From the IMG/VR virus record IMGVR_UViG_3300047509_000054, positions 1 to 61,416 of that record: 61,416 nucleotides of DNA; one strand, 5' to 3'. This DNA comes from a virus (lineage: Duplodnaviria; Caudoviricetes). The position numbers and the translations under genes are program-made. Below the pieces are notes generated by a model. That model had not been told where the DNA came from, did no database searches, and saw only the letters and a list, made by a program, of their open reading frames with translations. This document shows, in pieces, positions 1-61,416 of this stretch. Numbering within the stretch: position 1 is the stretch's first letter; every line of letters starts with the position of its first letter.

Positions 1-127
1 GAGACCGGGAAGGAACATTTGTTACCATCAGACGCCGATCGCTATCCAAGTATAGTTGATTGCGCCGGTGGTTGCCGTCTGACCAAACGTAAAAGAGGAA
101 AGTGACGCAGGGACGGCGGTTGGCGGC
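1..127. repeat. Terminal direct repeat, copy 1 (circular assembly overlap)
   Basis: 1-127 is identical to 61290-61416; 127 is a common assembler k-mer length. Confidence 0.95.
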
Positions 128-1044
128 ACTTGGCAGTTGGATTGAGGGGTGATGACAATCGAAAAAAAAGCACTGACAAATGGCGTGGTCAGCCCGACCG
201 CACCAGTGACGGGTCCAGATTCCGTCACAGAACCCCATTGAATCGTCAATCCGCCTGGAAACTTGTAGAAGCCATTCGCAGTGAGCGTCTTGTTGCCGGC
301 GAATCCCGCCGCCGTGAGCGCCTGTGTTGCGTCGGTACCAACAAGCGTCGTAGCGGCCGAAGCGGCCGGAACGGTTACCGTTCCGGTGCTGGTGATCGGG
401 CCTCCCGTCGCGAGGCCTGCCGTTGCCACGCTGGTAACGGTGCCAACAGTCGCGCCAGCCGACGATCCAGAGAACAGGGAGAAGCCACCAAGACCGCCAT
501 TGAGCGCGCTGTTGTAGGCGATGACGTAGAATTGCCCGACGACGAAAGCGCCCGAACCCGCCTGTGTGTTGTTCGCCAAGTAGACGCCGCGAATCGGGAA
601 GCCGACAACTTGCGCCGTGACCGCGCCGGTCGACGTGGCGGCGGCGACGAACGAAAACTCCTGATAGTTGGAGTAGGCAAAAGGCTGCTGAATGCCGTTG
701 ATCGGCGTGAGGATCAGCAGATTGGTTCCGGTCTCCGTGCAGGAGATGACGTTCGACGACGAGCCATCGACGGAGATGCGCTCCCAATATCCGGAGCCGG
801 CGCCGACAGGTACGATAATGCTTGTGCCGTCGTCGGTGCCGATGACGTTGGGCACCCATGAGAACGAGCCCTGACCGCCGTCGCCTATGGCACTGATTCC
901 ACGGACATAGACTTGCACGCCCGGTGCGCCGATGAAGCCGCGCAACTGCCCAACCGTGTCACAGCCTTGCAGATAAGTATTGAGTTGGTCTGCAGAGACG
1001 CTCCCCTGACCCTGAATCGAAACGCTCAACTGCGGCGCGGTCAC
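28..1044 (-). CDS. Tail fibre / receptor-binding protein
   Basis: G/T/S-rich; C-terminal 'NGFYKFPGGLTIQWG...WIAIG' is typical of phage fibre tip domains; N-terminus paralogous to 1041-2036. Confidence 0.75.
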   Translation of the reverse strand: MTAPQLSVSIQGQGSVSADQLNTYLQGCDTVGQLRGFIGAPGVQVYVRGISAIGDGGQGSFSWVPNVIGTDDGTSIIVPVGAGSGYWERISVDGSSSNVISCTETGTNLLILTPINGIQQPFAYSNYQEFSFVAAATSTGAVTAQVVGFPIRGVYLANNTQAGSGAFVVGQFYVIAYNSALNGGLGGFSLFSGSSAGATVGTVTSVATAGLATGGPITSTGTVTVPAASAATTLVGTDATQALTAAGFAGNKTLTANGFYKFPGGLTIQWGSVTESGPVTGAVGLTTPFVSAFFSIVITPQSNCQVPPTAVPASLSSFTFGQTATTGAINYTWIAIGV

Positions 1045-2036
1045 GGGATCGTCTCGGTAATGGTAATGCTAGACGCCAGCGTTCCGCCGAACAATCCGCC
1101 TCCAATGTTGCCGTTAAACACCAGAGTGCCGGCCGCCGATGGCCCAGCCCGCACCTTAAAGGTCGTCGCAATCCCCGTATTGACGGCCATCTTGTGACGA
1201 AAATTCACGATGTTCATGCCGCCAGATGTAGCCTGAAATACCGCGCCAACCGCGAGTGCATTCGCGCCGGCATCCTGAAAGAGAGCAACGATCATATTGA
1301 GATTTGCAGCATTGACCACGCCGATGAACGTCACATCGATGAGCCATGTGTTGAGGGGGTTAATGGCGGTCAGCGTGAGCGACATGTACTGGTCACCCTC
1401 GTTCTGCTGCGGGATAGTATTGTCGAATGGGATAATGTTCGGCCCAGAGCCCACCGAACCCGTCTCGAAATTGACGATTTGCTGGACAGACCCGGAAAAC
1501 GCCGTGCGCAACTGATCGATGGTCGTTTTCTTCGCCGCGAACGCCGCCGCCGAATCGCCGATGACGACGAGGTCAGCACTTGTCGGGGATGCCTTCGCGA
1601 CGAGGTCGGATGGTGCCAACGCGATTGTCTGGGTGAACGTGCCGCTGTTGCCGATCAAGACGCCGCCGTTGAGCGCGTCTACAACGGGTCTGACGGCGGT
1701 CAATCTTTGCCAGATGCCGGTTGGTGCGCCGCCCGCTGGAACGATGACGTTGAGCCCGTCGTCCGGGCCGGTGCCGGTTGCGATCCAGGCGAAGTTGCCT
1801 TGCCCGCCGTCGTTGATGACGCTAGTGCCTCGGACAAAAACTTGGACGCCGGGCGCGCCGACGAAGGCTCGGAGTTGCGCGATGTTGTCGCATGTCTGTT
1901 GGTAGGTGTTCAAATTGTCGGCAGAGACGGAGCCCTGGCCGTTTAGTTGGACGGCTAATTGTGGTGCGGTCATAACTGGATTAGCCCCGCCGAAGGCGGA
2001 AACACCGAAGGCGAACTGCCCGAAGGCCCCGCTCAT
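1041..2036 (-). CDS. Tail fibre-like protein, paralog of 28-1044
   Basis: Shares the ~90-aa 'MTAPQL..GQGSVSAD.LNTY...DGGQG.F.W' module; different C-terminus. Confidence 0.7.
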   Translation of the reverse strand: MSGAFGQFAFGVSAFGGANPVMTAPQLAVQLNGQGSVSADNLNTYQQTCDNIAQLRAFVGAPGVQVFVRGTSVINDGGQGNFAWIATGTGPDDGLNVIVPAGGAPTGIWQRLTAVRPVVDALNGGVLIGNSGTFTQTIALAPSDLVAKASPTSADLVVIGDSAAAFAAKKTTIDQLRTAFSGSVQQIVNFETGSVGSGPNIIPFDNTIPQQNEGDQYMSLTLTAINPLNTWLIDVTFIGVVNAANLNMIVALFQDAGANALAVGAVFQATSGGMNIVNFRHKMAVNTGIATTFKVRAGPSAAGTLVFNGNIGGGLFGGTLASSITITETIP

Positions 2037-2233
2037 TCACGCCACTTCCCTGTCGCTGTCGAAGTACGGCTTGGTGCGGCTGATCCCGATGATCTGCGTC
2101 GGCTGGATGAGGTGGCTCGGAAGTTCGACCTGGACCGTCTCGCCCCGGCAGGTGAACCGCGACGCGATGAAAACCCGGTCGTCGCGCACGAAGGGACGGC
2201 TGGTCTCCACCTCCCCGTCAGGCATCAACCGCC

Positions 2234-2617
2234 TCACGCGGCGCGCCCCCGATCCGGCCACGCGAGCCAGATCAGCGGGATCACCGTGAGGCAGCAGTAC
2301 GCGGCGAGGACCGCGAGGCCGATGTTCGACTGCCACGACATCGCGAGGAGAGCCAGCACGAACGCGCCGATCAGCGCGAGCAGCAGTTGCAGCCGAACGG
2401 CGAGAATCTTGGCGATTGCGGTGAAGACGGCGATGAGCGCGGAGGGCGTCGGCGGCGGCCTACTCGTCGTCTGAGGCTCCGCCGAAGGTTGGCTCGTCGG
2501 CTCGATGGAGGATGGCGGGGGTTCCGCCACGACCGTTCTCGGCCTTGGCTCGGCGGGTCTGACGGATAGTCTCTCCACGGAGCTGGTGGACAAATCCGTC
2601 AAGGGCATTTTCGTCAT
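2234..2617 (-). CDS. Small membrane protein (start uncertain)
   Basis: Hydrophobic C-terminal helices; overlaps the 3' end of 2460-2849 in another frame. Confidence 0.5.
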   Translation of the reverse strand: MTKMPLTDLSTSSVERLSVRPAEPRPRTVVAEPPPSSIEPTSQPSAEPQTTSRPPPTPSALIAVFTAIAKILAVRLQLLLALIGAFVLALLAMSWQSNIGLAVLAAYCCLTVIPLIWLAWPDRGRAA

Positions 2618-2849
2618 CCTCCGGGAAGAGGCGATGTTTGAGCGCGACGAAGTTGTTGATCGAACTCAGCAGTTTCAGTTGGTCGCTCATGGCGATCGGC
2701 GGCGCGTCGTCTACGGGAGTCCCGGAACCCTCAGACGTGCCGATGTCATTGGTTATAGACGGAAACGCTTTGTCCAACAAGGTTCCGTAGGCTCGCTCGA
2801 CCTTGTCCATGAGGGTCGGCGGCGGCGGGGTGCGCGAGCGTCCGGCCAT
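2460..2849 (-). CDS. Hypothetical protein, late operon
   Basis: ORF co-oriented with virion genes; GAGG-like motif upstream on the minus strand not clearly resolved. Confidence 0.55.
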   Translation of the reverse strand: MAGRSRTPPPPTLMDKVERAYGTLLDKAFPSITNDIGTSEGSGTPVDDAPPIAMSDQLKLLSSINNFVALKHRLFPEDDENALDGFVHQLRGETIRQTRRAKAENGRGGTPAILHRADEPTFGGASDDE

Positions 2850-2868
2850 CAGAGGACTATTTTATGGG

Positions 2869-2897
2869 TTGGCATTACTTCATGCGCTCGCTAAAGT
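2869..2897 (+). promoter_or_regulatory. sigma70-like promoter of element copy 1
   Basis: TTGGCA-N17-TAAAGT directly before the first hairpin. Confidence 0.6.
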
Positions 2898-2900
2898 GGC

Positions 2901-3298
2901 GAGGCCGGCGAGGGCGTCAACCCTCCTCCGGCCTCTGATCAAGTCCGGTAGCCGCCGGGACGAGATCAACTTCTCCCCAATCTAGGGTCGCAGGCGGCTT
3001 AGGTCAATCCGAGAGGGTTGGCACCGCAGGCATTCGGGATCTATCGACGGTCGGTCTGCGGCGTAAATGGTGGGAGACGGGCCTGGCAAACCACCATCGC
3101 CGGCCGAACGGTCCGGGCGAGCCAGACGGGGAAACCTACGAAGTGCGGGCCGGTGGTCTAAGCGTGGGCTCGTCTCAAGGGGCAAGTCTTAAAGTCGCTT
3201 GGAGGCCATAGGCGCCACTCGAACGCGCGCAACAAAATTGCGTGCCGACGGGTAGGCGGCCTGTGGCCATCACGCGGGTCTGAACTCAGGGGCAAGTC
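2901..3298 (+). ncRNA. Putative ~400-nt structured RNA, copy 1 (family unknown)
   Basis: Homologous to 10117-10510 (-) with compensatory changes and frame-breaking indels; multiple stems, GAGA and GAAA tetraloops. Confidence 0.75.
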
Positions 3299-3319
3299 GT
3301 TAGAAAGAGAAGATTAGAG

Positions 3320-3562
3320 ATGAGCAGACGACATCGAAGCATCAGAATCGTCGGTGGCCTGAACTGTCCTCATTGTGGAAAAACGATGCAACGCTTCGAG
3401 CACAGCAAATCGTGGGTTCCTCGTCCTGGTCGATATTATTTTCGCTGGTGGGACCGTTGCTTTCGGTGCCAGCATCTCCAGCACTATGAGAGCGCGAAAG
3501 TTTCTGTGCTGACGGAAGCCGATATGGACATACTTGACTTCGCACGCTCGCAAGGGTTGTAG
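3320..3562 (+). CDS. Small zinc-finger-like protein (cargo of copy 1)
   Basis: CPHC...CFRC; purine-rich RBS; antisense to the surrounding late operon. Confidence 0.7.
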   Translation: MSRRHRSIRIVGGLNCPHCGKTMQRFEHSKSWVPRPGRYYFRWWDRCFRCQHLQHYESAKVSVLTEADMDILDFARSQGL

Positions 3563-3563
3563 G

Positions 3564-4949
3564 TTACTCAGCCGCAATCTCCGCGCGCCCGACCGCCTCG
3601 TCCACGCTCGCCTCGAATGTGTGCCCGCCAGTGTGCTTCAGCTTGACGGACGGCAGCATGAATATCTCGCCGCCTAGCGCCTTCCATCGGTGGCAGAACG
3701 CGAAGTCCTCGGCCTTGCGTCGCTGATTGACGATCATCGGGGCGAACACGTCGTGCTCGGTCTGTCCCGTTTCCGACATGAACACGAGGTCTGGATATCC
3801 CGCCGCCATCCGCTCGGCGCAGGATCGAGAAATCATCGCGAAGGCCATGCCGATCTCGGAGACCAGCCAAAGCTCCGTTTCGCCTTCCACGATGACGACG
3901 TGCGAGCGTTCGAGGTTGAAGGCGAAGTTGATGGGGTACTGCTTCTTAGGGCCGGCTGCGGCGACGAAGTCTCGTTTGAGCATGGCGAGGCGGATCACGT
4001 CGATGGCTGACCAGCCCATGTCGGCGTCGATCGCCATCATGTGGGTGTGCGGCGATCTGAGGAACGCGCCGAGGAGTTTCGCCCGCGCGAGGCTGATATC
4101 GGCGCAGTAGGGCAACTCGCCGAAATCGACCCGCCCGCCGCACTGCCTGATCATGTTCGTGGTGTTCTCGAACGAGCGCATGAAGTGGCGGTCGTAGGTG
4201 CCGTCTCCGGTCGGCGTCGCGATGTAGATCGACATGCCGTCGAGGCGGGGCCGGATGACGTTGCCGCCGTGGCGCTCGGCGAGGTCCATGATGGCGTCGC
4301 AGGCGACCCGCTTCTCCTCGGCCATCCATCCCCGGAACCGCTTCTCGTCGCCGTCCCAGAAGCGCCCGATATGCGCGGTCGTGGCGTCCGACTTGCCCTG
4401 CCGGAAGGCGTGCATGTGGGCGACGGTCACGTCCATCCGAACCGTCCAGCAGTTCGTCGCGTTGCCGAGTTGCTCCCAGATGTCATCGACGAAGAAGTGC
4501 TTGAAGCCGGGCGGGTAGATGCCGCCGAGGGTTCTGAGGAGGTCGCCGGACCAGACGATTGCGCCGTGGATGCGCTTGGGGGCCTGCCAGTCGTCGTTTG
4601 AGGAGACGACGTTCCATCCGGCGACGCTCTCGATGAGTTTGGTGTCCCAATTCGGCGTCTTCGGCACATGGTCGTCGCAGAGGCCGCCGATCCAGTCGAG
4701 GTTCTGGCATGCCGCCTGCCATGCCCCGTTCATCGCCTCGACGACGCTGCCGGCCTCGATGGTGAGGAATGACCAGTTGTCCGGCATCTCGTCGGCAAGG
4801 GCGAGATAGTGCGCCTTTTCCTCTTCCCACTCGTCGAAGTTGACGACGACCCGCCCCGGCGTGCTCATGCCTGTCGCCTTCGCGGCGGCGAAGAAGCGCT
4901 TGAGCGAGGGGATGCGGCGCTTCGAGGGGAGGAGCCAAAGTCCGTTCAT
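3564..4949 (-). CDS. Two-domain GT-A-fold glycosyltransferase
   Basis: N-domain 'GGLCDDHVP...HFFVDDIW...HMH'; C-domain 'HMMAIDADMGW...AEDFAFC.RW...H.G' typical of phage GT2-like enzymes. Confidence 0.75.
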   Translation of the reverse strand: MNGLWLLPSKRRIPSLKRFFAAAKATGMSTPGRVVVNFDEWEEEKAHYLALADEMPDNWSFLTIEAGSVVEAMNGAWQAACQNLDWIGGLCDDHVPKTPNWDTKLIESVAGWNVVSSNDDWQAPKRIHGAIVWSGDLLRTLGGIYPPGFKHFFVDDIWEQLGNATNCWTVRMDVTVAHMHAFRQGKSDATTAHIGRFWDGDEKRFRGWMAEEKRVACDAIMDLAERHGGNVIRPRLDGMSIYIATPTGDGTYDRHFMRSFENTTNMIRQCGGRVDFGELPYCADISLARAKLLGAFLRSPHTHMMAIDADMGWSAIDVIRLAMLKRDFVAAAGPKKQYPINFAFNLERSHVVIVEGETELWLVSEIGMAFAMISRSCAERMAAGYPDLVFMSETGQTEHDVFAPMIVNQRRKAEDFAFCHRWKALGGEIFMLPSVKLKHTGGHTFEASVDEAVGRAEIAAE

Positions 4950-7900
4950 CAGAATGGAGATCCCTCATTGATTCCGAGTTGGCTGGCGGCGGTCGGCGGG
5001 CCGATCAGAGGTGGCGGCGCGGGCGATGGCTGCGAGGCGATCTTGCGCGTGCCGGTTGTCTGTCGCGGTCGCGGACGGTGCGGTTCCTGTGACGATCCAC
5101 CGCTGCCGACGCTCGCCCCAATGCCCGCGCCTGTGACACCGCCCACGTCAGACATCAGTTTGCGAAATGCCTCTCTAGCGGCATCGCGCTGCGGGCCGGT
5201 GCCGTTGAGGCCAGTGATGAGCCACCGCTGAAATGCAGGATTGGCTTGGAGGTTGGTGATGACCTTGTAGTATCCGCCGAGGATGGCACGCCCGGCGACA
5301 TCGCTTCCCGGCACCGCCTTGGCTACCTGCCCGACGAATTTTCCGGTGATTGAGGACCACGGGTGCTCGACCTTGGCGACCGCCGCGATGGATTTGGCGG
5401 TGTTCGCCCCGGCTCGCGTTCCCATCAGGAAATCCATTTCCTTCGCGAGCGTCTGCATCGCATCGAGTGAGACGCCGGGCATCATCATCTGCTGGATCTC
5501 GGGCGAGACGGATGCGAGTCGCCTGCCGGGGTCGAGCGTGCCTTCGAGTATGCGCTGCGTCCACAACTGTCGGAGGAGTTTAAACTCGTTTGAGTTCTCG
5601 CCGAATTTCTTAGCGGCGGCGATGATTAGATCCTCGCTGCCGAGAATGTGGTTTGCCGCTTCGTCTGCGCCGGTGGTGGGTTTGTAGAGGAACGCGAGAG
5701 GATCGGCGCGCCGCTCGGCGGCGAGTTTTCCCTTGGCGATTTTCCCCTCGTGATCGATCGCCTTCATTTCCCGCGCGAACGTTCCGAGTGGATCTTGCTT
5801 GGCGACGAGTTTGATGGCGTCAGCGGCTTCATTTGCCCGCTGGATCACCGTCGTCAGCGTGTCGCCGGGCCTCACGGTCACCGGCAACCTTCCGCCGAGC
5901 ATTTCGATGTTCTGCGCCTGCCGCAGCAACTTGTCGGCGGTCTCCTTGCCGTGAACCGATTCGAGCATCCCGCTGCGCGTGCGGTCGAGCACCTGCCGGG
6001 AGAAGGTTCGTCCGTCAATCTCGCCTGGGATCAGCGTCTTTGCGGCATCAAGCATCTCCTGCACGTCCGCTGCCTTGACGCCGGCCCAGAGGTTGGGACC
6101 GACGAGATCGCGCACCTTGTTGGTGAGTTCCGTGCGGCCTTCCTTGACGACGGTATTGTAGAGGATGTTGGCGTCGGCAGGCATGCCAGATTCGAGGCCG
6201 TTGACGACCGCCTGGATGTTCTTGTCCTTGAACGCCCTGATATTCTCCTTGTAGTAGGCATCTGCCTCGTCGAGCATTTCCGCCGCCGCTTTCAATTCAG
6301 GAACGGCCCCTGCGTCGTGGAGAACGCCGTCGACCTTGCCGGCGAAATGCTTGTAGACGCCATCGCGGACATCGGGCGTGAGGTCGTGGTAATCGACGTT
6401 GCTGCGGAAATCGGTGCGCAGTCGCCGCAGTTGTCCGAAGGTCGGATTTTCGGGCGGTCGAATGACCTTACCCTCTGCGTCCACCTCTCCCGCGAGATCA
6501 CGAAGTTTCTTGACGATGTTCGGATACTTGTCCTGGAACGTCTTGGGCAACTGGTCGAGGAACGTCTGTGCATACTCGACAAGATCGCCGGTGTTGGGCA
6601 GATGTGTTCCGGCCATCTCGTCGGCGCGGTCGTACATGCGCGTGGCATTGACACCGATGGCGCGGCGGATCGACATCAACTTGTTGCCGACCATCTCCCA
6701 GAGATCGCCGCCGCCCTGTCCCGCTTTCGTCGCCTTCATCGCGGCATCGACATCGGCCTTAATATCGGTGAATCCCGCGTCGATCGCCGCCTGTGCCGTC
6801 TTGCGATTTTCCGCTTCGGCGGTTTTGAGCGCGGCAAGATTTGCCTCGTGCTCGGCAACATTTGCCGCACCGCCTTGGCTTGCCGTCAACTTCGCACGGT
6901 CGAGCGCGTTGCGCAGAGCGGCGTCCTTTTCAGCAACCTCGCTCGCGATTTTCGCCTTCACCGCTTCTCCCGCCTTCAACGTCGAAGGAGCGGCGGACGG
7001 CTCGACCACGCTGCCCTCGTGCGTCATGCCTTGCGTCGCTAGGAGTTTCTTCGCCTCGTCCTCGTAATAGGCGGTCGCCGACTTGACGAGCGGCTTTTGC
7101 GTGCGGAAGGCCGGATCAAACACTTCGACGATGTTGCGCAGATGTGGCGATTCCTCGGCCCATGTCGGCGGCGTCAGCACGCCTTTGTCGGCGAGGCTGG
7201 ACGACAATCGAAGTTTGTCGGGGTCGGTGCCAAGGAAGGCGTTGAATCGCCCTGGGAGCGCCGCTTTGCCCTGCACGACAAGATCCTTCGCGAGACGTGC
7301 GCCGCCGACGACAAGACGCCCCGCACCCTCGCCGACCGCGCCGCCTGCTGCGGCTGTTCCGAGGGTTCCCGCCTCCTCGCCGATCGAGCGGTCATAGACG
7401 CCCGTCAACCCGAGAATGATGTCGTTGAAACCCTGCCCGATTGCCGCCCCGCCGCCAGCGCCAGCGATGCCGCCGACGATCGTTCCTCCACCGGGGACGA
7501 GAGATCCAACCGCGCCGCCGCCGACCGCGCCAGCGACTGCGCCAGCGACCGGAACGGCTTCTGACGCCACGAACGCCGCGCCGCGCTTGGCGATATTGCC
7601 ATGTCCCGGCTTGAGCCGCCTGCCGTCGCCAGCATCGACGTAGAATCCGCCAAATTCGTCCTGCTTGACGGCATCATCGCCGTAGGATCGCACCAGAACG
7701 TTCCGGCGCTCCTTGTCGTTGACGGCCATGTCGTAAAGCGTCTGAGCCGTGAGGTCGATGCCATCGAAAATCGGCTTCTGGCGCTTTTTCCCTGAAGGAT
7801 CGACATAGGTCTCCCCCTCTGGTACAGCCGCGTAACTCGCAGCGTCCGAAACGGCGTGGGGTTTCTGCCGTGTCTTGCCTTCTGGATCGACGTATTTGAA

Positions 7901-8035
7901 TCCCGGTTCGAGCGCTGCGTATTCCTCCGCCGTCTTCACCTCGCGCGTCGTTTTGAGAGGCTTGTCCGGGTCGAGCGCGGGTGTCCCCGTCGCCGGCAGC
8001 TTCGGCAAATCGGGACGGTCGATATCGGTCGCCAT
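4949..8035 (-). CDS. Large internal virion / DNA ejection protein (putative)
   Basis: 1028 aa, helical, Gly/Ala-rich hydrophobic patch, podovirus-like position. Confidence 0.6.
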   Translation of the reverse strand: MATDIDRPDLPKLPATGTPALDPDKPLKTTREVKTAEEYAALEPGFKYVDPEGKTRQKPHAVSDAASYAAVPEGETYVDPSGKKRQKPIFDGIDLTAQTLYDMAVNDKERRNVLVRSYGDDAVKQDEFGGFYVDAGDGRRLKPGHGNIAKRGAAFVASEAVPVAGAVAGAVGGGAVGSLVPGGGTIVGGIAGAGGGAAIGQGFNDIILGLTGVYDRSIGEEAGTLGTAAAGGAVGEGAGRLVVGGARLAKDLVVQGKAALPGRFNAFLGTDPDKLRLSSSLADKGVLTPPTWAEESPHLRNIVEVFDPAFRTQKPLVKSATAYYEDEAKKLLATQGMTHEGSVVEPSAAPSTLKAGEAVKAKIASEVAEKDAALRNALDRAKLTASQGGAANVAEHEANLAALKTAEAENRKTAQAAIDAGFTDIKADVDAAMKATKAGQGGGDLWEMVGNKLMSIRRAIGVNATRMYDRADEMAGTHLPNTGDLVEYAQTFLDQLPKTFQDKYPNIVKKLRDLAGEVDAEGKVIRPPENPTFGQLRRLRTDFRSNVDYHDLTPDVRDGVYKHFAGKVDGVLHDAGAVPELKAAAEMLDEADAYYKENIRAFKDKNIQAVVNGLESGMPADANILYNTVVKEGRTELTNKVRDLVGPNLWAGVKAADVQEMLDAAKTLIPGEIDGRTFSRQVLDRTRSGMLESVHGKETADKLLRQAQNIEMLGGRLPVTVRPGDTLTTVIQRANEAADAIKLVAKQDPLGTFAREMKAIDHEGKIAKGKLAAERRADPLAFLYKPTTGADEAANHILGSEDLIIAAAKKFGENSNEFKLLRQLWTQRILEGTLDPGRRLASVSPEIQQMMMPGVSLDAMQTLAKEMDFLMGTRAGANTAKSIAAVAKVEHPWSSITGKFVGQVAKAVPGSDVAGRAILGGYYKVITNLQANPAFQRWLITGLNGTGPQRDAAREAFRKLMSDVGGVTGAGIGASVGSGGSSQEPHRPRPRQTTGTRKIASQPSPAPPPLIGPPTAASQLGINEGSPF

Positions 8036-9642
8036 TACTGGACCTCGGGATCGCTAGACCACGGCGTTGCGCTTGGCGCAGAACGCGCACCGGCACCGCC
8101 AGCCGCGCTTGGCGACCCTTCGCCGGCATCGCGCTCGCCGCGCGGACGCCATTGCCCTTTCAACTGCAACAGCGTGTCTTGCTGCATTTTCTCGTACAGT
8201 TTTCGCACCTCTTCGAGAGAGCGCATGGTATTAGCCGTGGTGTCGCCCATGTTGAGCCCGCCGATGATCTCGGTGATCTTCTCCGCGTCGGCATGGAGCG
8301 GCCGGGACGACGCATCGGTCAGCAGGCGCGACGCCATCAACTGCAGATAGTCGATATTGCGCATGAACTGCACGCGCTCGGTCGTGTCGCTGCCGAGGAC
8401 GTTGCCGATGCGTTCGCCCAGTCTGGTGACCTTGCCGCCGACGCCGGCAGCGCCGACCAGATTATCGAGCACGGCCGTCGTCTCGCCGATCTTGTCGAGG
8501 CTGTCGTCGAACTGATCGACGCGCGTCTGCAACTTCTCCTGCGCATTGCCGGTGAGGAGACTCTTGCCGTATGCGTTGGCAATCGCCCGGTCCTTCTCGG
8601 TAGCCGTCGCCTTGCGCCCTGTCTTGGCCTCGATCTCGGCGATTTCCTGTTGAATGGCGTCGGCGCGTATCGCCGCGATCGAACCGCTTGACGCACCCGA
8701 TCGCGCCGTCGCTTTGACCGCGCCGGTCGGCGTGTAGGGCTGTCCGGCCAGATCCGTCGTCGCGCCGGTCTTGTCGTTCATCCGATACTGCTTCGCTGGC
8801 ACCGTCCGGCCATCGGCCCCAACGCGCTCCGGATCGGTGAAAATCTCCCACTTGCCGGTGTTTCCAGTGGTGCTCTCCGGCGTCCCCGACAGCACGCGAT
8901 TCATCTTGTTTATCCGCTCCTCCGGCGTCATCGGATTGGGCGTTTTCGCGCGGTCGGCCTGCTCCTTGTCGATCGCCAAGATACCAGCCTGTTTGGTGTG
9001 CAATTCTAGGAGTTTCAGACTGATCTCGGGCAACTTGCCGGCTTGAATCCGCATGTCGTTCTCGTACTTCGCGATGCCGTCAAGCCCCTGCGTCACGAGG
9101 ATTTGGTTCGCGGTGTGATTCTGGAAAACCGCCGTGAGATTCCTGACCTCGGCGTAGGTTCCGGCCCGATCGGTGTCGATCTTGGAGAGCGCCGCGCGAT
9201 AGGCGTCCAACTCGAAATGCGCGAGTTTCACCGCGTTTTCGGTGTTGATCTTCCACTCGTCGAACGCGGTCTGCGCGGCAGCGGCGTCCTTGCGCTTGTA
9301 GGCGTCGAGCACGCCAGCCGCCGCGTTGAGCGAGGCTGTGAGAGGCCGCCGCGTCAGCAAGCCTCCGAGCGACGCAAGCACGCCCGCCGACGAGCCGAAC
9401 GCCTCAAGCGGGCTGGTCTGAGGCGGCGCGGTCCACTTTTCGAGCTTGGGCGGCGTCAGGACGTTGGGATCGAGCTTCGCTTCCTCGGCGTCGATCTTCG
9501 CGGCCTTCTCCTTCGCGCGCTCGGTCGCGGCCTTCATCTCCACGTCCGACTCTTGGATGTACTTCTCGTTGGCGAGGAGGTTCGAGCGCAGCGCCGCGCC
9601 GATGCCGCCGCGTTTGGGATCGATCGCGTCGAGGAAACTCAT
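8035..9642 (-). CDS. Internal virion / ejection protein (putative)
   Basis: 535 aa, helical, Ala/Lys-rich, translationally coupled to 4949-8035. Confidence 0.55.
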   Translation of the reverse strand: MSFLDAIDPKRGGIGAALRSNLLANEKYIQESDVEMKAATERAKEKAAKIDAEEAKLDPNVLTPPKLEKWTAPPQTSPLEAFGSSAGVLASLGGLLTRRPLTASLNAAAGVLDAYKRKDAAAAQTAFDEWKINTENAVKLAHFELDAYRAALSKIDTDRAGTYAEVRNLTAVFQNHTANQILVTQGLDGIAKYENDMRIQAGKLPEISLKLLELHTKQAGILAIDKEQADRAKTPNPMTPEERINKMNRVLSGTPESTTGNTGKWEIFTDPERVGADGRTVPAKQYRMNDKTGATTDLAGQPYTPTGAVKATARSGASSGSIAAIRADAIQQEIAEIEAKTGRKATATEKDRAIANAYGKSLLTGNAQEKLQTRVDQFDDSLDKIGETTAVLDNLVGAAGVGGKVTRLGERIGNVLGSDTTERVQFMRNIDYLQLMASRLLTDASSRPLHADAEKITEIIGGLNMGDTTANTMRSLEEVRKLYEKMQQDTLLQLKGQWRPRGERDAGEGSPSAAGGAGARSAPSATPWSSDPEVQ

Positions 9643-10073
9643 TTGTCAAACTCCGACCTACGATAGCTTACACTAGTTATTGGGCCGGGTTCCAAAACCG
9701 CGATTTTAGGTTCGTACAGCGTCTTCAGCGCTAAATCATAATCGCGCTCGCTCTTCCGAAGAAGACTGTCCCGAGTTGTGGATTCTCCGCCACCCGATCG
9801 TCTCATCGACGCGGTTCTATAAAGTGTCATTGCATAGATAAACGATATTCCACCAGTAATAAATGGCGAGAAACCCAGATGTAAAGGCGACATTATCGTT
9901 GCTATAAACAACAGACAACTGGAATATATGCAGAATAGCCAGAAAATACCCACTGATTCATCACAGTCTTTTTCCCACTCATGCAAAATTGAAAACGTAA
10001 AAGTGGAAAGAAGACCAAACTCGGATATCAGTGTCATAACATATGCTGTCACATCACCTATATTGTCTCTCAT
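9639..10073 (-). CDS. Low-GC membrane protein (cargo of copy 2)
   Basis: About 3 hydrophobic segments; visibly AT-richer than flanks; AAGGA RBS; ATGA overlap with the next gene. Confidence 0.65.
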   Translation of the reverse strand: MRDNIGDVTAYVMTLISEFGLLSTFTFSILHEWEKDCDESVGIFWLFCIYSSCLLFIATIMSPLHLGFSPFITGGISFIYAMTLYRTASMRRSGGGESTTRDSLLRKSERDYDLALKTLYEPKIAVLEPGPITSVSYRRSEFDK

Positions 10074-10116
10074 CTAACTAGTCCTTGTGTTGTCGTGTTA
10101 ACATCTAAACCTACCA

Positions 10117-10510
10117 GACTGTCCCTGAGTTCAGACCCTCGTGATGGCCATAGGTCGCCTACCCGTCGGCGCGCAATTCGGCGCGCGTTCGAGTGGCGCC
10201 TATGGCCTCCAAGCGACTTTAAGACTGTCCCTTGAGACGAGCCCACGCTTAGACCACCGGCTCGCATTTCGTAGGTTTCCCCGTCTGACGCGCCCGAGCC
10301 GTTCGGCCGGCGATGGTGGTTTGCCAGGCCCATCTCCCACCATTGCGCCGCAGACCGACCGTCGATAAATCCCGAATGCCTGCGACGGTGCCAATCCCGG
10401 AGGATTGACCGATGCAGCCTGTGTACCTAAATTCGGGGGAAACGCTCCTGTCCCGGCTGCATTCCGGACTTGAGCGGGGCGACGGGAGTTGATAGCTCCT
10501 GTCGCCCGCC
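10117..10510 (-). ncRNA. Putative ~400-nt structured RNA, copy 2 (family unknown)
   Basis: Inverted homolog of 2901-3298; same stems; C(UCCG)G loop replaces the GAGA loop. Confidence 0.75.
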
Positions 10511-10513
10511 TTC

Positions 10514-10543
10514 ATTCTAGAGCCATTTTCGTCGTCGATGCAA
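10514..10543 (-). promoter_or_regulatory. sigma70-like promoter of element copy 2
   Basis: TTGCAT-N18-TAGAAT on the minus strand directly before the first hairpin. Confidence 0.65.
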
Positions 10544-10554
10544 GCGCGCCGCAT

Positions 10555-11871
10555 TCAAGCCGCCGATACCTTGATCGTCTGTCCCCCGCCGCCCGCGAGG
10601 CCCGCCGCGAACTTCGCCAGCGCGTCCGAGAGCGAAGCGTCCTGCGCGAGCGAGTCCTTCAGGATAGACTCGTAGAGCGCTGTCGAGAGGCCGGTTTCCT
10701 GTATGCCCGTCGAGAGGAGGGTGCTCGCGAGGCTAGCGCCCTGCGACTGCTCGTTGATGCCCTGCGCGAGAAGGCTCTGCGCCAGCGTGCCGCGCTGCGC
10801 CGCGATCTGGTTGTCGACGTTGGCGAGATCCTGCTGCTCCGCCGACGATCCCGACATGCCGCGCGAGGCGTACTGGCTGCGGATGGTCGCCTTGGCGGAT
10901 GCGGCGGCTGTCGTGAGTTGCTGTTCGAGGCCGGGCGGCAGTTTCCCGGCTGCGGCGTCGTTGGCGATGGTGGTGCCCTGCGTCGTGAGGTTCCCAGCCG
11001 TGCTGCCGACCGTTGCCGCGTTCGGGCCGATGAGCGAGTTTCCTTGGCTGGCGAGTTTGTCCGCTGCGGAACTGAGATTGCCGGCGGCGGCGGAAGCGCC
11101 GGGGATGGTCGGCTGGTTGAGCGCCTCGAAGCCGAGAATGCCGGCGCCGAGAACAGCGCCCGGATTGTTGACGAGGCCGCCGCCGATCGTGCCGGCCGGG
11201 TCGTTGAGGAATTTGGTGAAACTCGAATCGGGCGACGGTTTGATGCCGGATGCTCCGAAGGCATTTTCTCCGGCAGCGATAGCGGATGGTCGCGCTCCTC
11301 CTGCGGTGTCGGCGTTGAAAGCATCGGTCGCCGTTTTGTCGAGTCCCGCTGGTGCCGTCGCATCAGGGCCGGAGAAGGGCACCGAGGCGGGCGCGGCGAC
11401 CGGGCCGGCAGCGGAAGCGATGCCGACAGGGGCTGCACCGGGAGGAGCCACGGCAGGCGCTACGGGGGCGATGGCTTGCCCCACCGGCGAGGCAAAGGCG
11501 GAAGCGGGGTCAATGGCAGGGGGCGCTATTGCACCGGCGGCGCCACCAGCCTGCGGAGCGACGCCCAACGCAGTCGCGATATCCTGCCCGCCGATCGAAG
11601 CCTCGGTGAGCGCGGCGGGGATAGCAGTGCTGGCCGCATCCGTCGCAACTGGTGCGACATCCGCCGCACCGCTGGCACCCGCTGCGGCAGCATCGGCAGC
11701 CGTCGATGACAGTTGGCCCGCCGTACCGGCGGCATCCGCCGCAGCGGGCGCCGTTCCACCGAAGAAGTCGCTGACTGCGGTTCCAGCCTGATCGAGCACC
11801 GCGCCGAGGTCGCAGACGATCGAGTGCGGGATGTCGCAGAGCCAGATCTCAGCGTTGAAGACGTGCGTCAT
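10555..11871 (-). CDS. Ala/Gly-rich internal virion / pilot-like protein
   Basis: Low-complexity N-half; 'ASRGMSGSSAEQ' type motif; ATG overlaps the upstream stop. Confidence 0.6.
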   Translation of the reverse strand: MTHVFNAEIWLCDIPHSIVCDLGAVLDQAGTAVSDFFGGTAPAAADAAGTAGQLSSTAADAAAAGASGAADVAPVATDAASTAIPAALTEASIGGQDIATALGVAPQAGGAAGAIAPPAIDPASAFASPVGQAIAPVAPAVAPPGAAPVGIASAAGPVAAPASVPFSGPDATAPAGLDKTATDAFNADTAGGARPSAIAAGENAFGASGIKPSPDSSFTKFLNDPAGTIGGGLVNNPGAVLGAGILGFEALNQPTIPGASAAAGNLSSAADKLASQGNSLIGPNAATVGSTAGNLTTQGTTIANDAAAGKLPPGLEQQLTTAAASAKATIRSQYASRGMSGSSAEQQDLANVDNQIAAQRGTLAQSLLAQGINEQSQGASLASTLLSTGIQETGLSTALYESILKDSLAQDASLSDALAKFAAGLAGGGGQTIKVSAA

Positions 11872-12296
11872 AGAGAAAACTCCATCCGAAACGACGGTGT
11901 GCTCGCGGTGAACCCGAGAGCGGTAGCGAGCGGCGTTGCATCGGTCCCGTTCGTCGGGCGCAGCGTCACCGTGCCGACGCCGTTCACCTCCATCCAGAAA
12001 AGTACCTGCCGGAAGATGCGCAGCAGTTCGCCGGCATGGCCCGCCGTGTCCGAGAACCAGAACGGGAACAACCCCTCCATGACGATCTGGTCGGGAAGCC
12101 GCTGCTGCTTGACGCCGACGACGACGGTGTGCTCGCCGCGCGCAAAGCACCAGTTCGGATTCCTGAGACGGTCCAGCACCCACGTCGCCCATGCGCCGCG
12201 TCCGAGTTTTCGCTTGTAGCACCGCTCGGCGAGGTCGAGCGCCCATTCGATGTCGGCCTCGGTGAGGCGGCGCATTTCATGGGCGATGGTGTCCAT
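11868..12296 (-). CDS. GNAT-fold-like virion assembly protein (putative)
   Basis: 'MRRLTEADIEW...ALGF' pattern and position between nozzle and ejection genes. Confidence 0.45.
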   Translation of the reverse strand: MDTIAHEMRRLTEADIEWALDLAERCYKRKLGRGAWATWVLDRLRNPNWCFARGEHTVVVGVKQQRLPDQIVMEGLFPFWFSDTAGHAGELLRIFRQVLFWMEVNGVGTVTLRPTNGTDATPLATALGFTASTPSFRMEFSL

Positions 12297-12297
12297 G

Positions 12298-13467
12298 TCA
12301 GCGCGGTCCCGGCGCGAACGAGGACGCGCTCAACTGGCGCAGCAGGGCGTCGAGGACGGGATCGCCGCCGGCAGCGCCGCCGAGCGTGCCTGCATTCTGC
12401 CCCACCGTTTGACCACCCATAGCACTCGTTCCCGGATCCGTTCCTGATCCGATTCCCGTACCAACGCCCCCAGTATTTGCAGCAGAAACATTACCGCCGG
12501 GGTTGTTCTGCGCATCGACGCCGTGCATCGCCATGTTCGCGCCCGTACTAAGAGCGCCGATCGCCGTCCCAAATCCTGGCGCGGCGAGGTTGCCAAGCGT
12601 TCCAGTGAGAACGCCAACACCCATCCTTTCCGGCGTGGAGGTGATGCCGAACGGATTGGCGAGAAACCCCATTACATCCTTCGCCGTCGTCCCCACTGCA
12701 CCCGCACTCTGCGCCGGTCCACCTTGACCTTGATCGTCCGAGCTTTGCCCCAATCCAGTTCCCACGCCGCCCATGCCTGGACCTGTCCCGCCGGTCGCCG
12801 AGCCGCCGCCGGTCGCACCCGTTCCTGTGCCGCCACCGCCGCCCATGTCGCTGCCGCTCGGATCGCCTGACGCGCCGCCGGGATCGCCCGCCCCGCTGTC
12901 GGTACCCTCGCCGAAAAACTCTGGCAGCCCCGTCTCGGGATGAACGCTGTTTCCCTTCGCGCCAACCGTGTAGCGATCCTTGTCGATCTTGTGTTTGGCG
13001 AGCAGAGCGTCGAGTTCGCCCTTGAACTTGCCCTTGATGCTTTCGACCGGGATGTTGAGGTCGCCCTTGCTCGCGTGGGTGAGGGTGTCGTCTCCGTTGC
13101 GCCCTCGCTTGGCGACGTGGTCGAGGACGTATTGCATGACGGTTCGCCCCTTCTCCGGGGTGTCGCCCATGACGGCAGAAGCGTCCGGTTGTCTCATATC
13201 GGCTCCATTTCCGGGCGCGGCGGCGGGCACCACACTGCTCTTATACTTTTCCGGGTTCCACTGAGGATCGCTCAGTTTGCGTCGTATCGAATCAACCTCC
13301 GCTTCCGCCTTGGGATCGCGCGGCATGATCTGCTCGTATCGATCCATGCGCGGGTTGATGCTGTTCCACCAGTCGAGTCCCGGCGTGAAGCGATCGTCGC
13401 CGAAGTCTGGTCCGCTCCCGCCCGGAGTGAGTTCGTAGCCAAGCGACTTGATGCCTTGGACCGCCAT
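12298..13467 (-). CDS. Virion/ejection-associated protein
   Basis: 'GRNGDDTLTH...HPETGLPEFF' motif seen in phage internal proteins; Gly-rich tail. Confidence 0.55.
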   Translation of the reverse strand: MAVQGIKSLGYELTPGGSGPDFGDDRFTPGLDWWNSINPRMDRYEQIMPRDPKAEAEVDSIRRKLSDPQWNPEKYKSSVVPAAAPGNGADMRQPDASAVMGDTPEKGRTVMQYVLDHVAKRGRNGDDTLTHASKGDLNIPVESIKGKFKGELDALLAKHKIDKDRYTVGAKGNSVHPETGLPEFFGEGTDSGAGDPGGASGDPSGSDMGGGGGTGTGATGGGSATGGTGPGMGGVGTGLGQSSDDQGQGGPAQSAGAVGTTAKDVMGFLANPFGITSTPERMGVGVLTGTLGNLAAPGFGTAIGALSTGANMAMHGVDAQNNPGGNVSAANTGGVGTGIGSGTDPGTSAMGGQTVGQNAGTLGGAAGGDPVLDALLRQLSASSFAPGPR

Positions 13468-13468
13468 C

Positions 13469-13801
13469 TCAGATCCTCAGAGCCGCCCGCGCCGAGTAAT
13501 GCTGCTGATAGACCGAGTAGATCCAGCCTTGCAGATCCTTGGGATCGTCGAAGTTCACGAACTCCACGTCGGCGCCGTCGAGTTGCAGCGCGCCGTTGAT
13601 GCCGGAGAGCGCCGACTGATTGCGCTCAAGCCACAACTGCCGGTCGCCGGGCGGGATCGGGTCGAGCTGGTACTGCGGGAGGGAGACGCCCTTCTGCGCG
13701 AGGATCGCCTCTTGAATCTCGACGATGTCAGCCGCCGATGCGAAGGACCAGCGAGCCCAATCCAGTTCGGTGACTGGCGTGTTGAGCAAGGATGCCAGCA
13801 T
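13469..13801 (-). CDS. Hypothetical virion protein
   Basis: In-operon ORF, ATG at 13801. Confidence 0.6.
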   Translation of the reverse strand: MLASLLNTPVTELDWARWSFASAADIVEIQEAILAQKGVSLPQYQLDPIPPGDRQLWLERNQSALSGINGALQLDGADVEFVNFDDPKDLQGWIYSVYQQHYSARAALRI

Positions 13802-13806
13802 CGCCG

Positions 13807-14040
13807 CTATCTCTTTCGCGTGTCCTCGTCGCGAGAAACCTTGAGCTTGTAGAGCGGGCGCCGTCCCCACTCGTACGGCTCTCCCGGCAGCGGCGGATAG
13901 TCCGGGCCGTTCTCCCAAATCTTGATCTTGCCGTCTGGGATGACGCGGGTACCGACTGGCGTCTGCGCGACGAATCCCTTCGGGTTCTCGCCGTCCGCCA
14001 TGATGCCCTCGAAGTCGAGCGAGCCGTTCTTGCGTGGCAT
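13807..14040 (-). CDS. Hypothetical protein
   Basis: AGGAGG RBS; in-operon. Confidence 0.65.
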   Translation of the reverse strand: MPRKNGSLDFEGIMADGENPKGFVAQTPVGTRVIPDGKIKIWENGPDYPPLPGEPYEWGRRPLYKLKVSRDEDTRKR

Positions 14041-14048
14041 GGTGCCTC

Positions 14049-16334
14049 CTAGCCGAAGACGCTGCCCTGATGCTGGTACGCGAGGGCGAGGTTCTCGATG
14101 GTGAAGTCGGGCGAGGTCGAAACTACAGTGAATCCAAGGTTAAAGCCAACGATGTCGCCGGAACCCTGGGCGAAGACGGCGACCGAGGGCAGCCCGTCGC
14201 CTGCCGGATTTGGCGCCGGGAACGTCATCGTGTTGGGCATCGCGTAGGATTGATTGCTGTCCGTATCGACCGTGCCGGTGAGGGTCACGCCGGCCTGTGC
14301 CGCCGAGCGGTCCTGCCCTTGCGCGTAGAGGGCGAGCGCCGTCTTTTGGAGGAAGATCTCGCTCGCCCCGTAGTGCTTGGATACGAGGCGCTTCTGCAAC
14401 GTCGCGGAGGGCACGGAAAGGAGCGGTCTGAGTGTCGTGCCGTCCGTTCCCCATGAGGTGATGATCGTGCCGACTTCTTGCGTCGAGATGTAGATCAGCG
14501 CCGACGACTGGCTGACGATGAACCACTCCTTCTCGTCCCAGCCGAGCATGACGTTGCGCTGCGCCTTGGTGACGGGATCGAGAATGGTCATCAGCAGCAG
14601 ATAGACGCGGATCGAGAAGATCTCGGCAACTGCGGCGCTCGGCAGTAGCGCGCCCGGTGTCGGCGGGAAGATCGCGTTGTTGAAAATCTCGTCGATCTTG
14701 CTTGAGATCTTGGTCACCGCGCCGCCGTAGAGACCGAAGACGCCGAGCGGGTTGGCAAAGAGGACGGTGCGCCCGTAATCCTGCAACGTGTCGCGCCATG
14801 ACGTTCCGATCTGCGGGTCGGTGTTCTGGTAGTTGAACGTCGTCGCCGGTGGACTGCCCGCAGTCTGGACGTTCGAGATGACCGAGACCGACGAATCGCC
14901 GAACGGATAGAGGAAACCGTTCGCCTGCCGCATCGCGCTGTAATTGACCCGCAAGAATCGATCAGTCGAAGTGAAGATGAGGCCACCGTCCGAGGTCGCG
15001 AAATCGGTCAGAGAGCCCGGCGCCGAGACGAGGAAGACGCCGCCGTTGTTCTGCTTGCCGGACTGGTTCGGGAATGGCAACCAAACGCGGCTTGAGAACG
15101 TTTCGATGGCGGCGCCCGAGACGCCGAAGGGCATTACCGTCGCTGTGGCGGCGGCTGCGCTGTTGACTCCGGATTGGATAGTGACGGCGGGCGCGCTGGT
15201 GTATCCCGTGCCAGCAACGCCCGGCGTCACTGCGGAGATTGCTCCCGTCGTCAGCGTCGTGGTTGCGGTTGCGCCCGAACCGCCTCCGCCGGAGACGACG
15301 AGGGTCGGCGCAACGCCGAATCCCGTGCCGCCGTTGACGATGCTGTACGAGGCAACCGTCGTCGGCGCGAGAAAGGCCGCCGCCAAAGCACCAGAACCTC
15401 CGCCGGAAGGGAACGTGACAGCCGGCGCGTCGGTGTAGCCGGCGCCGCTTGCGCTCAAGAAGATGCTGACGACCGCGCCTGTCGCATCGACGGTATATGT
15501 TCCGGTCGCCCCGCCGGCACCTGAAAACGCGAGCGCATAAGTACCCGCCGCGTAGCCGCTGCCGCCCGCCAGAAGCGATACATGATCCACCTTGGCCGCC
15601 GTGAGCACGGCCGTGATGATGGCGCCCGTGTCGCTGCCTCCACCGGAGAAGGCGAATTGCACGACATCGCCGGGATGGTAGCCGGCGCCTTGGTTTGAGA
15701 TGATGACCGCGACGACGGTGCCGTTCGCGATGACGGCGGTGGCGACGACGCCTGACCCGCTCCCTCCGAACGCGGTGACGCCCGGCGCGGAGGAATACCC
15801 GGACCCGCCCGAGAGAAGGGTCACCACCGGCCCTATCGAACCCGCCGTGTAGAGGATCGCGCCGTCCCAGATCCAGTACGAGTTCGGCGTGATGTTCGAG
15901 GCGATGAGGAGGTACTGAGAGCCTGACTGCACGCAGGCTGGCAGGATGCCGCCTTTATAGAATGTTCCCGGAACCGACGAAATGACCGTCACCGCCAGCG
16001 TCGCGATGTTGACCTGGACGGCGGTGCCATCGGACAGGAACACTGCTTCGTAGATCGTCGCGCCGATGTTGAAGCCAAAGTGCGAGACGATCGTGAGGGG
16101 CGGCGTCGGGTTGTAGATCGCGGTGCCGATGTCCCAGCAGGAGCGGAGTTTCCCCGGCCCGGTGCGGATGAGGTTTTCGAGGACGAAGAAGTCGGTATCT
16201 CCCATCCCCGAGCGCGATGCCTGCTGATCCATCCCGCCGAACGGCATGGGCGACCAGACGCGGAACCCCTCGGGGATGCCGAGTTGCGATTGCAGCTTGG
16301 AGGAAATCTCGGCAGTGTTCGGGGAGAGCGCCAT
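14049..16334 (-). CDS. Tail nozzle / stabilisation protein with inserted GSGY repeats
   Basis: 761 aa, beta-rich, follows the adaptor; central repeats of 'V.l..GG.GY..AP.V'. Confidence 0.65.
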   Translation of the reverse strand: MALSPNTAEISSKLQSQLGIPEGFRVWSPMPFGGMDQQASRSGMGDTDFFVLENLIRTGPGKLRSCWDIGTAIYNPTPPLTIVSHFGFNIGATIYEAVFLSDGTAVQVNIATLAVTVISSVPGTFYKGGILPACVQSGSQYLLIASNITPNSYWIWDGAILYTAGSIGPVVTLLSGGSGYSSAPGVTAFGGSGSGVVATAVIANGTVVAVIISNQGAGYHPGDVVQFAFSGGGSDTGAIITAVLTAAKVDHVSLLAGGSGYAAGTYALAFSGAGGATGTYTVDATGAVVSIFLSASGAGYTDAPAVTFPSGGGSGALAAAFLAPTTVASYSIVNGGTGFGVAPTLVVSGGGGSGATATTTLTTGAISAVTPGVAGTGYTSAPAVTIQSGVNSAAAATATVMPFGVSGAAIETFSSRVWLPFPNQSGKQNNGGVFLVSAPGSLTDFATSDGGLIFTSTDRFLRVNYSAMRQANGFLYPFGDSSVSVISNVQTAGSPPATTFNYQNTDPQIGTSWRDTLQDYGRTVLFANPLGVFGLYGGAVTKISSKIDEIFNNAIFPPTPGALLPSAAVAEIFSIRVYLLLMTILDPVTKAQRNVMLGWDEKEWFIVSQSSALIYISTQEVGTIITSWGTDGTTLRPLLSVPSATLQKRLVSKHYGASEIFLQKTALALYAQGQDRSAAQAGVTLTGTVDTDSNQSYAMPNTMTFPAPNPAGDGLPSVAVFAQGSGDIVGFNLGFTVVSTSPDFTIENLALAYQHQGSVFG

Positions 16335-17141
16335 CTAGCGGTAGGTGCCGTACCAGTCGGCGACCTTCCCCGAATCCGTGGCGAACCGCGCGATGCCGAG
16401 ATCGTCGGCGAAGAGGTCCATCATCAGCCGCGCCTGACCCATCCGGCCCGATCCGTAATAGGCCATCCCGGCGGCGTAATACTTGACCGCGCCCTGGAAG
16501 CCCTCGGGGATAGCGTCGTAGTCGCTGTCCGTCGCGAGCGGCGAGGGAACGCAGAGCGTGTCCCACTCCATCTCTCCGTTCGGCCCGCCTTGCGACGGCG
16601 CCGGGAACAGCCAAACCTGCCCGTTGTCGCCTTCGTTCGTACACGACCAAATCCACGGGAACGAGGTCACCCCGAGATTGTACGACCGCGCGTAAGCCTG
16701 GAGGTCTTCCCACGGCATCCACGTCATCATCGGGCGCGACGATCCCCAAGTCACCGCGACGTTCAGCACGTTGATGATGTGGTCGATGCCCTGGCTCTGC
16801 GCCCGCGCGTAGGGGTTCGCATAGCCGTAGGGGTACATCTCGACGCCGGTGATCGTGTTGAATGAATTGGTGTCGGTCGACTTCTGGCCGGCGAGGTTGA
16901 CGTTATTCGCCACCGCGCCGGGCAGCGTGCCGGGAACGAACGCGCCGGGGGTCATGTTGCCGGGTTGCGCGGAGGTGCCGAAAGGCGACTGGCCGGTGAC
17001 GAGGACGCGCAGGCAAGAGGTGTGCTGCGCGACCTTGCGACGGGCGAGCATTATCCAGCGTTTGAGCTGCTTGTCGCTCAAAAAGAGCGCTGAATTATCC
17101 CGCAGCAGGCTCCGCGTGTCGGTGAGATAGTCGCTGAGCAC
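16335..17141 (-). CDS. Head-tail adaptor protein
   Basis: 'L.DY....R.LL.D...L.RWI..AR' N-terminus and 'LFPAP...IPE.F..AV.YYAA' C-terminus; position after capsid genes. Confidence 0.65.
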   Translation of the reverse strand: MLSDYLTDTRSLLRDNSALFLSDKQLKRWIMLARRKVAQHTSCLRVLVTGQSPFGTSAQPGNMTPGAFVPGTLPGAVANNVNLAGQKSTDTNSFNTITGVEMYPYGYANPYARAQSQGIDHIINVLNVAVTWGSSRPMMTWMPWEDLQAYARSYNLGVTSFPWIWSCTNEGDNGQVWLFPAPSQGGPNGEMEWDTLCVPSPLATDSDYDAIPEGFQGAVKYYAAGMAYYGSGRMGQARLMMDLFADDLGIARFATDSGKVADWYGTYR

Positions 17142-17158
17142 TCACACCGCCTCTCCGA

Positions 17159-18235
17159 TCAGATCGCGTAGAAATGCACCTGATCGACCGCGCCGCCCAT
17201 GCTCGGCGTCGGCGTTCCGGGCGGGTTCACCGACGAGTTCGCTGTGCCGTAGAGGATGACCGAAGGCGTGCCCGAGTAGATGCCGCCGTCGAGCACCGTC
17301 TGCGCCGAGTTCGAGATCGCGCCGGCCGTGATCGTCGCCAAGATGGATGCCTTGCGCGGGCGCACCAGCAGCGCTTGCGTCGTCGGGTTGATGTAGGCAG
17401 CCGTCGTCGTCGGGAAGCCGCCGAGCGCCGACAACTCCACCGCGCCCTGCACCGCCGAGAAGCCCGATCCCGTCGTCGCAAAGGACACGCCGAGAAGCGC
17501 CCAGCACATGATCGGGGTAGCCGCAAAGCCGGTGCCGCCGCCACCCGTGGCGGTCAGCGTCGGAACAGCCGTCAGCGGGTTGCCGTGGTCGGTGCAGAGC
17601 AGGCCGGTGATGGTTTGCGCGCCGGTCAGCACGCACGATGCTTGCCCGTTTGCTCCCACGCCGTCGCGCCCGTCGTTGGTGATCGTGATCGTCGGCGCCT
17701 GCGTGTAGCCCGCGCCCTGGTCGGTGACCGTGATCGAGGTGACCGCGCCCGCCGAGATCGTCGCAAAGCCCGTCGCCTGAATGCCGGGGGTCGGCGGAAC
17801 AGAGAACTCGATGACCGGCGGATAGACGTAGCCTTGCCCGCCGTTCGTCACGGTGATCGCGGTGCCGACTGCGCCGCCGACGATCGCGAGCCACACCGAC
17901 GCGCCAGCCGATGCCGTGACAACCGGGGCCGACGTGAAGCCCGTCCCAGCAGCGGTGATCAGCGCGCCGACCGCGCAACCCGTCTGGTTCGCCATCCGCA
18001 TGTTGACGCCGTCCGAGTAGACGTTGAGCGGCGATGCGGTCGGCCAGTCGCCGCCAATCGTCCGCCACGTCGTCGTGACCGGATCGTACTCCTGGACTGC
18101 GGTGTAGCGACCGCAGCGCACCATCCACGCGCCCGGATTGATGAGGTCGACCTGCCCCGGCTCCATGGTCTGGATGTTGGTCGGCTGCCCCCGGAGAGTG
18201 GGCTGTACTCCTGGCGCTCCATAAACGACGGGCAT
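17159..18235 (-). CDS. Capsid decoration / minor structural protein with GSGY repeats
   Basis: Directly after MCP; repeats such as 'ITVTNGGQGY..PP.I'. Confidence 0.55.
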   Translation of the reverse strand: MPVVYGAPGVQPTLRGQPTNIQTMEPGQVDLINPGAWMVRCGRYTAVQEYDPVTTTWRTIGGDWPTASPLNVYSDGVNMRMANQTGCAVGALITAAGTGFTSAPVVTASAGASVWLAIVGGAVGTAITVTNGGQGYVYPPVIEFSVPPTPGIQATGFATISAGAVTSITVTDQGAGYTQAPTITITNDGRDGVGANGQASCVLTGAQTITGLLCTDHGNPLTAVPTLTATGGGGTGFAATPIMCWALLGVSFATTGSGFSAVQGAVELSALGGFPTTTAAYINPTTQALLVRPRKASILATITAGAISNSAQTVLDGGIYSGTPSVILYGTANSSVNPPGTPTPSMGGAVDQVHFYAI

Positions 18236-18252
18236 CGGTTTCTAGCTCCTAC

Positions 18253-19317
18253 TTACTGGAGGGGCGGGTTGCTGCCGGGGGTGTTCGGCCACGCCGCTCC
18301 GGTCAAGCCAGTGATGTGCGCCCCCGAACTCGGCTTGGCGCAGACGAGGTCGAGAGCCGTGATGAGGACGCCGATGTCCGCGATCTGGCCCTGCGGGATG
18401 GTCGACTCGAAGCCCGAGAACACGAAGGGCGCGTACTCGCTCAGATACATCGCCGTGTAGCGCGAGTTGAGCGTGTACATCTCGCCGCGCGGGCAGAACG
18501 GATCGGGGAAGAGCGGCGTGTCGAGAACCTGGATCGCGCGGAAGCCCGCGTTCACCACGTCGTCCTTCTGGTACTTCGACTTCGGCGTCGTCTGGTACAT
18601 CTCGTAGCCCATGAAATCCGTCATGAGCGAGGCCCAGTCGGCGGGGTTCATCACGGCGAAGTCGGGAGCCTCGCCGCCTGCCCCGGTCTGCACGCGGGTC
18701 AGCGTCACTGCCATGCCGGAGCGGTTCGAGATGCCGCCGGAGTTGGGCAGGAACTGACCCTGCCACCACACGTTCCCGGCCCGCGCGATGCCGCCGTAGC
18801 TCGGCGCGTTCGTCCCGTTGTCGAAAGCTTGGCTCAGAGAGTCGATGGCGCTCGGCTGCGCGAAATTGTTCGCGTAGAGCGATGTCGCAAGCGCCTGCTT
18901 GATCACCACCGCCGCGTCCGACATCACCGCCCGCAGCTTCGGGATGATCACCTCCGACGACTGGATAAGCGCCTCCATCCCGAAGAACCCGATCGGAACC
19001 ATCCCAAGTTTCAGGTTGAACATCGCGTTCTGAATCGCCGCCTGATCCTCCGGCATCGGGAAGTCGCCCGCGAAACCGCCCCACGAGAACGACGTGAACG
19101 CCGCGCCCTGTGCTGGGATCGTGATCTGAGGAGCGCCGCCCTTGGCCTTCTGCGCGTTCTGCAAAAACAGGCTAAGTAGCGGATGCGCTTGGTAAATTTG
19201 GACGAAAACCGAAGGCAAAACGGCCCTTCTTGTGAGCGCGGCGAGCTGCGCCCCTGCGGCACCACTAGGCAGAATTCCGCTGGAAACGGGGGTCTGGAAG
19301 GTCGTTGGGAGTGCCAT
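18253..19317 (-). CDS. Major capsid protein (HK97-like)
   Basis: 354 aa after the scaffold; 'DPFCPRGEMYTLNSRY', 'LVCAKPSSGAHITGLT' C-terminal pattern. Confidence 0.85.
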   Translation of the reverse strand: MALPTTFQTPVSSGILPSGAAGAQLAALTRRAVLPSVFVQIYQAHPLLSLFLQNAQKAKGGAPQITIPAQGAAFTSFSWGGFAGDFPMPEDQAAIQNAMFNLKLGMVPIGFFGMEALIQSSEVIIPKLRAVMSDAAVVIKQALATSLYANNFAQPSAIDSLSQAFDNGTNAPSYGGIARAGNVWWQGQFLPNSGGISNRSGMAVTLTRVQTGAGGEAPDFAVMNPADWASLMTDFMGYEMYQTTPKSKYQKDDVVNAGFRAIQVLDTPLFPDPFCPRGEMYTLNSRYTAMYLSEYAPFVFSGFESTIPQGQIADIGVLITALDLVCAKPSSGAHITGLTGAAWPNTPGSNPPLQ

Positions 19318-19370
19318 ATCTCAGATCTCCGTTACATTGCCATCAGGCCGGCGGCGGCCTTGTGGTGTGG

Positions 19371-19955
19371 TCACGCTGGATTTCCTCTCGCAAATTCGTC
19401 GAGAACTTCGGCGGCTTTGCGGTCATACCAGCGGATTGGGTCCTGATGCAGAAATGCAATGTCCTCGTCGTCGCTCTTGATGCCCGCGCCGAATAGGTTG
19501 AGGTCTGACGGCGCGTATGAGGAAGTCGTCGCCGGCTTGGCTCGCGGCTCGTGGTCGGTGACCCAAGCTGCGGCGGCGGCGGGATCGGGGTTTCCGGTGT
19601 CCTTCATGCGCTTGACGACCTTCGCCATGCCGTCGTCGGTGAGGCGGTATTCCTTCTGGGCGTCGGCGAGGGCTTTGTTGAGGTCGGCGTCCTCCTTCGA
19701 CTCCTTGTCGGCCTTCTCGCGTGCGTCGAGGCGATCTTCGAGGGTGCGGCGGGCTTTGCGTTCCTCTTCGAGTTCGGCCTTCACGGGGGCGAGCATCGGC
19801 TCGGCGATGTCGAGTTCTGGGATGCGCGAATCGGGGAGCTTTGCCTTGACCATTCGCTTGAAAGCAAGACCGTGCTCCTTGTCGTTCCAGATGCCGTCGA
19901 GGAGTTGCTGGGCACGTCGGAGGACGGCGAGTTCCTGATCGGAGATCTCTGGCAT
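19371..19955 (-). CDS. Scaffolding protein (putative)
   Basis: Charged coiled-coil directly upstream of MCP; GGAGG RBS. Confidence 0.65.
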   Translation of the reverse strand: MPEISDQELAVLRRAQQLLDGIWNDKEHGLAFKRMVKAKLPDSRIPELDIAEPMLAPVKAELEEERKARRTLEDRLDAREKADKESKEDADLNKALADAQKEYRLTDDGMAKVVKRMKDTGNPDPAAAAAWVTDHEPRAKPATTSSYAPSDLNLFGAGIKSDDEDIAFLHQDPIRWYDRKAAEVLDEFARGNPA

Positions 19956-19969
19956 CGTTCACGCCTCCG

Positions 19970-20158
19970 TCAGGTGGTCGACCGATTGGAAACGTGGTCA
20001 ATCCCCATGGGGCCGTCGCTGACGGTCTTCGGCAGGCCAGATGCGCGGGCGCCGATGCCCATCTTGTCCATCGGGACGCGCTTCATCATCGGGTCGTCGG
20101 CTTCAGTTGTGTTGACATAAGGCGCAGGGAACGAGGGGTTCGTCTTGTTGAGGGCCAT
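19970..20158 (-). CDS. Hypothetical head-module protein
   Basis: AGGAG RBS; in-operon. Confidence 0.7.
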   Translation of the reverse strand: MALNKTNPSFPAPYVNTTEADDPMMKRVPMDKMGIGARASGLPKTVSDGPMGIDHVSNRSTT

Positions 20159-20167
20159 CGGATACTC

Positions 20168-20581
20168 CTATGCGGGCGGTGCGCCGCCGCCGGCAGCGGG
20201 CGGGGCGGGCATCGCGGGGGATGGGGGAGCGCCGCCGCCCATGCGCGCGAGCGCGGCGTTCGGTGCGTTCTGCTTCATCTGCTGCATCATCTGGAGCAGC
20301 GATTGGACGGGGGGTCCGCCCTGCTGGCCTTCCTGATCGACGTGCTTGGAGAGGGTCTTGGCGACCGAGAGCACGTCGGTGTGGAGGGGCGATCCCATGG
20401 GGATCGAGGGCAGCGCGTCTTGCAGGGCTTGGAGGGCGACCTTGATCTTGCCGAGGCCGGCCATTGCGTTCCCGGCATTTCCCTGCGGCGCTGTAGGTCC
20501 GCCGAGGTTTGGCTTGGCGGTCGCCAGCGCCGGGGAGGCTGCCGGGGCGCCGCCTGCCGGGGAAGGCATTGGCAGGGGCAT
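20168..20581 (-). CDS. Pro/Gly/Gln-rich head-module protein
   Basis: AAGGA RBS; helical core with low-complexity ends. Confidence 0.65.
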   Translation of the reverse strand: MPLPMPSPAGGAPAASPALATAKPNLGGPTAPQGNAGNAMAGLGKIKVALQALQDALPSIPMGSPLHTDVLSVAKTLSKHVDQEGQQGGPPVQSLLQMMQQMKQNAPNAALARMGGGAPPSPAMPAPPAAGGGAPPA

Positions 20582-20662
20582 CGAGATCCTTGGTCGGGAG
20601 AACGGCGGGCGGAGCCGGGACGACACCGCCCGTCGATGTCAGGAAGTATCGCGCTGGGCGAT

Positions 20663-20698
20663 TTACTTCCGCTTGTGACGACGACGGCCGCGTGCCAT
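20663..20698 (-). CDS. 11-aa basic peptide MARGRRRHKRK
   Basis: AGGAG 7 nt upstream of ATG; TAA stop; first ORF of the capsid operon. Confidence 0.6.
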   Translation of the reverse strand: MARGRRRHKRK

Positions 20699-20869
20699 GG
20701 CGAGTCTCCTTTGCTGTGAGCGACCGCCAAAGTCTCAAGCCCGTATTCGGCGGTCAGGAATCCCCAAAGCGGGGGGTGTGAAACCCCTACGCGCGATGAG
20801 CAAATTGGACGAGAGTGGAAAATCGCGCTAGCGTGCGCTACTCGCCAAATAGCGCAGGGGTGCGTGAAG

Positions 20870-21070
20870 ATGCACACTGATCAGCAACGGTACACGTCGA
20901 AGGAAGTCGCGAAGATACTTGGCGTCTCGACAACGTGGCTTTATCGACGGCGCAAGGAAATTGGCACCGGCCCTGATTTCTTCAACTTCCGCCGTCGATA
21001 CTTCTACTACGAGAGCGACGTTGAGCGCTGGCGCGAGAGTCGCCGAAACCTCGGACAAATCGTGGCGTAG
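20870..21070 (+). CDS. AlpA/excisionase-like HTH protein
   Basis: 'YTSKEVAKILGVSTTWLYRRR...GP.F...Y...DVERW'. Confidence 0.75.
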   Translation: MHTDQQRYTSKEVAKILGVSTTWLYRRRKEIGTGPDFFNFRRRYFYYESDVERWRESRRNLGQIVA

Positions 21071-21101
21071 CCAAAATCGACAGAGCGAGTATGCTCGCCG
21101 G

Positions 21102-21350
21102 ATGCGCATCCCCGGCAAACTTTCCAGACGATCAATCCTTGGCGGGATAGCCGGGCTGCTGGCCGGGCCAGCCATAACTCGTGCAATCTCATCTCTGCCT
21201 GATATTGCGGCAACGGATCCAATCAAACGATTGGGAGCTTGGGCCACCTCTACCGTAGTTGCTGGGCAAATCACATCGGTTACGATAACGAACGGTGGCA
21301 GCGGCTATCGCGTGCCGCCAACCGTCACAATTTACGATCCAAACGCATGA
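21102..21350 (+). CDS. Small protein with Tat-like leader and one GSGY repeat
   Basis: 'LSRRSILGGIAGLLAGPA' then 'ITSVTITNGGSGYRVPPTVTI'; ATGA-coupled to portal. Confidence 0.6.
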   Translation: MRIPGKLSRRSILGGIAGLLAGPAITRAISSLPDIAATDPIKRLGAWATSTVVAGQITSVTITNGGSGYRVPPTVTIYDPNA

Positions 21351-23140
21351 GAATCCCCTCCCGCAACATCGCAGCATTCGCCAAGGAACTCGTCGACCGC
21401 TGCTCGATTTCACGTGAAACACGCATCGAACGCGGCCGCATGTACCGCAATTTGTTTCTGACCGGCGACGAGGGCGGCGACCCGGCGACCTACCCCCGGA
21501 CCTACGCCTACATCGACAACCTCTCGTCCTATCTCTACTCGCCGGTCGAACTGCGCTTCATCATCGAGCACTACGGGCAGGCGAACCCCGCCGACCGCGC
21601 AAAGGCCAGAGCCGCCGCGTCCGACCTCCACCGCAGATTCCGCGAGGCCGCGCTCGACACCGAAATCGAGGAGGCCGTCACATGGGCCCTCGTCAAGGGC
21701 AAGATGTTCGTCAAGCTGCTGTGGTCGCGCTGGGGCTTCGAGCCGATCCTCGTGCAGCCGGAGATGATGGGCGTCCTCGACGAATCAAAGGCCAGCCTCG
21801 ACCGGCAGGAGGCGTTCTGCCACACGACATTCATTTCCAAGGCCCAGTTCTACGATCTCATCGAACTCCACCCCGACCGCGCCGACCTCGAAAAGAAGGT
21901 CCAGCGATATCTCTCGCCGCGCAAGGGAGCCGAGGAGGCGCAGGGGAACGCCGTGCTGCGTCAGGTCATCCTCGGCGGGCTCTACCCCTACCAGACAGCC
22001 GGCAACGATAGCGTAGCGAAGCCGCGCGGGTTCGTAGACTGGCTCTCCGGCCCCGATCCCGTCATCAGCCCCGAAGTTCTCGGCGACCTCCTGCGGCTCG
22101 ACGAGCTATGGGTCTGGGACTCGGCGGAAGACGACTGGACGACGATCCAGATCATCGGCGAGGATTGCGTCATCGAAGGCAAGACGATGCACCGCAACAT
22201 CTTCGCCGACGCCATCGACACGAACCTCAAGCTCGACCACAAGGACAACCCGCTCAACGGGCACCATCCCTTCAACGAGATCTGCCCGAACCCGCTCAAC
22301 GGCTACTTCTGGGGCCGCTCGGAACTCTGCAACGTCGCGCTGCTGCAAAAGACGCTGAACATCAGGCTCAACGGCATCAACGCGCTGCTGCGCTTGCAGG
22401 AGAAGCCGTCGCGGCTGATGACCGGCGGGACGAGCCTCAATCAGAGCGCGATGAACAAGATCAGCAAGCCGGGCGGATACCTGACGGACTCGAACCCGAA
22501 CGCGAAGATCAGTTCTCTCGCGCCTGAGATCCCGGTCGGCCTCTACGAATCGCTGCACGAAAGCGAGCGCATGTTCGACCACATGGCCGGCACGCCGCCT
22601 GTCCTCCAGGGCCGGGGCGAGGGATCGGTCAGAGCGCAGGGCCACGCCGAGACGCTGACCCGAAACGCATCGCCCCGCTTCAAGGACCGGGCATTGTTGA
22701 TCGAGCGTCAGATCGAAGCCATCGGCGGCCTCGGGCTTGACATGCTCAAGGCACACGAACCGAAAGACCTCGTCGCTTGGGTCAAGCCGAACGACGCCGG
22801 CATCGAGACGGAGTTGAACGGCGTCGAGGACATCGAGCAGGCTCCCGCGCCGGGGATGCGGAGAATCGATTTCAAATACGCCGATCTTCGAGATTGCGCC
22901 GTCAGGGTCGACTCTCATTCCGCCTCCCCGGCCTTCGCGCATGAAAGCAAACAGCTTGCGTTTGATTTGTTGAAAGCCGGTGTCGCGCCGCCGCGCTACG
23001 TCGCCGAACATCTGCATCCTGCCGGCGAAGACGAATTGGTCACCGATTTGGAGCGTGCCGAAATTGACCGCGCGAAGATGATGCAGGAACATCCGGAACT
23101 CGCACTTAAATCAATCGAGGGCGGCAAAAAACGGAAATGA
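21347..23140 (+). CDS. Portal protein
   Basis: 597 aa; 'ALVKGKMFVKLLW', 'NGYFWGRSE', 'AG.PPVLQGRGE' features of P22/T7-type portals. Confidence 0.8.
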   Translation: MRIPSRNIAAFAKELVDRCSISRETRIERGRMYRNLFLTGDEGGDPATYPRTYAYIDNLSSYLYSPVELRFIIEHYGQANPADRAKARAAASDLHRRFREAALDTEIEEAVTWALVKGKMFVKLLWSRWGFEPILVQPEMMGVLDESKASLDRQEAFCHTTFISKAQFYDLIELHPDRADLEKKVQRYLSPRKGAEEAQGNAVLRQVILGGLYPYQTAGNDSVAKPRGFVDWLSGPDPVISPEVLGDLLRLDELWVWDSAEDDWTTIQIIGEDCVIEGKTMHRNIFADAIDTNLKLDHKDNPLNGHHPFNEICPNPLNGYFWGRSELCNVALLQKTLNIRLNGINALLRLQEKPSRLMTGGTSLNQSAMNKISKPGGYLTDSNPNAKISSLAPEIPVGLYESLHESERMFDHMAGTPPVLQGRGEGSVRAQGHAETLTRNASPRFKDRALLIERQIEAIGGLGLDMLKAHEPKDLVAWVKPNDAGIETELNGVEDIEQAPAPGMRRIDFKYADLRDCAVRVDSHSASPAFAHESKQLAFDLLKAGVAPPRYVAEHLHPAGEDELVTDLERAEIDRAKMMQEHPELALKSIEGGKKRK

Positions 23141-23180
23141 GCCGTTGACGCCGCGTGCGCGTCGTGTCAAAGCCGTCACG

Positions 23181-23615
23181 GCTACGAGAGGCCCGTTGTT
23201 GCCCGTCCCGGAAGTTCCCGGAACGGCATCGTCCGTTACGTCCGGTCAATGCCGGAGGGGTTGTGAGTGGCTGGTCCAGTTTCTGACCAGTAGTGCTAGG
23301 AATGCGAGGCCGGAGGGGTTTTGCTTTCTGCGGCCAGTTACGGCCCGTTCCAGATCGTCATGTTAAGGCTGGAGGGGCATCGAAGTGAAGCGTGCGTCGC
23401 GGAGCGGGAAGTTCAGGCTTTGCGCTGATCGGCTCCGCTCTGTAAGGCTGTCTTGTTCGGGCATATCCCGTTCGGGTCCGCCACGTTGTTGCTGCGCTAG
23501 TTAAGGCCGGCAGAGAGAATACGAAAGTCGGCGGTTGCCGGCGAGAGGCGGGGAGAGTCGTTGCTTGTCGCATCGAGGCTCGTATGTGATTGGAGCGTCA
23601 ACGACAGGCGTGGTA
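23181..23615 (+). ncRNA. Candidate large structured RNA downstream of portal
   Basis: No credible ORF; 5' and 3' ends complementary; at least 6 internal stems; strand tentative. Confidence 0.45.
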
Positions 23616-23625
23616 AGGCCGGCTT

Positions 23626-24639
23626 CTATCGTTGTAGAAGTCGGCCTCCTTCCTTTCTAACGCGATCTCGCCAATACGCCATCAGGTCCGCCATCGTCTG
23701 CGCGAACGGGATCTCGGGTTGCCACCCTGTGTGTGCGCGAAACTTTCTTGTGTCGGGGACCTGGAGGTCGGCGTCGATCGGGCGCAGGCGCTCGGGATCG
23801 ACCTCGATGGTGATCCTCACATCAGCCGTGGACATCCGAATCAGGTGGTGAGCGATGTCGCCCACGGTGCAGGTGTGCGTGCCGCCGATGTTATAGTAGG
23901 ATCCGGGAATCGGATTGACCGTCACGGCGATGTGGTAGGCTTTGGCGACATCGCGAACGTCGCAGAGGGTTCGGAGAGAGTCTAGGTTTCCGACCTTCAC
24001 GACAGGCGGAAGAAGTCCGGCTTCTATCATGCAAATTTGCTTGCTGAACGAACTTTCCATGAACACATCGCCCCGCCTTGGCCCGGTCGTCGTGAACATC
24101 CGCGTCGTCTGCGTGTTGATGCCGTAAGCCTCGGCGTAGAAGCGCCCGACGAGATCGGTGCCGGCCTTGCTGATCGCGTAGGGGCTCGCGGGATGGAACA
24201 GCGTCTCCTCGCCGATCGGCACCTTGTCCTTCGGCACGCGACCGAAGACCTCCGACGAGGAACAAACGTGGACGATCGCCTGTGGACAGAATTGCCGCAC
24301 GGCGTCGAGCAGCCGAGTCGTTCCCAAGATGTTCGTGTCGAGGGTGTCGAGCGGCGAGTCGAACGAGGTGCGCGGGAAACTCTGCGCGGCGAGGTGGAAG
24401 ACGTAATCCGGCGCCGCCTCCCTGACCACGCGCTGAATGCTGATTGTGTCCCTCAAATCGCCGCAGAGCAGATGCACCCGGTCCTTCGCGTTGATGCGCG
24501 GGATCAGCGTTTCGAGGTTGTCGAGCGGCGAGCGCCACCGCGTCATTCCGTACACGTCCCAATCGGTGTGCTCGACCAGGTACTCGGCGAGGTGGCTGCC
24601 GACGAATCCGGTGAGGCCCGTAATCAGCGCGCGGGTCAA
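23626..24639 (-). CDS. GDP-mannose 4,6-dehydratase / RMD-like extended SDR
   Basis: 'ALITGLTGFVGSHL', 'HLAAQS', 'SSSEVFG', 'SPYAISK', 'GNLDSLR'; TTG start overlaps the upstream stop. Confidence 0.85.
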   Translation of the reverse strand: MTRALITGLTGFVGSHLAEYLVEHTDWDVYGMTRWRSPLDNLETLIPRINAKDRVHLLCGDLRDTISIQRVVREAAPDYVFHLAAQSFPRTSFDSPLDTLDTNILGTTRLLDAVRQFCPQAIVHVCSSSEVFGRVPKDKVPIGEETLFHPASPYAISKAGTDLVGRFYAEAYGINTQTTRMFTTTGPRRGDVFMESSFSKQICMIEAGLLPPVVKVGNLDSLRTLCDVRDVAKAYHIAVTVNPIPGSYYNIGGTHTCTVGDIAHHLIRMSTADVRITIEVDPERLRPIDADLQVPDTRKFRAHTGWQPEIPFAQTMADLMAYWRDRVRKEGGRLLQR

Positions 24640-25757
24640 AGGACTAGCCGCATGACGGCGACGGCGCGTTCGATGAGGTCCGGAGCGGGCCAAGGCGGGT
24701 TGCCCAAGAACATGCCGGTGTCGTGAATGCGGTCAGCGTTGGGTGTGGACTGGTTCTGCCAGCGGGCCGAGTAGGGGTGGCGCAGGAAGCTACCGCCAGC
24801 GGGAAGGCGACAATCTATGCTCGCTGCCCGCAACGCCGTCACCAGCCGCAACCTCGTCGCGTTGTCGGTCACGCTGAACTGAAACCCAAACGGCGACATG
24901 AAACCGTTCTCTCTAACTGGCGTGATATCCAGATCCTTGGTGAGTCCGATGAAGTGCTGATAATTGTGACGACGCTCTGCGATGAAGCCGGGGAGTTTGC
25001 GAAGCTGCACGCGGGCGACTGCCGAGTTGACCTCGCTCGGACGGCAGTTGAACCCAAAAATCTCGAAGCGGTATTCGTCGTCGAACGTCTCCGCCTTCTG
25101 CACGTCGCGCGTCCAGCCGTGCGAGCGCAGCATCCTCAAGAGCCGATAGCACTCGGCGTCGTTTGTGCCAACGAGTCCCAGTTCTATCGCGCTGAGTTGA
25201 TGGCTGTAGAATCCGCTGAACGTGCTCATCAGTCCGAAGGTGCCGCAGAGCTTGCCGTCAACCGATGCGCCGAGGCTTTCACACGCATCCTCGATCAGGT
25301 ACGCCTTCGTGACGGCCGCCGCCTTTTCCCATCCAGCGTAATAGGCCGGATTGCCGAGAACAGGGCAGGTGACGATGAGGCGCGGGACCGGCGTCGAGGT
25401 GACGATCAGCGGCACCGCGTTCCAAGTCGCGTCGGTATCAGCCACGCGAAGGTCCAACCCACTCTGCACCAAAGGCGCAAACGTGGTCGCCCAAGCAATC
25501 GCCGGCACCACAGCGCGATCACCGACCCGCAGCGGATTGTCCTTGAGATGAAAGAGCGCGGCGGTGGCGATCTGATTGGCGGCCGACCCGGAGTTTGTCG
25601 CGACGGCGTACTTGCGCCCGATATACGCGGCGAACTCCGATTCCAGAGCCGCCGTCTCCTCGCCCATCGTGACCCATTCGGAGTCGAGGACGCGGTTGAT
25701 CGCCTCCCGCTCTAGCTTGTCCCAATGTGAATGCCCGGTAGGAAACTCATATGCCAT
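24636..25757 (-). CDS. ColD-like PLP-dependent 4-keto-6-deoxysugar 3-dehydratase (DegT/DnrJ family)
   Basis: 'NSGSAAN', 'EDACESLGA', 'FYSHQLSAIELG' with His at the Schiff-base Lys position, 'LRSHGWTRD'. Confidence 0.85.
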   Translation of the reverse strand: MAYEFPTGHSHWDKLEREAINRVLDSEWVTMGEETAALESEFAAYIGRKYAVATNSGSAANQIATAALFHLKDNPLRVGDRAVVPAIAWATTFAPLVQSGLDLRVADTDATWNAVPLIVTSTPVPRLIVTCPVLGNPAYYAGWEKAAAVTKAYLIEDACESLGASVDGKLCGTFGLMSTFSGFYSHQLSAIELGLVGTNDAECYRLLRMLRSHGWTRDVQKAETFDDEYRFEIFGFNCRPSEVNSAVARVQLRKLPGFIAERRHNYQHFIGLTKDLDITPVRENGFMSPFGFQFSVTDNATRLRLVTALRAASIDCRLPAGGSFLRHPYSARWQNQSTPNADRIHDTGMFLGNPPWPAPDLIERAVAVMRLVL

Positions 25758-25774
25758 TTCGCTAATCCTCTCTG

Positions 25775-25927
25775 AGTTGCCGGCTCGCACCCCTTAGCGT
25801 TAGCCGCGCCGACTGTCAGAAGATCGGCGGGAGATTCACGGTTTGCCCCTTGCATAATGCGGGGGAGGGCTGCTTGGTTCGCTGGGACGGCCGGCGCGTC
25901 CCCCAGGACGAATCTCCTATGGCAACT
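25775..25927 (-). other. Multi-stem intergenic element in the sugar operon
   Basis: AGTTGCC/GGCAACT closing stem, GGAGATTC/GAATCTCC and two further hairpins. Confidence 0.45.
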
Positions 25928-25928
25928 G

Positions 25929-26456
25929 CTACGCATAGAATTGCGTATATTCGACGAGTAAGGTTGAGCCCTCGTAGTCTAGGGCCTTGCGATATGCGGG
26001 GACAATCAACTCGTGGACGGCGAGGCGCTCGACGCGGATCGTCTTGAACATCATCTCAAACGCCCCGCTTGGATCGCCGAGGTGCTGACATCCAGCGTCC
26101 AGCGGGATCGGCGTGGCGACCGCTGTGCGAATGATGACGCGGGGCTTGTAGCCGCCATTTGAGAAGATCGGAATCTTGTCCAGTTGCTGCACCATCTGCG
26201 GCACGGCTTCGAGGAGAAACTGGATGCGTGGATAGACGCTGACCGGCAGTCCGCCAGCGATGGCAATGCCCGTCGCCATCCCGCATTGGAGATTCTCGGC
26301 GACGGGCATTTCGAGCAACTTCTCGGGGGGCAGGTGGCGGAACGTTTGGCTCATCGCCGTTCCGTCCGCCACAACGGCCTGCCCGATCACGATGGCTAGC
26401 GGATGCTCGCACACGAGACTCATCGCGTCGCAGATGGCTTTCGCGTAGGCGTTCAT
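25929..26456 (-). CDS. TPP-dependent enzyme, E1-beta/transketolase pyrimidine-binding domain (short)
   Basis: 'EMPVAENLQCGMATGIAIAG', 'PRVIIR', 'GCQH'. Confidence 0.85.
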   Translation of the reverse strand: MNAYAKAICDAMSLVCEHPLAIVIGQAVVADGTAMSQTFRHLPPEKLLEMPVAENLQCGMATGIAIAGGLPVSVYPRIQFLLEAVPQMVQQLDKIPIFSNGGYKPRVIIRTAVATPIPLDAGCQHLGDPSGAFEMMFKTIRVERLAVHELIVPAYRKALDYEGSTLLVEYTQFYA

Positions 26457-26629
26457 TCGTCGGTCGACATGTTGTTGGCAAATTGCCATCCATACTCGGA
26501 AATCGCCTCTTCGATCATGTCCCTAATGATCGCCATCTTGGTCTCGTTCGGCATGCCGTGCGTTGCCCATACTCGCGGATCGGCACACAACTCTTCGATC
26601 ACCTTGTCGGCGTATTGTCCTGCGGTCAT
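26453..26629 (-). CDS. Hypothetical protein (58 aa)
   Basis: Start and stop overlap both neighbours. Confidence 0.5.
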   Translation of the reverse strand: MTAGQYADKVIEELCADPRVWATHGMPNETKMAIIRDMIEEAISEYGWQFANNMSTDE

Positions 26630-27222
26630 TAGAACTGAATCCTCTTGCCACTTCCGGCGTGCGGCCAGGGACTTGAATAGACGAAGGTCGTAACGAAGTC
26701 GTCCTCGGGGTTAGCAATGCGCGGCCCCCACGTCTCCTCGGTATCCGAGCACACGCTTTTCCCGTTGTCCTCGCATACGAAGTGGATCGGAAGATCGTGG
26801 CCGGCGGCGTAGGACAGGCACTCGTGAAACATGCCGCCGCGCGCTGTCATATCGCCGCAGAACACCCAGACGCGGTTAGTCCCGCCCGATCTTTTGATCT
26901 CGAACGCGATGCCGAGCGCGATCGGAAGGATGCCGCCGACGATCGCCGAGGAGATCATGCGGTAAACGGGGAAACAGAGCGTCATGGATCGACCGGCCAT
27001 GATCTCGGCGCGCACTAGATCGGGCGGAATCCCGTGGAGCAGCGCGTGATAGTGACTACGCCAGTTCGAGCAAATCCAGTCGGCCCGGTCGATCGTCTCG
27101 AACACCTTGATGAGTTGGGCTTCGCAGCCGCCGTGCAGATGGATCGGCGCGCGTATCTCGCCGCGATTGAATCTCTCGGCGATATCGGCCTCGAACGCGA
27201 TGAGTTCCTCGTCGGTCATCAT
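26629..27222 (-). CDS. TPP-dependent enzyme, E1-alpha-like (short)
   Basis: 'HLHGGCEA', 'RSHYHALLHG', 'IVGGILPIALG', TPP motif 'GDM...EDN'. Confidence 0.85.
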   Translation of the reverse strand: MMTDEELIAFEADIAERFNRGEIRAPIHLHGGCEAQLIKVFETIDRADWICSNWRSHYHALLHGIPPDLVRAEIMAGRSMTLCFPVYRMISSAIVGGILPIALGIAFEIKRSGGTNRVWVFCGDMTARGGMFHECLSYAAGHDLPIHFVCEDNGKSVCSDTEETWGPRIANPEDDFVTTFVYSSPWPHAGSGKRIQF

Positions 27223-27440
27223 TTGCCGACCACCCTCACAGGCACGCCCATGATCATCAGCCCATCGACGGATCGAGGAATCGGTCGCGCGAGTTTTTTC
27301 TGGAGCAACTTCATCTCCTCGACCAGCGCGTCGTATTCGGCCTGAGTCACTGCGAGATAGGCCGGGGCGCGTCCTCCCGTCGCGTCCTGGTCGAGGACGA
27401 TCTTGCGTGCGATGGCGTGGGCGAGGGGCGTCGCGGTCAT
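27219..27440 (-). CDS. Hypothetical protein
   Basis: ATGA-coupled short ORF. Confidence 0.5.
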   Translation of the reverse strand: MTATPLAHAIARKIVLDQDATGGRAPAYLAVTQAEYDALVEEMKLLQKKLARPIPRSVDGLMIMGVPVRVVGK

Positions 27441-27466
27441 TCTTGGAACATCGGAGTTATCATCGT

Positions 27467-28507
27467 CTACTCCGCAGCCTGCTTCTTGCGGAACGTCACG
27501 CGGTCGAAAACCTGCGTCCAGAACTCCGCCGGGTCGTGATCTTGGCGAACCGCCGTATAGAGCGCGTGCCCGATCTCTTCGCAGCGCTTTATCTGGCCCA
27601 TGAGAAATTTGCACATTTCCAGGCAGTGATCCGGGTTGTCGTACTCCTCGAACTCGGAGCGCGGCTCGAACCACTCGCGAAGATGCGGGTTCGTCCATTC
27701 GAGCAGGCACGCCCGCGCGAGCGCCGTCTCGATCACCCGGCCCTTGACGTGCTTGCGCTGCCCCGACCCGGTGAACGGCACGTTGACGATGATCCGGCAG
27801 TGCTGGAGGAACGAGGCGTAGCTCGCGTACTCCTCGAAGTCTCGAAGCTTGAGGACGAATGGCAACTCCTCCTGCTGGAGCCGCTCGACGACGCCCTTGC
27901 GCATCCAGCCGCCGACGTTGCCGGCATAGCCGATGGGGAACGGGCGCTCGGAGAAGGCGAAGGTTGGCTCGGGGTAGAATATCGGGCTGATTGGGGTGAG
28001 CAGCGTGATGCCGTTCTCGATCTTCCAGGATGGAAGTGGCGCGATGGCCCCGGTCCACTCCGAACCGCCCGGCCAGTCGTGGTTGCCGTCGATGCTGACG
28101 GTGAGGTCGAACAGCCCTTCCTCCTCGAACTTCCGCAGGATCGGCCACCACGGAGGATCGCCGCCGTCGAAGAGCAGATGCACCAGCGGCGCCATCTCCC
28201 TCAACTTCAGCAGCGTCTCGTTCGTCGGCGCGAACGCCGATCCCCACGCGCTGATGTAGAGAATGATGTCCGGTCGCATGTCCTCGGCGTGGTGCAGCAG
28301 TTCCGGATCGCACGTCACGTACTGCGCCGTCTGGTTGAGCCGCACCGCCGCCTTTTGCGTCGGGTCGAGCTTCTGGTAGATGCCGTAAGACTGCGTCGAT
28401 TTCTGATCGTAGCAAAATGAATTGACCTCGTGCTGGCCGATGTAGCGCAGGCCCGCCGCGATGCTCTCGGTGTCGCCGGTCGATGTCGTCGCGATCAGTA
28501 CGCGCAT
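27467..28507 (-). CDS. GT-B glycosyltransferase (CgeB / GT1_2-like C-terminus)
   Basis: 'IGYAG...R', 'CRIIVN', 'KGRVIE....ACLL', 'FEP..EF..Y', 'IGHALY..V..DH'. Confidence 0.75.
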   Translation of the reverse strand: MRVLIATTSTGDTESIAAGLRYIGQHEVNSFCYDQKSTQSYGIYQKLDPTQKAAVRLNQTAQYVTCDPELLHHAEDMRPDIILYISAWGSAFAPTNETLLKLREMAPLVHLLFDGGDPPWWPILRKFEEEGLFDLTVSIDGNHDWPGGSEWTGAIAPLPSWKIENGITLLTPISPIFYPEPTFAFSERPFPIGYAGNVGGWMRKGVVERLQQEELPFVLKLRDFEEYASYASFLQHCRIIVNVPFTGSGQRKHVKGRVIETALARACLLEWTNPHLREWFEPRSEFEEYDNPDHCLEMCKFLMGQIKRCEEIGHALYTAVRQDHDPAEFWTQVFDRVTFRKKQAAE

Positions 28508-28518
28508 GCGCTAATCCT

Positions 28519-28701
28519 TCAAGTGTAGTTTCCAGGGTCGGCGCCTGCCGGCCAGGTAAGCGCGTGCTCCTTCGCGAGGGCGCGCAACTCGTTCATGGGT
28601 ATGCTCACCCGGATCTCGATCAACTCGTCATCGCCCTTCTCGGCGGCCTGGATGATGATGCTGTAGTAGGCGCTCAATACCCTGCTTTCGATGGAGGTCA
28701 T
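28519..28701 (-). CDS. Hypothetical protein
   Basis: ATGA-coupled short ORF. Confidence 0.5.
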   Translation of the reverse strand: MTSIESRVLSAYYSIIIQAAEKGDDELIEIRVSIPMNELRALAKEHALTWPAGADPGNYT

Positions 28702-30173
28702 GCCGTCTCCAGCAGCTTGCGGCGGATCGTCTTCGCCGTCATCGCCTTGATGTGCTCGACCGTCGCGGCGCCGAACTTCTCGCGGATCATCGAGAGGTAG
28801 CGCGGGTTTCGGTAGTAGGTCTGGAACGCGGCGTCCCGGAATCGCAGCACCTCCTCCGCGCGGACGTGCAGCGTGTCGAGCGGGTGCGTCTCGTAGGCGT
28901 GTTGAGAAAATCCTAAATAGCTATCGGGCAGCCGCGCGCCGGCCTTCACCGCTTCCGCGTAAAGAGCCGATCCTGGATACGCCTGCGCAGAATAGAAGTT
29001 CGCGAAACTCGTATTGAGGCCCATTGCCAGATCGAGCGTCTCCTGCATGCTGACGAGGTCATCGTCTGGCAGGCCGAAAATGTAGTTCGCAATGACGTTG
29101 ATACCGGCACTTTCGATAGATCGAACCACCGCCACAATATCGTCGCTCTTGAGCGCCTTATCCGCTCCGTCTCTGACATGCTTGCTCCCCGATTCGATGC
29201 CGAGCGCGAGCCAGCGGATGCCGGCGCGGCGGAACATGCCGAGCGTGTCGGGCTTCACTGTATCGATTCTCGCGTAGGCCCACGCATTGCCACCGCGCTC
29301 GCCCCATCCGGATTCGATCAGACTTTGGCAGATCGCGGTGTAATGGCTCGGCTTGAGCACAAACATCTCGTCGACGATCTTGATCGTCTGGACGCCGTAC
29401 TTCCGTTCCAGCATGAGAATTTCGGCGACGACGTTCTCAGGATTTCTGGTACGATACTTGTTGTCTCCGAAGGGCGCAGAGATACAGCAAAATTTGCATC
29501 GCCAGCTACAATTTAGGCTCGTGTAGATCGAAGCGTAGGGCTTCCGCTTCGACAGATCGCCGAAGCACTGCCATGGGTGCGCGGCGTAGGCGTGCATCGG
29601 CAGCAAGTCCCACACGTCGCCGTGCAGATCCTTCATGTTGGGGAAGGCGGCTCGCGGCTCTTGGAGGATGCGACCAGAGACGAGAGAATCGCGCCACACC
29701 AATCCAGGAACCGGACCTCTGCCACGCAACAACCCTACGATGGTCTCGAATCCCTCGCCGTTGCAAGCGTAGTCGATCGGCTCGTCGCGCAGCGTCTTCT
29801 CGGGCAGCGCCGCGACGTAGCCGCCGACCATGATGACTGGGATATCGAAGCCATGAACCTCGTCGTCAAGCATGGCGGCGATCTCGTGCGCGCCGTGCAT
29901 GGTTTGGGCGCTCGAACTCGGTTGATGGCCGTGTGCCACAATGCAGATCAGGCGCGGCCTGTGGAACAACAGACCTATATTCATACAGACATCGGCGGCG
30001 CTCATACCCTCGGCTTCTGCGTCCATGATGGCGACGGAGAAACCCAGATCCCTCACATACCCAGCGATGAGGCGGACCCAAAGATTCGGTTCACACGCCA
30101 CCAACTCGTCGCCGAGTCCGCTATAGATCGCGTCAGACGCGCCGGGGTTTATGAGGAGGAGGTCGAGCGTCAT
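28698..30173 (-). CDS. Cobalamin-binding radical SAM enzyme (class B methyltransferase-like)
   Basis: N-terminal B12-binding pattern, CSWRCKFC, 'DEMF', 'LGIESGS', 'YIFGLP', 'YPGSALY'. Confidence 0.9.
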   Translation of the reverse strand: MTLDLLLINPGASDAIYSGLGDELVACEPNLWVRLIAGYVRDLGFSVAIMDAEAEGMSAADVCMNIGLLFHRPRLICIVAHGHQPSSSAQTMHGAHEIAAMLDDEVHGFDIPVIMVGGYVAALPEKTLRDEPIDYACNGEGFETIVGLLRGRGPVPGLVWRDSLVSGRILQEPRAAFPNMKDLHGDVWDLLPMHAYAAHPWQCFGDLSKRKPYASIYTSLNCSWRCKFCCISAPFGDNKYRTRNPENVVAEILMLERKYGVQTIKIVDEMFVLKPSHYTAICQSLIESGWGERGGNAWAYARIDTVKPDTLGMFRRAGIRWLALGIESGSKHVRDGADKALKSDDIVAVVRSIESAGINVIANYIFGLPDDDLVSMQETLDLAMGLNTSFANFYSAQAYPGSALYAEAVKAGARLPDSYLGFSQHAYETHPLDTLHVRAEEVLRFRDAAFQTYYRNPRYLSMIREKFGAATVEHIKAMTAKTIRRKLLETA

Positions 30174-30688
30174 ATCGGCCTCGGCTTATTTCTAGGACCG
30201 GATGTGTACCCTGTCCCGCCGCCAGTTTCGGTGACCGTCAGTTTTGCGGTCGGGTCGCTGACAAGGGCGGCGACCTCGCGCGGCCCGAACACGTTCCAGT
30301 TTCCGAACTCCTCGTGAAGCTCGGCGGCGAGAGCGTCGGCCTTGAAATCTTTTCTGTCTCCGCAGATCGAAGAGAGGACGTTCTTGGCGGTGTTTCTCAC
30401 TCCATTTATCGAGTGGGTTAGTTTCAGCAACTTGTCCTGCTCCGCGCCGCCGGCCCGCGCCTTCGCCTCATTTTCCCAGATGTATCGATTACACAACATC
30501 AGCACGAGCATCGCATGGATTGAGCGCGCATCGATCTCCGGTCGCAAAATGTCGAGATCGTGCAGGATCAACTCCATCTCAGCGCGGTACTCAGCGGCGT
30601 GCTCGGGGATGAAGACGGCCTTCAACTGCACGATCGAGAGCCGGTCGACGAGTTCGGCGAAGGTGGGGAGGTAGCTGCGCTCGGTCAT
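30170..30688 (-). CDS. DUF6165/DUF4254-like helical protein
   Basis: 'AELVDRLSI.QLK...N..IWE.E...R...N..R...K' pattern, recalled from glycosylation loci. Confidence 0.5.
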   Translation of the reverse strand: MTERSYLPTFAELVDRLSIVQLKAVFIPEHAAEYRAEMELILHDLDILRPEIDARSIHAMLVLMLCNRYIWENEAKARAGGAEQDKLLKLTHSINGVRNTAKNVLSSICGDRKDFKADALAAELHEEFGNWNVFGPREVAALVSDPTAKLTVTETGGGTGYTSGPRNKPRPI

Positions 30689-31014
30689 CGAAGGGCCTCG
30701 TCTATCATCGCCTGATATGCCTTGGTCGGCTGCCCATCGATCAGCGTCAGGGGGAGAGACCCTATCGTGGGAGTGTGGATGCCATACGTCATTGCGCCCG
30801 CTTCCTTCATTGGCCCGCTCGGTTCTCTCATCGCCATGATGGCGGCGCGGGCGTTCATATCGTCCACGATGTCGTGCGGCTCATCCCGTGCCGTCAGACC
30901 CTCTCGCACGACGGCATCGGTGTAGCCATCCTGAATGAAGAACGTGCCGTTGACGTGCGCCTCCAACTGGTAGCGCATCATCTCGAACGAGACCTTGTCC
31001 ACCATCTCGCTCAT
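30685..31014 (-). CDS. Hypothetical protein
   Basis: Coupled to both neighbours; C-terminus duplicated near 31500-31635. Confidence 0.7.
   Translation of the reverse strand: MSEMVDKVSFEMMRYQLEAHVNGTFFIQDGYTDAVVREGLTARDEPHDIVDDMNARAAIMAMREPSGPMKEAGAMTYGIHTPTIGSLPLTLIDGQPTKAYQAMIDEALR
30700..30828. repeat. ~130-bp direct repeat, copy A
   Basis: Encodes REPSGPMKEAGAMTYGIHTP.IGSLPLTLIDGQPTKAYQAMID, as does 31508-31636. Confidence 0.9.
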
Positions 31015-31496
31015 CGCTGCCTCGGCGGGTTGATCAGGCGGATCGGCATCGGCGTCCTCGGAGCCTGCGCGACGGCGACGGGATCAGGCGAGTGCTGGAC
31101 GCCGGGCGAGTACGATCCGGCGAGCGCGCGTCGTCCGAGCATCGCGGCGTTGGGGATCATCGGGTTCTTGCGCCGCCCGCCGCCGAAGAAACCATCGGCC
31201 ATCTTCTGGAGTTGTGGCGCAAGCGGCGGCGCGGAAGTCTCTCCCTCGCGCACGTTCGATTTCAGGTCCGTCATCCCGTGGTCCTGCATGACGATCTCGG
31301 CGGTCTGGTCGATCGCCTTGACGCTATTGCTCATGCCGACGACGGCGGGCGCGCGGTTCGAGGAGAAGTCCATCCCGCGCACCTTCTCGCGCTTGGAGCA
31401 CGCGGGGCACGGCGGGTCGGGCGCGTCCTCGGATGGCAGGACGCGGGTGTACTTGTGGCCGCAGGGGATGCAGCGGAGCGTGACCTTGACCTTCAT
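31011..31496 (-). CDS. Zinc-ribbon protein (FmdB-like N-terminus)
   Basis: CIPC...CPAC. Confidence 0.7.
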   Translation of the reverse strand: MKVKVTLRCIPCGHKYTRVLPSEDAPDPPCPACSKREKVRGMDFSSNRAPAVVGMSNSVKAIDQTAEIVMQDHGMTDLKSNVREGETSAPPLAPQLQKMADGFFGGGRRKNPMIPNAAMLGRRALAGSYSPGVQHSPDPVAVAQAPRTPMPIRLINPPRQR

Positions 31497-31507
31497 TCAA
31501 GCGCCTT

Positions 31508-31636
31508 ATCGATCATCGCCTGATATGCCTTCGTCGGTTGGCCGTCGATCAGCGTCAGGGGGAGAGAGCCTATCGCGGGAGTGTGAATGCCATACGTCAT
31601 TGCGCCCGCTTCCTTCATTGGCCCGCTCGGCTCGCG
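31508..31636. repeat. ~130-bp direct repeat, copy B (3' end of an ORF stopping at 31493, start unclear)
   Basis: Mostly synonymous differences from copy A. Confidence 0.9.
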
Positions 31637-31859
31637 AACACATTCGATAACGCGACGGGCAAGTCGGCGCGCCTGTTCGGTACTGCATCGCTTGCCGAAC
31701 ATGAGGGCGTATTCATCCACTCGCCGGGAATGGCATACATCACCAAATACCAGAGCATCACCCCCATGAAGGCGATGCGCAGTCCGATCGAGACATAGTC
31801 GAGCCCGGACGCCTCCTGAGCCACGATCCCTACTAGCGGCATTCCGCCCGAGGCTGGCA

Positions 31860-32213
31860 TCACGCTCTCCGTGCCAAGTCGTCGCGCCGCGCCTGCTCCG
31901 TATCGGCCCGCAGCACCTCATCGTCGGACGGCGCAACCCGCCAGCCTTTCGGCTCCCACGCGATCGTCGCGAAGTCCCATGCTGACACCCATTTTCCAGA
32001 CATAACCCACCTGCCTTTTTCGATCTTGCGCGTCTTCTGCCAGCGGGCGCGGACCTCGCGCGTGCCCTCGTTCAGCAAGATATGAGTCCCGTCGAGCGGC
32101 GCCGTATCCATTGCGGCGTACTCGACCGCAGGTTGCGGCGTCTCGACGGCGGGAGGAGGCGGCTCGGGCGTCGGCGGCGCCTCCTTGAATACCTGCTTCG
32201 GCTTCTCGGTCAT
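31860..32213 (-). CDS. Hypothetical protein (DUF551-like 'TAP.DGT' motif)
   Basis: GGAGG RBS; 'MDTAPLDGTHILL...EPKGW'. Confidence 0.6.
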   Translation of the reverse strand: MTEKPKQVFKEAPPTPEPPPPAVETPQPAVEYAAMDTAPLDGTHILLNEGTREVRARWQKTRKIEKGRWVMSGKWVSAWDFATIAWEPKGWRVAPSDDEVLRADTEQARRDDLARRA

Positions 32214-32689
32214 CTCTTCCTCCGTATCCCAAGCATACGCTGCTTGTCGCGACGGCGTTGTGCGGTGGCTCGAACACAGATCCGGCACCACCTCCCGAGG
32301 CCACCACAATCTGTTTTTCCGATCAGGGTGTTATCAGGGGAGTACGGGTGACCATTTTTGCAGTGCGTTTTTATTCTGTTGTGTTTTCCGCCATTTCCTC
32401 TCCTCACGTTCTCGGCGTGCGTCACCGGCTCAAGATGGTCTGGGTTGCAGCATGGAGGATTTCGGCAAAGATGATCTAACTCAAAGCCTTCGGGAATCGG
32501 ACCCTTGATCCGCTCGTACATCAATCGAGAAACCCTTACATGTTTTCGGTCGAATGACGCATACGCGTATCCATACGTAGTGGCCCCGGTCCAATTCCAG
32601 CAGCCGGTTGCTTGGTCAACCACGAGCTTGCTGGTGATGCGCTGGATCTTCCCTGGAATTGTCACGCCAAGCCTCGCTGTATCATCCAA
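32210..32689 (-). CDS. HNH endonuclease
   Basis: 'CWNWTG...LDHLCRNPPCCNPDHLEPVT..EN'; C-terminal KTHC..GH...C..C. Confidence 0.9.
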   Translation of the reverse strand: MDDTARLGVTIPGKIQRITSKLVVDQATGCWNWTGATTYGYAYASFDRKHVRVSRLMYERIKGPIPEGFELDHLCRNPPCCNPDHLEPVTHAENVRRGNGGKHNRIKTHCKNGHPYSPDNTLIGKTDCGGLGRWCRICVRATAQRRRDKQRMLGIRRKR

Positions 32690-34545
32690 GCCGGAGATTC
32701 CGGCTCCATCTCGGCCAGTTCTTCCTGACGTTTGAAAAACCTCTCTACAATTCTGTTTGCGACGGCGGTCATCGGATGGACATCGCCGCGCTCGACGGCA
32801 TCGACCGCCTCATATGTCATGCCCTCGGCGATCATGCGAGGCCGAATCCATTGGAGCCAAGTGGAATTGGCGTGTCCCGCCGCAAATACGCGGTCGTCGT
32901 GGCCCCTGCCCGGCGCACCGATGTCATTGCCCTCTTGTGTGACGATCAGCATCTCTTCGAGCAGCAGTGCCGACTTAATCGCCAAGAGACTCATGTGATA
33001 ATGATCGCGAAGCTGGTTCATCATCTGCCACTTCGTCTTGAAATTCATATCTGAATTCCACATGAATCCGGGGCCTGCGGAGTCAGGTCTGGTTTGCATG
33101 TACCATCTTGCGTTACTGAGGAAGTCGTCGAACTTCCGCTGCTCTACCTGCTTCTGGAACATCTCGGCTCGGAGACGATCACGCAACCCGTCGAACTCGA
33201 CCATCACGGCGCGGCCGGGTCCGGTCAATTCGAGGTTCACCATGCAGTCCTTGTAGGCTCCCGCGAGGTGAGCGAGGATCCACGCGAACTGCCGCGTGTC
33301 GATGGCGTCGGAGGCGTACTCGGCGCACTGGACGAGGCGGTCGGCATAGCAGCGCCACACGCTGATCGCGCCCTTGTCCTTCCAGTCGTTTCTGCCATAA
33401 GCCGGATCGGCGCCGATGACGTAGCTCGCGCCATCGACCGGCTCGTGCCACACCCGAAGCTCGACCTCGTCGATGCGATCATAATCGTCGATCTTCTCGG
33501 TCTGCACCGCGAAGAAGTCGTTCCCGATGTAGTAGCGGTACGCCTTGAACGTGAACTCCGGCTCGTTGGCGGGATCGTAGGCGTATTCGAGATCGCGCTG
33601 CACGACCCTCGTCATAAAGAACGAGAACCCGGTCAGAACCCAAGCGTCTTCTTCAATCCACGGTTGATTCTGCTGGAGCGTCCCTTCGTCGGCGCCTTCC
33701 TTCGAATCCTTCCACCGACGCCACGCCACCTGCTCGATAGTTATGGTGACACCATGGCGCTCCTTGACGAGGTTGATGCGCTCGCGCTCCTCTGAGTCGA
33801 TCTTCGCGGCGCCGAACTTCTTGAAGCGCTCGTCGTGCTTCGGGATCTGGTTCTGCGGCTTCGCCCACCAGCCGATGAAGAAGCGGCGCTTGGTAGCGCT
33901 GTCCTTTCCGGCGTCGATCCACATGTCGCGGAAAAAATTCATCCCCTTCGCGGTCGATTCCTCGACGACCAAGCGGTCAGGATGCTCGACCGAGAGGGAC
34001 TCCTTGAAACTTTCGTACCCCGCCGGGTTCCCGTAGGCTCCGAGTTCCATGGCGTGCGCGACGACATAGCCGACGCCCTCTCCCCATGAGATCGATTTTT
34101 TCCCGGTTCCGGCAACGAGGATGTCAAGGCGACTGCCGTTCGAGTATTGGATGCCGCCAGAGTGGCTGCGCACGATCTTGAACTTTCCCAAATAGCCCTT
34201 CGGAAACGAGCGGACCATTCGGGTGATGACGGCGCGGCAGGCATTGGCGTTCTTCGGCGTGTCGGTGACGAGAGCGCCCGTGAGACCGGGGTGTACGGCC
34301 ATCCAAAACACATCGACGAGCGCGAGCGAGATCGTCGAGATGCCGAGTTGCCGTGACTTCAGGCAAAGGAACTCGCGCTGCCCGGCATCAAGGCCGCTCG
34401 CGAGTTCATAGAGGAATGTCTCTTGGCTCGCCCACATCTCGAACGGTGCGCCGCGATCGTCGAGCGACGCGACCTCTTTCGAATCGATGCGAATGTTCGA
34501 GATAAAATTCTCGAACAGTGGCATCCATTTGTTGGGGTCCGACAT
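32662..34545 (-). CDS. terL: Terminase large subunit
   Basis: Walker A 'LKSRQLGIST', 'EESTAKG', nuclease 'IGADPAYG' and 'HDDRVFA'. Confidence 0.92.
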   Translation of the reverse strand: MSDPNKWMPLFENFISNIRIDSKEVASLDDRGAPFEMWASQETFLYELASGLDAGQREFLCLKSRQLGISTISLALVDVFWMAVHPGLTGALVTDTPKNANACRAVITRMVRSFPKGYLGKFKIVRSHSGGIQYSNGSRLDILVAGTGKKSISWGEGVGYVVAHAMELGAYGNPAGYESFKESLSVEHPDRLVVEESTAKGMNFFRDMWIDAGKDSATKRRFFIGWWAKPQNQIPKHDERFKKFGAAKIDSEERERINLVKERHGVTITIEQVAWRRWKDSKEGADEGTLQQNQPWIEEDAWVLTGFSFFMTRVVQRDLEYAYDPANEPEFTFKAYRYYIGNDFFAVQTEKIDDYDRIDEVELRVWHEPVDGASYVIGADPAYGRNDWKDKGAISVWRCYADRLVQCAEYASDAIDTRQFAWILAHLAGAYKDCMVNLELTGPGRAVMVEFDGLRDRLRAEMFQKQVEQRKFDDFLSNARWYMQTRPDSAGPGFMWNSDMNFKTKWQMMNQLRDHYHMSLLAIKSALLLEEMLIVTQEGNDIGAPGRGHDDRVFAAGHANSTWLQWIRPRMIAEGMTYEAVDAVERGDVHPMTAVANRIVERFFKRQEELAEMEPESPAWMIQRGLA

Positions 34546-35192
34546 CAGGGCACCCCGGTGTTGAACAGCTTGGCGAAGTGTGAGAGCGGGATCGTCACCG
34601 GACCCTGCGGCCTCATGCCCGGCTGGGCAGGATCGAACTTGAACGTGTGGTCAGCGAGAATCGCCCTCGCGCTCTTGACCTTCGCCGCATCCTTCTCGTA
34701 GGCGTCGAGCTTGCCGTTGCAGCCCGACAGCATACCCGTCAGCGCGTTCTCCATGACGTTCGGCTTGCCCTTCTTTGCCGAGAAGCGGCCGACAAGTTTC
34801 GCAAGCCGGTCGCGCACTTTCCGCACTGGTGCCGCCTGCTGCTCTATCGCCGCCGCGCGCTCGGCAAGAACCTGATCCATCAACTTCACGAGATCGAAGT
34901 GCAGAGCGTCGCCGACCTTCGCGAGCGCGGCATCAAGCGCGACCTGTAGCACTTGGATCGTCTCGGCCAGAGAATTATCTGGTGACTTCTCACTGATATC
35001 GCCTGTCGCGTCGTACTTCGCCCGGCGCTCGGGATCGACGAGAATGTCGTGCGCGTGCTTCAGCGCCGCGAAGACCTTGGCGTCGCCGCCGTTGATGTCG
35101 GGATGCGCGGCCTTTGCTTTACTCCGGTACGACTTCCTGATCTGCGCCGCCGTCGCATCGCGGGAAACGCCGAGAACATCATAGAGAGTCAT
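34545..35192 (-). CDS. J-domain (DnaJ-like) protein
   Basis: 'LYDVLGV...HPD..GG...L.DP.RR..YD.TG'. Confidence 0.9.
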   Translation of the reverse strand: MTLYDVLGVSRDATAAQIRKSYRSKAKAAHPDINGGDAKVFAALKHAHDILVDPERRAKYDATGDISEKSPDNSLAETIQVLQVALDAALAKVGDALHFDLVKLMDQVLAERAAAIEQQAAPVRKVRDRLAKLVGRFSAKKGKPNVMENALTGMLSGCNGKLDAYEKDAAKVKSARAILADHTFKFDPAQPGMRPQGPVTIPLSHFAKLFNTGVP

Positions 35193-35466
35193 CGCGCGCC
35201 ATCGTTATATAGTCGGACCACACAGGCGGAAACCGCGCGTCGTCGCGCTTGGGCGTGTCGTCGACTCGCAGGGCGAAGGGAACCCATCCGTCCTCAATGA
35301 TCGAGGTCATCTCGCCCGTCGGCGGTATCAGAACGCCATGCTCAGCGACGTGGCAACGGAAGACCTCGATGCGATCCTCGTTACCCATCTCGAAGGCGGC
35401 GACCAGCACGTCTTTCATCGGATAGGGAAAAGCGTTGGCGCTCATCGGCAGCCAGCCGTCATTCAT
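35179..35466 (-). CDS. Hypothetical protein
   Basis: GAGGG RBS; 'GWLPM' start typical of phage accessory ORFs. Confidence 0.6.
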   Translation of the reverse strand: MNDGWLPMSANAFPYPMKDVLVAAFEMGNEDRIEVFRCHVAEHGVLIPPTGEMTSIIEDGWVPFALRVDDTPKRDDARFPPVWSDYITMARDDSL

Positions 35467-35566
35467 GTATCGTGTCCCTCGATCTAGCTAATCCCGGTCA
35501 GAGGAAATCCCCAAGAGCCTCTCGGGGACTTCCGTTCACATGGTCATCACGCTACTCCGACCATGT

Positions 35567-36322
35567 TTATGCGGTCGTGCCAGCGGCGAAGGTGCCGAAC
35601 GCGCCGGTGATCGTCACTGGTATCACCTGATCGGTCAGGGTGACGCTGAACGGCGCGATGACGCCGGCCGGATCGGTCCAGGTGATCGTGACGCTGCCGC
35701 TCGCAGGCGTGGTGACGTTGCACGACTGGAAATCGGCGGACAGCCGCGCGTCGGCAACGGCGGGGTTGTCGACGGTCAGCGTGCCGGTCGGCCCCTTGAC
35801 GGCGGCGCCGGTCGAATCGGTGAAGATGATTGGTGCGGTAACCGCCGTCGAGGCGGGCAGAGTCTGTACGGCCAAGATGATGTCTCCTGTCTTTGGGTTG
35901 ATGAAGTAAGCGCCCGCAAAGCGGCCTTTGACGGCCTTTCCCGGCTCCGGCTTCTCTGTGAGAACGTTTGAAATGTGCTTCAGCGTATGGTTGTGCAGTT
36001 TGAACTCTTCGAGAATCTCCCCCAGCACCCTCACCTCGGCCGATAGAACCTGAACCTCGGTCGGCTCGTGCGAACGGTGCCACGTCATCTCTTCTTCTCC
36101 AGGTTGAGTCGCGGATTGTAGCACTTTGCTTGTCGGCAGACCCGCGTTCGTCGCAAGATAGTTGCGCTCGCGCTGCGGCAGGCACTTCAGCATCGCCCAA
36201 CGGCACCACGTCGAGATCGTGTTCCCCGACGCACGAGCCGCCCGCTCGATCGACGACTTCTCCGCATCGACCAGCGTCACCGTCACATACGCCTTGCGCG
36301 GCGTCCGACCGGGGCGCGGCAT
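35567..36322 (-). CDS. Composite ORF: RHH-like domain, linker and Ig-like domain, with internal starts
   Basis: Coupled ATG at 36322; GGAG+ATG at 36088; AGGAG+TTG at 35875; all in frame. Confidence 0.6.
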   Translation of the reverse strand: MPRPGRTPRKAYVTVTLVDAEKSSIERAARASGNTISTWCRWAMLKCLPQRERNYLATNAGLPTSKVLQSATQPGEEEMTWHRSHEPTEVQVLSAEVRVLGEILEEFKLHNHTLKHISNVLTEKPEPGKAVKGRFAGAYFINPKTGDIILAVQTLPASTAVTAPIIFTDSTGAAVKGPTGTLTVDNPAVADARLSADFQSCNVTTPASGSVTITWTDPAGVIAPFSVTLTDQVIPVTITGAFGTFAAGTTA

Positions 36323-36567
36323 CAGGAGGCGATGCGCCGAGCACGCTGCCGAGCGCAATATTCGCGAGCCAACCGCCGCGACGCATCGTCTTGCGGCAAC
36401 TCGCCCATGTCGATCATGCGATTGCGCCAGCCATGCCAGAACGACCGGCCGCGATTGGCACCGGGTTCGGGATCGCCGCGCTCCGTCGAGAGATAGCCCT
36501 CGAAGACATCGTCACTGTCCAGCGTGTCGAGATCGGCTACCGTGCTGACCGGAGGGAACGTCGTCAT
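36322..36567 (-). CDS. Hypothetical protein
   Basis: MTTFPPV...; TGATG coupling. Confidence 0.65.
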   Translation of the reverse strand: MTTFPPVSTVADLDTLDSDDVFEGYLSTERGDPEPGANRGRSFWHGWRNRMIDMGELPQDDASRRLAREYCARQRARRIAS

Positions 36568-36668
36568 CGCCGCTAGTCCAAGGCCAAGGGTGCAATCCGA
36601 CGACCGTAAACCTGGGGCAGCGGCCCCGCAAGACCAGATCTCGCAGAGCCGCGCCTTTTTCCTAACCT

Positions 36669-36833
36669 TCAGCCGACCGTCTTCACCTTCGACGCCAAAA
36701 CCGAAACCTCCATCCCAGCCTCCGTCCGAACCAGCTTCTGCGGCCCCGCCTTCGGATCGAAGTCCGGATCGCCCGCCGCCGCGTCCCGAATCACAGTCAC
36801 GTCCTTGCCGTCGACCTGAGTCTTCTGCGCCAT
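36669..36833 (-). CDS. Hypothetical protein
   Basis: GGAG RBS. Confidence 0.55.
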   Translation of the reverse strand: MAQKTQVDGKDVTVIRDAAAGDPDFDPKAGPQKLVRTEAGMEVSVLASKVKTVG

Positions 36834-36891
36834 TTCCGTCTCCATCGATGGATTGCCGGTCAGCGCCGGCCCGCATGAGGGTAACGCCGGA

Positions 36892-37179
36892 TCAGGCCGC
36901 TCGCTCGCCCGCCGAACCCGCCGCAAGCGCAATCAGCGCCGCAAGAGCAGCATCTAGGAACTTCCGCGCCCGCGCGTCGTCCTCGAACTCGATGATCGCC
37001 GAATATTGCTTCGTTCCGTCGCGCCGCGTCCACGACTGCCGAGGCAGGCTCACAAACGCCCCGTTCGTCCCCGCAACCAGCATCGCCCCGCGAATGATCA
37101 TTCCGCTGTCGAGAATGAGATCGGCCCGGCCCCGCGCCTTGCTTCCATTCGAGATCAGCTTCCAGTTATCCGCCCGCAT
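36892..37179 (-). CDS. SpoVG/PC4-like nucleic-acid-binding protein
   Basis: 'G.AD......MII.G..L..G.NG.FVSLP......G...Y..IIEF'. Confidence 0.6.
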   Translation of the reverse strand: MRADNWKLISNGSKARGRADLILDSGMIIRGAMLVAGTNGAFVSLPRQSWTRRDGTKQYSAIIEFEDDARARKFLDAALAALIALAAGSAGERAA

Positions 37180-37568
37180 CACGCGGCCTCCCCCAACTCC
37201 TCGCGCAACCGCTTCGCCGACCCCTTCCACGCCACCTGCGGGTTGATCCGACTGATCCGCCGCAGCCGAGGGTGCTTCTCGATCAGATGGCGATCGCGCA
37301 GGGCCTTCAGCGCCCGATAGACTGACGACAGAGCCATATCCAACTCGTCCGACATCGCCTTCGCGTCCGCTATCACTTTGTTCTCGTGATCCGCCACCGC
37401 CAGCAGATACTCGAACAAACGACGCGCCTCGATCCCAAGCGTCTTGTCCCGAGCCATCTCCAGCAACGCCGCCTGCCTGATTTGCACAAAACCCTCGTCA
37501 TAGGGATGAGGATGACGGCGCGGAATGATCATCAAACCTAGCTCGCGCGGCTCAGAAATATCATCCAT
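37179..37568 (-). CDS. RepL-like winged-helix protein
   Basis: HTH 'MSDELDMALSSVYRALKAL' followed by 'INPQVAWKG'. Confidence 0.65.
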   Translation of the reverse strand: MDDISEPRELGLMIIPRRHPHPYDEGFVQIRQAALLEMARDKTLGIEARRLFEYLLAVADHENKVIADAKAMSDELDMALSSVYRALKALRDRHLIEKHPRLRRISRINPQVAWKGSAKRLREELGEAA

Positions 37569-38153
37569 TTTCCGCTCCGAAAGAACCAATGACTGCGCAA
37601 TACGGTAAAAGATGAATACTAATGCGCGAAAACGAGCCCCGCAAGCGCTTGAATCAAAACGCCAATTCAGACCCCCTCTTATATGTTTGGAGTTCCCTTG
37701 GAACAGTCGACCGCCGTGGGATCGCTGGCGGAGCGACACATTTTGATCAGCCTAGCGATGAAGCGAAGCGAAGGCGCGAACCCAGGCTGACCAACCTTTC
37801 CAGCCGAACCACCGGACCCCACCGTTCAATTCTCCGTGATACGCGGAAGACCATCCGCAGCGATGGGGCAAAACGTCCAAAATTCTGGGGGAAAAACGAC
37901 GAGGTGGCCTCAGAATCAGCAGGCCAGCGTCCCGACGACGAGGCCGCGCCGCACTTGCTCGCCGTCGACGCCGGCCATCGAGCCGTTCGCCGAACCCCAT
38001 CGAGACGCCGCAAACCCCCAAATCGAGCCGAATCACCCACTAAATGCGGTGTTCCCAATAGACCAAGCCCTAGCGAGACAAAATCAACGAGAAATGGCGC
38101 GATCCAGCCATCGCAGATCACACGACGACTAAGACCGATACAGACGACGACTG

Positions 38154-38555
38154 CTATTCGGGCCGATTGCGAGGCTTGTCCGATAGACGATTGAGCGGAC
38201 GCGCAACGTTGGCATGCTCGTTAACTTCAGCCTGAGCGTGCGCGAGCCCATCGGCGAAGTAGGCGAGGGAGTTGCGGCGTCGTTTCTCAGATCGAGCGGC
38301 TTCCCATTCGGGGGTTGGGGCAAACACCGCGCGGAACTGTCCGCGTTCGTTGCGCGGCTTAGGCTGGAATGTTCGTGTACGGTCAATTTCCGGGTCGCTA
38401 ACCGCTGCCATCGTTTTACGGATGAAGTCCGACATACTGAGGCCAGCGTCACGCGCGGCGCGTTTGATTGAGGCTGCCAGCTTCATTGAGACGCGGGCGC
38501 CGATGATTGGATTTGATGATCGGAAAGCGAGGCGCTGGGCCTGGTTCCAAGCCAT
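38154..38555 (-). CDS. Ribbon-helix-helix DNA-binding protein (putative)
   Basis: 'IGARVS......IKRAARDAGLSMSDFIR'. Confidence 0.55.
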   Translation of the reverse strand: MAWNQAQRLAFRSSNPIIGARVSMKLAASIKRAARDAGLSMSDFIRKTMAAVSDPEIDRTRTFQPKPRNERGQFRAVFAPTPEWEAARSEKRRRNSLAYFADGLAHAQAEVNEHANVARPLNRLSDKPRNRPE

Positions 38556-38679
38556 TGAGCGGTGATAGCACGATCCGACCAAGCGGAGAAACGTCTTCGG
38601 ATTCTGCGCTGCTTACGCTGCGCGACGCAACGCACCTCAGACGGCTGCTAAAAAAAGAGGTTTGGGGGAAAGTTAGACG

Positions 38680-38709
38680 TTGACTATATACACGTCGTAT
38701 GGTTTTATA
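38680..38709 (+). promoter_or_regulatory. Putative early promoter
   Basis: TTGACT-N17/18-TTTTAT/TTTATA in an AT-rich gap before a run of small + strand ORFs. Confidence 0.5.
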
Positions 38710-38748
38710 GGGATGTTGATGGTTTCACTCTTACGGGGATTAGCGGCG

Positions 38749-41149
38749 ATGACGATCACTCCGACGGGTTACGAGAAGGGCGAATGGTCGCGGTTTGCGC
38801 AGGCGGCTTATGGTCGCGGCGAGAATTCGATCGGCCATCGGTTTAGCGTTGCGGCCAGCCTGCCGACTGGCGCGGCGATGGATCTGGCCTATTTCGACGG
38901 CTTGCAGCGCGATTACCGGGCGTGGCTTTCGTTCAACGAATATCCGGCGGTCTAGTTCGGCGATTTGGCTTTGCAGCGTTCCGGCGCTGCAAGGTCAAGG
39001 CGCGGAATCATCCCCCTTGAGCGAGGACTGGCGACAATGGCAACTCGGATCAAATACGTTTGCGATGGCTGGCATTGTTTCATTCGCTCGGATCGCGATT
39101 GCTGGACGCGCGATGCGAAGGCGGCGCGGCGGTTTGCGAGCATGGCGGATGCTGCGCAGTACCTTGTGAGCAACGGCTACAATCTTCCGCCGATCCAAGT
39201 CGTATTCGAATCGACGGAGGGATGAAGCCATGATGATAACCAACATTTCGCTGGCAACGTATGGCGAGGCGCAATCGCAACTGCCGCAAGGCGCGAAATG
39301 GTCCTGCTGCTTCGGCAACCCCGGCGAGGGCGGCTATGCCGAATACTGGCGCGATCAGGAGGGCGCGACCTGGATCATCGCCAACGGGCCGTGGCATTTG
39401 CACCCGTCAGAATTCAACTGGCATTGCGCCAAGCGGGAGGGTTGAGCGATGGCCGCTTACACGATCATAGCGCCCTCGCTCGCCGAGACTTCGCTTACCG
39501 GTTTTGTCGGCGCGATGGAGAAGACATGGCGCGGCAAGCTGTACCGTGCGGAGTCGTGGCGTTCGGGATGGCGCTTGCTGAAGGACGGCGAGACGGTGCG
39601 GCGCTGGGATGACCTGCCGCTGCCGGTGATGAAAGCGGTGAAGTCGTACATCGCATTCCTGAAGTCGGCGCGCGAGTTGGCGTAATTCGAGACTGCGGCG
39701 CGGCACTTATGCCGGCCGAGCAAGGGGACTAGGGCGATGACCATTGCATCACACGAGCTAGCACTGTGCGAAATCAACAACGGCAAGCGATACGATCGTC
39801 GTTGCGCTGCGATTCGTCATTCGCCGGCGATCCGGGCGGCTGACTTTCATGAGTTCGCGCAATCGGCGGCGCGCGATTACGTGCGCGAGTTCGGCAATCC
39901 GGGCGACGTGATTTTCACGGCGGAGGACATCCTTTTGTGTGCGGTTGAATTGGAAGCGTATTACCGCGATCACGTGGCGGAGTGTGAGAGGATCGCAGCG
40001 GAAGGCTAAGGCGAACGGCATCAACCAGCGGGCCGGCTTAGTGCTGGCCCGCGCAACGAGGACTAGACCGATGACCGATATCGAATGCACATGGACGCCG
40101 AGCTTCGTGATTGCGCGCATCGTCAGCGAGGATGGGCTGCGATGGATGCACGAATACGTGCAAGGCTGGAACACGGCGCCGCTGCACGAGAACCGCGACA
40201 CGTTCCACGTCGATCATCGGTACATCGCCGATATCGTGCTGGGCGCGCGGGCTGACGGGCTGACCGTCGAGACGACGAATTGATCGCGGCGGACGGCATG
40301 ACCTGCATCTGCGACGGGCTGGCGACGCTGGGGCACTGGCTGCAAATCGCGGCGATCGTCATCGGAGGAATGTGGACGGTCGCCCTTTTTGCCGGGTTCG
40401 GCGTCCTGTGGTTTTTCAAGCGGTTTGAGGCGGACGACGCGCGGAGGGCCAAGCCATGATCCACATCATGGGCGGCATCATCCTAGCGTGGGCGGCGCTC
40501 GGCGTCCTGCGCTGGCTCGCCCAAACCGAGCGCGTGAAGACGTTTATCGCGGTGCTGGCGGGTTTGATCCTGCTGGTGCTGCTCTAGGGGAAAACCGAGA
40601 CATGACGCGAAACAATCTTGCGCGGATTTTGGCACGCTACAGCGGCTCTGGCCGTTCGGAGGTAAAATCCCCCGGTTTTTTAGCTTGGCGTGGCGAGGCG
40701 TGGCGGCGCTGTGCCCGTTTGGCCCTTCTGATCGCGATGGCTGCCCTTCCGCTCGGCGGCTGCGTCGCGGTCGATCTCCTCGAATGGGCGGGCGAGGAGA
40801 TCCACTGCCAGCCGACCGGGTTTTTCGTGTGCCCGCCTGCGAAGACGCCATGAGATCTGCTCACACCCGCGGCCCATGGACCGCAAAGGAAGTCATCGGT
40901 CTACCTGACGAGGATTGGTGGAGTATTGTCGCCCTACACGGAACCGAAGAAGTCGCAATCATCCCGCGTCGGAACGAAACCGATGCACAGAACGCTCGCC
41001 TGATCGCCGCCGCGCCCGAGCTTCTGGCAATTGCCCAGCGCTGGGGTGCGCTCGATGGCGGCGCGTGGCATGTCGAGCGTCACGCCGCCGAGAAAGCCGA
41101 ACTTCTCGCCGACACGCGCGGTGCCATCGCTAAGGCGACCGGGTTATGA
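38749..41149 (+). other. Run of about 10 small early/accessory ORFs (38749-38955, 39037-39225, 39230-39445, 39449-39685, 39737-40009, 40071-40283, a lipoprotein-like ORF ending 40853, 40850-41149)
   Basis: Tightly packed ORFs with RBSs; no family recognised. Confidence 0.6.
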
Positions 41150-41343
41150 ACGGGCTCACCGCCGCAGAACTTCGCGAATGGCGGGCGCGGCTGAAGCTGA
41201 CGCGCATCGAGGCTGAGGCGGCGATCGGGGTCAGTCGCTTTGCGATCCAGCAGTACGAGGACGGCAAGCGCTGGGCGGGCGGGCTGCCCGCGTGGCTGCG
41301 CAAGCTGTGCGCGTACTACGAAAAATTTGGAGGAATCGAATGA
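41146..41343 (+). CDS. XRE-family HTH protein
   Basis: 'LREWRARLKLTRIEAEAAIGVSRFAIQQYEDG'. Confidence 0.8.
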   Translation: MNGLTAAELREWRARLKLTRIEAEAAIGVSRFAIQQYEDGKRWAGGLPAWLRKLCAYYEKFGGIE

Positions 41344-41600
41344 GTATCCCGAAGCGTGACCCTAATTTCACGACGGCCGAACTCAACAGGGTGGCCGACG
41401 ATTTTTTAGCTGCTGGCAAGCGCTATTGGGAGGCGGCGCACCGGGCCGGCATCAATGGCGCGGTGATCTGGATCGAAGACACCGATGGTCGTTTCGTGCT
41501 GTTCACGCGCGGCGAGTACAGAGAGACGATCATGCGGAATGTCCACGAGATCGGGCCGACTCGGCAACTAGGCGCGGTGCAGGATAGCAGCGAAGAGTGA
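41340..41600 (+). CDS. Hypothetical protein
   Basis: GGAGG RBS; ATGA coupling. Confidence 0.6.
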   Translation: MSIPKRDPNFTTAELNRVADDFLAAGKRYWEAAHRAGINGAVIWIEDTDGRFVLFTRGEYRETIMRNVHEIGPTRQLGAVQDSSEE

Positions 41601-41629
41601 TCCTACTACGAGCGCTACGGGGAAATCGA

Positions 41630-41950
41630 ATGACCGACAAATACATCCTCAAGGGGCACGAGGCTGTGCCGTGCGATGATCTCATGGCATGGGCGCGCTG
41701 GTACGAGACGGCCGAGCGACAGGTCGGCCGCACGGAGGTCGGACACTTCACGGTATCGACGGTCTTCCTCGGAATCGATCACGGTTGGAGCGAAGGCGGG
41801 CCGCCGATCCTCTTCGAGACGATGATGTTCACGCGGAACGATCAGCGGCGCGCCGAGTTTGAGGACTATCAAACGCGCTGCTCGACTTGGGACGAGGCGG
41901 TGGCGATGCACGCGGAGGCGGTCAGGGTCGCGCGGGCGGCGATCAACTGA
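41630..41950 (+). CDS. Phage hypothetical protein
   Basis: 'VSTVFLGIDH...P.LFETM.F' motif common in phages. Confidence 0.7.
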   Translation: MTDKYILKGHEAVPCDDLMAWARWYETAERQVGRTEVGHFTVSTVFLGIDHGWSEGGPPILFETMMFTRNDQRRAEFEDYQTRCSTWDEAVAMHAEAVRVARAAIN

Positions 41951-42149
41951 CGAAAGGGCCGGCGCTCGGCAGAGGCCGTCACGCCGGCCAGTTCGGCGGG
42001 CGGGGGAGGGTCCGCGCCGTCATGCGCGACCTGGGGGAGGCGGCGCACGGCTAGACCCTAGCGCGGCGGCGCGGCGCGCGATGTTCCCCATTGAACAGCG
42101 AACGCGATTTTTTGAAGTCGCCAATGTTAAGGGGATTCACATAACAAAC

Positions 42150-42604
42150 TGGGCATAGTTCGTTTTCCGCAAGCCCTGGCATCCCTCGATGCCGTGCGGT
42201 TCTAGGGGCAATGTAGCGCTTTACCGTAGGGTACCCGTACGTGGGTCAGTCGCCCTGGCAGCCGATAGAGAGTCGGCCCGCTCGAATCACTCGCCATTCA
42301 TGCCCTACGCTATCGCGACCCCTCATTGCCGAGGCCGCGCGGTCGGAAGTCCTCGCGCAATCGACATCATGTCCATATCGACCACGCTCGGCAAAGTTCC
42401 CGGCGCTTCGTCCCGCGCTTTTGGGTGGAGCGCGACGAACCATTGCGCGGCGCGACTTAGAGGGGGATCTTGCAGAAGCTGAAGCTTTAGCCTACGTTCT
42501 GCATCGTGTCTGACGCCGCCGCGTTAAGACCGAAAGTCGTCGGGGGGAATCCGTCACTGGGTTTCCCCCGTCGCATGTGAGCGTGACTCTATCGAGGGCG
42601 CTCG
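42150..42604 (-). ncRNA. Candidate large structured RNA or origin-associated structure
   Basis: No credible ORF; GAAA and UUCG-like loops and many nested stems on the minus strand. Confidence 0.4.
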
Positions 42605-42976
42605 TCAAGGCTTGTCGTCGGGGCGCATTCCCCACGAATCCAACCAAATCCCCAATCTCGTAAAGGCTCTCAGGCGCGCCGGATGCTCGGCGGCTGGGGT
42701 GGCGCGCGGCGCTTCGTCCAGCCATCGCTCGCCATTGAGCCATGTTGCGGGATGCGCGATGAAGCGGTCCTCGGTGGCGGCAACCGTCGCGGAATAGCGT
42801 TCAACGCCGCCGATCAGTTCGGCCATTGTCGCTTTCTTGCGGGCGCGGTGGAATGCGATGCGGGCATGGCCCTTTGCGACGCGACGGGGATAGCGCTTCC
42901 ACCAATCCTCGAATTCGCGCTGGTTCGATGGCTCTTGCGCCGACGAAGGGAAGAGTCGGACGACACGGGCGGTCAT
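42605..42976 (-). CDS. Replication initiator C-terminal-like domain, stand-alone
   Basis: 'FEDWWKRYPRRVAK..A', 'FIAHPATWLNGERWLDE'. Confidence 0.7.
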   Translation of the reverse strand: MTARVVRLFPSSAQEPSNQREFEDWWKRYPRRVAKGHARIAFHRARKKATMAELIGGVERYSATVAATEDRFIAHPATWLNGERWLDEAPRATPAAEHPARLRAFTRLGIWLDSWGMRPDDKP

Positions 42977-43182
42977 TTGCGCGGGATGATCGCGAGCGCG
43001 ACATTGAGCGCGGCACACCATGCGACGAAATCGACCAGTCTCGGCGAGCGCCGTGCAGTCTGCCACTTGCGCAGGGCGTGGTGAGAAACGCCGATTCGAC
43101 GGGCGACGACCTTGACCGGAAGATTGAGATCTCGACGACGCTGGCAGAGAAGGCCGACGATGGCGGCAATATCGCCGTCCAC
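42973..43182 (-). CDS. XRE-family HTH protein
   Basis: 'RRRDLNL....VARRIGVS...L.KW....RSP.L'. Confidence 0.7.
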   Translation of the reverse strand: MDGDIAAIVGLLCQRRRDLNLPVKVVARRIGVSHHALRKWQTARRSPRLVDFVAWCAALNVALAIIPRK

Positions 43183-43213
43183 GCTAAGACGCCCCGGCGA
43201 GAGACTCCGGCAC

Positions 43214-43222
43214 TGTGGATAA
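43214..43222. promoter_or_regulatory. Consensus DnaA box
   Basis: TGTGGATAA (reverse complement of TTATCCACA); degenerate GGTGGATAG at 43226-43234. Confidence 0.5.
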
Positions 43223-43380
43223 CTCGGTGGATAGCGGGGAAAAGATGGTCATCGGTGCCTCCCGGATGAGGCGGGCGTGGCGGCTACCGATTCCGGCGGT
43301 AACCGCCTGCTCCGTCAGGTTGTGGCGCGTCGGGGGACGAGCGCGCCGGATGCCGGTGATCAGCCAGCGGTGGAGAGGGA

Positions 43381-43410
43381 AGCCTAGCGCCGACTAGATT
43401 GCGCGGTCAA
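43381..43410 (-). promoter_or_regulatory. sigma70-like promoter for the HTH/initiator pair
   Basis: TTGACC-N18-TAGGCT. Confidence 0.5.
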
Positions 43411-43414
43411 GAGT

Positions 43415-43615
43415 CTACGGATCCGGCGCGTGTCGAGGCAGCGGCGGGCGCCAGCAGAGCGCGTAATGCGCAGTGCAGTATTGCGAGCCTTCGATCTTCG
43501 GCGCGTTGCAGAAAATGCGCTCGCCCTTGCTTCGGAAGTCTCGCGGGTCTCCGGCGATGAAGCGGCAGCCGGCTCCGGGCTTCGGCTGGACCTTCGGCGG
43601 GCGCTCGCGCTTCAT
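43415..43615 (-). CDS. GcrA C-terminal-like domain protein
   Basis: 'CRFIAGDP...FCNAP...SQYCTAH'. Confidence 0.7.
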   Translation of the reverse strand: MKRERPPKVQPKPGAGCRFIAGDPRDFRSKGERIFCNAPKIEGSQYCTAHYALCWRPPLPRHAPDP

Positions 43616-43839
43616 CGCCGTTTGATCTCCGGTGGCAAGCGATCCCACGGAAGCCAGATCACAAGACCGAGTTTTTTCGCCGTTCCATTCATCACTTCGG
43701 TAGCGGTGATCTGTCCGGTGAAAAATGAGATTTTAGTGTCGCCGTTCTTCATCATCTGAATGCTGGCAGTCGAGTCCAGCAGGTTTTGAAGCTGGATATG
43801 CTCGTCACCGACCGCCGCAATTATCTCTGATAGTTTCAT
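43612..43839 (-). CDS. Hypothetical protein
   Basis: Coupled ORF. Confidence 0.6.
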   Translation of the reverse strand: MKLSEIIAAVGDEHIQLQNLLDSTASIQMMKNGDTKISFFTGQITATEVMNGTAKKLGLVIWLPWDRLPPEIKRR

Positions 43840-44033
43840 GTCACGAGTTTGATCGGCGCGTGGTTGACGGCCTCGACGATGCGCTGCGCCACGCGGTTGC
43901 AGACATACGGCGGCGGCACGGTGCCGAGATGCTGCGACGGGTACACCTCGCAGACGCGAGCGCCGTCCGCCGCGACGATCACGATCCGGCCGTCGAAGTC
44001 GCCGACGATCCAAGGCAGCGGGAACTCGAACAT
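43836..44033 (-). CDS. Hypothetical protein
   Basis: Coupled ORF. Confidence 0.55.
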   Translation of the reverse strand: MFEFPLPWIVGDFDGRIVIVAADGARVCEVYPSQHLGTVPPPYVCNRVAQRIVEAVNHAPIKLVT

Positions 44034-44224
44034 CACCATCCCCCTTCCGGCTCGCGCCAATCCGCCATCGTGCGCGCGATTTTGGCCCGCGTCTCCGGCG
44101 AATGCTTCCTGCCGAGCCTTGCCTGCCGCATGCGCTCGCGCGTCTCGTCGGACTTCGGCACGCCGACGCGGGCGTCGCTCATGCGCTGTCGCGAGTCGCC
44201 GGTGTGGTGCTGGCCCTTCCTCAC
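44033..44224 (-). CDS. NUMOD3-repeat DNA-binding protein
   Basis: Three repeats of the 'G.(H/K)S.ETR.(R/K)(M/I)' type. Confidence 0.7.
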   Translation of the reverse strand: MRKGQHHTGDSRQRMSDARVGVPKSDETRERMRQARLGRKHSPETRAKIARTMADWREPEGGW

Positions 44225-44408
44225 CGCTCGTCCCGCATGAGTCGGACGGCGACCTTCCGGGCAATAGCGGCAAGATCCGGGTTGCTCGTGCGGTCGGCGA
44301 ACTCGGAGAGGCGGCGGATTCGCGAGGTCACGCTGCCGTCGTGCTGCGGGTACGGGTAGCGATGCGGCTTGTCGGGGAGGTCGTGGCCTCTCGGGCGAGC
44401 GGGAGGTA

Positions 44409-44897
44409 TCACGCCGCTGCCCGCGTGTCGCCGAAATAGACGTGCCGCCCCCAATAGGCGATCAGCGCCGCCTCGGCTCTCCCATGATGCTTCTTGATCG
44501 GCCAGAAGATCGCGCCCTGCGGCATGAGCCGGGTGGCCTGTCGCCGCGCGTCCTCCTTGTCCTTCGAGACGCCGAGGTCGCGCTTCCACTTCGCTGGCCC
44601 GACGAGGACATGGACGAGTCCGGTCGCCGCGATGATGCCTTTGTAAATCCCATAGCCGGTGCCGTAGTTGAAGCTCGACGAGCCGCCCTGGCCCGGCATG
44701 AACTGAGCGCGTTCGATGACGACGCGGGTGCCCTCTGGAAAGCGCTTGAACAGAGCCGCCAAACCGACCGCATCGACCTCGCGCTTTGTGCCCTTCAGAT
44801 CGAAGATAGGGCAGTCGTGGACGGCGAGGTGTCCGGCGTCATCGAGCACGGCGATGGCGCCGCCCAAACCTACATCGATGCCCACCACCACGTTCAT
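44409..44897 (-). CDS. ruvC: RuvC-like Holliday junction resolvase
   Basis: 'VGIDVGLGGAIA', 'VVIE', 'F.YG..YG', 'P.KWK', 'GRAEAALIA'. Confidence 0.85.
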   Translation of the reverse strand: MNVVVGIDVGLGGAIAVLDDAGHLAVHDCPIFDLKGTKREVDAVGLAALFKRFPEGTRVVIERAQFMPGQGGSSSFNYGTGYGIYKGIIAATGLVHVLVGPAKWKRDLGVSKDKEDARRQATRLMPQGAIFWPIKKHHGRAEAALIAYWGRHVYFGDTRAAA

Positions 44898-45000
44898 CGC
44901 GCCCTGCTGACGCGCCGGTAGGCGACGATGGCGACGGCTGCGATCAGCACACCGACCGAGAACAGAGCCAACCCAAGCAGCAGGAGTTGCAGCATGTCGC

Positions 45001-45741
45001 TCATGCCGCCGCTCCGAAGTCAAAATGATCCTGCACCGGCATGGTTGCGATGCGGTGCGCGAAGCGAACGGCATGGCGCGGATCGTTCGGACTCTCCTTC
45101 CGCCTGCGAGCTGCGGCCGACCACGCCATGCTATCGGCGCTGTAAAGCATGTCGCGGATCATCCCGCACGCAAGCGCCGTCGTCTTGACCCCGAAGGCGT
45201 GCAGGCGAAGGTCCGGTCGTGCTGCCTTGATCGCGCTCAAGACGGCGCGAATTGCGGCGGGATCGCCGTTGCGCTTGCAGATGCTGCCGACGCCGGTCCA
45301 CATGCCCGACTTGAGCCGGTCACCGTACTGCCGGATATGATCGACGTAATCAGCTGGCGCATAGCCTTGCAGAACGGGGAGGATGTAGACGCCGCTAGTA
45401 TTGCAGGCGAGCAGCGCATCGTATCGCTCAATGGTGAGGCGCTGGTGATTGGCGATCGTGAGGCCAGTCTTCTCCAGCATCATCGTCTCGCACATATAGT
45501 CCTGTGCCACGGCGGCGAGGAGATTGCCGCAGCGCCGCCAACGCCTGATCTCGCACGCATAGGCGCCAACCGTCGTCGTGTATCGGCCGTGCGCCGCAAT
45601 CTCGGTGAAGGCGCCACTGTCCATAATCCAGTCACCAACCGGGAAGTTCCGGCGGCGACCTAGTAGCCGCTTCACCGAGACGAACGCCGCGCCAACCTTG
45701 TCAGCGTCAGAAGGATGATGCATGCCAGTGAAGAATTTCAC
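45001..45741 (-). CDS. TGT-fold / DpdA-like guanine-exchange enzyme
   Basis: 'MDSGAF', 'QDYMCE', 'PVLQG', 'GVGSICKR', 'LHAFGVK', 'SADSMAWS'. Confidence 0.75.
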   Translation of the reverse strand: MKFFTGMHHPSDADKVGAAFVSVKRLLGRRRNFPVGDWIMDSGAFTEIAAHGRYTTTVGAYACEIRRWRRCGNLLAAVAQDYMCETMMLEKTGLTIANHQRLTIERYDALLACNTSGVYILPVLQGYAPADYVDHIRQYGDRLKSGMWTGVGSICKRNGDPAAIRAVLSAIKAARPDLRLHAFGVKTTALACGMIRDMLYSADSMAWSAAARRRKESPNDPRHAVRFAHRIATMPVQDHFDFGAAA

Positions 45742-45935
45742 GCCTCGTCCCTCATCGCCAGCGTCTTCAGCCGCATGTTGATCGTCGCCGGCGAGCGCGG
45801 CTTGCCGAACCTCGCCGAGACGACGCGGGCTATCTGCGAGGTGCCAGCGCCGGCTGTCCGCATGCGCTCGATCGTCGCGTCCTCGTCGGGCGAGAATCGG
45901 CGCACCGTCTGCGTGCCACGACGATACTCGCTCAT
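45738..45935 (-). CDS. GcrA N-terminal / Myb-like HTH protein
   Basis: 'FSPDEDATI..M...G...SQIA......RS...I..RL'. Confidence 0.5.
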   Translation of the reverse strand: MSEYRRGTQTVRRFSPDEDATIERMRTAGAGTSQIARVVSARFGKPRSPATINMRLKTLAMRDEA

Positions 45936-46279
45936 TCCGCCGCTTTCTCGACCGCCTCGATGAGGTCGACCGTCCCGCCGACCGGCAGAACCTCGTAAAG
46001 TTCGCGGATCGCCTGCAACGTCAAGTCGTCGCTCGCCTCGACGGCCTCGCGCTCGATCTTGTAGGAGTAGTAGCGCGCTTGGATCATGCGGCTCGTCAGG
46101 TTGAACCGCTCGCGGAGGCTGTCCTTGATCGCGGATTTTGAGGCTCTCAGTTCCTTGATGTCGCGCTCGACGATCGCCGCGATCTCGCCGTCGAGCGCGT
46201 ACATCTCGCGCAAGCCGTCCGCGATTGCCGCCGCGCGCTCGCCGCTGTTGTGGCCGACCGTCGCTTCGTCATCGGACAT
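45932..46279 (-). CDS. GapR (DUF2312)-like protein
   Basis: 'GHNSG' leader; 'IKELRASKSAIK' helical pattern; AAAGGA RBS. Confidence 0.45.
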   Translation of the reverse strand: MSDDEATVGHNSGERAAAIADGLREMYALDGEIAAIVERDIKELRASKSAIKDSLRERFNLTSRMIQARYYSYKIEREAVEASDDLTLQAIRELYEVLPVGGTVDLIEAVEKAAE

Positions 46280-46398
46280 GGCTGGTCCTTTCAGAGGAAA
46301 GCGCCGAGAGCCGCAGCGAGGAGCAACAGCGCCAGCGCAACCGCGATCTCGGCGCGGGAGAATATGGGAGACAACGTGAAGCGGGAGAGCGGGAACAC

Positions 46399-46593
46399 TT
46401 AGGCGGCACCCCCATCCAGGAACTTCTCGGGCAACGGAATGCGCTTCTTTCGAGCGAGTGTTGCTACCGTCGCGCGCCAGCGCCACGGGATGCCACGACG
46501 CTTCCAATTATGCACGACCTGACGAAACGGGATATCGCAATACTCCGCCACCGGCGCGACCCCTCCAAGGGCTTCGATGAAATCTGCGTGCAT
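46399..46593 (-). CDS. Cro-like HTH regulator
   Basis: 'IEALGG...VA.......VHNWKRRGIP'; first gene of the leftward operon. Confidence 0.75.
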   Translation of the reverse strand: MHADFIEALGGVAPVAEYCDIPFRQVVHNWKRRGIPWRWRATVATLARKKRIPLPEKFLDGGAA

Positions 46594-46635
46594 CGGGCGA
46601 GCGTAACATCATGTGAATTATTTTCGCAAGAGGCA

Positions 46636-46665
46636 TTGACGGTGCCGGGGGGTTGTCTGTAACAT
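46636..46665 (+). promoter_or_regulatory. sigma70-like promoter, probably giving a leaderless mRNA
   Basis: TTGACG-N18-TAACAT; ATG 7 nt downstream with no RBS. Confidence 0.6.
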
Positions 46666-46672
46666 CGCGTGT

Positions 46673-46879
46673 ATGACGACCGAACCGAAATACCCTGAAA
46701 TTCACGTCCAACTTTCGGGCGAGGACGGCAATTCGATGTTCATCGTAGGCCGTGCCCGCAGCGCTGCTCGCCAAGCCGGTCTGCCGTCATCCGAACTCGA
46801 CGGCTATTCTCGCGAGGCGATGAGCGGCGATTACGACCACGTTCTGCAAACGACGATGAAATGGTTCTCCACGTCATGA
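46673..46879 (+). CDS. Small phage protein
   Basis: 'L.GEDGN...I.G......A..GDYDH.L' motif common in phages. Confidence 0.75.
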   Translation: MTTEPKYPEIHVQLSGEDGNSMFIVGRARSAARQAGLPSSELDGYSREAMSGDYDHVLQTTMKWFSTS

Positions 46880-48845
46880 GATTCACAACCACGCTCCTGC
46901 TGACCATCGCCGATGTCGAGCGCGAGATACCGATCACGGTCGAGGGAGATTACCAGCGCGCCGAGAGGGCGTTCACGTATCCGGGCGAGTATGCGCCGAC
47001 AGATCCGCCGACGTGCGAGGGTTTTGAACTCAACGCCGTGTATATCGAGCACGGTCCCTATGGCGAAGGGAAGCCGCGCCCGCAGTTCCACATTCTCTCG
47101 CTGTTGAGCGACGAGCAACGCGAAGGCTTGCAGGAACTCGGAATATCGGAGGCTGCGGCGCAGCGGGAGGAGATGGAATACACGCGGCATGAGGCACGCG
47201 AGGAAGCGCGTCAGGAGTGGGCGGACATGCTCGATGAGCGAGACGAATTATGAGCGAACTCACCCACGACGAGCTGCGGACGACGGCGCTCTATCTGCTC
47301 GCCAAAGCGAAGGACAACCACGACACCGAAGATGCGCATTGTGAGGCCGACGCCGCGCTTTGCACGTTGCTGGTAGCGCTCGGGTTTAAAGACGTGGTCG
47401 ACGCATGGGGCGAGATCGACAAGTGGTACGCATGAGACGCCCTTCGCTCCCCGCGCGCCTGCTCTGCGTCTCGATACGAGAAGCGACGCCACAGCGCCCC
47501 GAACCGCGCAGACCCTACTCGCTCGCCGTGGGACTCGTCGCCGCTTTCGCACTCGCTTTTGCGATGATTGGGATGTTCCTTTGATCGATACCGGATATCA
47601 GCACAATGTCACCAAACCATCGTTGTGCTGGGAGTCGGGCACGGAAGACGACGATGGAATGGGCAGAACGTGCATCCTCATGGAAGGCCATCAGGGTCCG
47701 CACGAGTTCACGCGCGACGATGAAATCATGATCACGTTCACCGGAGACAAATCGAAATGAGCCAACCGCCGAAGCCGAATCCGGCAATCGCCGCCATCGT
47801 CTCGGAGATCGAGAAGCATGAGCGCATCCGAGACGATGCAGCCAAGATGGCTGAGGCGCTTCGGCTGCTCAAGCTCAACATTGAGCACGCGGAGTATGCC
47901 GCCACGAAGCAGCTATCCGCCGCACCGAAGCGGGCCGCACCGAACAGCGTCAAGGCGTCGGTGCTGATCGCGATCGGACAGTTATCCGGTCCCGCCTCGG
48001 TCGATACGCTTGAGGCAACCGGACATAGCCGATCGTCAATTAGGGCGGCGCTCAAGTCGCTTATGAAGGCGAAGAAAGTCTCCGAGTGGCCGGACGGGAC
48101 GTGGACGCTCCGCGCCGATGAAGCGAAAGCAGCCGAATGAGCGACTTCGTTTTGCCGAGAACCTATCGCTACGAATATCGGCTGTCGTCTCGCTTTGGTC
48201 ACTGGCGGCATTCGTACTCGCTGATCGGACGATGGGGCGGCTTGGAATTCCATGTGACCGATCTCGGCGAGTCCGCATTGAGTTACACGTCCGAACGTCT
48301 GAGTTCCGGCTTGGAAGTTCATCACCGTGAGCCACCTGAGTACATGGCGTCAGATCCACCATCACATGATGAATGTTGGTTGCTCAAATCACCGTGCTGG
48401 CACGACGGAACCTCGCTTTACGCGCGAGAAACGCTGCTGCCAATGTTCGACGGTGTGAGTCACGAGAAGATGTTCAGCAGGTTGGCGCATGAAGCAGATG
48501 ACCGGTTCGCCGATAGCGCAATGCGTAACAAGGCAGCGGAGTAGGTACATGGACATCGCAGAGGCGCAGGCGGTCCTACAGGCCGAAGCCGACAAACTAA
48601 CCGATGCGTTGCGGCGCAAGGGGTACGTGGACGCTCACTGCGAGATTTGGATCAACCGGAGTGGCACTGGCGAGGCCACGATCTACGTGGCTACGTGGCC
48701 GATCGTACCCGGCAGCAACCCTTATCTGTCGTCGCTGATCCGTGACGCTCGGGCACAGATCATGGAGTTGCCGTTTTCGGATGCGATGGCCTACGCCGAC
48801 GAGTTCAATGGTCCGCTATATCTGATGAGCGAACAGGTACAATGA
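46876..48845 (+). other. Run of small hypothetical ORFs (46876-47253, 47250-47435, 47757-48140, 48137-48544, 48549-48845)
   Basis: Mostly ATGA-coupled ORFs. Confidence 0.6.
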
Positions 48846-48850
48846 TGATC

Positions 48851-49080
48851 CTTGGCGGGGCGGCATCGGATCAGAGTTATGCTCGCGCCTCTGGCTCTGA
48901 TCGCGTAGCCCCGCAGAGGCGCACCCTCGGGGAAACTCGGGGGTGCGACACTCCTACTTTGGGGTTGCGACGATTTGTCACATGGACTCGCGTCGAAATC
49001 GGCCCCCTCATACTCCCCGGTTTAAGAGACAGTAAGAAAGAATGGGAGAACTACCCCGTTCTCCCAAACCCTCTCCTCCC
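48851..49080 (+). other. Structured leader upstream of the ERF gene
   Basis: Stems GCGGGGC/GCCCCGC, GATCAGAG/CTCTGATC, GCACCCTCG/CGGGGGTGC around GGGAAACT, GGGAGAAC/GTTCTCCC. Confidence 0.5.
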
Positions 49081-49097
49081 AAACTTTGGTGATCTTT

Positions 49098-49847
49098 ATG
49101 TCAAAGGCTTCTCAAGAGAAGTCATCGCAAGAGGTCGCGACTGTCGTTCCATCGACTGCGCCGGTCGTCTCGCAGATAATGGAACTCGCCGCGCGCAAGG
49201 ACATCAACCCCGAGATGTTCGACCGCCTCGTCGCGTGGCAGGAGCGCGAGGTCGCGCGGCAGGCGGAGATAGCCTACAACGCCGCCATGAACGCCGCGCA
49301 AGCAGAGATCCAGCCCGTCGCGCGTAAGACCGAGAACAGCCAGACGAAAAGCTTCTATGCCAAGCTTGAGGCGATCGATGCCGAGATCAGGCCGATTTAT
49401 CTGCGCCACGGCTTCTCGCTCGAATACGACACCGTGCCACCGATAGCGCCGGGCCAGATCCGAGTCGCGTGCCGGTGCTCGCATCGTGACGGCCATAGCC
49501 GGATGTTCTACCGCGAGGCTCCGGTCGACATGCTCGGCCCGAAAGGCAGCGCCGTCAAAACCGCGCTGCATGGCGGCGGCTCCACCGAGACGTATCTGCG
49601 GCGCTACCTGACGACGGGCATTTTCAACGTGGTCTTCAAAAAAGATGATGACGGTGTTCTCGGCGGCATGCGCTTCATCACTGCCGAGCAAGTCGCCGAA
49701 CTAGACCGCCTGCTCACTGACAGCAAGAGCGACCGCCTGCGGTTCCTACAGTATTTCGGCATCGCCGCGCTTGAGTCCATGGAAGCCGCTGCGCTGGTCC
49801 CGGCTCGAAATATGCTGATCTCGAAAATGGGTGGTGCGAAGCCATGA
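49098..49847 (+). CDS. erf: ERF-family single-strand annealing protein
   Basis: 'YAKLE.I...IRP....HGF', 'L.H..GH'-like segment, 'GSTETYLRRY', 'DDDG'. Confidence 0.85.
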   Translation: MSKASQEKSSQEVATVVPSTAPVVSQIMELAARKDINPEMFDRLVAWQEREVARQAEIAYNAAMNAAQAEIQPVARKTENSQTKSFYAKLEAIDAEIRPIYLRHGFSLEYDTVPPIAPGQIRVACRCSHRDGHSRMFYREAPVDMLGPKGSAVKTALHGGGSTETYLRRYLTTGIFNVVFKKDDDGVLGGMRFITAEQVAELDRLLTDSKSDRLRFLQYFGIAALESMEAAALVPARNMLISKMGGAKP

Positions 49848-50566
49848 GGATCATCGACGTTCAGCAGGGCACGCCCGAGTTTTTCCGCGCCCGTATGGGT
49901 ATCGTCACGGCGTCCCATGCAGATCAGATCATTACTCCGGTCAAGGCCGAGTTGTCGAATGCGTCACGCAAATACGCTTATAAATTGGTCGCGGAACGGC
50001 TGTTGAACGAGCCGATGACGACAGGCGTCGAGACTGACTGGATGGCGCGTGGGAAGGAACTTGAGCCGCTGGCGGTCAAGCAATTCGAGTGGGTCAATGA
50101 GATTCAGACGGAGCCGGTCGGCTTCATCGTGACGAATGATGGTTTGGTGGGCGCAAGTCCAGATCGCCTCATCAAGGGCCAAAACGCAGGATTGGAGATC
50201 AAGTCTCCGGCGCCTCACACTCACATCGGCTACCTTCTCGACGGCCCAGGAGAGGCTTACCGCCCTCAAGTGATGACACAAATGTACGTGGCAGAATTCG
50301 ATTCCGTCACCTTCTATTCGTACTCTGATCGGATGCCGGCCGCGACGATCCGCACGAACCGCGACGAAATTTACATCGCGAAGCTGAAGGACGCTCTCGA
50401 CCAGTTCAACGCGCAGCTATTCGAGATGCTTGATCGCGCGAAGTCGCTGGGCGTCTTTCAGGCTTTCGATTCCGCTCTGACTCCGACCGACGTGGAGCGC
50501 TCCGAGGAGCTTAACCGCCAGTTCCGCGAGGACTTCGGGTTGAGTTCGTTCGGCGAATCGTCATGA
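49844..50566 (+). CDS. YqaJ / lambda-exonuclease family nuclease
   Basis: 'QGTPE....R.G.VTAS', 'G.ELEP', 'GASPD.L', 'LEIK.P'. Confidence 0.9.
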   Translation: MRIIDVQQGTPEFFRARMGIVTASHADQIITPVKAELSNASRKYAYKLVAERLLNEPMTTGVETDWMARGKELEPLAVKQFEWVNEIQTEPVGFIVTNDGLVGASPDRLIKGQNAGLEIKSPAPHTHIGYLLDGPGEAYRPQVMTQMYVAEFDSVTFYSYSDRMPAATIRTNRDEIYIAKLKDALDQFNAQLFEMLDRAKSLGVFQAFDSALTPTDVERSEELNRQFREDFGLSSFGESS

Positions 50567-50832
50567 CCGACGAAACAGCGCGGGCGCGCGACGCAGAGCG
50601 ACTCGTTATCAAAATCGGATATCTACTCGACGAGGAGAAACCGTTTGAAGCTGCCGCGCTCATTGTCGCGGATCGCCTCGCCGCCGAGGCGCGCGGGCGA
50701 GCGGCGGTGGATAGCGTCCTTCACGACTTCATACGAGCATACGATGAAGGTGTGTTTGGTGATGCAGGATGGCACGACAGGGAGGCTGATATCGTCGCCC
50801 GCATCCGCGCCCTAAAGGACACGCCGCGATGA
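50563..50832 (+). CDS. Hypothetical protein
   Basis: Coupled ORF. Confidence 0.6.
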   Translation: MTDETARARDAERLVIKIGYLLDEEKPFEAAALIVADRLAAEARGRAAVDSVLHDFIRAYDEGVFGDAGWHDREADIVARIRALKDTPR

Positions 50833-50977
50833 CCGAAAGTAACGAGTTCGGCGACTGGTGGTCCGATGCGATGAAGGAGCGAGCCGTGGCTGATTACTTG
50901 CTTGCTATAGGGCCACTGGCGTTTCTTGTCGCCGTCATTATTGGCGTGGTGTTTTACATCGTGGACGGGGGATCGCA

Positions 50978-51472
50978 ATGACCGAGATCGACCAAGCGTT
51001 GGCGCGCATTTCGTCGGGTGGCCCCATCAATAGATGGATTGGCAGAGGTCGATCAATTGACTGGTTTGCCGATTATGTTATGCCAGAGCCGAATAGCGGA
51101 TGTTGGTTCTGGACCGGCCATATCGATGACCTTGGGTATGGCAACGTGATGATCTACGGCAAAAGAAAACGCGCCCATAGATTAATGTGGGAGGTGTCTG
51201 GTCGAACGGTATCGCCTGGATTGGTTTTAGATCACAAATGCAACGTGCGATCATGCTGTAACCCTGATCATCTTCAGGCTGTGACCCATCGTGTAAATAT
51301 CCTGCGGGGAACATCGCCATCTGCGCGACACGCCGGGAAAACTCATTGCGCGAACGGCCACGAATTCACGCCGGAAAACACGTACATTAACAAGACAGCT
51401 AGAGTCTGCCGTGCGTGTGGTCGGGCTAGTTTTCTACGGAACAAGGCAAGGCGAAAGGCGATTCCTCGATGA
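50978..51472 (+). CDS. HNH endonuclease
   Basis: 'PEPNSGCWFWTG', 'AHR', 'LDHKCNVRSCCNPDHL...N'. Confidence 0.9.
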   Translation: MTEIDQALARISSGGPINRWIGRGRSIDWFADYVMPEPNSGCWFWTGHIDDLGYGNVMIYGKRKRAHRLMWEVSGRTVSPGLVLDHKCNVRSCCNPDHLQAVTHRVNILRGTSPSARHAGKTHCANGHEFTPENTYINKTARVCRACGRASFLRNKARRKAIPR

Positions 51473-52419
51473 CCATTGATGATGCGACCGTCGAGCGCAC
51501 AGCCGCCGCTGTTTTCGATGTGTGGGATAGGCCGGACAGCAAAGCAGAGGACATCGCCCTCGCCGTGCTCGCCGCCAGCGGATGGGGCGAGGAACGCGAT
51601 GACGCTCGTAGCATTGTTACGAAGCTAGAACGCGAACTATATGCCGCCGAGCAGCGCGTTGGGCGGCTGGATGCGATCATTCGTGATGTAGTCACGAGCG
51701 ATGTCATCGCGCGAGCGCAACGGGCAACGGAAAATGGCGAAGAGCGTGTCCCGTGCTTCTTTTCGATCGACTGGATAGGTCGCTGCATTGCTGCCCTCTC
51801 CGCGCCCCCTGCGCCGGCGCCCTCTTTCCAGGCGAGGGTCCAGCCTTGGATGATGGAGTGCTTCGGCGAAGAGATCAGCGCCGATATTTCAGAGCGGTGT
51901 CATCGTCTCTACGAAGAGGTCGGCGAGACGGTCCAGGCGCTTGGAATGACCCGCAGCGAGGCGCACCAACTTGTTGACTACACCTGGGATCGCGAAGCAG
52001 GCAAGCCGGCACAAGAGATCGGTGGCGTCATGGTGACGCTGGCCGCGCTCTGTCTAGCCGCCGGCCTCGACATGCACGAATGCGGCGAGGTCGAACTAGT
52101 GCGCGCGTGGGGAAAGATAGAGACGATCCGCGCGAAGCAAGCGGCCAAGCCGAAGCACTCACCGCTGCCTGCGCCGGCTCCCGAGCGCGACGGGTGGCGG
52201 CCAACGCCATCCCCAGGCTTTGATCACTCGCTACCGAACGATGCGCCAACGCCGGTTGACCCGCCCTATCGCATCACCTGTCAGGACGAGAACGCTATTG
52301 TTGTAGAGTGGCTGGAAGGTGAGATGAAGGGCAAGACGGCGCGATTCATTCTGACGCCGCCGTCAGCCGCGTATTTCAACGAGCCCCTCTCTACCCCGCC
52401 GCGCGAGACGACGACATGA
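51469..52419 (+). CDS. Multidomain protein with MazG-like NTP pyrophosphatase domain
   Basis: 'ERCHRLYEEVGE...QEIGGVMVTLAALC'. Confidence 0.6.
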   Translation: MTIDDATVERTAAAVFDVWDRPDSKAEDIALAVLAASGWGEERDDARSIVTKLERELYAAEQRVGRLDAIIRDVVTSDVIARAQRATENGEERVPCFFSIDWIGRCIAALSAPPAPAPSFQARVQPWMMECFGEEISADISERCHRLYEEVGETVQALGMTRSEAHQLVDYTWDREAGKPAQEIGGVMVTLAALCLAAGLDMHECGEVELVRAWGKIETIRAKQAAKPKHSPLPAPAPERDGWRPTPSPGFDHSLPNDAPTPVDPPYRITCQDENAIVVEWLEGEMKGKTARFILTPPSAAYFNEPLSTPPRETTT

Positions 52420-53244
52420 GACAAACCGGACGCGCCGGATGCTTGCATGGATTGCACCCGAATATACGTCACTCCATGCGGGTGTTCGATAAACTGCCGA
52501 GACCTATACGCGATGCGATCAATCGAGCCGATTACGAGGTCTGCATCATTTGCGTTCGCGACCTGATGCGCGATCCTTGGATGCCGAAGCCGGTGGCGAT
52601 GCTAGAAAATGAGATACGGCGACGCGAGACGCCGACATGACGCTGCAAGAGAGGTTGCGTGGTGATCGCGGTGCCGGACAAGTCCATTGGGACGATTGCC
52701 GCGAAGCCGCCGACGAGATCGACCGATTGCGCGCGGCGTTGGAGAACATCATTTTGAGATTTGAGAGCTGCCTCCAATATGCCGGATCATCCGAAGAATA
52801 CGTAAAACTTGCGACATCGGATGCTCGCGCCGCCCTATCCGCCGGGACCGCCTCGCGCGCGGAGAAGGCGCTATGAAGGTCATAGACACAGACCGATCGG
52901 AACATGGTCCGCAAAGGCGCAAAGACGCACGCGGTCGGCATCTTCATAGCTGCTGCGTTTGCGGGCATCTAAGTCATTGGACGGAGAGTTGGTCCTGGTA
53001 CGGAAGTTTCAAAGATTTGGACGATTCAGAGGCGCTGGCTAAGTTCTGCTCGCCATCATGCGCAGATACAGCCGGCGCCGATTGCGACCTCATAACGAAC
53101 GAGATGCGGGAACGTGCCAGAAATGCCGAATGGCGCGAGCCTGAGTTGGCATATCGAGAGGCTACAGATAGAGAAAAGTACCAAAACGCAAAGGCAGACC
53201 AAAAACGCCGTGCATTGCGCGCGGAGAAGGCGCCGCAGGGATGA
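52416..53244 (+). other. Three small hypothetical ORFs (52416-52640, 52637-52876, Cys-rich 52873-53244)
   Basis: ATGA-coupled; the last has CCVC and FCS..C. Confidence 0.6.
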
Positions 53245-53248
53245 GCGG

Positions 53249-53407
53249 CTAGATCCTGCCAGAGAGCGCCATCACGACGAGAATGATGATCACGATGCCG
53301 ACGATCCCAATCCCACCGCCATAGGCCGGACCCCAGTTCTGGTGAGCGAAGAAGCCACCACCGCCGAAGACGACAAGCAAGATCAAGACGATAACAAGCA
53401 AAGACAT
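53249..53407 (-). CDS. Small two-helix membrane protein (DUF3309-like)
   Basis: MSLLVIVLILLVVFGGGG...YGGGIGIVG..; AGGAG RBS. Confidence 0.65.
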   Translation of the reverse strand: MSLLVIVLILLVVFGGGGFFAHQNWGPAYGGGIGIVGIVIIILVVMALSGRI

Positions 53408-53416
53408 GGCGCGCTC

Positions 53417-53668
53417 CTATGGCCGGCGAAGGTGGAGTGGCCCGCCGCCAGCGCCCAAAAGACACGAAACTAAATCGAATATGATTACGATCACGAATAT
53501 TGCGATGATGGCACCGATTACTATGTTGATAGCCCTCATGAGGATATCGCCGCCGACCCCGAACATCCCGAGAACCCACGGCAGTAGCAGGCGCAGGAGG
53601 GCGACGATGCACCCCACGACCACCAGCCATATGAGGAGGTTTTCGATGAAGGCCAAATCGAAACACAT
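53417..53668 (-). CDS. Small membrane protein
   Basis: Two TM helices; GGAG RBS. Confidence 0.7.
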   Translation of the reverse strand: MCFDLAFIENLLIWLVVVGCIVALLRLLLPWVLGMFGVGGDILMRAINIVIGAIIAIFVIVIIFDLVSCLLGAGGGPLHLRRP

Positions 53669-53718
53669 GGTTCGTCTCCCGGTTCCCCAATAGGTGAACG
53701 CTTCAATCTAGGGTTTAC

Positions 53719-54261
53719 TTACCGATGCCCTTTCAGGTTGGTCACGTCGTTGCGCAGGTTGTTGATCTCGATGGTCGTCTTGAGTCCTTCCGTCCGCTGC
53801 GACTGCTCGAACGCCTTCTGCTCGCCCTGAACGTCCTGAATCCACAGGGTATTCGCCTTGGTTCTGACATCGATCGCCTCGATATCGCTCTTGTTCTTCT
53901 CGGTGGCCTTTTCGGTCGCGTTGGTCGATGCCACGTGCTCAGCAAACTTGCGGTCGAAATAGAAAAATGCCGTGCCAACAGCGCTGAGTATCGCAATGAC
54001 GACGGTGAGCGCCAGCGCACCCCAGATACGGATTTCCGTTGCCACCTTGTCCCGGCGCTCAAGTTCACCGCGCAGCCTCGCGTTCTCGGCTCGCCGGTCG
54101 CTCTCGTTGAGCGTCGCTTCAAGGAGGCCATCTCGAATGGTTTGCTTGCTGATCTCAGCTTCGACGCGATGGCGGTGTTCATCACTCACGGTGGCCTGAT
54201 TATAGCCGGCTTCTTCCTGGGCTTCGGCTTGGGCAAAAGGGGTGTCGGCACCTGATTGCAT
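53719..54261 (-). CDS. Single-TM coiled-coil protein
   Basis: One TM helix flanked by coiled coils; start uncertain. Confidence 0.6.
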   Translation of the reverse strand: MQSGADTPFAQAEAQEEAGYNQATVSDEHRHRVEAEISKQTIRDGLLEATLNESDRRAENARLRGELERRDKVATEIRIWGALALTVVIAILSAVGTAFFYFDRKFAEHVASTNATEKATEKNKSDIEAIDVRTKANTLWIQDVQGEQKAFEQSQRTEGLKTTIEINNLRNDVTNLKGHR

Positions 54262-54611
54262 TCTGCACTCAGGACGTTGGCGGCGTGGGGCTTCCCGGTC
54301 TCGGGGTCAACGAGGTCGGTGTGTTCGAGCGCCGCAGCCTTGGCGGTTTCGCACTCGGCGAGAGTCATCCGACGAGAGGGGCTGACGGTTCCGCCGACCG
54401 TGTAGGTCTGAAGCATGGTGTTGGCGGCGGGTCCGGCCGGCGGTGTTGTCGAGGTCATGGTCTGCGAGACGCTGACTTGCGGGGAGGCCCCGGGCGCTGC
54501 GGTCGAGATCGTCGCCGTGGTATCGGGCGGCAAGGCGACGGTCGGTGCCACGGCGGGACAGGCGACAGGAGCGCATCCAGCAAGCAGCAGGAGAACGAGG
54601 GTGCGTTTCAT
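54186..54611 (-). CDS. Predicted lipoprotein
   Basis: MKRTLVLLLLAG-C lipobox. Confidence 0.65.
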   Translation of the reverse strand: MKRTLVLLLLAGCAPVACPAVAPTVALPPDTTATISTAAPGASPQVSVSQTMTSTTPPAGPAANTMLQTYTVGGTVSPSRRMTLAECETAKAAALEHTDLVDPETGKPHAANVLSAECNQVPTPLLPKPKPRKKPAIIRPP

Positions 54612-54811
54612 TTCTCGTAGAACAATCGATACGGCATTTCGAACTCTTGGCTCAGGTTGGCCGAGAGTTTGCGCGCGTGCTTGACGGGGATTTTGTCGGC
54701 GGCGATGTAGCCGTAGATGGTGGCTTCGTCGAGGCCGAGAAGCTTCGCCATTTGCCGGACGCCGCCGAAGGCATGGGCCAGTTCCGACACGGTGTCGATC
54801 GGCTTGCTCAC
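54608..54811 (-). CDS. Cro-like HTH protein
   Basis: 'AFGGVRQMAKLLGL....IY.Y....KIP'. Confidence 0.65.
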   Translation of the reverse strand: MSKPIDTVSELAHAFGGVRQMAKLLGLDEATIYGYIAADKIPVKHARKLSANLSQEFEMPYRLFYEK

Positions 54812-55063
54812 TCGGTCTTCCCCGTCATGTTGAGCCGCGCCCGCAGCGCATCTAACTCCGCCTCGGTCTTGCCATGCGAGAAAAGCTCGATGCCGAAGCA
54901 GACCGACACGGCGATCAGCCCCACCACGGCGAGAAGAAACATCCACAGCGGCACGCACGCGCTCATCGTCCAGTCCTGTCAATGTGCAGAGTCAGCAGAT
55001 TTACGAGTCCTGCCACCACCAGCCCCATGCCGAAGCCCATCAGGAAACTGCCCCAATCAATAG

Positions 55064-55603
55064 TCATCGGGCGGTCCTGTCGATCGCTTTGCGGAGAGTC
55101 CTTTTACGCGCATTCATTTTGCGGCCTCGCGCCGCGCGACACGCTCTGCATTGTCGGTTAGTGCCGGTAACGTTCGCCTGCGGCGGAAAATATGTATTGG
55201 CTTCGTCGTAAATGTGCCCCTGCGGGCAATGTGTCTTCCCCGCGTAATGATGAACCCCGTGAACGACGCTATCGTTGACGTTATCTGACCGGGTTCCGTA
55301 CCGTAAATTCACGAATGCTGGATTTTCTTTGTTTCCATCAACGTGTCGAATCTCAGTTCCGCTTGGCCTCGGCCCCGCAAACGCCAACATCACGAGTTTA
55401 TGAACGCGGATTCTGTACTCGCGGTTGCCCTTGAATATGCGCGCGACTCGATATCCCCTGGTATCCAGGGTATGCGCAAGCTGTCCGCCGGCAACTCCCT
55501 TTCTTCGCAAAGTATAAATCTCGCCAAAGGCATTGATCTTGTAGTTGTCGAAACCAGGGATGGGGCGCCACTCTTCCGGTGTGCTAGACACGTCGTCAAC
55601 CAT
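55064..55603 (-). CDS. NUMOD4-HNH endonuclease
   Basis: 'EEWRPIPGF..Y.I...G', 'VHKLV..AF.G', 'RHVDGNK.N....NL.Y.T.S.N'. Confidence 0.9.
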   Translation of the reverse strand: MVDDVSSTPEEWRPIPGFDNYKINAFGEIYTLRRKGVAGGQLAHTLDTRGYRVARIFKGNREYRIRVHKLVMLAFAGPRPSGTEIRHVDGNKENPAFVNLRYGTRSDNVNDSVVHGVHHYAGKTHCPQGHIYDEANTYFPPQANVTGTNRQCRACRAARGRKMNARKRTLRKAIDRTAR

Positions 55604-55689
55604 GATCGCTTCTCCTAAAAGCGGTGGTGGCCAGAGCCGGGAGAGCGCTTCCAACGCCCTCTCGGCTCGTTGTATTTTACACATATTTT

Positions 55690-55917
55690 TCATTTCGTTC
55701 GAGAAATCGCTCGCCTTAACGCCGCATCCTTGACGCCCTTCACGAGCAGATCGGCAGATTGCTCAGGCTTCTGCATCGAGGTCTTTCCGGCTCTCTCGTC
55801 GGCAGCCTTGCCCTGCTTCATCTTGAACGCCTCGACGTGGCGTTCCTCGCAGTCGGTGCGGGAAATCCAGGTGAGGCCCACGGGGGCGATGCGACAGTGC
55901 GGGCAGAGAACGGTCAT
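55690..55917 (-). CDS. Hypothetical protein
   Basis: Coupled ORF with CPHC. Confidence 0.5.
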   Translation of the reverse strand: MTVLCPHCRIAPVGLTWISRTDCEERHVEAFKMKQGKAADERAGKTSMQKPEQSADLLVKGVKDAALRRAISRTK

Positions 55918-56111
55918 GCCTTGGCGTCAGCCTGCAACGTCGAATGTGCGAGTTCGAGAAAATCGTCGATTTGCGCCTGCTGCTCAGGTGTCGGCGCAGC
56001 CCCGGAGTTGATGAGGCCGATCGTGGTCTCGACGGCGGCGACGACAGCGGGCAGTTTCGGAGCGAGCGAGAGCAGGCCTTCGATGACCGAGATGATGAGC
56101 GCGGGGTTCAT
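55914..56111 (-). CDS. Small lysis-cassette protein
   Basis: AAAGGAG RBS; follows the lipoprotein. Confidence 0.65.
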   Translation of the reverse strand: MNPALIISVIEGLLSLAPKLPAVVAAVETTIGLINSGAAPTPEQQAQIDDFLELAHSTLQADAKA

Positions 56112-56473
56112 GGCGTGGCTCCTTTCGCTGGGGCCGGCATGTACTGCGTAACGAGGCTCTGGAATGCGACCAGCGCGGCTTGCGCTGCGGTGAGGTCCAC
56201 GGTCTGCCCGGCGGCGGCGCTTGCCGCAGCGGACTTGATGGCGTCGTAGGCGACTTGGTCCGCCTTGGCGATCTGGAGCACGGCGGCCGGATTTCGGCAT
56301 GGCGATACCGCTGGGGTACCGCAGTTTGGCATCTTGACATAGATATCGGCTAGCGTTTCGGCAGTCGCGAGGCCGACCTTGAGGGTGTCGACGGTGGTGA
56401 TCTGGCTTGTCGATGAGCAGCCGGAGAAGCCGGCGAGCAGGAGGAGGATGGGGACGGCGAGGAGGCGTTTCAT
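56108..56473 (-). CDS. Lipoprotein, possible spanin component
   Basis: MKRLLAVPILLLLAGFSG-C lipobox after holin and endolysin. Confidence 0.65.
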   Translation of the reverse strand: MKRLLAVPILLLLAGFSGCSSTSQITTVDTLKVGLATAETLADIYVKMPNCGTPAVSPCRNPAAVLQIAKADQVAYDAIKSAAASAAAGQTVDLTAAQAALVAFQSLVTQYMPAPAKGATP

Positions 56474-56847
56474 GGGGATGGTCCCTTGGTTGTCGCCAGT
56501 TGGCTGATTGTCGCATCCTTGGTTTTGCTCCCAGCCGTTGAGCCGAACCAATAGGACATAGCCGTGACCCAGGCTGTGGCGATGGAGCCGGTCAGGGTAT
56601 TGGCGACGTTGAGATTCCCAGGCGGGATCTCGTGGAACAGCATCACCGCGACATCGCCGAAGAAGCCGCAAGTCACGAGCAGCATCAGGACCAGCGGGGC
56701 GTTGTCGCGCCAGTCCGCGCTCTTGGTGATCGTCGTCGCCGTCGCTGGCGCGGTCTGCACGACCGTAGTGTCGCCGGCCGGATTGAGTGGAGCGGCTGGC
56801 GGGTCTATCGGCTTGCCGGTGAGCAGACTGATATTGTTGTCAGTCAT
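56470..56847 (-). CDS. Holin (putative)
   Basis: Two TM helices, 'YWFGS..GSK.KD', next to the endolysin. Confidence 0.7.
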   Translation of the reverse strand: MTDNNISLLTGKPIDPPAAPLNPAGDTTVVQTAPATATTITKSADWRDNAPLVLMLLVTCGFFGDVAVMLFHEIPPGNLNVANTLTGSIATAWVTAMSYWFGSTAGSKTKDATISQLATTKGPSP

Positions 56848-57392
56848 ACCGTGCCGACCTCCTCGGGCGCCGAGAGCGCGGCCTCTGTAATATCGACTAG
56901 ACGATTCGACCACCCATTGAGGTCCAGCGCCGCGTTCGGATCGACCGCATAGGCTTCCGCCCGCAGGTACATGAATTTAAGAAACACGGTAAGGACCGCC
57001 GTGCTCTCCGGCGGCGGCAGTGCTGCCAAGGTCTTTGGCCCTATCGCCCCATCGACGACGACACCGAGCACTCGCTGGAGCCTCTTCGCGGCGCCGCCAT
57101 CGCCATGATTCACACTGTCATCGAACAGCCCGAGCGCCAGCATCCACGGCATCGCGTCACAACGGCAAGCAAGCCAATAGTCCTGGCGATAAAGAGCCTT
57201 GGCCTGCTCTAAGGTCAGACCGGCGATGTCCATAGTCGGATAGGCAGCGGCGCTGATGCCATATTTGGTGCCTCTGAGCTCGCCCAGGCCGATACGGCCG
57301 CCGGTCCAGTTTCCCCGGTCGCTCGCGCTCTTGGAGTAGCGCCCCTCGATGCCCACGACAATGCCAACGGCCAAAGGGAAGTAGTCTGTCAC
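56844..57392 (-). CDS. Endolysin, glycoside hydrolase family 108
   Basis: 'EGRY....DRG..T..TKYGIS', 'FD..VNHG', 'LQR.LGV.VDGAIGPKTL', 'GW.NR'. Confidence 0.9.
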   Translation of the reverse strand: MTDYFPLAVGIVVGIEGRYSKSASDRGNWTGGRIGLGELRGTKYGISAAAYPTMDIAGLTLEQAKALYRQDYWLACRCDAMPWMLALGLFDDSVNHGDGGAAKRLQRVLGVVVDGAIGPKTLAALPPPESTAVLTVFLKFMYLRAEAYAVDPNAALDLNGWSNRLVDITEAALSAPEEVGTV

Positions 57393-57622
57393 TTCGGCCC
57401 CTCCGCACGCTTCTGCGCCTCGGCCAGCGCCTTCTCAAGCTCGGCGATGCGCGCCGCCAGTTCCGCGACCTTTGCCCTCGCCATAATGGCCTGCTGCATC
57501 TGCGTCGCCGCCTCGCGCGCCGCGTCCTCGATGACGTAGCTCTCGGGCGTGCGCTTGGGCGGCTCCTGCGCGAGGGCAGGGGCGGCCAGCAGGACGAGGG
57601 CGAGGGCGAGGCGGGTCAGCAT
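57389..57622 (-). CDS. Signal-peptide coiled-coil protein
   Basis: MLTRLALALVLLAAPALA-Q. Confidence 0.65.
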   Translation of the reverse strand: MLTRLALALVLLAAPALAQEPPKRTPESYVIEDAAREAATQMQQAIMARAKVAELAARIAELEKALAEAQKRAEGPK

Positions 57623-59334
57623 CCGGTGACCCCTGCCCCCACGTTGTCGAGCACCGTGAACTGCGACGCGCTCGTTCCTGCATGAGCAACGAGCTTCGCC
57701 GTTCCCGCAGAGGTTCCGCATACCCACGTCAATTTTGCTCCGTTCGCACCCGCCGCTCCAGTCGGCGTGATGACCTGAAATCCGAGTTCGCCATCAGTAA
57801 GATTGAGCAATGTTCCGGTTCCAACCATCGCCGCTGCGTTGACGTGGAGCGTACTCTGAGCGGAGATCAGGCCGCTCGCCAACTGAAGAACGGAGGCATT
57901 GTTGGAAACGAAAGTCCAAGCATTCAGCACCGACGAGTGGCAAATCCTCGATCGCCCGAGAATTGTGGTATTCGGAAAATTCGTACCCCATGCGCTGTTG
58001 TTCGACGCGCTGCCAAAGATACAAGAATCGTCGGGCATCGCGAGAATCGCCGGTCCATTATAGCCGAGAGCGTAGATCGCGCCGCTCCCAGTTCCGCCTG
58101 TCGGACTGTTCGGAGTTGCCGGATCGACGGAATATTTGCCGGCCTTCTCTAGCGCCCAAGTCAGGATCGTTCCGCCGCCGTTGACGGTCAGTACACGCAC
58201 CGAAGTCTGCATGTCGAACGTGCCGCCGACCATCGTCAGCACATCGCCGGCCGTGTAGGCCGTTCCGCCGTTGCTTAGAGAAATCGTGCTTACAATATCG
58301 TCGGGAAAGGTTGCCCCGGAGAAGTCCAGACCGATACCAAGTGGCCCGGTCGCGTTGAGGACGGCATCGATCGGCTTCGCCCCGGTGCTGTGGATATGAT
58401 ACCCGATCCATTTGGTGTTGCGGTCGCCAACCGAGTTGGTACGGTTCATATTCTGGACGATACCGAGTACATCGCCCTGAAAGCCATTGTCGCCAAAATT
58501 ACCGTCGCCCAAGCCCTCCATGTGGCCGAAATCCACCGAGGTCGCGAGATCGAAGGCGCCGAAGGAAACTTCGGGACAGCCGGAGCCGTTAGGGAACGTG
58601 GCGCTACACGTCGATGTGACAGAGCCACCCGTGAAGTATCCGGTGAGGTCACCGGCACCCTGATTGAGCAGGTTCCATCGGTTTGCCGAGGCGCCGGTAC
58701 GACCGAGGCTGTCCGGCGAGTTGTAGCCTGCGGTCAGCCGATAGACGCCGTAAATAGGGATGACGTTGCGCGGCTGCGAGGTTCCGCTGGCCGGCTGACC
58801 TAGCGCGGTGCCGGTCACGTTGTAGTCAATCGCCAGCACGGCCTTGGAGAAGTCGCCATTGAACGAGGTGAACTCGGCGTTTGTGCTGTAGCTTCCAAGC
58901 AAGGCTGGTGGCGTCGAGATGTTGACGTAGATCGGGCCGAGGAGATTGTTGTTGCTGTCGCCGATGCGGCCGGGGCCGCTGAACATCCCGGCGAAGGTCG
59001 ATCGCGGAATAGTCGTATCGCAATAGTTGAGATAGGCCGGCAAGGTCTGCCGCGGCACTATCCCGCCGCCGGCCGCGTCGAAGGCGGCGATGGCCGCCGT
59101 GTTGTCGGCGGCGTTGCCGTTGCACGTCGCACCGGTTAGAACGCCCAAGGTTGCGGGGGCGAGCGGCACGTAGCCGAGATAGTCCTGCTTCGAGGCGAAC
59201 TCGATCTCCCACTGAGCCGGCGTCCAAGTGATGCTCCTCCCACTGGTCGGCGTTGGGAGTCCAGGAGCCGATATCGACTGCGCGAGCGCCGCGCCGGACC
59301 AAAGGAGCGCCACGATGAGGGGAACGCCTCTCAC
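57616..59334 (-). CDS. Tail spike/fibre-like protein with predicted signal peptide
   Basis: GTG start coupled to the upstream stop; MRGVPLIVALLWSGAALA-Q; beta-rich G/T/N body. Confidence 0.65.
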   Translation of the reverse strand: MRGVPLIVALLWSGAALAQSISAPGLPTPTSGRSITWTPAQWEIEFASKQDYLGYVPLAPATLGVLTGATCNGNAADNTAAIAAFDAAGGGIVPRQTLPAYLNYCDTTIPRSTFAGMFSGPGRIGDSNNNLLGPIYVNISTPPALLGSYSTNAEFTSFNGDFSKAVLAIDYNVTGTALGQPASGTSQPRNVIPIYGVYRLTAGYNSPDSLGRTGASANRWNLLNQGAGDLTGYFTGGSVTSTCSATFPNGSGCPEVSFGAFDLATSVDFGHMEGLGDGNFGDNGFQGDVLGIVQNMNRTNSVGDRNTKWIGYHIHSTGAKPIDAVLNATGPLGIGLDFSGATFPDDIVSTISLSNGGTAYTAGDVLTMVGGTFDMQTSVRVLTVNGGGTILTWALEKAGKYSVDPATPNSPTGGTGSGAIYALGYNGPAILAMPDDSCIFGSASNNSAWGTNFPNTTILGRSRICHSSVLNAWTFVSNNASVLQLASGLISAQSTLHVNAAAMVGTGTLLNLTDGELGFQVITPTGAAGANGAKLTWVCGTSAGTAKLVAHAGTSASQFTVLDNVGAGVTGC

Positions 59335-60143
59335 CGGCCGAGCGCCTTCTTCAACTCGTCGATCTCGCGTTGCTGATCCTGAATTGCCCGCACGAGGACC
59401 GCCGTCAGTTGCATGTAGCGCACGCCCTTGATGTCGCCGTTGCCGTCTCGTCCGATCAGCCGCTCGTCGATCGCGCCGACCTCCTCGGCCATGAGGCCGA
59501 CCTGTCGCCCGAGATGCGTCGGGTTGAACTCCGGCCGGAGATCGTAGCTCACCGGCCGCATTTTCATCACCGCGTCGAGCCCGATGTCGAGCGGCTTGTC
59601 GTGCATCTTGAACCGCGCCGATGAGGCGAGGCAGGCGACGGTCGTGTCCACGGTGATGGCGCCGGTCCCCGTCGTCCAGCACAGCGTTCCCGTCTGCGCG
59701 ACAGAAGTCTGAGTAAGAGCGGGCGCAAACATCTGCGCGTTGAACTTTACTCCCTGCGTTGCGTCGATCAGAACGGCCTGCGTCGTTGCCGTAGAAAGCG
59801 CCAGTTGATTGGCGAGCGGGCGATAGATGCCATTCAGCGGCACGGTAGCGCCGATGACATTGACATTCGCGCTCTGGATGGCCCCGGATGCGGTTAAGCC
59901 AGCAACGAGCGTGGTTCCGGTCAACGTCGGCGCTGCCGAGAACACGACGTTACCCGTTCCAGTGGTGCCTGCCACTGTGACTCCAGAAATTGCCCCTACC
60001 GTCGTCACACCAGCCGCCGTAGCCGTCACGTCGCCAGTGAGCGAGGTTACCGCTATTCCAGGCGGAAAATTGATCTGCGCATCGGCGACGCCTGCCGCTA
60101 AGACAGCGAGCAGTGCGTATCTGGCTACGGCATATAGGCGCAT
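59331..60143 (-). CDS. Fibre protein with C-terminal intramolecular chaperone (S74-like) and predicted signal peptide
   Basis: 'SSARFK..D...L..V..MRPV.Y...GLMAEEV...V.Y..L...LV.AIQ' plus coiled coil; N-terminal ALLAVLAAGVADA-Q. Confidence 0.75.
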   Translation of the reverse strand: MRLYAVARYALLAVLAAGVADAQINFPPGIAVTSLTGDVTATAAGVTTVGAISGVTVAGTTGTGNVVFSAAPTLTGTTLVAGLTASGAIQSANVNVIGATVPLNGIYRPLANQLALSTATTQAVLIDATQGVKFNAQMFAPALTQTSVAQTGTLCWTTGTGAITVDTTVACLASSARFKMHDKPLDIGLDAVMKMRPVSYDLRPEFNPTHLGRQVGLMAEEVGAIDERLIGRDGNGDIKGVRYMQLTAVLVRAIQDQQREIDELKKALGR

Positions 60144-60778
60144 GTGAATTTCTGGCTCCCTGCTCCCGCGCCCCAAATGGCGATCGGGTCGGTTGTGCAG
60201 ACCGTCGAGTCGAGAAAGAAATTGGCCCCTGAAGGAAGGAGAAATCCGCTCCCGGCGCCGACTGCCGGATCGGCGACGCCGTTGGGGTCGAGTTCGGAGT
60301 TTCGGATGAAGACCTGTGGCGTGATGACGTAGCCGAGGCCGCCGTCATCGACGACGATGGAGGTGACGACGCCAGCGGTGAGGACGGCGCGTGCCTTGGC
60401 TGGTCGATGCTGGAGCCTGCCGCTGCTGATCATGCCCGTTCCCGGCACCGGCCATCCGACGAGGCCCGCGCCGACCATCTGCGGGTTGCCGCTGTCGCCG
60501 CCGCCGTAGAACTCGACGACGGGAGGGCGCGTGAAGCCGAAGCCGCCGTTGATGACAGTGCAGGAGGTGACGACGCCTGAGGTCAGCGTGGCCGTCGCCC
60601 GCGCGCTGCCGATCTCAAGCCACATCGTCCCGGCTGAGATGTTCTGGACCGAGAGATACGAGCGCGACTTCGCTTCGGGAAGGACAAGGGTGCCCGTCGC
60701 GGCGAGGGCGGTTACGGACCCGTCGGCACGAAAAATAAAATCTCTGATCTGCTGGCCGCGCGAGCCGACGAGTTGCAT
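60125..60778 (-). CDS. Structural protein with GSGY-type repeats
   Basis: 'VTSCTVINGGFGF..PP.V', 'VTSIVVDDGGLGY..TP.V'. Confidence 0.6.
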   Translation of the reverse strand: MQLVGSRGQQIRDFIFRADGSVTALAATGTLVLPEAKSRSYLSVQNISAGTMWLEIGSARATATLTSGVVTSCTVINGGFGFTRPPVVEFYGGGDSGNPQMVGAGLVGWPVPGTGMISSGRLQHRPAKARAVLTAGVVTSIVVDDGGLGYVITPQVFIRNSELDPNGVADPAVGAGSGFLLPSGANFFLDSTVCTTDPIAIWGAGAGSQKFTCAYMP

Positions 60779-60787
60779 GGCGGGTTC

Positions 60788-61279
60788 CTATGGCGCTGAG
60801 TACGGCAGGACGACGATGAGTTGCTGCGTGCCTTTGTCGCAGGATGTGTAGGCGTCGATGTGCCCGGTTCCGCCCTGCGCCATTCCCGGCGACAGCGATC
60901 CTTGGCTTGTCCATGTGCCGACGCCGCCGCCAGAGGCGAACACATCGCCGCCATCGGCAACTCCGTTCGTCGAGTGGGCCGACCCAACAACCATGAAGCC
61001 GCTCGCGGTCGGATCGCTGAGGATTTGCGTGATCTGCCATCCGGTGATGCTTATCGCCTGCCCTCCGTCGAACGGGTTTCCTTGGACGGATGGGGTCGGG
61101 CAGATTGTGAAAGCACCTAGCGGGCAAAGAGGGCGCCCGTAGGACGACACAACAGGCGCGCCCCAAAAACTACAAGGAAACGCGGCAGACACCCAATAGA
61201 TACTCCACAACCCAGCGGCGCTCGCTGGACCGGCCAGAAGGATGAAAAGAACGGTAAGGAATCTCAGCAAATATTTCAT
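60788..61279 (-). CDS. Predicted secreted protein
   Basis: MKYLLRFLTVLFILLAGPASA-A; 4 Cys. Confidence 0.65.
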   Translation of the reverse strand: MKYLLRFLTVLFILLAGPASAAGLWSIYWVSAAFPCSFWGAPVVSSYGRPLCPLGAFTICPTPSVQGNPFDGGQAISITGWQITQILSDPTASGFMVVGSAHSTNGVADGGDVFASGGGVGTWTSQGSLSPGMAQGGTGHIDAYTSCDKGTQQLIVVLPYSAP

Positions 61280-61289
61280 CCAAATCTCT

Positions 61290-61416
61290 GAGACCGGGAA
61301 GGAACATTTGTTACCATCAGACGCCGATCGCTATCCAAGTATAGTTGATTGCGCCGGTGGTTGCCGTCTGACCAAACGTAAAAGAGGAAAGTGACGCAGG
61401 GACGGCGGTTGGCGGC
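61290..61416. repeat. Terminal direct repeat, copy 2
   Basis: Identical to 1-127. Confidence 0.95.

Follow-up and report, generated by a model that had tools for sequence, protein, structure and literature searches.

The window, by which is meant the whole stretch of DNA analysed here, is the complete genome of a phage from a soil source, 61,416 bp in length and with terminal repeats. Two cassettes on opposite strands of this genome each consist of a promoter-like site, a copy of a ~395-nt element and a small open reading frame (ORF), as listed below.

2869-2897 (+): sigma-70-like promoter of cassette 1, TTGGCA-17-TAAAGT, called by the scan at 9/12
2901-3298 (+): RNA element, copy 1
3320-3562 (+): cargo 1, P0001, an 80-aa Zn-ribbon protein, GC 0.523
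9639-10073 (-): cargo 2, P0002, a 144-aa hydrophobic ORF, GC 0.428
9643-10564: block missing from a related phage, 922 bp, comprising promoter, RNA copy 2 and ORF144
10117-10510 (-): RNA element, copy 2, with the architecture of copy 1 and UCCG as its H4 tetraloop
10514-10543 (-): promoter-like site of cassette 2, TTGCAT-18-TAGAAT, 8/12 by eye and below the scan call

The element occurs exactly twice in the whole phage genome, with each copy scoring 194–199 bits against a core covariance model and the next best scores in the rest of the genome being no higher than 10 bits. The homology of the two segments, as originally predicted, was confirmed: a within-genome BLAST search with copy 1 returned the query itself (2901-3298, 100%) and 10120-10473 on the minus strand (87% identity over query positions 39-394, E 1.4e-118), and a MAFFT alignment of both copies with their flanks gave a mean column identity of 87%. 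Conservation is unevenly distributed, with 74/104 positions identical and gaps present in the 5′ 104 nt and 94% identity across the 3′ 300 nt, the latter of which need not reflect constraint, as the inverted copies could have undergone gene conversion recently. Stops occur in all six frames of both copies, so that the element is non-coding, and 1-nt indels separate copy 1 from copy 2. The GC content of the RNA part (0.63–0.64) does not deviate from that of the genome (0.62; 0.619).

The predicted fold comprises the following helices, pseudoknots (PK) and repeated motif, given for copy 1 unless otherwise stated.

2901-2935 (+): H1, stem GAGGCCGG/CCGGCCTC at 2901-2908/2928-2935
2936-2940/2964-2968 (+): H2, which encloses H3
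2945-2958 (+): H3, the TCCGG/CCGGGA hairpin whose loop enters PK1
2950-2954/2995-2999 (+): PK1, AGCCG/CGGCT
3003-3022 (+): H4, with a GAGA loop
3024-3029/3056-3061 (+): H5, proposed helix
3067-3097 (+): H6, proposed hairpin
3074-3083/3167-3176 (+): PK2, in which GAGACGGGCC pairs with GGCTCGTCTC
3109-3115/3146-3152 (+): H7, with a GAAA hairpin at 3128-3137
3153-3164/3196-3202 plus 3269-3273 (+): H8, proposed
3203-3267 (+): H9, proposed
3174-3188 and 3285-3298 (+): motif M, copy 1
10236-10223 and 10129-10117 (-): motif M, copy 2

Every motif named in the original prediction was found in the sequence. H1 has been replaced outright between the copies with its shape kept, reading GGGCGAC/GTCGCCC in copy 2, and TCAAC ends its loop in both. 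Two double compensatory changes separate H2 of copy 1 (UGAUC/GAUCA) from that of copy 2 (CGCUC/GAGCG), and the predicted first pseudoknot likewise passes from AGCCG/CGGCU to AUGCAG/CUGCAU (ATGCAG/CTGCAT in the DNA) through two double compensatory changes; chimeric strands, one from each copy, would pair at only 2/7 positions in H1 and 3/5 in PK1. The tetraloop swap in H4 is also borne out, GTCAATCC-GAGA-GGGTTGGC of copy 1 becoming GTCAATCC-TCCG-GGATTGGC in copy 2, and all four tetraloop bases are among the 16/24 substitutions that fall in unpaired positions. The second pseudoknot, at 3074/3167, shows the C-G to U-G change claimed for copy 2, and the complementarity between the H6 loop and the downstream strand extends over 12 nt, a length matched by 4/2000 shuffles. 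In the long 3′ stem, for which G-U/A-U-type changes had been reported, U-G becomes U-A and G-U becomes G-C between copies. Independent single-sequence folds of the two copies agree on H1, on H2 around H3 and on the long 3′ stem. Motif M is altered identically at both its sites in copy 2; elsewhere in the genome it has 5 matches against 4.47 expected, which is no excess over chance, and a search for a conserved pairing partner of the motif returned none.

On the sense strand, the minimum free energy (MFE) z-scores are -3.38 for copy 1 and -4.69 for copy 2, with 0/100 shuffles as stable in either case. The antisense strand of copy 2 folds with a z-score of -6.18, so that the strand is not fixed by z-scores alone. 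Within the 3′ 300 nt, one double and six single compensatory-type changes are present, and five of the singles pass through G.U, an intermediate that is neutral on the sense strand as RNA only and would amount to an A.C mismatch on the opposite strand and in a cruciform formed by the DNA. Of the cells of the 3′ domain, 99.4% pair, versus 32–44% with the partners slid; a covariation shuffle control of the same domain gave 260/500 and is made uninformative by a sample of two sequences. The original claim that the differences between the copies preserve pairing was upheld in part, by the changes in H1, H2, PK1 and the 3′ stem, and proved marginal when a substitution test was applied to unbiased single-sequence MFE structures (P=0.18 and 0.019); the same kind of test gave P=0.0004, but the structure used there had been curated by reference to both copies. 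With just two sequences, both from one genome, formal covariation across the copies is weak, and the maintenance of the hairpins and first pseudoknot by compensatory change is supported. As judged from sequence, the two segments are best explained as copies of an uncatalogued structured RNA of ~395 nt.

The original prediction could assign the RNA to no known class, and a search of Rfam 15, whose models include RNase P RNA, tmRNA, group I/II introns, ROOL, GOLLD, HEARO, riboswitches and small ribozymes, agrees with this in finding no family at the gathering score in the whole window. At E<=10, five matches lie between 2600 and 3600 (four of them overlapping the RNA), at 13–17 bits versus cut-offs of 44–94, and no match lies inside the element at copy 2. 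ARAGORN found no tRNA or tmRNA gene in the window. The wider homologues suggested for a covariation test were sought with a core covariance model and with pattern searches, and none was found in the collections covered. A blastn search of GenBank phages and PLSDB plasmids with copy 1 returned no match. In IMG/VR, scans with a 30-mer, a 20-mer, a 19-mer, a gapped 5′-island pattern and an H4 hairpin pattern returned nothing in each case, and a 15-mer hit at least 118 stretches, all of which, among the matches listed, were chance by nhmmer (best E 1.4). An 18-mer had two matches in JGI metagenomes, both within coding sequence, and of two pattern scans of GTDB genome contigs one was blank and the other had 4 matches. 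These four share only the hairpin (nhmmer), and both of the two that were inspected (L126 and L128) are coding; no Rfam family was found at any of the four loci, and the core model R1 detected no homologue in the four whole genomes behind them. The same model, run on 151 + 151 genomes from two phyla, gave 2 + 1 matches of 25–29 bits that were dismissed as chance, with domains missing. As for neighbouring and marker genes, a 563-aa neighbour protein has no IMG/VR relative, and the large terminase subunit has two partial relatives (82% and 39% identity), which are 43% and 27% complete and, to that extent, lack the RNA element.

No description of such an element was found in full-text searches of the literature. 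The candidate structured RNAs drawn from IMG/VR by Fremin et al. 2023 (PMC10690425) average 67 nt and, according to the main text, were kept only if three or more distinct regions of IMG/VR matched. Like those candidates, the present element is a structured, intergenic phage sequence from IMG/VR that immediately precedes a gene; unlike them, it is ~395 nt long and had no further match in the IMG/VR scans made, although it may be among the entries of that study's supplementary tables. If the element is what it appears to be, then rare large RNAs would escape clustering surveys that need at least three loci, as that study is described in its main text (PMC10690425).

Cassette 2 is a moron-like insertion, since a related phage lacks exactly its promoter, RNA copy 2 and ORF144. 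In this phage, recovered from another soil run (X2), a joint connects 9642 to 10565 (side 128, depth 8.76) and 13 other letters stand in place of the 922-bp block, whose boundaries run from a gene stop to a gene start. For cassette 1 there is a weak joint from 2522 to 3579 with a side of 23 letters only. The proposed promoter-RNA-cargo moron is supported for cassette 2 by the indel and the foreign GC of its cargo; for cassette 1 the indel has just the 23-letter side. Phage morons are autonomous accessory transcription units inserted between genes and have been described for lambdoid phages. Like them, the promoter-led block of this phage sits between genes that are adjacent in a relative, and its cargo is small and of foreign base composition, with one of the two cargos being a membrane protein; unlike them, the unit starts with a conserved folded RNA, and no terminator that would close it was called. 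To our knowledge, a ~395-nt folded RNA common to two different morons is not part of the moron concept.

Both cargos are AT-rich (GC 0.523 and 0.428, respectively, versus 0.619 for the genome) and mutually unrelated, and word-index protein searches with either returned no matches. Cargo 1 belongs to a family of small proteins without a name, with 334 representative clusters at E<=1e-3 and 93 at <=1e-10; in a 30-row family alignment, C16, C47 and C50 are invariant and C19 is present in at least 90%. Its predicted structure has a pLDDT of 92.4, and a fold search against the PDB gave none at E<=0.001 (best 0.46). It was not found in GenBank phages or plasmids and had one weak match in 401 genomes, and the N-terminal extensions of Zn-ribbon family members (157 proteins, tblastn) did not match the RNA (best E 0.19). 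A protein atlas search provided leads only. Cargo 2 is a putative membrane protein whose stop overlaps the ATG of a 535-aa gene (ATGA). Each copy had been said to precede a different ORF, and this is correct insofar as the cargos are unrelated; the private cargo of copy 2 is the 144-aa ORF alone, and the 535-, 1028- and 461-aa genes downstream of it are resident phage genes. Type III toxin-antitoxin systems were also considered, the original prediction having raised an RNA antitoxin. ToxI-like RNA antitoxins carry tandem direct repeats and precede the gene for an endoribonuclease toxin; tandem repeats are absent from both elements and neither cargo matches a PADLOC, Pfam or NCBIfam family above cut-off, which speaks against this idea.

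A sigma70-like promoter had been claimed before each copy. The site upstream of copy 1 was called by the scan, with its predicted transcription start at the base of H1, and that upstream of copy 2 is weaker and was not called; both sites have the same offset from H1. Between 2000 and 11000 the scan called 4 sites versus 1.6 +/- 1.2 in shuffles. A look for expression found no RNA run among the two runs listed. Terminator-like sites in the region number 7 versus 7.7 in shuffles, and the scan placed none between RNA and ORF or after either cargo. The leader-ORF junctions are unstructured (z +1.13 and -0.55) and thus show no evident switch that would cover the ribosome-binding site. The point where RNA and cargo join is alike in the two copies, with ..TTAGA(GA)TGAG.. 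surrounding the start codon. Downstream of copy 1 there is only the 80-aa ORF and then a convergent resident operon, which predicted transcription would enter head-on; copy 2 is followed by genes that run on for 6.5 kb.

The reading that we prefer, tentatively and at somewhat less than an even chance, is that this new structured RNA serves accessory-gene (moron) cassettes as their constant and portable 5′ leader. A sigma-70-type promoter of its own would drive transcription of each copy, with the start at the foot of the 5′-terminal hairpin, and the transcript would adopt a compact fold of some twelve helices that includes two or more pseudoknots and is partly backed by compensatory change. 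As the sequence shows, no terminator lies between this RNA and the small, AT-rich, foreign gene whose ribosome-binding site comes next. Promoter and folded leader would provide expression and 5′-end protection to whichever cargo follows, and probably a signal or bound factor as well. Transcription, the strand used in vivo and the effect on the cargo are what we infer here. The failure to find a homologue in the collections covered, the weak copy-2 promoter, the head-on course of copy 1 into a resident operon and the unstructured leader-ORF junctions all count against a leader. A folded 395-nt module common to two different accessory cassettes of one phage would be a portable unit of a new kind, one that gives foreign genes expression or function, and a merely stabilising leader would still be a useful natural part; if the similarity is due to gene conversion of a neutral repeat, it would be of little interest.

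Possible, if on balance unlikely, is that the RNA itself is a trans-acting product, be it a ribozyme, a scaffold for proteins or a decoy directed at a host system, and that the ORFs are simply carried on its transcript. The 3′ 300 nt is kept almost throughout, long unpaired stretches included, yet the tetraloop has changed at 4/4 positions, and the concerted change of motif M in copy 2 is what one partner or binding protein common to both sites would bring about. The two or more pseudoknots, the unrelated cargos and the ribosome-binding regions, which lack structure and seem not to depend on the fold, would also suit a trans-acting RNA. However, no 3′ end or terminator separates RNA from ORF, motif M has no partner that could be found, Rfam gives no ribozyme family and the high identity may stem from gene conversion. 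We know of few bacterial or phage RNAs of this size with several pseudoknots, and of those known the majority have proved to be ribozymes, cores of ribonucleoproteins or particles that self-assemble. Possible, though again unlikely, is that the element is the first member seen of a new class of large phage RNAs with pseudoknots, either a ribozyme or a machine that binds proteins. It would be the invariable portion of a mobile promoter-RNA-cargo cassette, and selection would act on the RNA itself and not on the small ORF; its function might be processing or capping of its own mRNA, countering of host defence or a role in cassette spread. ROOL and GOLLD are large, ornate, phage-associated RNAs whose function is not known (10.1101/2024.12.08.627333). 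The present element resembles them in being large, highly structured and phage-borne; unlike them, it is shorter, matches neither Rfam model and occupies a 5′ leader position before an ORF rather than one beside tRNAs, of which the genome has none.

It is improbable that the copies are processive antitermination elements, in which the nascent RNA would bind polymerase so that terminators are read through. The putL and putR RNAs of phage HK022 are two promoter-proximal copies in one phage, each with two stem-loops and about 70 nt long, and the twin copies described here, which closely follow promoter-like sites and have kept their structure through compensatory change, are similar in this respect; the 6.5-kb gene run behind copy 2 also fits. 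Unlike put, however, the element has pseudoknots and is approximately six times as long, no Rfam model matched, read-through from copy 1 beyond its 80-aa ORF would be antisense, and terminator-like sites are no commoner than in shuffles.

More improbable still is that the copies matter as DNA, either as inverted repeats that drive recombination or inversion of the 6.8-kb segment or as leftovers of duplication, with no RNA function. The inverted arms do contain stretches of 93–96% complementarity, source-run unitigs break at the repeats and the antisense of copy 2 also folds well. The stem changes through G.U, however, would be mismatches on the other strand or in a cruciform, the diverged 5′ 100 nt has nonetheless kept its hairpins and pseudoknot, the relative without the repeat keeps the window's gene order, and no strand-changing joint between the copies is listed for runs X1 or X2.

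Finally, it is scarcely credible that a protein-coding gene was duplicated and then decayed into the two copies, given the stopped frames, the 1-nt indels and a 118-aa stop-free frame with 13 candidate protein matches, none at E<=0.01; a 41-codon ORF from 3067 does hold its frame for ~38 codons in both copies, but its changes are, by eye, mostly non-synonymous.

The element occurs exactly twice in the genome, at 2901-3298(+) (copy 1) and 10117-10510(-) (copy 2), and the homology originally proposed between these segments was borne out by BLAST (87% identity, E 1.4e-118). A core covariance model scored the two copies at 194 and 199 bits and the rest of the genome at 10 bits or less. Identity between the copies is uneven, reaching 94% across the 3' 300 nt, while 74 of 104 positions match toward the 5' end, and gene conversion between the inverted copies may partly lie behind the high 3'-domain identity. 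Past both element ends, the flanks do not align between the copies, and neither copy contains tandem repeats. A 41-codon ORF lies within copy 1 at 3067-3192(+), its start and frame being held for ~38 codons in copy 2; it was judged to be non-coding because most of its changes are non-synonymous and it lacks an upstream ribosome-binding site.

All of the motifs listed in the original prediction were found where it placed them. On the sense strand, minimum free energies (MFE) are -192.8 kcal/mol (z -3.38) for copy 1 and -188.4 kcal/mol (z -4.69) for copy 2, and none of 100 shuffles of either was as stable. Folded separately, the copies share a common 5' architecture despite their differing sequence, consisting of a two-step terminal hairpin (H1) followed by a helix (H2) around hairpin H3; the long 3' stem (H9) is also present in both folds, and H4 is complete in copy 1 only. 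H1 does differ in sequence as claimed (GAGGCCGG..CCGGCCUC in copy 1, GGGCGAC..GUCGCCC in copy 2), and H2 passes from UGAUC/GAUCA to CGCUC/GAGCG by two double changes. Likewise, the suspected covarying pseudoknot (PK1) joins the H3 loop to the stretch immediately upstream of H4, the pairing being AGCCG/CGGCU for copy 1 and AUGCAG/CUGCAU for copy 2 (two double changes). Were strands swapped between copies, pairing would persist at just two of seven positions in H1 and three of five in PK1. A curated 82-pair structure of the 3' domain is 99.4% paired across both copies, as compared to 32-44% with slid partners, and the one cell left unpaired comes from G changing to A in a two-G bulge, at which the register can shift. 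Six of the pair changes in this domain are single; one, in H7, is double (C-G to U-A). Sixteen of 24 substitutions fall at unpaired positions, including four in the H4 tetraloop, where GAGA is exchanged for UCCG as first described. The second pseudoknot was also recovered, with the H6 loop (3074-3083) complementary to 3167-3176 over 10-12 nt, a length matched by 4 of 2000 shuffles.

With two sequences, the covariation shuffle control (260 of 500) is uninformative. A test of substitution placement gave P=0.0004 on the structure picked with both copies in view; on unbiased MFE structures, folded from each sequence alone, the values were P=0.18 and 0.019. The antisense strand also folds well for copy 2 (z -6.18), which limits the evidence from folding, and does not for copy 1 (z -2.29). 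Overall, the element is probably a selected RNA structure.

That the RNA could not be assigned to a known class was upheld by an Rfam check, as no Rfam 15 family reached its gathering score in the whole window, and permissive thresholds yielded matches of 13-17 bits in copy 1, against cut-offs of 44-94, and none within copy 2. ARAGORN detected no tRNA or tmRNA. No RNA homologues were found by blastn, exact-word pattern scans of sequence collections, protein-based routes, or the covariance model on 302 sampled genomes; since the collection scans rest on exact words, diverged relatives could have escaped. The RNA family is new to Rfam. A published IMG/VR survey (Fremin et al. 2023, PMC10690425) describes candidates that average 67 nt and requires at least three loci; by its size and rarity, the present element would have fallen outside the thresholds stated there. 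In the source soil run, a separate depth-3 contig over copy 2 carries four single-base insertions at 10267-10279 and may be a third RNA variant, from another phage in the sample.

Each copy had been thought to follow a sigma70-like promoter. Such a site was called for copy 1 (TTGGCA-17-TAAAGT), ending 3 nt upstream of H1; the copy 2 site was uncalled by the scan, with TTGCAT-18-TAGAAT at the aligned place. Between RNA and downstream ORF, a distance of 21 nt in copy 1 and 43 nt in copy 2, neither copy has a terminator-like site. Both share the start-codon junction ..TTAGA(GA)TGAG.., and the leader-ORF junctions show no unusual structure (z +1.13 and -0.55). Antisense promoter-like sites occupy an equivalent place in both copies, 3007-2979(-) and 10405-10433(+) (TTGACC-17-TAGATT and TAAATT; 9 of 12 matches), and that of copy 1 faces a divergent 129-aa ORF, 2460-2849.

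Contigs from a second soil run hold a phage related to the window. In one of them (depth 8.76), 9065-9642, with 30 differing letters, is followed by 10565-10692, with 13 other letters between. The block absent from this relative is 922 bp, running from just ahead of the stop of a 563-aa gene to the ATG of a 535-aa gene, and corresponds precisely to promoter plus RNA copy 2 plus 144-aa ORF. GC content is 0.523 and 0.428 in the cargos of cassettes 1 and 2, 0.619 in the genome, and 0.63-0.64 in the RNA parts. From this exact absence and the cargo GC, cassette 2 behaves as a moron (an inserted accessory transcription unit), as the original prediction had held for both cassettes; another joint, linking 2522 with 3579, would take out cassette 1 and is weak, with a 23-letter side. 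The RNA is the part common to both cassettes.

The 80-aa cargo of cassette 1, P0001, has a confident predicted fold (pLDDT 92.4) and is a member of an unnamed Zn-ribbon family of 334 representative clusters at E<=1e-3 (93 at E<=1e-10). Among 30 aligned members, C16, C47 and C50 never vary and at least 90% retain C19, the cysteines falling within a WDRC..C.H.QHYE..AKV motif. Source names are all "hypothetical protein", and one member is from Haematobacter. P0001 matched no Pfam family or PDB fold and was not found in GenBank phages or plasmids. The cassette 2 cargo, P0002 (144 aa), is hydrophobic, and a word-index protein search returned no homologue. Neither protein matches defence-system models.

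The RNA could tentatively be read as a portable 5' leader of accessory cassettes, which agrees with where the promoter lies, with the hairpin at the 5' terminus, with the lack of a terminator and with the common junction. Alternatively, though this seems rather unlikely, the RNA itself would be the product and act in trans. In keeping with this second reading, its unpaired stretches are almost fully conserved, and a short repeated motif, CUCA(A)GGGGCAAGUC at 3174 and 3285 in copy 1, has changed in concert to ..GGGACAGUC at both sites in copy 2; a search for a partner to this motif found none. Put-like antitermination by the RNA is improbable, and an inverted repeat functioning at the DNA level is less probable again: five of the six single changes in the 3' domain go via G.U, which is neutral solely in RNA of the sense strand. 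A decayed gene is highly improbable; the differences do not keep a reading frame, as anticipated, with stops in all six frames of both copies and single-base indels between them, and the longest stop-free frame, used as a protein query, gave no match.

The phage record, from a soil metagenome, is 61,416 bp, with a completeness rating of 100% and direct terminal repeats of 127 nt (1-127 and 61290-61416).

Genes identified in the phage record
28-1044 (-): gene with a gp53-like tail-fibre domain at its end
3564-4949 (-): gene with two glycosyltransferase-like halves
14049-16334 (-): gene resembling a baseplate or virion protein
23626-30173 (-): sugar/cofactor-type enzyme cluster inside the run of minus-strand genes (nucleotide-sugar epimerase, aminotransferase, E1 dehydrogenase and transketolase-like pieces, B12-binding radical SAM protein)
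32662-34545 (-): large terminase subunit, 36% identity to the closest GenBank phage relative

The genes identified around the RNA copies thus place them at the tail/tail-fibre end of a long run of minus-strand genes. Elsewhere, a direct pair of 141-nt repeats (30685-30825 and 31493-31633; 90% alike, 808 nt apart) flanks most of a 291-aa ORF, 30775-31650, without a Pfam family. A DpdA-family protein (45001-45741(-), E 1e-39) suggests, from sequence, 7-deazaguanine modification of the phage DNA. Two free-standing HNH_3 endonuclease genes, 50978-51472(+) and 55064-55693(-), the latter with a NUMOD4 motif, are likely homing endonucleases. Finally, the endolysin (56844-57392(-)) combines GH108 and PG_binding_3 domains, a pairing commonest among phages of Gram-negative hosts, and offers a weak lead to such a host.

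Follow-up and report, generated by a model that had tools for sequence, protein, structure and literature searches.

Matching short tags at the 3' end of a structured RNA gene in two accessory cassettes of a soil phage

Why should two short sites near the 3' end of a structured RNA gene agree with each other within each copy of the gene, and differ together between its copies? The question is raised by a locus of a novel 61-kb soil phage. The window, that is the whole stretch of DNA analysed, is a complete virus record of 61,416 bp; it has direct terminal repeats and a GC content of 62%. Recognisable genes are few: tail-fibre-like and virion proteins, a sugar-modification cluster, DpdA, the recombination proteins ERF and YqaJ, three HNH_3 endonucleases and a GH108 lysin. 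An NCBIfam scan of 58 phage ORFs named none. The metabolic cluster (23626-30173, minus strand) is unusual in a phage, with genes like those for GDP-mannose 4,6-dehydratase, a DegT-type aminotransferase, E1-dehydrogenase/transketolase pieces and a B12-binding radical SAM protein, and is possibly a sugar- or surface-modification module. The DpdA homologue (45001-45741, minus strand; E 1e-39) belongs to the 7-deazapurine-in-DNA family, and the homing-endonuclease-like HNH_3 genes lie at 32210-32689 (minus), 50978-51472 (plus) and 55064-55693 (minus).

The structured RNA element is present in exactly two copies, mutually inverted, and both cassettes that contain it lie in the tail-gene region. Positions 2930-3300 (plus) of the first copy match 10473-10120 (minus) of the second with 87% identity, and an nhmmer search of the whole phage genome with a two-copy profile returned no third copy. 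All inference on the tags and cassettes draws on these two copies in one genome. The copies, their tags and the downstream ORFs, called cargo here, are arranged as follows.

About 2901-3298, plus strand: RNA copy 1, ~400 nt.
3174..3188, plus strand: tag site 1 of copy 1, CTCAAGGGGCAAGTC.
3285..3298, plus strand: tag site 2 of copy 1, CTCAGGGGCAAGTC; similarity between copies 1 and 2 stops here.
3320..3562, plus strand: cargo ORF 1, an 80-aa zinc-ribbon protein, GC 46-55%.
3566..3577, plus strand: degenerate tag-like 12-mer, ACTCAGCCGCAA, a 10/12 match at the far edge of cassette 1.
About 10510-10117, minus strand: RNA copy 2, ~400 nt.
10223..10236, minus strand: tag site 1 of copy 2, CTCAAGGGACAGTC.
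10117..10129, minus strand: tag site 2 of copy 2, CTCAGGGACAGTC.
9639..10073, minus strand: cargo ORF 2, a 144-aa predicted membrane protein, GC 36-41% over 9800-10099.
9764..9777, minus strand: third tag of copy 2, AACTCGGGACAGTC, inside cargo ORF 2.

The tag repeats measure 13-15 nt and are spaced 106-111 nt apart. A first-pass annotation of this DNA had placed four tag strings at sites 1 and 2, and all four are found there. It had further claimed that both sites changed together. The copies do differ by one transition and one lost A, the same pair of changes at each site; once site 1 has changed in this way, site 2 would acquire the matching pair by chance with p ~1.2e-3. Within the 61,416-bp genome, GGGGCAAGTC occurs only at 3179-3188 and 3289-3298 (two found against 0.11 expected; two reached in 1/100 shuffles). 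GGGACAGTC stands at both homologous places in copy 2, and GGGACAGTCT occurs genome-wide at 10231-10222, 10125-10116 and 9772-9763 (three found against 0.09 expected; three reached in 0/100 shuffles). Outside the tags, the copies differ over 3002-3298 by 20 substitutions in 264 aligned bases and three indel events. The tag changes stand out as islands in the best-conserved part of the element, where ~30-45 bases either side of site 1 are invariant. This concerted change of two sites within otherwise invariant sequence bears out the term copy-specific tag that the annotation had introduced. Copy-to-copy similarity ends directly past tag site 2, again as described there, and unrelated ORFs of lower GC start at that point. 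The cargo start codon follows tag 2 by 21 nt in copy 1 and by 43 nt in copy 2.

The left part of the tag reads CTCAAGGG at site 1 and CTCAGGG at site 2 in both copies, and CTCGGG at the third site. Sites 1 and 2 differ from each other in the same way (AA versus A) in the two copies, and are therefore not plain duplicates of one sequence. Retention of this difference suggests a site-specific constraint at the RNA level.

The third tag extends the pattern into the cargo. The string AACTCGGGACAGTCT, which the first-pass annotation did not list, occupies 9777-9763 in cassette 2; it falls within the cargo ORF, 353 nt past tag 2 and in the same orientation. It has the AACTC flank of tag 2 and the T that follows tag 1, and its local-alignment score is 13, against a maximum of 9 for unrelated genome windows. 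The GC-poorest DNA of the region lies between tags 2 and 3; the boundary at tag 3 is not sharp, because the rise in GC begins 30-40 nt before it. At the far edge of cassette 1, the degenerate 12-mer is located where similarity to a related phage resumes (3579), but its score of 8 is matched by 99/816 genome windows and is within chance.

Other tag-like strings in the phage are an 11-mer at 41648 and same-sense 9-10-mers only. The 11-mer, CTCAAGGGGCA at 41648-41658 (plus), lies inside ORF 41597-41950 and is identical to the start of tag 1 of copy 1; by a rough estimate, ~0.03 such matches are expected by chance. A candidate degenerate remnant of the tag-hairpin-tag arrangement at 2486-2575 includes the 10-mer GCGGGTCTGA, also present at 3274-3283. 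It was rejected as not above chance, being equalled or beaten by 49/300 and 5/300 shuffles and by 28/277 genome windows.

Such matching could be a functionless relic: an old local duplication around the hairpin, with matching changes produced by short-tract gene conversion or by chance. Short chance repeats are indeed abundant in this GC-rich DNA, where several unrelated families of 10-17 nt occur, and the comparison comprises two copies only. The relic reading is nevertheless improbable, as chance would give the same two changes at a rate of ~1e-3, conversion tracts would need to work with only ~14-25 nt of homology, and the third tag is left unexplained.

The element that carries the tags is a structured RNA gene and not a protein gene: the copies are offset from each other by indels of 1 and 3 nt and have no ORF in common. 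A 101-codon frame (10554-10249, minus strand) runs through RNA copy 2 from right past the upstream stop codon; it is open in copy 2 only, being closed in copy 1, and a gene caller would be likely to annotate it wrongly. The parts of the predicted transcription unit are listed below.

2869..2897, plus strand: sigma-70-like promoter of cassette 1 (TTGGCA, 17-nt spacer, TAAAGT), 9/12 consensus matches.
2901..2935, plus strand: 5' hairpin H0 of RNA copy 1, -26.1 kcal/mol, z -3.8.
2939..3173, plus strand: body of RNA copy 1, with conserved TCAAGTCCGG (2939-2948), helix H1 (2950-2956 with 2993-2999) and hairpins H2-H7; highly conserved from 3002.
3196..3276, plus strand: long imperfect hairpin H8 of copy 1, core 3204-3268.
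10514..10543, minus strand: promoter-like hexamers of cassette 2 (TTGCAT, 18-nt spacer, TAGAAT).
10474..10510, minus strand: 5' hairpin H0 of RNA copy 2, -21.4 kcal/mol, z -3.9.
10237..10473, minus strand: body of RNA copy 2, 87% identical with copy 1.
10138..10213, minus strand: hairpin H8 of copy 2, predicted fold.

The sigma-70-like site is a candidate, by its consensus match, for the promoter that drives cassette 1. The look-alike of cassette 2 is weaker and lies in the same place; it was read by eye, having been missed by the promoter scan (its -35 hexamer matches at only 3/6 positions). The -10 hexamer TAAAGT of copy 1 aligns with TAGAAT of copy 2. Antisense promoter-like hexamers (TTGACC, 17-nt spacer, TAGATT or TAAATT) are also found at the same place in both RNA copies, at 3007-2979 (minus) and 10405-10433 (plus); the cassette 1 set faces ORF 2849-2460.

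In the 5' quarter (2898-3001) the copies differ by 41 substitutions in 101 bases, with helices kept: hairpin H0 has the same architecture built from different sequences, and helix H1 pairs AGCCGCC with GGCGGCT in copy 1 and TGCAGCC with GGCTGCA in copy 2, two pairs having changed on both sides. Substitutions number 14 in 171 aligned bases over 3002-3173 and 6 in 93 bases in the H8 segment between tags 1 and 2, which is about as diverged as the RNA core. The break in divergence between the copies is sharp (41/101 in 2898-3001 versus 20/264 in 3002-3298) and suggests, at ~3002, either mosaic cassette ancestry or very unequal constraint. The whole units fold at -172.2 and -171.9 kcal/mol (copies 1 and 2; z -3.6 and -4.0; 0/100 shuffles as good), and the 3' modules at -60.8 and -61.8 kcal/mol (z -4.4 and -5.3; 0/200 shuffles as good). 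As the first-pass annotation had it, the two tag sites bracket the long 3' stem-loop, whose core lies at 3204-3268 in copy 1 and 10213-10138 in copy 2. Every difference between the two H8 hairpins falls in a loop, in a bulge or in a switch between G-U and Watson-Crick pairing.

The consensus fold reaches -138 kcal/mol on the sense strand versus -102.75 on the antisense strand, 35 better on sense. Single-sided changes that keep a pair through G-U number 13 in sense and 6 in antisense, with no broken pair; since RNAalifold picks pairs to fit, this sense-strand bias and the compensation are supportive, not proof. The sense bias on both measures is one of several features that would be expected if the tags were motifs of the RNA itself, so that each transcript offered two identical sites (three in cassette 2) to a copy-specific partner in trans, either a protein or a host or phage RNA. 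The sites might be cut by an endonuclease, freeing the hairpin and splitting the structured RNA from the cargo mRNA, or serve as decoy or sponge sites. The tags do lie within a transcribed-looking unit with a promoter-like site, the hairpin has changed at structure-neutral positions only, and both copies preserve the AA/A difference between sites 1 and 2. There is, however, no co-varying complement in cis, and elsewhere in the phage only the same-sense 11-mer (41648) and 9-10-mers resemble the tags. It is not parsimonious to postulate a separate copy-specific partner for each cassette, and neither the end of cargo similarity at tag 2 nor a third tag in a coding region is explained. A role as RNA motif is the main rival to the reading preferred below, and is possible but rather unlikely.

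Besides processing or circularisation sites, the first-pass annotation had offered alternative partners in a conformational switch, in which tags 1 and 2 would alternate on one complementary segment and so control translation or termination of the cargo. Tag 2 does lie shortly upstream of the cargo start codon, and in copy 1 it can pair with 2931-2938 at -14.8 kcal/mol. This pairing has no counterpart in copy 2; of the partners shared by the two copies, the best is the invariant GCGTGGGCTCGTCTCA, to which either tag type binds equally well (~-10 kcal/mol). A convincing or copy-specific complementary partner was found in neither cassette. In full-length partition functions the probability of tag-tag pairing is low and the best partners lie elsewhere; no U-tract follows the hairpin, and a scan found no terminator-like site there. 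A switch is accordingly very improbable, and this part of the annotation is not supported. Two further roles were rejected. As self-complementary dimerisation sites the tags would not discriminate, the cross-copy duplex being as good as the copy-1 self-duplex when read by eye. A rolling template is contradicted by units of 110-111 and 106-107 nt that contain stop codons, and no reverse transcriptase was found.

The RNA matches no family described in Rfam 15, and the cassettes are unusual in having as their platform a large structured RNA with a copy-specific tag. At gathering score, Rfam 15 returned no matches in the whole genome, including group I and II introns, ribozymes, riboswitches, HEARO, GOLLD and ROOL. 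At E<=10 only five and two sub-threshold matches to unrelated families appeared, at 13-17 bits versus gathering scores of 39-94. ARAGORN found no tRNA or tmRNA genes, and RNase P RNA type A (RF00010) was not found in the genome by a search that was positive in 11/14 known genomes as a control. A narrow literature search on phage structured RNAs and morons brought up no title that describes such an element.

Homologues of the RNA were sought widely. By blastn none was found in 50,697 phage records or in 72,556 plasmids, and exact and RY-degenerate patterns for five RNA blocks gave no homologue in viral, metagenome and genome contigs. Seventeen viral-contig loci picked up by pattern were set aside as chance: with blastn they matched over no more than 17-25 nt, and four proved to be C4/isrK loci, which are unrelated. 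A protein search with the open non-coding frame through the RNA, designed to catch spuriously called ORFs, found none, and the flanking 563-aa and 535-aa proteins have no relatives in the viral or metagenome contigs searched. Further family members should nevertheless exist, because the 5' quarter is deeply diverged between the copies.

This DNA is present in two soil-metagenome runs: X1, probably its source, and X2, from another study, which contains a related phage. The flanks of the relative are about 95% identical to those of the present phage. A contig of 1,499 nt (record 15) from X2 shows 30 differences over 9065-9642, and 16 differences plus two gaps over 10565-10900; it joins 9642 to 10565 with 13 other letters in between. 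At this joint three bases separate the stop codon of the 563-aa gene from the start codon (ATG) of the 535-aa gene; promoter, RNA copy 2 and cargo ORF 2 are therefore all missing from the relative.

9643..10564, minus strand: whole cassette 2 (promoter, RNA, cargo), absent from the relative.

Cassette 2 is, on this alignment, a precise intergenic insertion. A second joint passes over 2523-3578, the stretch with RNA copy 1 and cargo ORF 1, so that cassette 1 is apparently missing as well; this joint is seen in a single contig, whose shorter side measures 45 letters. On this comparison, made with contigs that tell presence only, the cassettes are accessory. Similarity to the relative breaks at 2522, inside two overlapping minus-strand ORFs, 2234-2617 (third-position GC 0.84, membrane-like) and 2460-2849 (0.72), which cannot both be fully real. 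A self-splicing intron was considered and rejected: in the relative's contig the cassette falls between a stop codon and the next start, and its removal restores no ORF.

The cargo ORFs show no mutual similarity, and neither has a Pfam family match. Cargo 1 belongs to a large, widespread and uncharacterised family, of which a representative library contains 334 members at E<=1e-3 and, at the stricter E<=1e-10, 93; its Cys pairs are invariant and its consensus is CPKC...MQR.EH...W.P...WDRC..C.H.QHYE. The AF2 model (pLDDT 91.9) resembles generic zinc ribbons only, and the best Foldseek hits, at E 0.57, are ribosomal zinc-ribbon proteins. Searches of PHROG, Pfam, NCBIfam and PDB sequences gave no match for cargo 1, and word-index and tblastn searches none. 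An Atlas lead to DUF1062 was dropped, as only 151 features are common. For cargo 2 no homologue was found (best Atlas score 0.86); its stop codon overlaps the start of the next gene. A search of viral contigs with cargo 1 returned ten loci, six of them clear relatives (E 3e-22 to 8e-16) and four 14-residue matches (E 7e-4). All six place the gene in tight operons that lack this RNA; for five of them the search for the RNA was extended to the whole record and found none, the best match being 14 nt (E 0.25). RNA and cargo are therefore separable modules.

What the analysis shows is that the tags recur and differ in concert, that the RNA is structured, that the cargo has its boundary at a tag and that a relative is without the cassettes. 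An origin of the tag identity at the DNA level is our inference. The reading we prefer, tentatively, treats the tags as junction cores in the DNA at the 3' end of the RNA gene, at which modules (hairpin, cargo) are inserted or exchanged. The proposed mechanism is as follows. (i) The cassette would consist of a promoter, the novel ~400-nt structured RNA, the long hairpin and a variable small ORF. (ii) A core of ~10-16 bp, CTC(A)(A)GGG[G/A]CA(A)GTC, would lie at the 3' end of the RNA gene and recur at every module boundary: ahead of the hairpin, past the hairpin at the cargo start and, in cassette 2, again 353 bp on. (iii) DNA modules would be inserted or exchanged at this core. (iv) The local core may be duplicated in the process, as in staggered-cut integration, or identical cores may be needed in both partners, as in site-specific recombination. 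(v) By either route, cores would come to match within one cassette and to differ between cassette lineages.

The relation that evolution appears to have kept is the identity of direct repeats, not complementarity, and the repeats lie exactly at module borders, which is the signature of DNA joined at a short core. Counted in favour of junction cores are the concerted change (p ~1.2e-3), the end of similarity at tag 2, the third tag and the lack of an anti-tag in cis, together with the accessory nature of the cassettes, the separability of RNA and cargo and the precedent of casposons. Among the roles proposed by the first-pass annotation, the junction of cargo thus gains support from the ORF boundary at site 2, the third tag and the cassettes absent from the relative. 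Counted against junction cores are the lack of a recognised recombination enzyme in the phage, the conserved AA/A site difference, the blurred GC edge at tag 3, the chance-level 12-mer at 3566-3577 and the number of copies, two only. H8 is shared by both cassettes and about as diverged as the RNA core, so it is not a recent insertion. A simple duplication, made once and left to itself, would have drifted by now, and the reading therefore has to assume repeated re-insertion or selection. Junction cores are a tentative reading because no enzyme was found, H8 is as old as the RNA core and the AA/A difference hints at constraint on the RNA.

The enzymes looked for were integrase, transposase, Cas1, IS110-type recombinase and reverse transcriptase, and none was recognised with Pfam (65 ORFs), NCBIfam (58 ORFs) or PHROGs. 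An enzyme supplied in trans figures in a bolder proposal, that the ~400-nt RNA is a new cargo-capture platform whose ~10-nt programmable tag specifies the 3' insertion site by DNA identity. Such a platform would be an RNA-specified analogue of integron and bridge-RNA systems in the form of a non-autonomous phage cassette; the proposal as a whole is doubtful. In its bridge-RNA-like version, tag 1 would serve as a programmable guide exposed on a ~300-nt scaffold; it would base-pair with tags 2 and 3 on the opposite DNA strand, and the recombinase would insert cargo there. The scaffold is conserved while the tag is variable, with tag changes as islands in the most conserved part, and in both copies the tag in the RNA has the very sequence of the DNA junction or junctions. 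It was covariation between non-coding RNA loops and element boundaries that revealed the IS110 bridge RNAs (PMC11208160). This version is nevertheless most doubtful: neither cassette nor phage has an IS110-type or other recombinase, the downstream ORFs (80 and 144 aa) are mutually unrelated, the RNA has no Rfam match, and two copies make covariation statistics impossible.

If the tags mark an insertion or exchange site behind a conserved RNA, the cassettes would be a compact route by which phages gain and express orphan genes, and the RNA a new large structured class with a built-in specificity element. RNA specificity elements have repeatedly turned out to be programmable. On a plainer reading too, the locus is a natural pair of empty and occupied sites that can help to study the entry of accessory modules into the very small gaps between structural genes of phages.

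Several known systems invite comparison. RNAs of type III toxin-antitoxin systems consist of tandem ~35-nt repeats upstream of an endoribonuclease gene. Membership of that class was rejected, the repeats here being 13-15 nt long and 106-111 nt apart and the cargo ORFs being without Pfam match, as was an RNA template of retron, DGR or DRT type, no reverse transcriptase domain having been found. Integrons have a fixed promoter platform (promoter and attI) followed by exchangeable promoter-less ORFs that are joined at a short core site, and in attC inverse-complementary core sites pair in a hairpin. The cassettes share with them a promoter-bearing platform followed by a swappable ORF at a short core. 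They differ in having no IntI and in flanking sites that are direct repeats, not complementary; with no integrase found and sites of this kind, the locus was not assigned to the integrons.

The PeSL of T4-type phages (PMC2839356, PMC4122927) are described in PMC2839356 as small cassettes with a strong promoter and a terminator stem-loop. These modules flank orphan genes in variable phage regions and mediate modular shuffling. The present cassettes are likewise repeated regulatory modules beside orphan genes in a phage, but consist of two copies of a ~400-nt multi-helix RNA, with a hairpin without U-tract and short copy-specific tags. Membership was rejected on the presence of only two copies, with no T-run past the hairpin and no terminator-like site at either copy. 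With the bridge RNA of IS110 (PMC11208160), the element shares a conserved structured non-coding RNA with short variable segments that match DNA at its own boundary. It differs in that no recombinase gene is adjacent and the RNA is ~400 nt; a two-loop architecture is not part of what is claimed for the predicted fold. Membership was rejected, as no DEDD or serine recombinase is found among 65 ORFs (Pfam) or 58 ORFs (NCBIfam).

Elements are known to accrete in tandem at the att sites of tRNA genes. Casposons (PMC5137440) make a 15-bp target duplication beside the 3' end of tRNA-Pro and require sequence of the upstream gene as a 'leader'. The phage locus differs in having no Cas1/casposase or integrase, although a host-encoded enzyme is possible. 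Its RNA is not a tRNA or tmRNA, its segments measure 96 and ~340 bp, and the platform is itself an accessory phage insertion. Casposon-type integration leaves a direct duplication of about 14-15 bp around an element with terminal inverted repeats; here a 96-nt inverted-repeat segment lies between repeats of 13-15 nt, but one A distinguishes these repeats and the segment dates back as far as the RNA core does. The likeness lies in direct repeats of 13-15 bp, the first at the end of a structured-RNA gene and the further ones at the borders of inserted segments, in upstream RNA-gene sequence that is conserved like a 'leader', and in a first segment, H8, that is an inverted repeat.

Follow-up and report, generated by a model that had tools for sequence, protein, structure and literature searches.

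A widespread phage operon that most likely builds and transfers an unusual branched deoxy sugar

Introduction

The window analysed here, a stretch of 61,416 nucleotides, is a whole IMG/VR virus record (IMGVR_UViG_3300047509_000054) with direct terminal repeats and a completeness estimate of 100%, and it carries, flanked by its large terminase and portal genes, an operon of sugar-type enzymes. This raises the question of what such an operon makes and where its product is placed. Most likely, its enzymes remodel a GDP-sugar of the host into an unusual branched deoxy sugar, which is then joined to a target. In our best explanation, which we hold with slightly better than even confidence, it would be a five-step line, carried by the phage, that tailors a GDP-activated sugar taken from the host, most likely with a protein as the acceptor. 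Below, we follow the proposed steps in order and weigh the alternatives where the evidence bears on them.

Organisation of the operon

The original prediction named six co-oriented and largely coupled genes, and all six are present, in the same orientation on the minus strand within 23626–30688. Their coupling is also correct, the sole sizeable intergenic gap without an ORF being the 138 nt between the E1-beta-like and DegT-family genes. The placement between terminase and portal holds too, with the addition that the portal gene lies on the plus strand and is convergent with the operon; a hairpin between the two units is a probable terminator. The features are as follows.

21239–23140, plus strand: portal protein (context); 29% identical by tblastn to the portal annotated in MW202753, with 92% of the query covered; GC3 0.82
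23616–23647, no strand: hairpin (14-bp stem) where the SDR gene stops, lying between the operon and the portal unit, which converge
23626–24639 (longest ORF from 24693), minus strand: extended SDR; Pfam GDP_Man_Dehyd 242.7 bits
24636–25790, minus strand: DegT-family PMP/PLP-dependent sugar 3-dehydrase, ColD type; Pfam DegT 179 bits and a ColD match
25929–26489, minus strand: E1-beta-like short ThDP subunit, 186 aa; short of the 27-bit cut-off for Transket_pyr, at 22.7 bits; PDB 1ik6 32.2 bits
26453–26629, minus strand: putative 58-aa ORF between E1-alpha and E1-beta; GC3 0.69
26629–27222, minus strand: E1-alpha-like short ThDP subunit, 197 aa; Pfam E1_dh 49.3 bits (cut-off 22), profile positions 8–165 of 300
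27219–27440, minus strand: 73-aa ORF, stop overlapping the E1-alpha start; GC by codon position 0.70/0.44/0.77, coding-like
27467–28507, minus strand: GT-B glycosyltransferase, YkvP/CgeB-like (PF13524), 346 aa; GC3 0.87; Pfam Glyco_trans_1_2 41.6 bits (cut-off 25)
28519–28701, minus strand: putative 60-aa ORF between the radical SAM and glycosyltransferase genes; GC3 0.84, coding-like
28698–30173, minus strand: radical SAM enzyme with a B12-binding domain (class B-type); above the Pfam cut-offs for both Radical_SAM (46.6 bits) and B12-binding (36.1 bits)
30170–30688, minus strand: 172-aa protein; helical, virus-only family near DUF6165; start overlapping the upstream ORF stop and stop overlapping the radical SAM start, by 4 nt each
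32662–34545, minus strand: large terminase (context); 35.9% identical by tblastn to the terminase large subunit annotated in MW202753, with 95% of the query covered

The SDR gene probably starts at the TTG at 24639, which overlaps the DegT stop as TTGA. A long ORF at 27219–28415 was rejected as the glycosyltransferase gene, its GC by codon position (0.83/0.57/0.48) marking it as out of frame.

Distribution of the cassette

The cassette is not the peculiarity of one phage that it might have seemed, since a family scan confirmed at least 581 relatives of the short E1-alpha among at least 599 IMG/VR stretches; the enzyme set is thus common among phages, and so far undescribed. We compared gene content at 87 loci, made up of the best 80, three further viral loci, two MAG contigs, two cyanophages and the window region, with one locus (L003) counted once; the best 80 were chosen by similarity to the window E1-alpha, so that co-occurrence figures are skewed towards close kin. 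Alongside E1-alpha/beta (87 loci), an SDR was found in 77, a DegT-family gene in 75, a B12 radical SAM gene in 70 and the 172-aa family in 38. The synteny survey, named as a check in the original prediction, supports the core set in that ThDP, SDR, DegT-family and B12 radical SAM genes occur together at 63 of the 87 loci; it goes against it at others, the radical SAM gene being absent from 17 and the DegT gene from 12 within the DNA covered, where contig ends cut some loci. A dehydratase of the window type (at least 59% identity) is present at only 7 of 86 loci, and a GHMP kinase, PfkB kinase or cytidylyltransferase-like gene at 56 of 87.

Formation of a GDP-linked 4-keto sugar

In the first step, judged by homology, the SDR would act on the GDP-sugar as a 4,6-dehydratase. 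Its SSSE and YAISK motifs align, and its scores against PDB entries (327.8 bits for the GDP-heptose 4,6-dehydratase 7us5, 140.1 bits for the GMD 1db3) place it with the GDP-heptose dehydratase clade of GDP-sugar 4,6-dehydratases and not with GMD, which revises the earlier label ‘GMD/RMD-like’. In the second step, the DegT-family enzyme would strip the 3-hydroxyl to give a GDP-3,6-dideoxy-4-keto sugar, as suggested by homology and by a diagnostic His. It matches ColD (2gms) at 250.2 bits, as against 120.3 for a CDP-type E1 dehydrase and at most 90.9 for aminotransferases, and the predicted His at the catalytic Lys position is borne out by alignment with ColD His188 (FYSHQLS in the window). Among relatives longer than 300 aa, with five shorter ones left out of the count, this residue is His in 72 of 73.

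Both of these enzymes are strong matches to characterised ones, and both early reactions are established on GDP-heptose in C. jejuni, where the GDP-3,6-dideoxy-heptose pathway of the HS:5 type, as described in PMC10680097, uses a GDP-heptose 4,6-dehydratase and a PLP/glutamate C3-dehydratase. The phage shares these first two enzymes and the GDP linkage. A C5-epimerase and a C4-reductase then complete the C. jejuni pathway; both are missing from the phage, which carries ThDP and B12 radical SAM enzymes instead. The colitose pathway (GMD, ColD, ColC) likewise shares the ColD-like enzyme with His for Lys, whereas the phage SDR is no canonical GMD and a ColC-type reductase/epimerase is missing. 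The complete genome contains a single SDR, and a second SDR, C4-reductase, kinase, nucleotidyltransferase, epimerase or isomerase was not found in it. The substrate is probably GDP-heptose, and the kinase and nucleotidyltransferase genes of sibling cassettes may activate heptose. The cyanophage clusters of P-TIM68 and S-SM2 include a gene annotated ‘phosphoheptose isomerase’. The SDRs of two other cassettes (L019 and L012) score 331 and 336 bits against PDB 6vo6, which we take to be Cj1427, a GDP-heptose C4-dehydrogenase.

A minimal ThDP enzyme as a candidate C4-branching enzyme

In the third step, a two-subunit minimal ThDP enzyme would decarboxylate a 2-keto acid, probably pyruvate, and the acyl anion would join the C4 ketone to give a tertiary alcohol with an acetyl branch, as family chemistry and gene content suggest. 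The E1-alpha-like chain consists of the diphosphate-binding (PP) domain only, its GDM...EDN aligning to GDG...ENN of human E1-alpha, and the E1-beta-like chain of the pyrimidine-binding (Pyr) domain only; the cofactor Glu is aligned in the 1ik6 match (PVAEN), and at least 95% of 84 family members keep Glu65. Similarity to characterised E1 proteins is remote (29.5 and 32.2 bits to PDB for the two subunits). For Transket_pyr, the beta relative at one locus (L005) reaches 37.3 bits. The alpha family has 3116 relatives at E ≤ 1e-5, mostly 192–223 aa long among the 120 matches listed, and fused alpha-beta forms occur in cyanophages P-TIM68 and S-SM2. The short subunits form a large, mainly viral family of their own.

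E1-type ThDP enzymes are known to attach C2 branches to deoxy-keto sugars, in vitro in the case of KbDH-alpha/beta (PMC12247030). The actinomycete alpha-KADH2 enzymes (AviB1/AviB2, Pau11/Pau12, the aldgamycin enzyme and KbDH-alpha/beta), whose branch is derived from pyruvate (PMC12247030; PMC4753412), resemble the phage pair in being two-subunit E1-type enzymes within a deoxysugar gene set; the phage subunits, likened to them by description and not by sequence, are half the size, with one domain each. Yersiniose A (the ThDP flavoenzyme YerE and the reductase YerF) and the ErwE/MygE systems, as described in PMC9306805, also branch a 3,6-dideoxy-4-keto sugar at C4, with an acyl group added by a ThDP enzyme. 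Those sugars, on the other hand, are CDP-linked, with 3-deoxygenation by E1/E3 and a ThDP enzyme of the decarboxylase (ALS-like) superfamily, whereas the phage set is GDP-linked, with a ColD-type dehydrase, an E1-type ThDP enzyme and no YerF-like reductase.

Source annotations name relatives ‘pyruvate/acetoin dehydrogenase alpha subunit’, as expected of a true 2-oxo-acid dehydrogenase E1 boosting host central metabolism, a reading to which we give almost no weight. The C-terminal halves of E1 subunits serve E2 and lipoyl chemistry. The alpha chain covers little more than half of its profile, the transketolase C-terminal domain is missing from the beta chain, neither an E2, an E3 nor a lipoyl gene was found in the phage locus or genome searched, and genuine plasmid E1 loci encode 311-aa and 324-aa subunits adjoining an E2; with both C-terminal halves and an E2 absent, a true dehydrogenase is effectively excluded. 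Quite improbable, if less so, is a mini-transketolase or decarboxylase that does not branch C4, for example one that builds or extends a sugar phosphate before activation or extends a terminal carbon. It would suit the cyanophage homologues, annotated transketolase-like and lying beside phosphoheptose isomerase, kinase and nucleotidyltransferase genes, and the split transketolase at the equivalent place in Azospirillum argentinense. Against it, the window genome keeps the ThDP pair and both keto-sugar-forming enzymes without those genes or a C4-reductase, and the near-universal partner, the His-type 3-dehydrase, yields a 4-keto sugar. This partnership ties the ThDP pair to keto-sugar formation, as had been proposed, and the lack of a C4-reductase fits C4 branching, because a ThDP carboligase would consume the 4-keto group. 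The predicted logic of 4,6-dehydratase, ColD-type 3-dehydrase, ThDP-dependent C4 branching and glycosyl transfer is supported, the first two steps matching strongly.

The radical SAM step

In the fourth step, the B12 radical SAM enzyme would alter the branched sugar, possibly by C-methylation, radical rearrangement or cyclisation. The enzyme carries a CSWRCKFC motif, and with HpnJ, AprD4, calditol synthase and GenK-type methylases it shares a B12-binding domain and CX3CX2C core. Its score lies well under every curated cut-off (127.2 bits against 577.6 for HpnJ, the best NCBIfam match, followed by ApyD and BchE), its best PDB match is the diol-dehydratase AprD4 (6fd2, 62.6 bits), and, differing from the HpnJ-type enzymes, its substrate would be an NDP-sugar. 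HpnJ family chemistry is carbocycle formation, not methylation. The methylation originally predicted has no specific support from these matches, and we regard the enzyme as a putative tailoring step whose nearest curated family is no methylase.

Orthologues (42–54% identity) lie in uncharacterised loci on Solidesulfovibrio magneticus RS-1 pDMC1 and on Azospirillum lipoferum 4B and A. argentinense Az39 plasmids. A GHMP-type kinase (49–52%) is common to all three, a Cj1427-like SDR (56–72%) to S. magneticus and A. argentinense, and a His-type DegT enzyme is found in S. magneticus only. ThDP enzymes accompany the orthologue on pDMC1 (full-length E1-alpha/beta) and in A. argentinense (the split transketolase), both non-orthologous to those of the phage; because orthologous radical SAM enzymes are paired with non-orthologous ThDP enzymes, the two steps appear to be functionally coupled. 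NUDIX, nucleotidyltransferase, GT2 and GT-C genes are found there too, and the loci serve cellular glycans and are not phage operons. A radical SAM–nucleotidyltransferase fusion was also found (P0227).

The acceptor

In the last step, the CgeB/YkvP-type GT-B enzyme would pass on the sugar; the acceptor is most likely a protein and may belong to the virion. The enzyme has no sequence match in the PDB and only 13 relatives in the word index, all PF13524; among its structural neighbours in the atlas are PF13524 proteins with a fused Maf_flag10_N or TPR module, which points towards a protein target. A GT41-TPR gene adjoins the ThDP pair at one locus (L005). The cassette adjoins head genes in three phage lineages; at one locus (L013) the major capsid gene is found about 4 kb upstream of it, and it shares the locus with Gp23 in 12 T4-like cases. 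Glycosyltransferases in or near structural modules are likewise found in mycobacteriophage virion glycosylation (PMC11256854) and in glycan hypermodification of phage DNA (bioRxiv 10.1101/2023.12.21.572611); as far as these sources describe them, both systems draw on ordinary host sugars, whereas here the phage carries a multi-step sugar-making line. The glycosyltransferase family and the head-gene position modestly strengthen the earlier proposal of virion glycosylation, which is still something we infer. Because a window-type glycosyltransferase or GT4 gene is present at only 30 of the 87 loci, transfer to a glycan in most cassettes remains putative.

The same pathway could instead decorate the host surface (LPS, capsule or S-layer), blocking superinfection or altering receptors, which is the usual interpretation of sugar and glycosyltransferase genes in marine myophages (PMC7029224); GT2 genes and a lipid-carrier-dependent GT-C gene accompany the bacterial counterparts in their glycan loci, and many sibling cassettes sit among several GT4 genes. 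We consider this unlikely for the window, where the only cassette glycosyltransferase is a soluble-type PF13524 enzyme, a flippase, polymerase or lipid-carrier glycosyltransferase was not found among the ORFs searched, and the operon lies, as in the other lineages, inside the late head-gene region. Still less probable is that the sugar is placed on phage DNA as a base hypermodification against restriction. Phage GT-B enzymes do load hexose, HexNAc, Kdo and heptose onto 5hmC, in gene sets that can adjoin structural genes (bioRxiv 10.1101/2023.12.21.572611), and the phage encodes DpdA, which indicates that it already modifies its DNA. Cytosine methyltransferase, TET-like dioxygenase and hydroxymethylase are, however, absent among about 40 ORFs searched by Pfam or PHROGs, including part of the small ORFs, and the glycosyltransferase resembles CgeB/Maf-type enzymes and not T4 beta-GT, a resemblance that serves as a lead only. 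A protein acceptor remains the favoured reading.

Accessory and small ORFs

Within the same range lies a seventh gene beyond the six originally named, encoding the 172-aa protein at 30170–30688. Its family, with 29 invariant columns in our alignment (A2), usually heads the cassette; its atlas neighbours are all viral, its profile has no PDB match, and its resemblance to DUF6165 is a lead only. The 244-nt gap between the glycosyltransferase and E1-alpha genes contains the 73-aa ORF, 71/72 identical to a relative (L003:9690-10004); both its product and the 172-aa protein are conserved accessories. The 60-aa ORF gave a tblastn match in none of the 86 related loci and the 58-aa ORF likewise matched none of the 86; the two ThDP genes directly adjoin each other in most relatives.

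Operon organization and genome setting

The window has direct terminal repeats and is estimated to be 100% complete as the whole 61,416-bp IMG/VR record; its GC content is about 62%, and no tRNA genes were found in it. Such a high GC content gives rise to abundant long spurious ORFs, and reading frames were therefore picked by GC at the codon positions. The genes considered here form a tightly packed minus-strand operon that runs from about 31496 down to 23626.

Genes of the operon and its flanks
32662-34545 (-), large terminase, upstream of the operon
31011-31496 (-), Zn-ribbon ORF, first in the packed operon
30685-31014 (-), 109-aa ORF
30170-30688 (-), 172-aa ORF
28698-30173 (-), B12 radical SAM gene
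28519-28701 (-), 60-aa ORF
27467-28507 (-), glycosyltransferase (GT), frame by codon-position GC
27219-27440 (-), 73-aa ORF
26629-27222 (-), E1-alpha-like gene
26453-26629 (-), 58-aa ORF
25929-26489 (-), E1-beta-like gene
24636-25790 (-), DegT-family gene
stop at 23626, probable TTG start at 24639 (-), SDR, overlapping the DegT-family gene
21239-23140 (+), portal, downstream of and convergent on the operon
18253-19317, major capsid gene

Overlaps of 4 nt occur at four consecutive junctions, from the Zn-ribbon ORF through to the 60-aa ORF past the radical SAM gene, and again at the 73-aa ORF/E1-alpha and DegT/SDR junctions, while the E1-alpha gene and the 58-aa ORF have 1 nt in common. E1-beta and DegT are separated by the sole real intergenic gap of the operon, 25791-25928 (138 nt), in which lies an inverted repeat rich in GC, GGGACG...CGTCCC, without a T-run. 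A hairpin with a 14-bp stem (23616-23647) marks the operon end, a strong element between the convergent portal and operon units. The block of sugar genes described in the original prediction is correct, with four corrections: the GT frame differs from that of the longest ORF, as shown by codon-position GC; the block further includes the 172-aa gene and the conserved 73-aa gene; the portal, which does bound the operon opposite the terminase, is on the plus strand and converges on it; and the SDR probably starts 18 codons further in than its longest ORF. A DNA search of the 7-kb operon region against 50,697 phage records gave no match, and Rfam on 23000-32800 gave two sub-threshold matches only.

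Several features of the surrounding genome are of note. The portal (21239-23140 (+), considered together with 23145-23647) is encoded on the other strand from the flanking genes, namely terminase, sugar operon and capsid genes, an inversion shared with the relative viral locus L003 (601-aa ORF, opposite strand). Directly upstream of the large terminase, where a small terminase is expected, there is a gene for a DnaJ-domain protein (34545-35192 (-); PF00226, E 6.7e-18), the end coordinate of which, 34545, is the terminase start coordinate. Other recognisable genes of the window (49086-50566 (+), 56844-57392 (-), 59331-60176 (-)) encode an ERF-family annealing protein, a YqaJ exonuclease, a GH108 endolysin that also has a peptidoglycan-binding domain, and a tail-fibre-like protein with an S74 intramolecular chaperone domain.

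Predicted enzymes of keto-sugar formation

The SDR (step 1) is an extended SDR by motif test, with the Gly-rich NAD, Ser/Thr-x-Glu and YxxxK motifs all there; aligned with the GDP-heptose 4,6-dehydratase 7us5, they read ITGLTGFVGS (Gly-rich NAD), SSSE (dehydratase) and YAISK (YxxxK). This enzyme is also the best match of the SDR in the PDB (327.8 bits), followed by RMD (2pk3, 189.2 bits), E. coli GMD (1db3, 140.1 bits) and dTDP-glucose dehydratase (at most 90.1 bits); against the NCBIfam gmd equivalog it scores 151.9 bits and does not reach the cut-off of 415. The SDR, originally labelled GMD/RMD-like, belongs with the GDP-heptose 4,6-dehydratase and not with GMD, and this match is well ahead of that to RMD, a reductase.

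The DegT-family enzyme (step 2; PF01041, 179 bits vs a cut-off of 19.8) matches ColD (2gms) at 250.2 bits, the Fe-S CDP-type 3-dehydrase (E1) at 120.3 bits and aminotransferases at no more than 90.9 bits in the PDB. The predicted substitution of His for the Schiff-base Lys is borne out: the His of FYSHQLS in the window aligns with the first His of FYSHHIA in ColD, the residue altered in the mutant chain 3b8x. Homology to characterised enzymes shows the predicted product of steps 1 and 2 to be a GDP-3,6-dideoxy-4-keto sugar. Cj1427 and a C3-dehydratase are reported to yield a 3-deoxy-4-keto-heptose in vitro (PMC10680097).

A half-size ThDP pair

The 'short' E1-alpha and E1-beta TPP proteins noted from the sequence are indeed half-size, at 197 and 186 aa, with the cofactor motifs kept. 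The E1-alpha-like chain spans positions 8-165 of the 300-position E1_dh profile and retains the Mg-diphosphate motif, GDM...EDN aligning with GDG...ENN of human E1-alpha; in the family alignment, G123 is invariant and D124, D152 and N153 are nearly so. The E1-beta-like chain is a bare pyrimidine-binding domain, without the transketolase C-terminal domain; its cofactor-activating Glu lies in PVAEN, aligned with PLNEG of the PDB structure 1ik6, and this Glu65 is kept in 95% or more of the 84 sequences of the family. The window lacks the C-terminal domain of E1-beta and the C-terminal half of E1-alpha, as well as E2, E3 and any lipoyl gene. The truncated alpha chain, the beta chain lacking its C-terminal domain and the missing E2 thus identify a minimal derivative and not the E1 of a 2-oxo-acid dehydrogenase, whose genuine loci are quite different: a plasmid tblastn search with E1-alpha returned ordinary dehydrogenase loci only, at no more than 38% identity, which serve as contrast loci. 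In the cyanophages P-TIM68 and S-SM2 both ThDP domains are fused in one protein, which argues that the two ThDP proteins of the window work together.

The original prediction likened the product to yersiniose. The yersiniose-type pathway (YerE/YerF) uses an ALS-like ThDP flavoenzyme and a branch ketoreductase, whereas the ThDP enzyme of the window is E1-type, and neither a YerF-like branch reductase nor a second SDR is present in the complete window genome; the cassette is thus placed outside that pathway. By gene content it resembles the sugar-branching alpha-KADH2 carboligases of the AviB1/B2 type, which likewise combine an E1-type two-subunit ThDP enzyme with deoxy-keto NDP-sugar enzymes.

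To our knowledge, every ordinary 3,6-dideoxy pathway requires a C4-reductase, and none was found in the complete window genome. From this absence, together with the precedents for branching by E1-type enzymes and by YerE and ErwE, we infer that in step 3 the minimal ThDP enzyme would add an acyl group, probably acetyl, to C4 of the GDP-3,6-dideoxy-4-keto sugar. E1-type ThDP enzymes are reported to branch sugars in antibiotic deoxysugar pathways, as demonstrated in vitro for KbDH-alpha/beta (PMC12247030; PMC4753412), and YerE and ErwE are described as carrying out the equivalent C4 branching on an analogous CDP-sugar (PMC9306805). We considered erwiniose as a methylated-heptose product and dropped it; erwiniose is a hexose with a C4 branch, which is reported to derive from 4-hydroxy-2-oxopentanoate (PMC9306805).

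In P-TIM68 (L008, 7970-10194) and S-SM2 (L009, 7969-10191), the gene immediately before the fused ThDP gene encodes a zinc-type alcohol dehydrogenase, and neither cluster contains a B12 radical SAM gene. Both may represent a variant pathway that merely reduces the acyl branch.

The B12 radical SAM enzyme

The B12 radical SAM enzyme is present as predicted, with an N-terminal B12-binding domain (PF02310, 36.1 bits vs 32.1), a radical SAM domain (PF04055, 46.6 vs 29.5) and the cluster motif CSWRCKFC, which fits the CX3CX2C core. Its nearest curated families are mixed, HpnJ being best, followed by ApyD, BchE, PhpK and AprD4. At 127.2 bits it falls far short of the HpnJ equivalog cut-off of 577.6 and is thus HpnJ-like without being a member; among solved structures, the diol-dehydratase AprD4 matches it best. 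In step 4 this enzyme would tailor the sugar by methylation, rearrangement or ring closure: methylation, as originally proposed, is possible, and its HpnJ and AprD4 affinities make rearrangement or ring closure possible as well.

At E<=1e-20 the family numbers more than 6206 proteins, and named homologues come from Azospirillum, Arenibaculum and a Rhodospirillales MAG. One homologue (P0227) is fused to a sugar-phosphate nucleotidyltransferase. Three others of 735-810 aa (P0174, P0177 and P0226) carry the intein domain PF14890, one of them also with an HNH-type domain.

Distribution of the cassette

A search with the short E1-alpha, in which 3197 candidates were scored at a threshold of E<=1e-5, gave 3116 relatives, mostly of 192-223 aa among the matches listed, and an E1-alpha profile scan of IMG/VR matched at least 599 stretches, of which at least 581 were confirmed. 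ORFs were clustered in 87 loci, consisting of the best 80 of the at least 581 confirmed, three earlier viral loci (L003 counted once), two MAG contigs, two cyanophage loci and the corresponding region of the window, each family being named from one representative. As these loci are the closest kin of the window protein, the proportions should be read as upper limits for the family as a whole: the ThDP pair is found in 87/87 loci, the SDR in 77, the DegT-family gene in 75, the B12 radical SAM gene in 70, the 172-aa family in 38, a GHMP kinase in 34, the window-type GT in 23, an RmlC-like epimerase in 22, a PfkB kinase in 19 and a cytidylyltransferase-like gene in 14. The synteny survey named beforehand as a check on the pathway finds the four core genes together in 63/87 loci (62 of the 82 from IMG/VR), and at least 10 loci hold a six-gene form (172-aa, alpha, beta, DegT, SDR and radical SAM). 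Among the 73 DegT members that exceed 300 aa, 72 have His in the catalytic position; five shorter ones were left out.

A scan of genome contigs with the single protein as query returned two DPANN MAG contigs only. Related enzyme sets do occur on bacterial plasmids. On pDMC1 of S. magneticus RS-1, a radical SAM enzyme (42% identical) adjoins two GT2 enzymes and a NUDIX protein, with a kinase at 52% identity to the phage GHMP kinases; the row continues with full-length E1-alpha and E1-beta, a GDP-fucose-synthase-like SDR, a His-type DegT enzyme (YVAHIIS), a second SDR (56% to the phage SDRs), a nucleotidyltransferase and a lipid-carrier-dependent GT-C. An Azospirillum argentinense plasmid carries radical SAM, SDR (72% to that of the viral locus L013) and kinase genes with a split transketolase, and an A. 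lipoferum plasmid carries radical SAM (54% to the window, 63% to L013), kinase, NUDIX and GDP-fucose-synthase-like genes. The swapping in of non-orthologous ThDP enzymes while the radical SAM enzyme is retained suggests that both steps belong to one pathway. The pDMC1 locus (L092, Solidesulfovibrio magneticus RS-1, record 22514-35407) is a 13-gene glycan locus of the same enzyme logic and appears uncharacterised.

Substrate and possible products

It is context alone that speaks for GDP-heptose over GDP-mannose as the SDR substrate. The window-type dehydratase (at least 59% identity) is present in only 7/86 other loci; the SDRs of the two other cassettes tested, L019 and L012, score 331 and 336 bits against 6vo6/6vo8, the former of which we take to be Cj1427, a GDP-heptose C4-dehydrogenase. 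In 56/87 loci there is a GHMP kinase, a PfkB kinase or a cytidylyltransferase-like gene, the families to which HddA and both halves of HldE belong. The annotated clusters of P-TIM68 and S-SM2 include a 'phosphoheptose isomerase'. The complete window genome has no kinase, cytidylyltransferase-like or phosphoheptose isomerase gene, and the activated sugar must thus come from the host. A 2020 structural paper on Cj1427 appears in the reference list of the in vitro study cited for that enzyme (PMC10680097).

We regard it as unlikely that the cassette makes a caryose-type carbocyclic higher sugar, a hypothesis that draws only on atom count, deoxy pattern and a weak HpnJ resemblance. The seven-carbon 3-deoxy-4-keto-heptose would gain a two-carbon acetyl unit at C4 through the ThDP enzyme, and a cyclopentane ring would then be closed by the HpnJ-like radical SAM enzyme through a bond between C7 and the carbonyl carbon just added. 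The outcome would depend on the SDR: the Cj1427-like enzyme that most sibling cassettes carry would lead to the caryose skeleton (4,8-cyclo-3,9-dideoxy-nonose), and the 4,6-dehydratase of the window to a 6-deoxy analogue. The cassette has one candidate enzyme per required step, and caryose biosynthesis is called unknown in a 2022 review (PMC9092360). If this were true, phages would be a major reservoir of a carbocyclic-sugar pathway, used for virion decoration.

Glycosyltransferase and glycan target

The predicted GT-B transferase is present (PF13524, YkvP/CgeB-like; 41.6 bits vs a gathering score of 25), and its Atlas neighbours are all PF13524. The longest ORF, 27219-28415, is in the wrong frame by codon-position GC and has no Pfam, NCBIfam, PHROG or PDB match. 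In step 5 the GT would transfer the finished sugar to its acceptor.

Four points favour a protein acceptor, perhaps on the virion, over other targets. PF13524 structural neighbours in the Atlas are fused to Maf (flagellin glycosylation) or TPR modules, which is a lead only, and in the viral locus L005 a GT41-TPR gene adjoins the ThDP pair. Furthermore, the cassette lies near head genes in three unrelated lineages: between terminase and portal in the window; in L013, about 4 kb downstream of the gene for the major capsid protein; and, in 12 T4-like loci, within one locus together with Gp23. Lastly, a second GT-like gene of the window (3564-4949) adjoins the tape-measure-like gene. Modification of the host surface is a possible alternative, as is glycosylation of DNA: phage DNA glycans including heptose are reported (bioRxiv 10.1101/2023.12.21.572611) and the window phage encodes DpdA, but no 5hmC-forming enzyme was found among about 40 ORFs searched. 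Two large proteins adjoining the major capsid gene, 14049-16334 (-) and 17159-18235 (-), both match PHROG families of repeat-containing virion structural, decoration or head-closure proteins, and are thus candidate surface proteins and candidate glycan acceptors.

The DpdA homologue (45001-45741 (-); PF23859, E 1e-39) points to the probable insertion of a 7-deazaguanine base by the phage into its own DNA; the neighbours searched included no recognisable genes of the QueC/D/E type. A 461-aa protein encoded at 3564-4949 (-), abutting a 1028-aa tape-measure-like gene (4949-8035), matches the PHROG glycosyltransferase family phrog_14945 over its N-terminal half (E 1.5e-20), has no Pfam match, and is a possible further glycosyltransferase within the structural module.

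Relation to known pathways

The enzyme logic behind deoxy and branched sugars is well known, as is the occurrence of odd sugar genes in phages. No description of a recurrent phage cassette combining an SDR, a ColD-type enzyme, a half-size ThDP enzyme and a B12 radical SAM enzyme was found in the literature searched. Work on pelagimyophages makes general mention of LPS genes and of radical SAM cassettes (PMC7029224), and a cyanophage paper describes adjacent AHBA_syn (a DegT relative) and radical SAM genes as puzzling 'antibiotic synthesis genes' (PMC12801897), a pair possibly from such a cassette. The pathway type, NDP-sugar tailoring with ThDP-dependent branching, is known, and what sets the cassette apart is a new minimal ThDP family, the radical SAM step and the unexpectedly wide viral spread. 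If our reading is true, hundreds of phages, from T4-like marine myophages to the 61-kb phage of the window, would make a new branched or carbocyclic heptose-derived sugar, and no smaller sugar carboligase than the minimal ThDP enzyme would be known, which would make it interesting for biocatalysis. A testable function would follow for the glycan loci of Azospirillum and Solidesulfovibrio, so far uncharacterised, and the phage glycosylation target would be testable in cultured P-TIM68, S-SM2, Azospirillum lipoferum 4B and S. magneticus RS-1.

Small genes of the operon

The 172-aa protein belongs to a virus-only helical family near DUF6165, with no solved relative in the PDB, profile search included; its resemblance to a corrinoid adenosyltransferase in the Atlas, with a TM score of 0.44, is too weak to rely on. 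The candidate 60-aa and 58-aa ORFs (28519-28701 and 26453-26629) have no match in the 86 related loci. The gap between the GT and E1-alpha genes folds no better than shuffled sequences (z 0.45) and holds the small 73-aa gene. The protein of this gene (27219-27440 (-)) is unusually strongly conserved, with 71/72 residues identical to L003:9690-10004, the flanking enzymes being only 74-94% identical.
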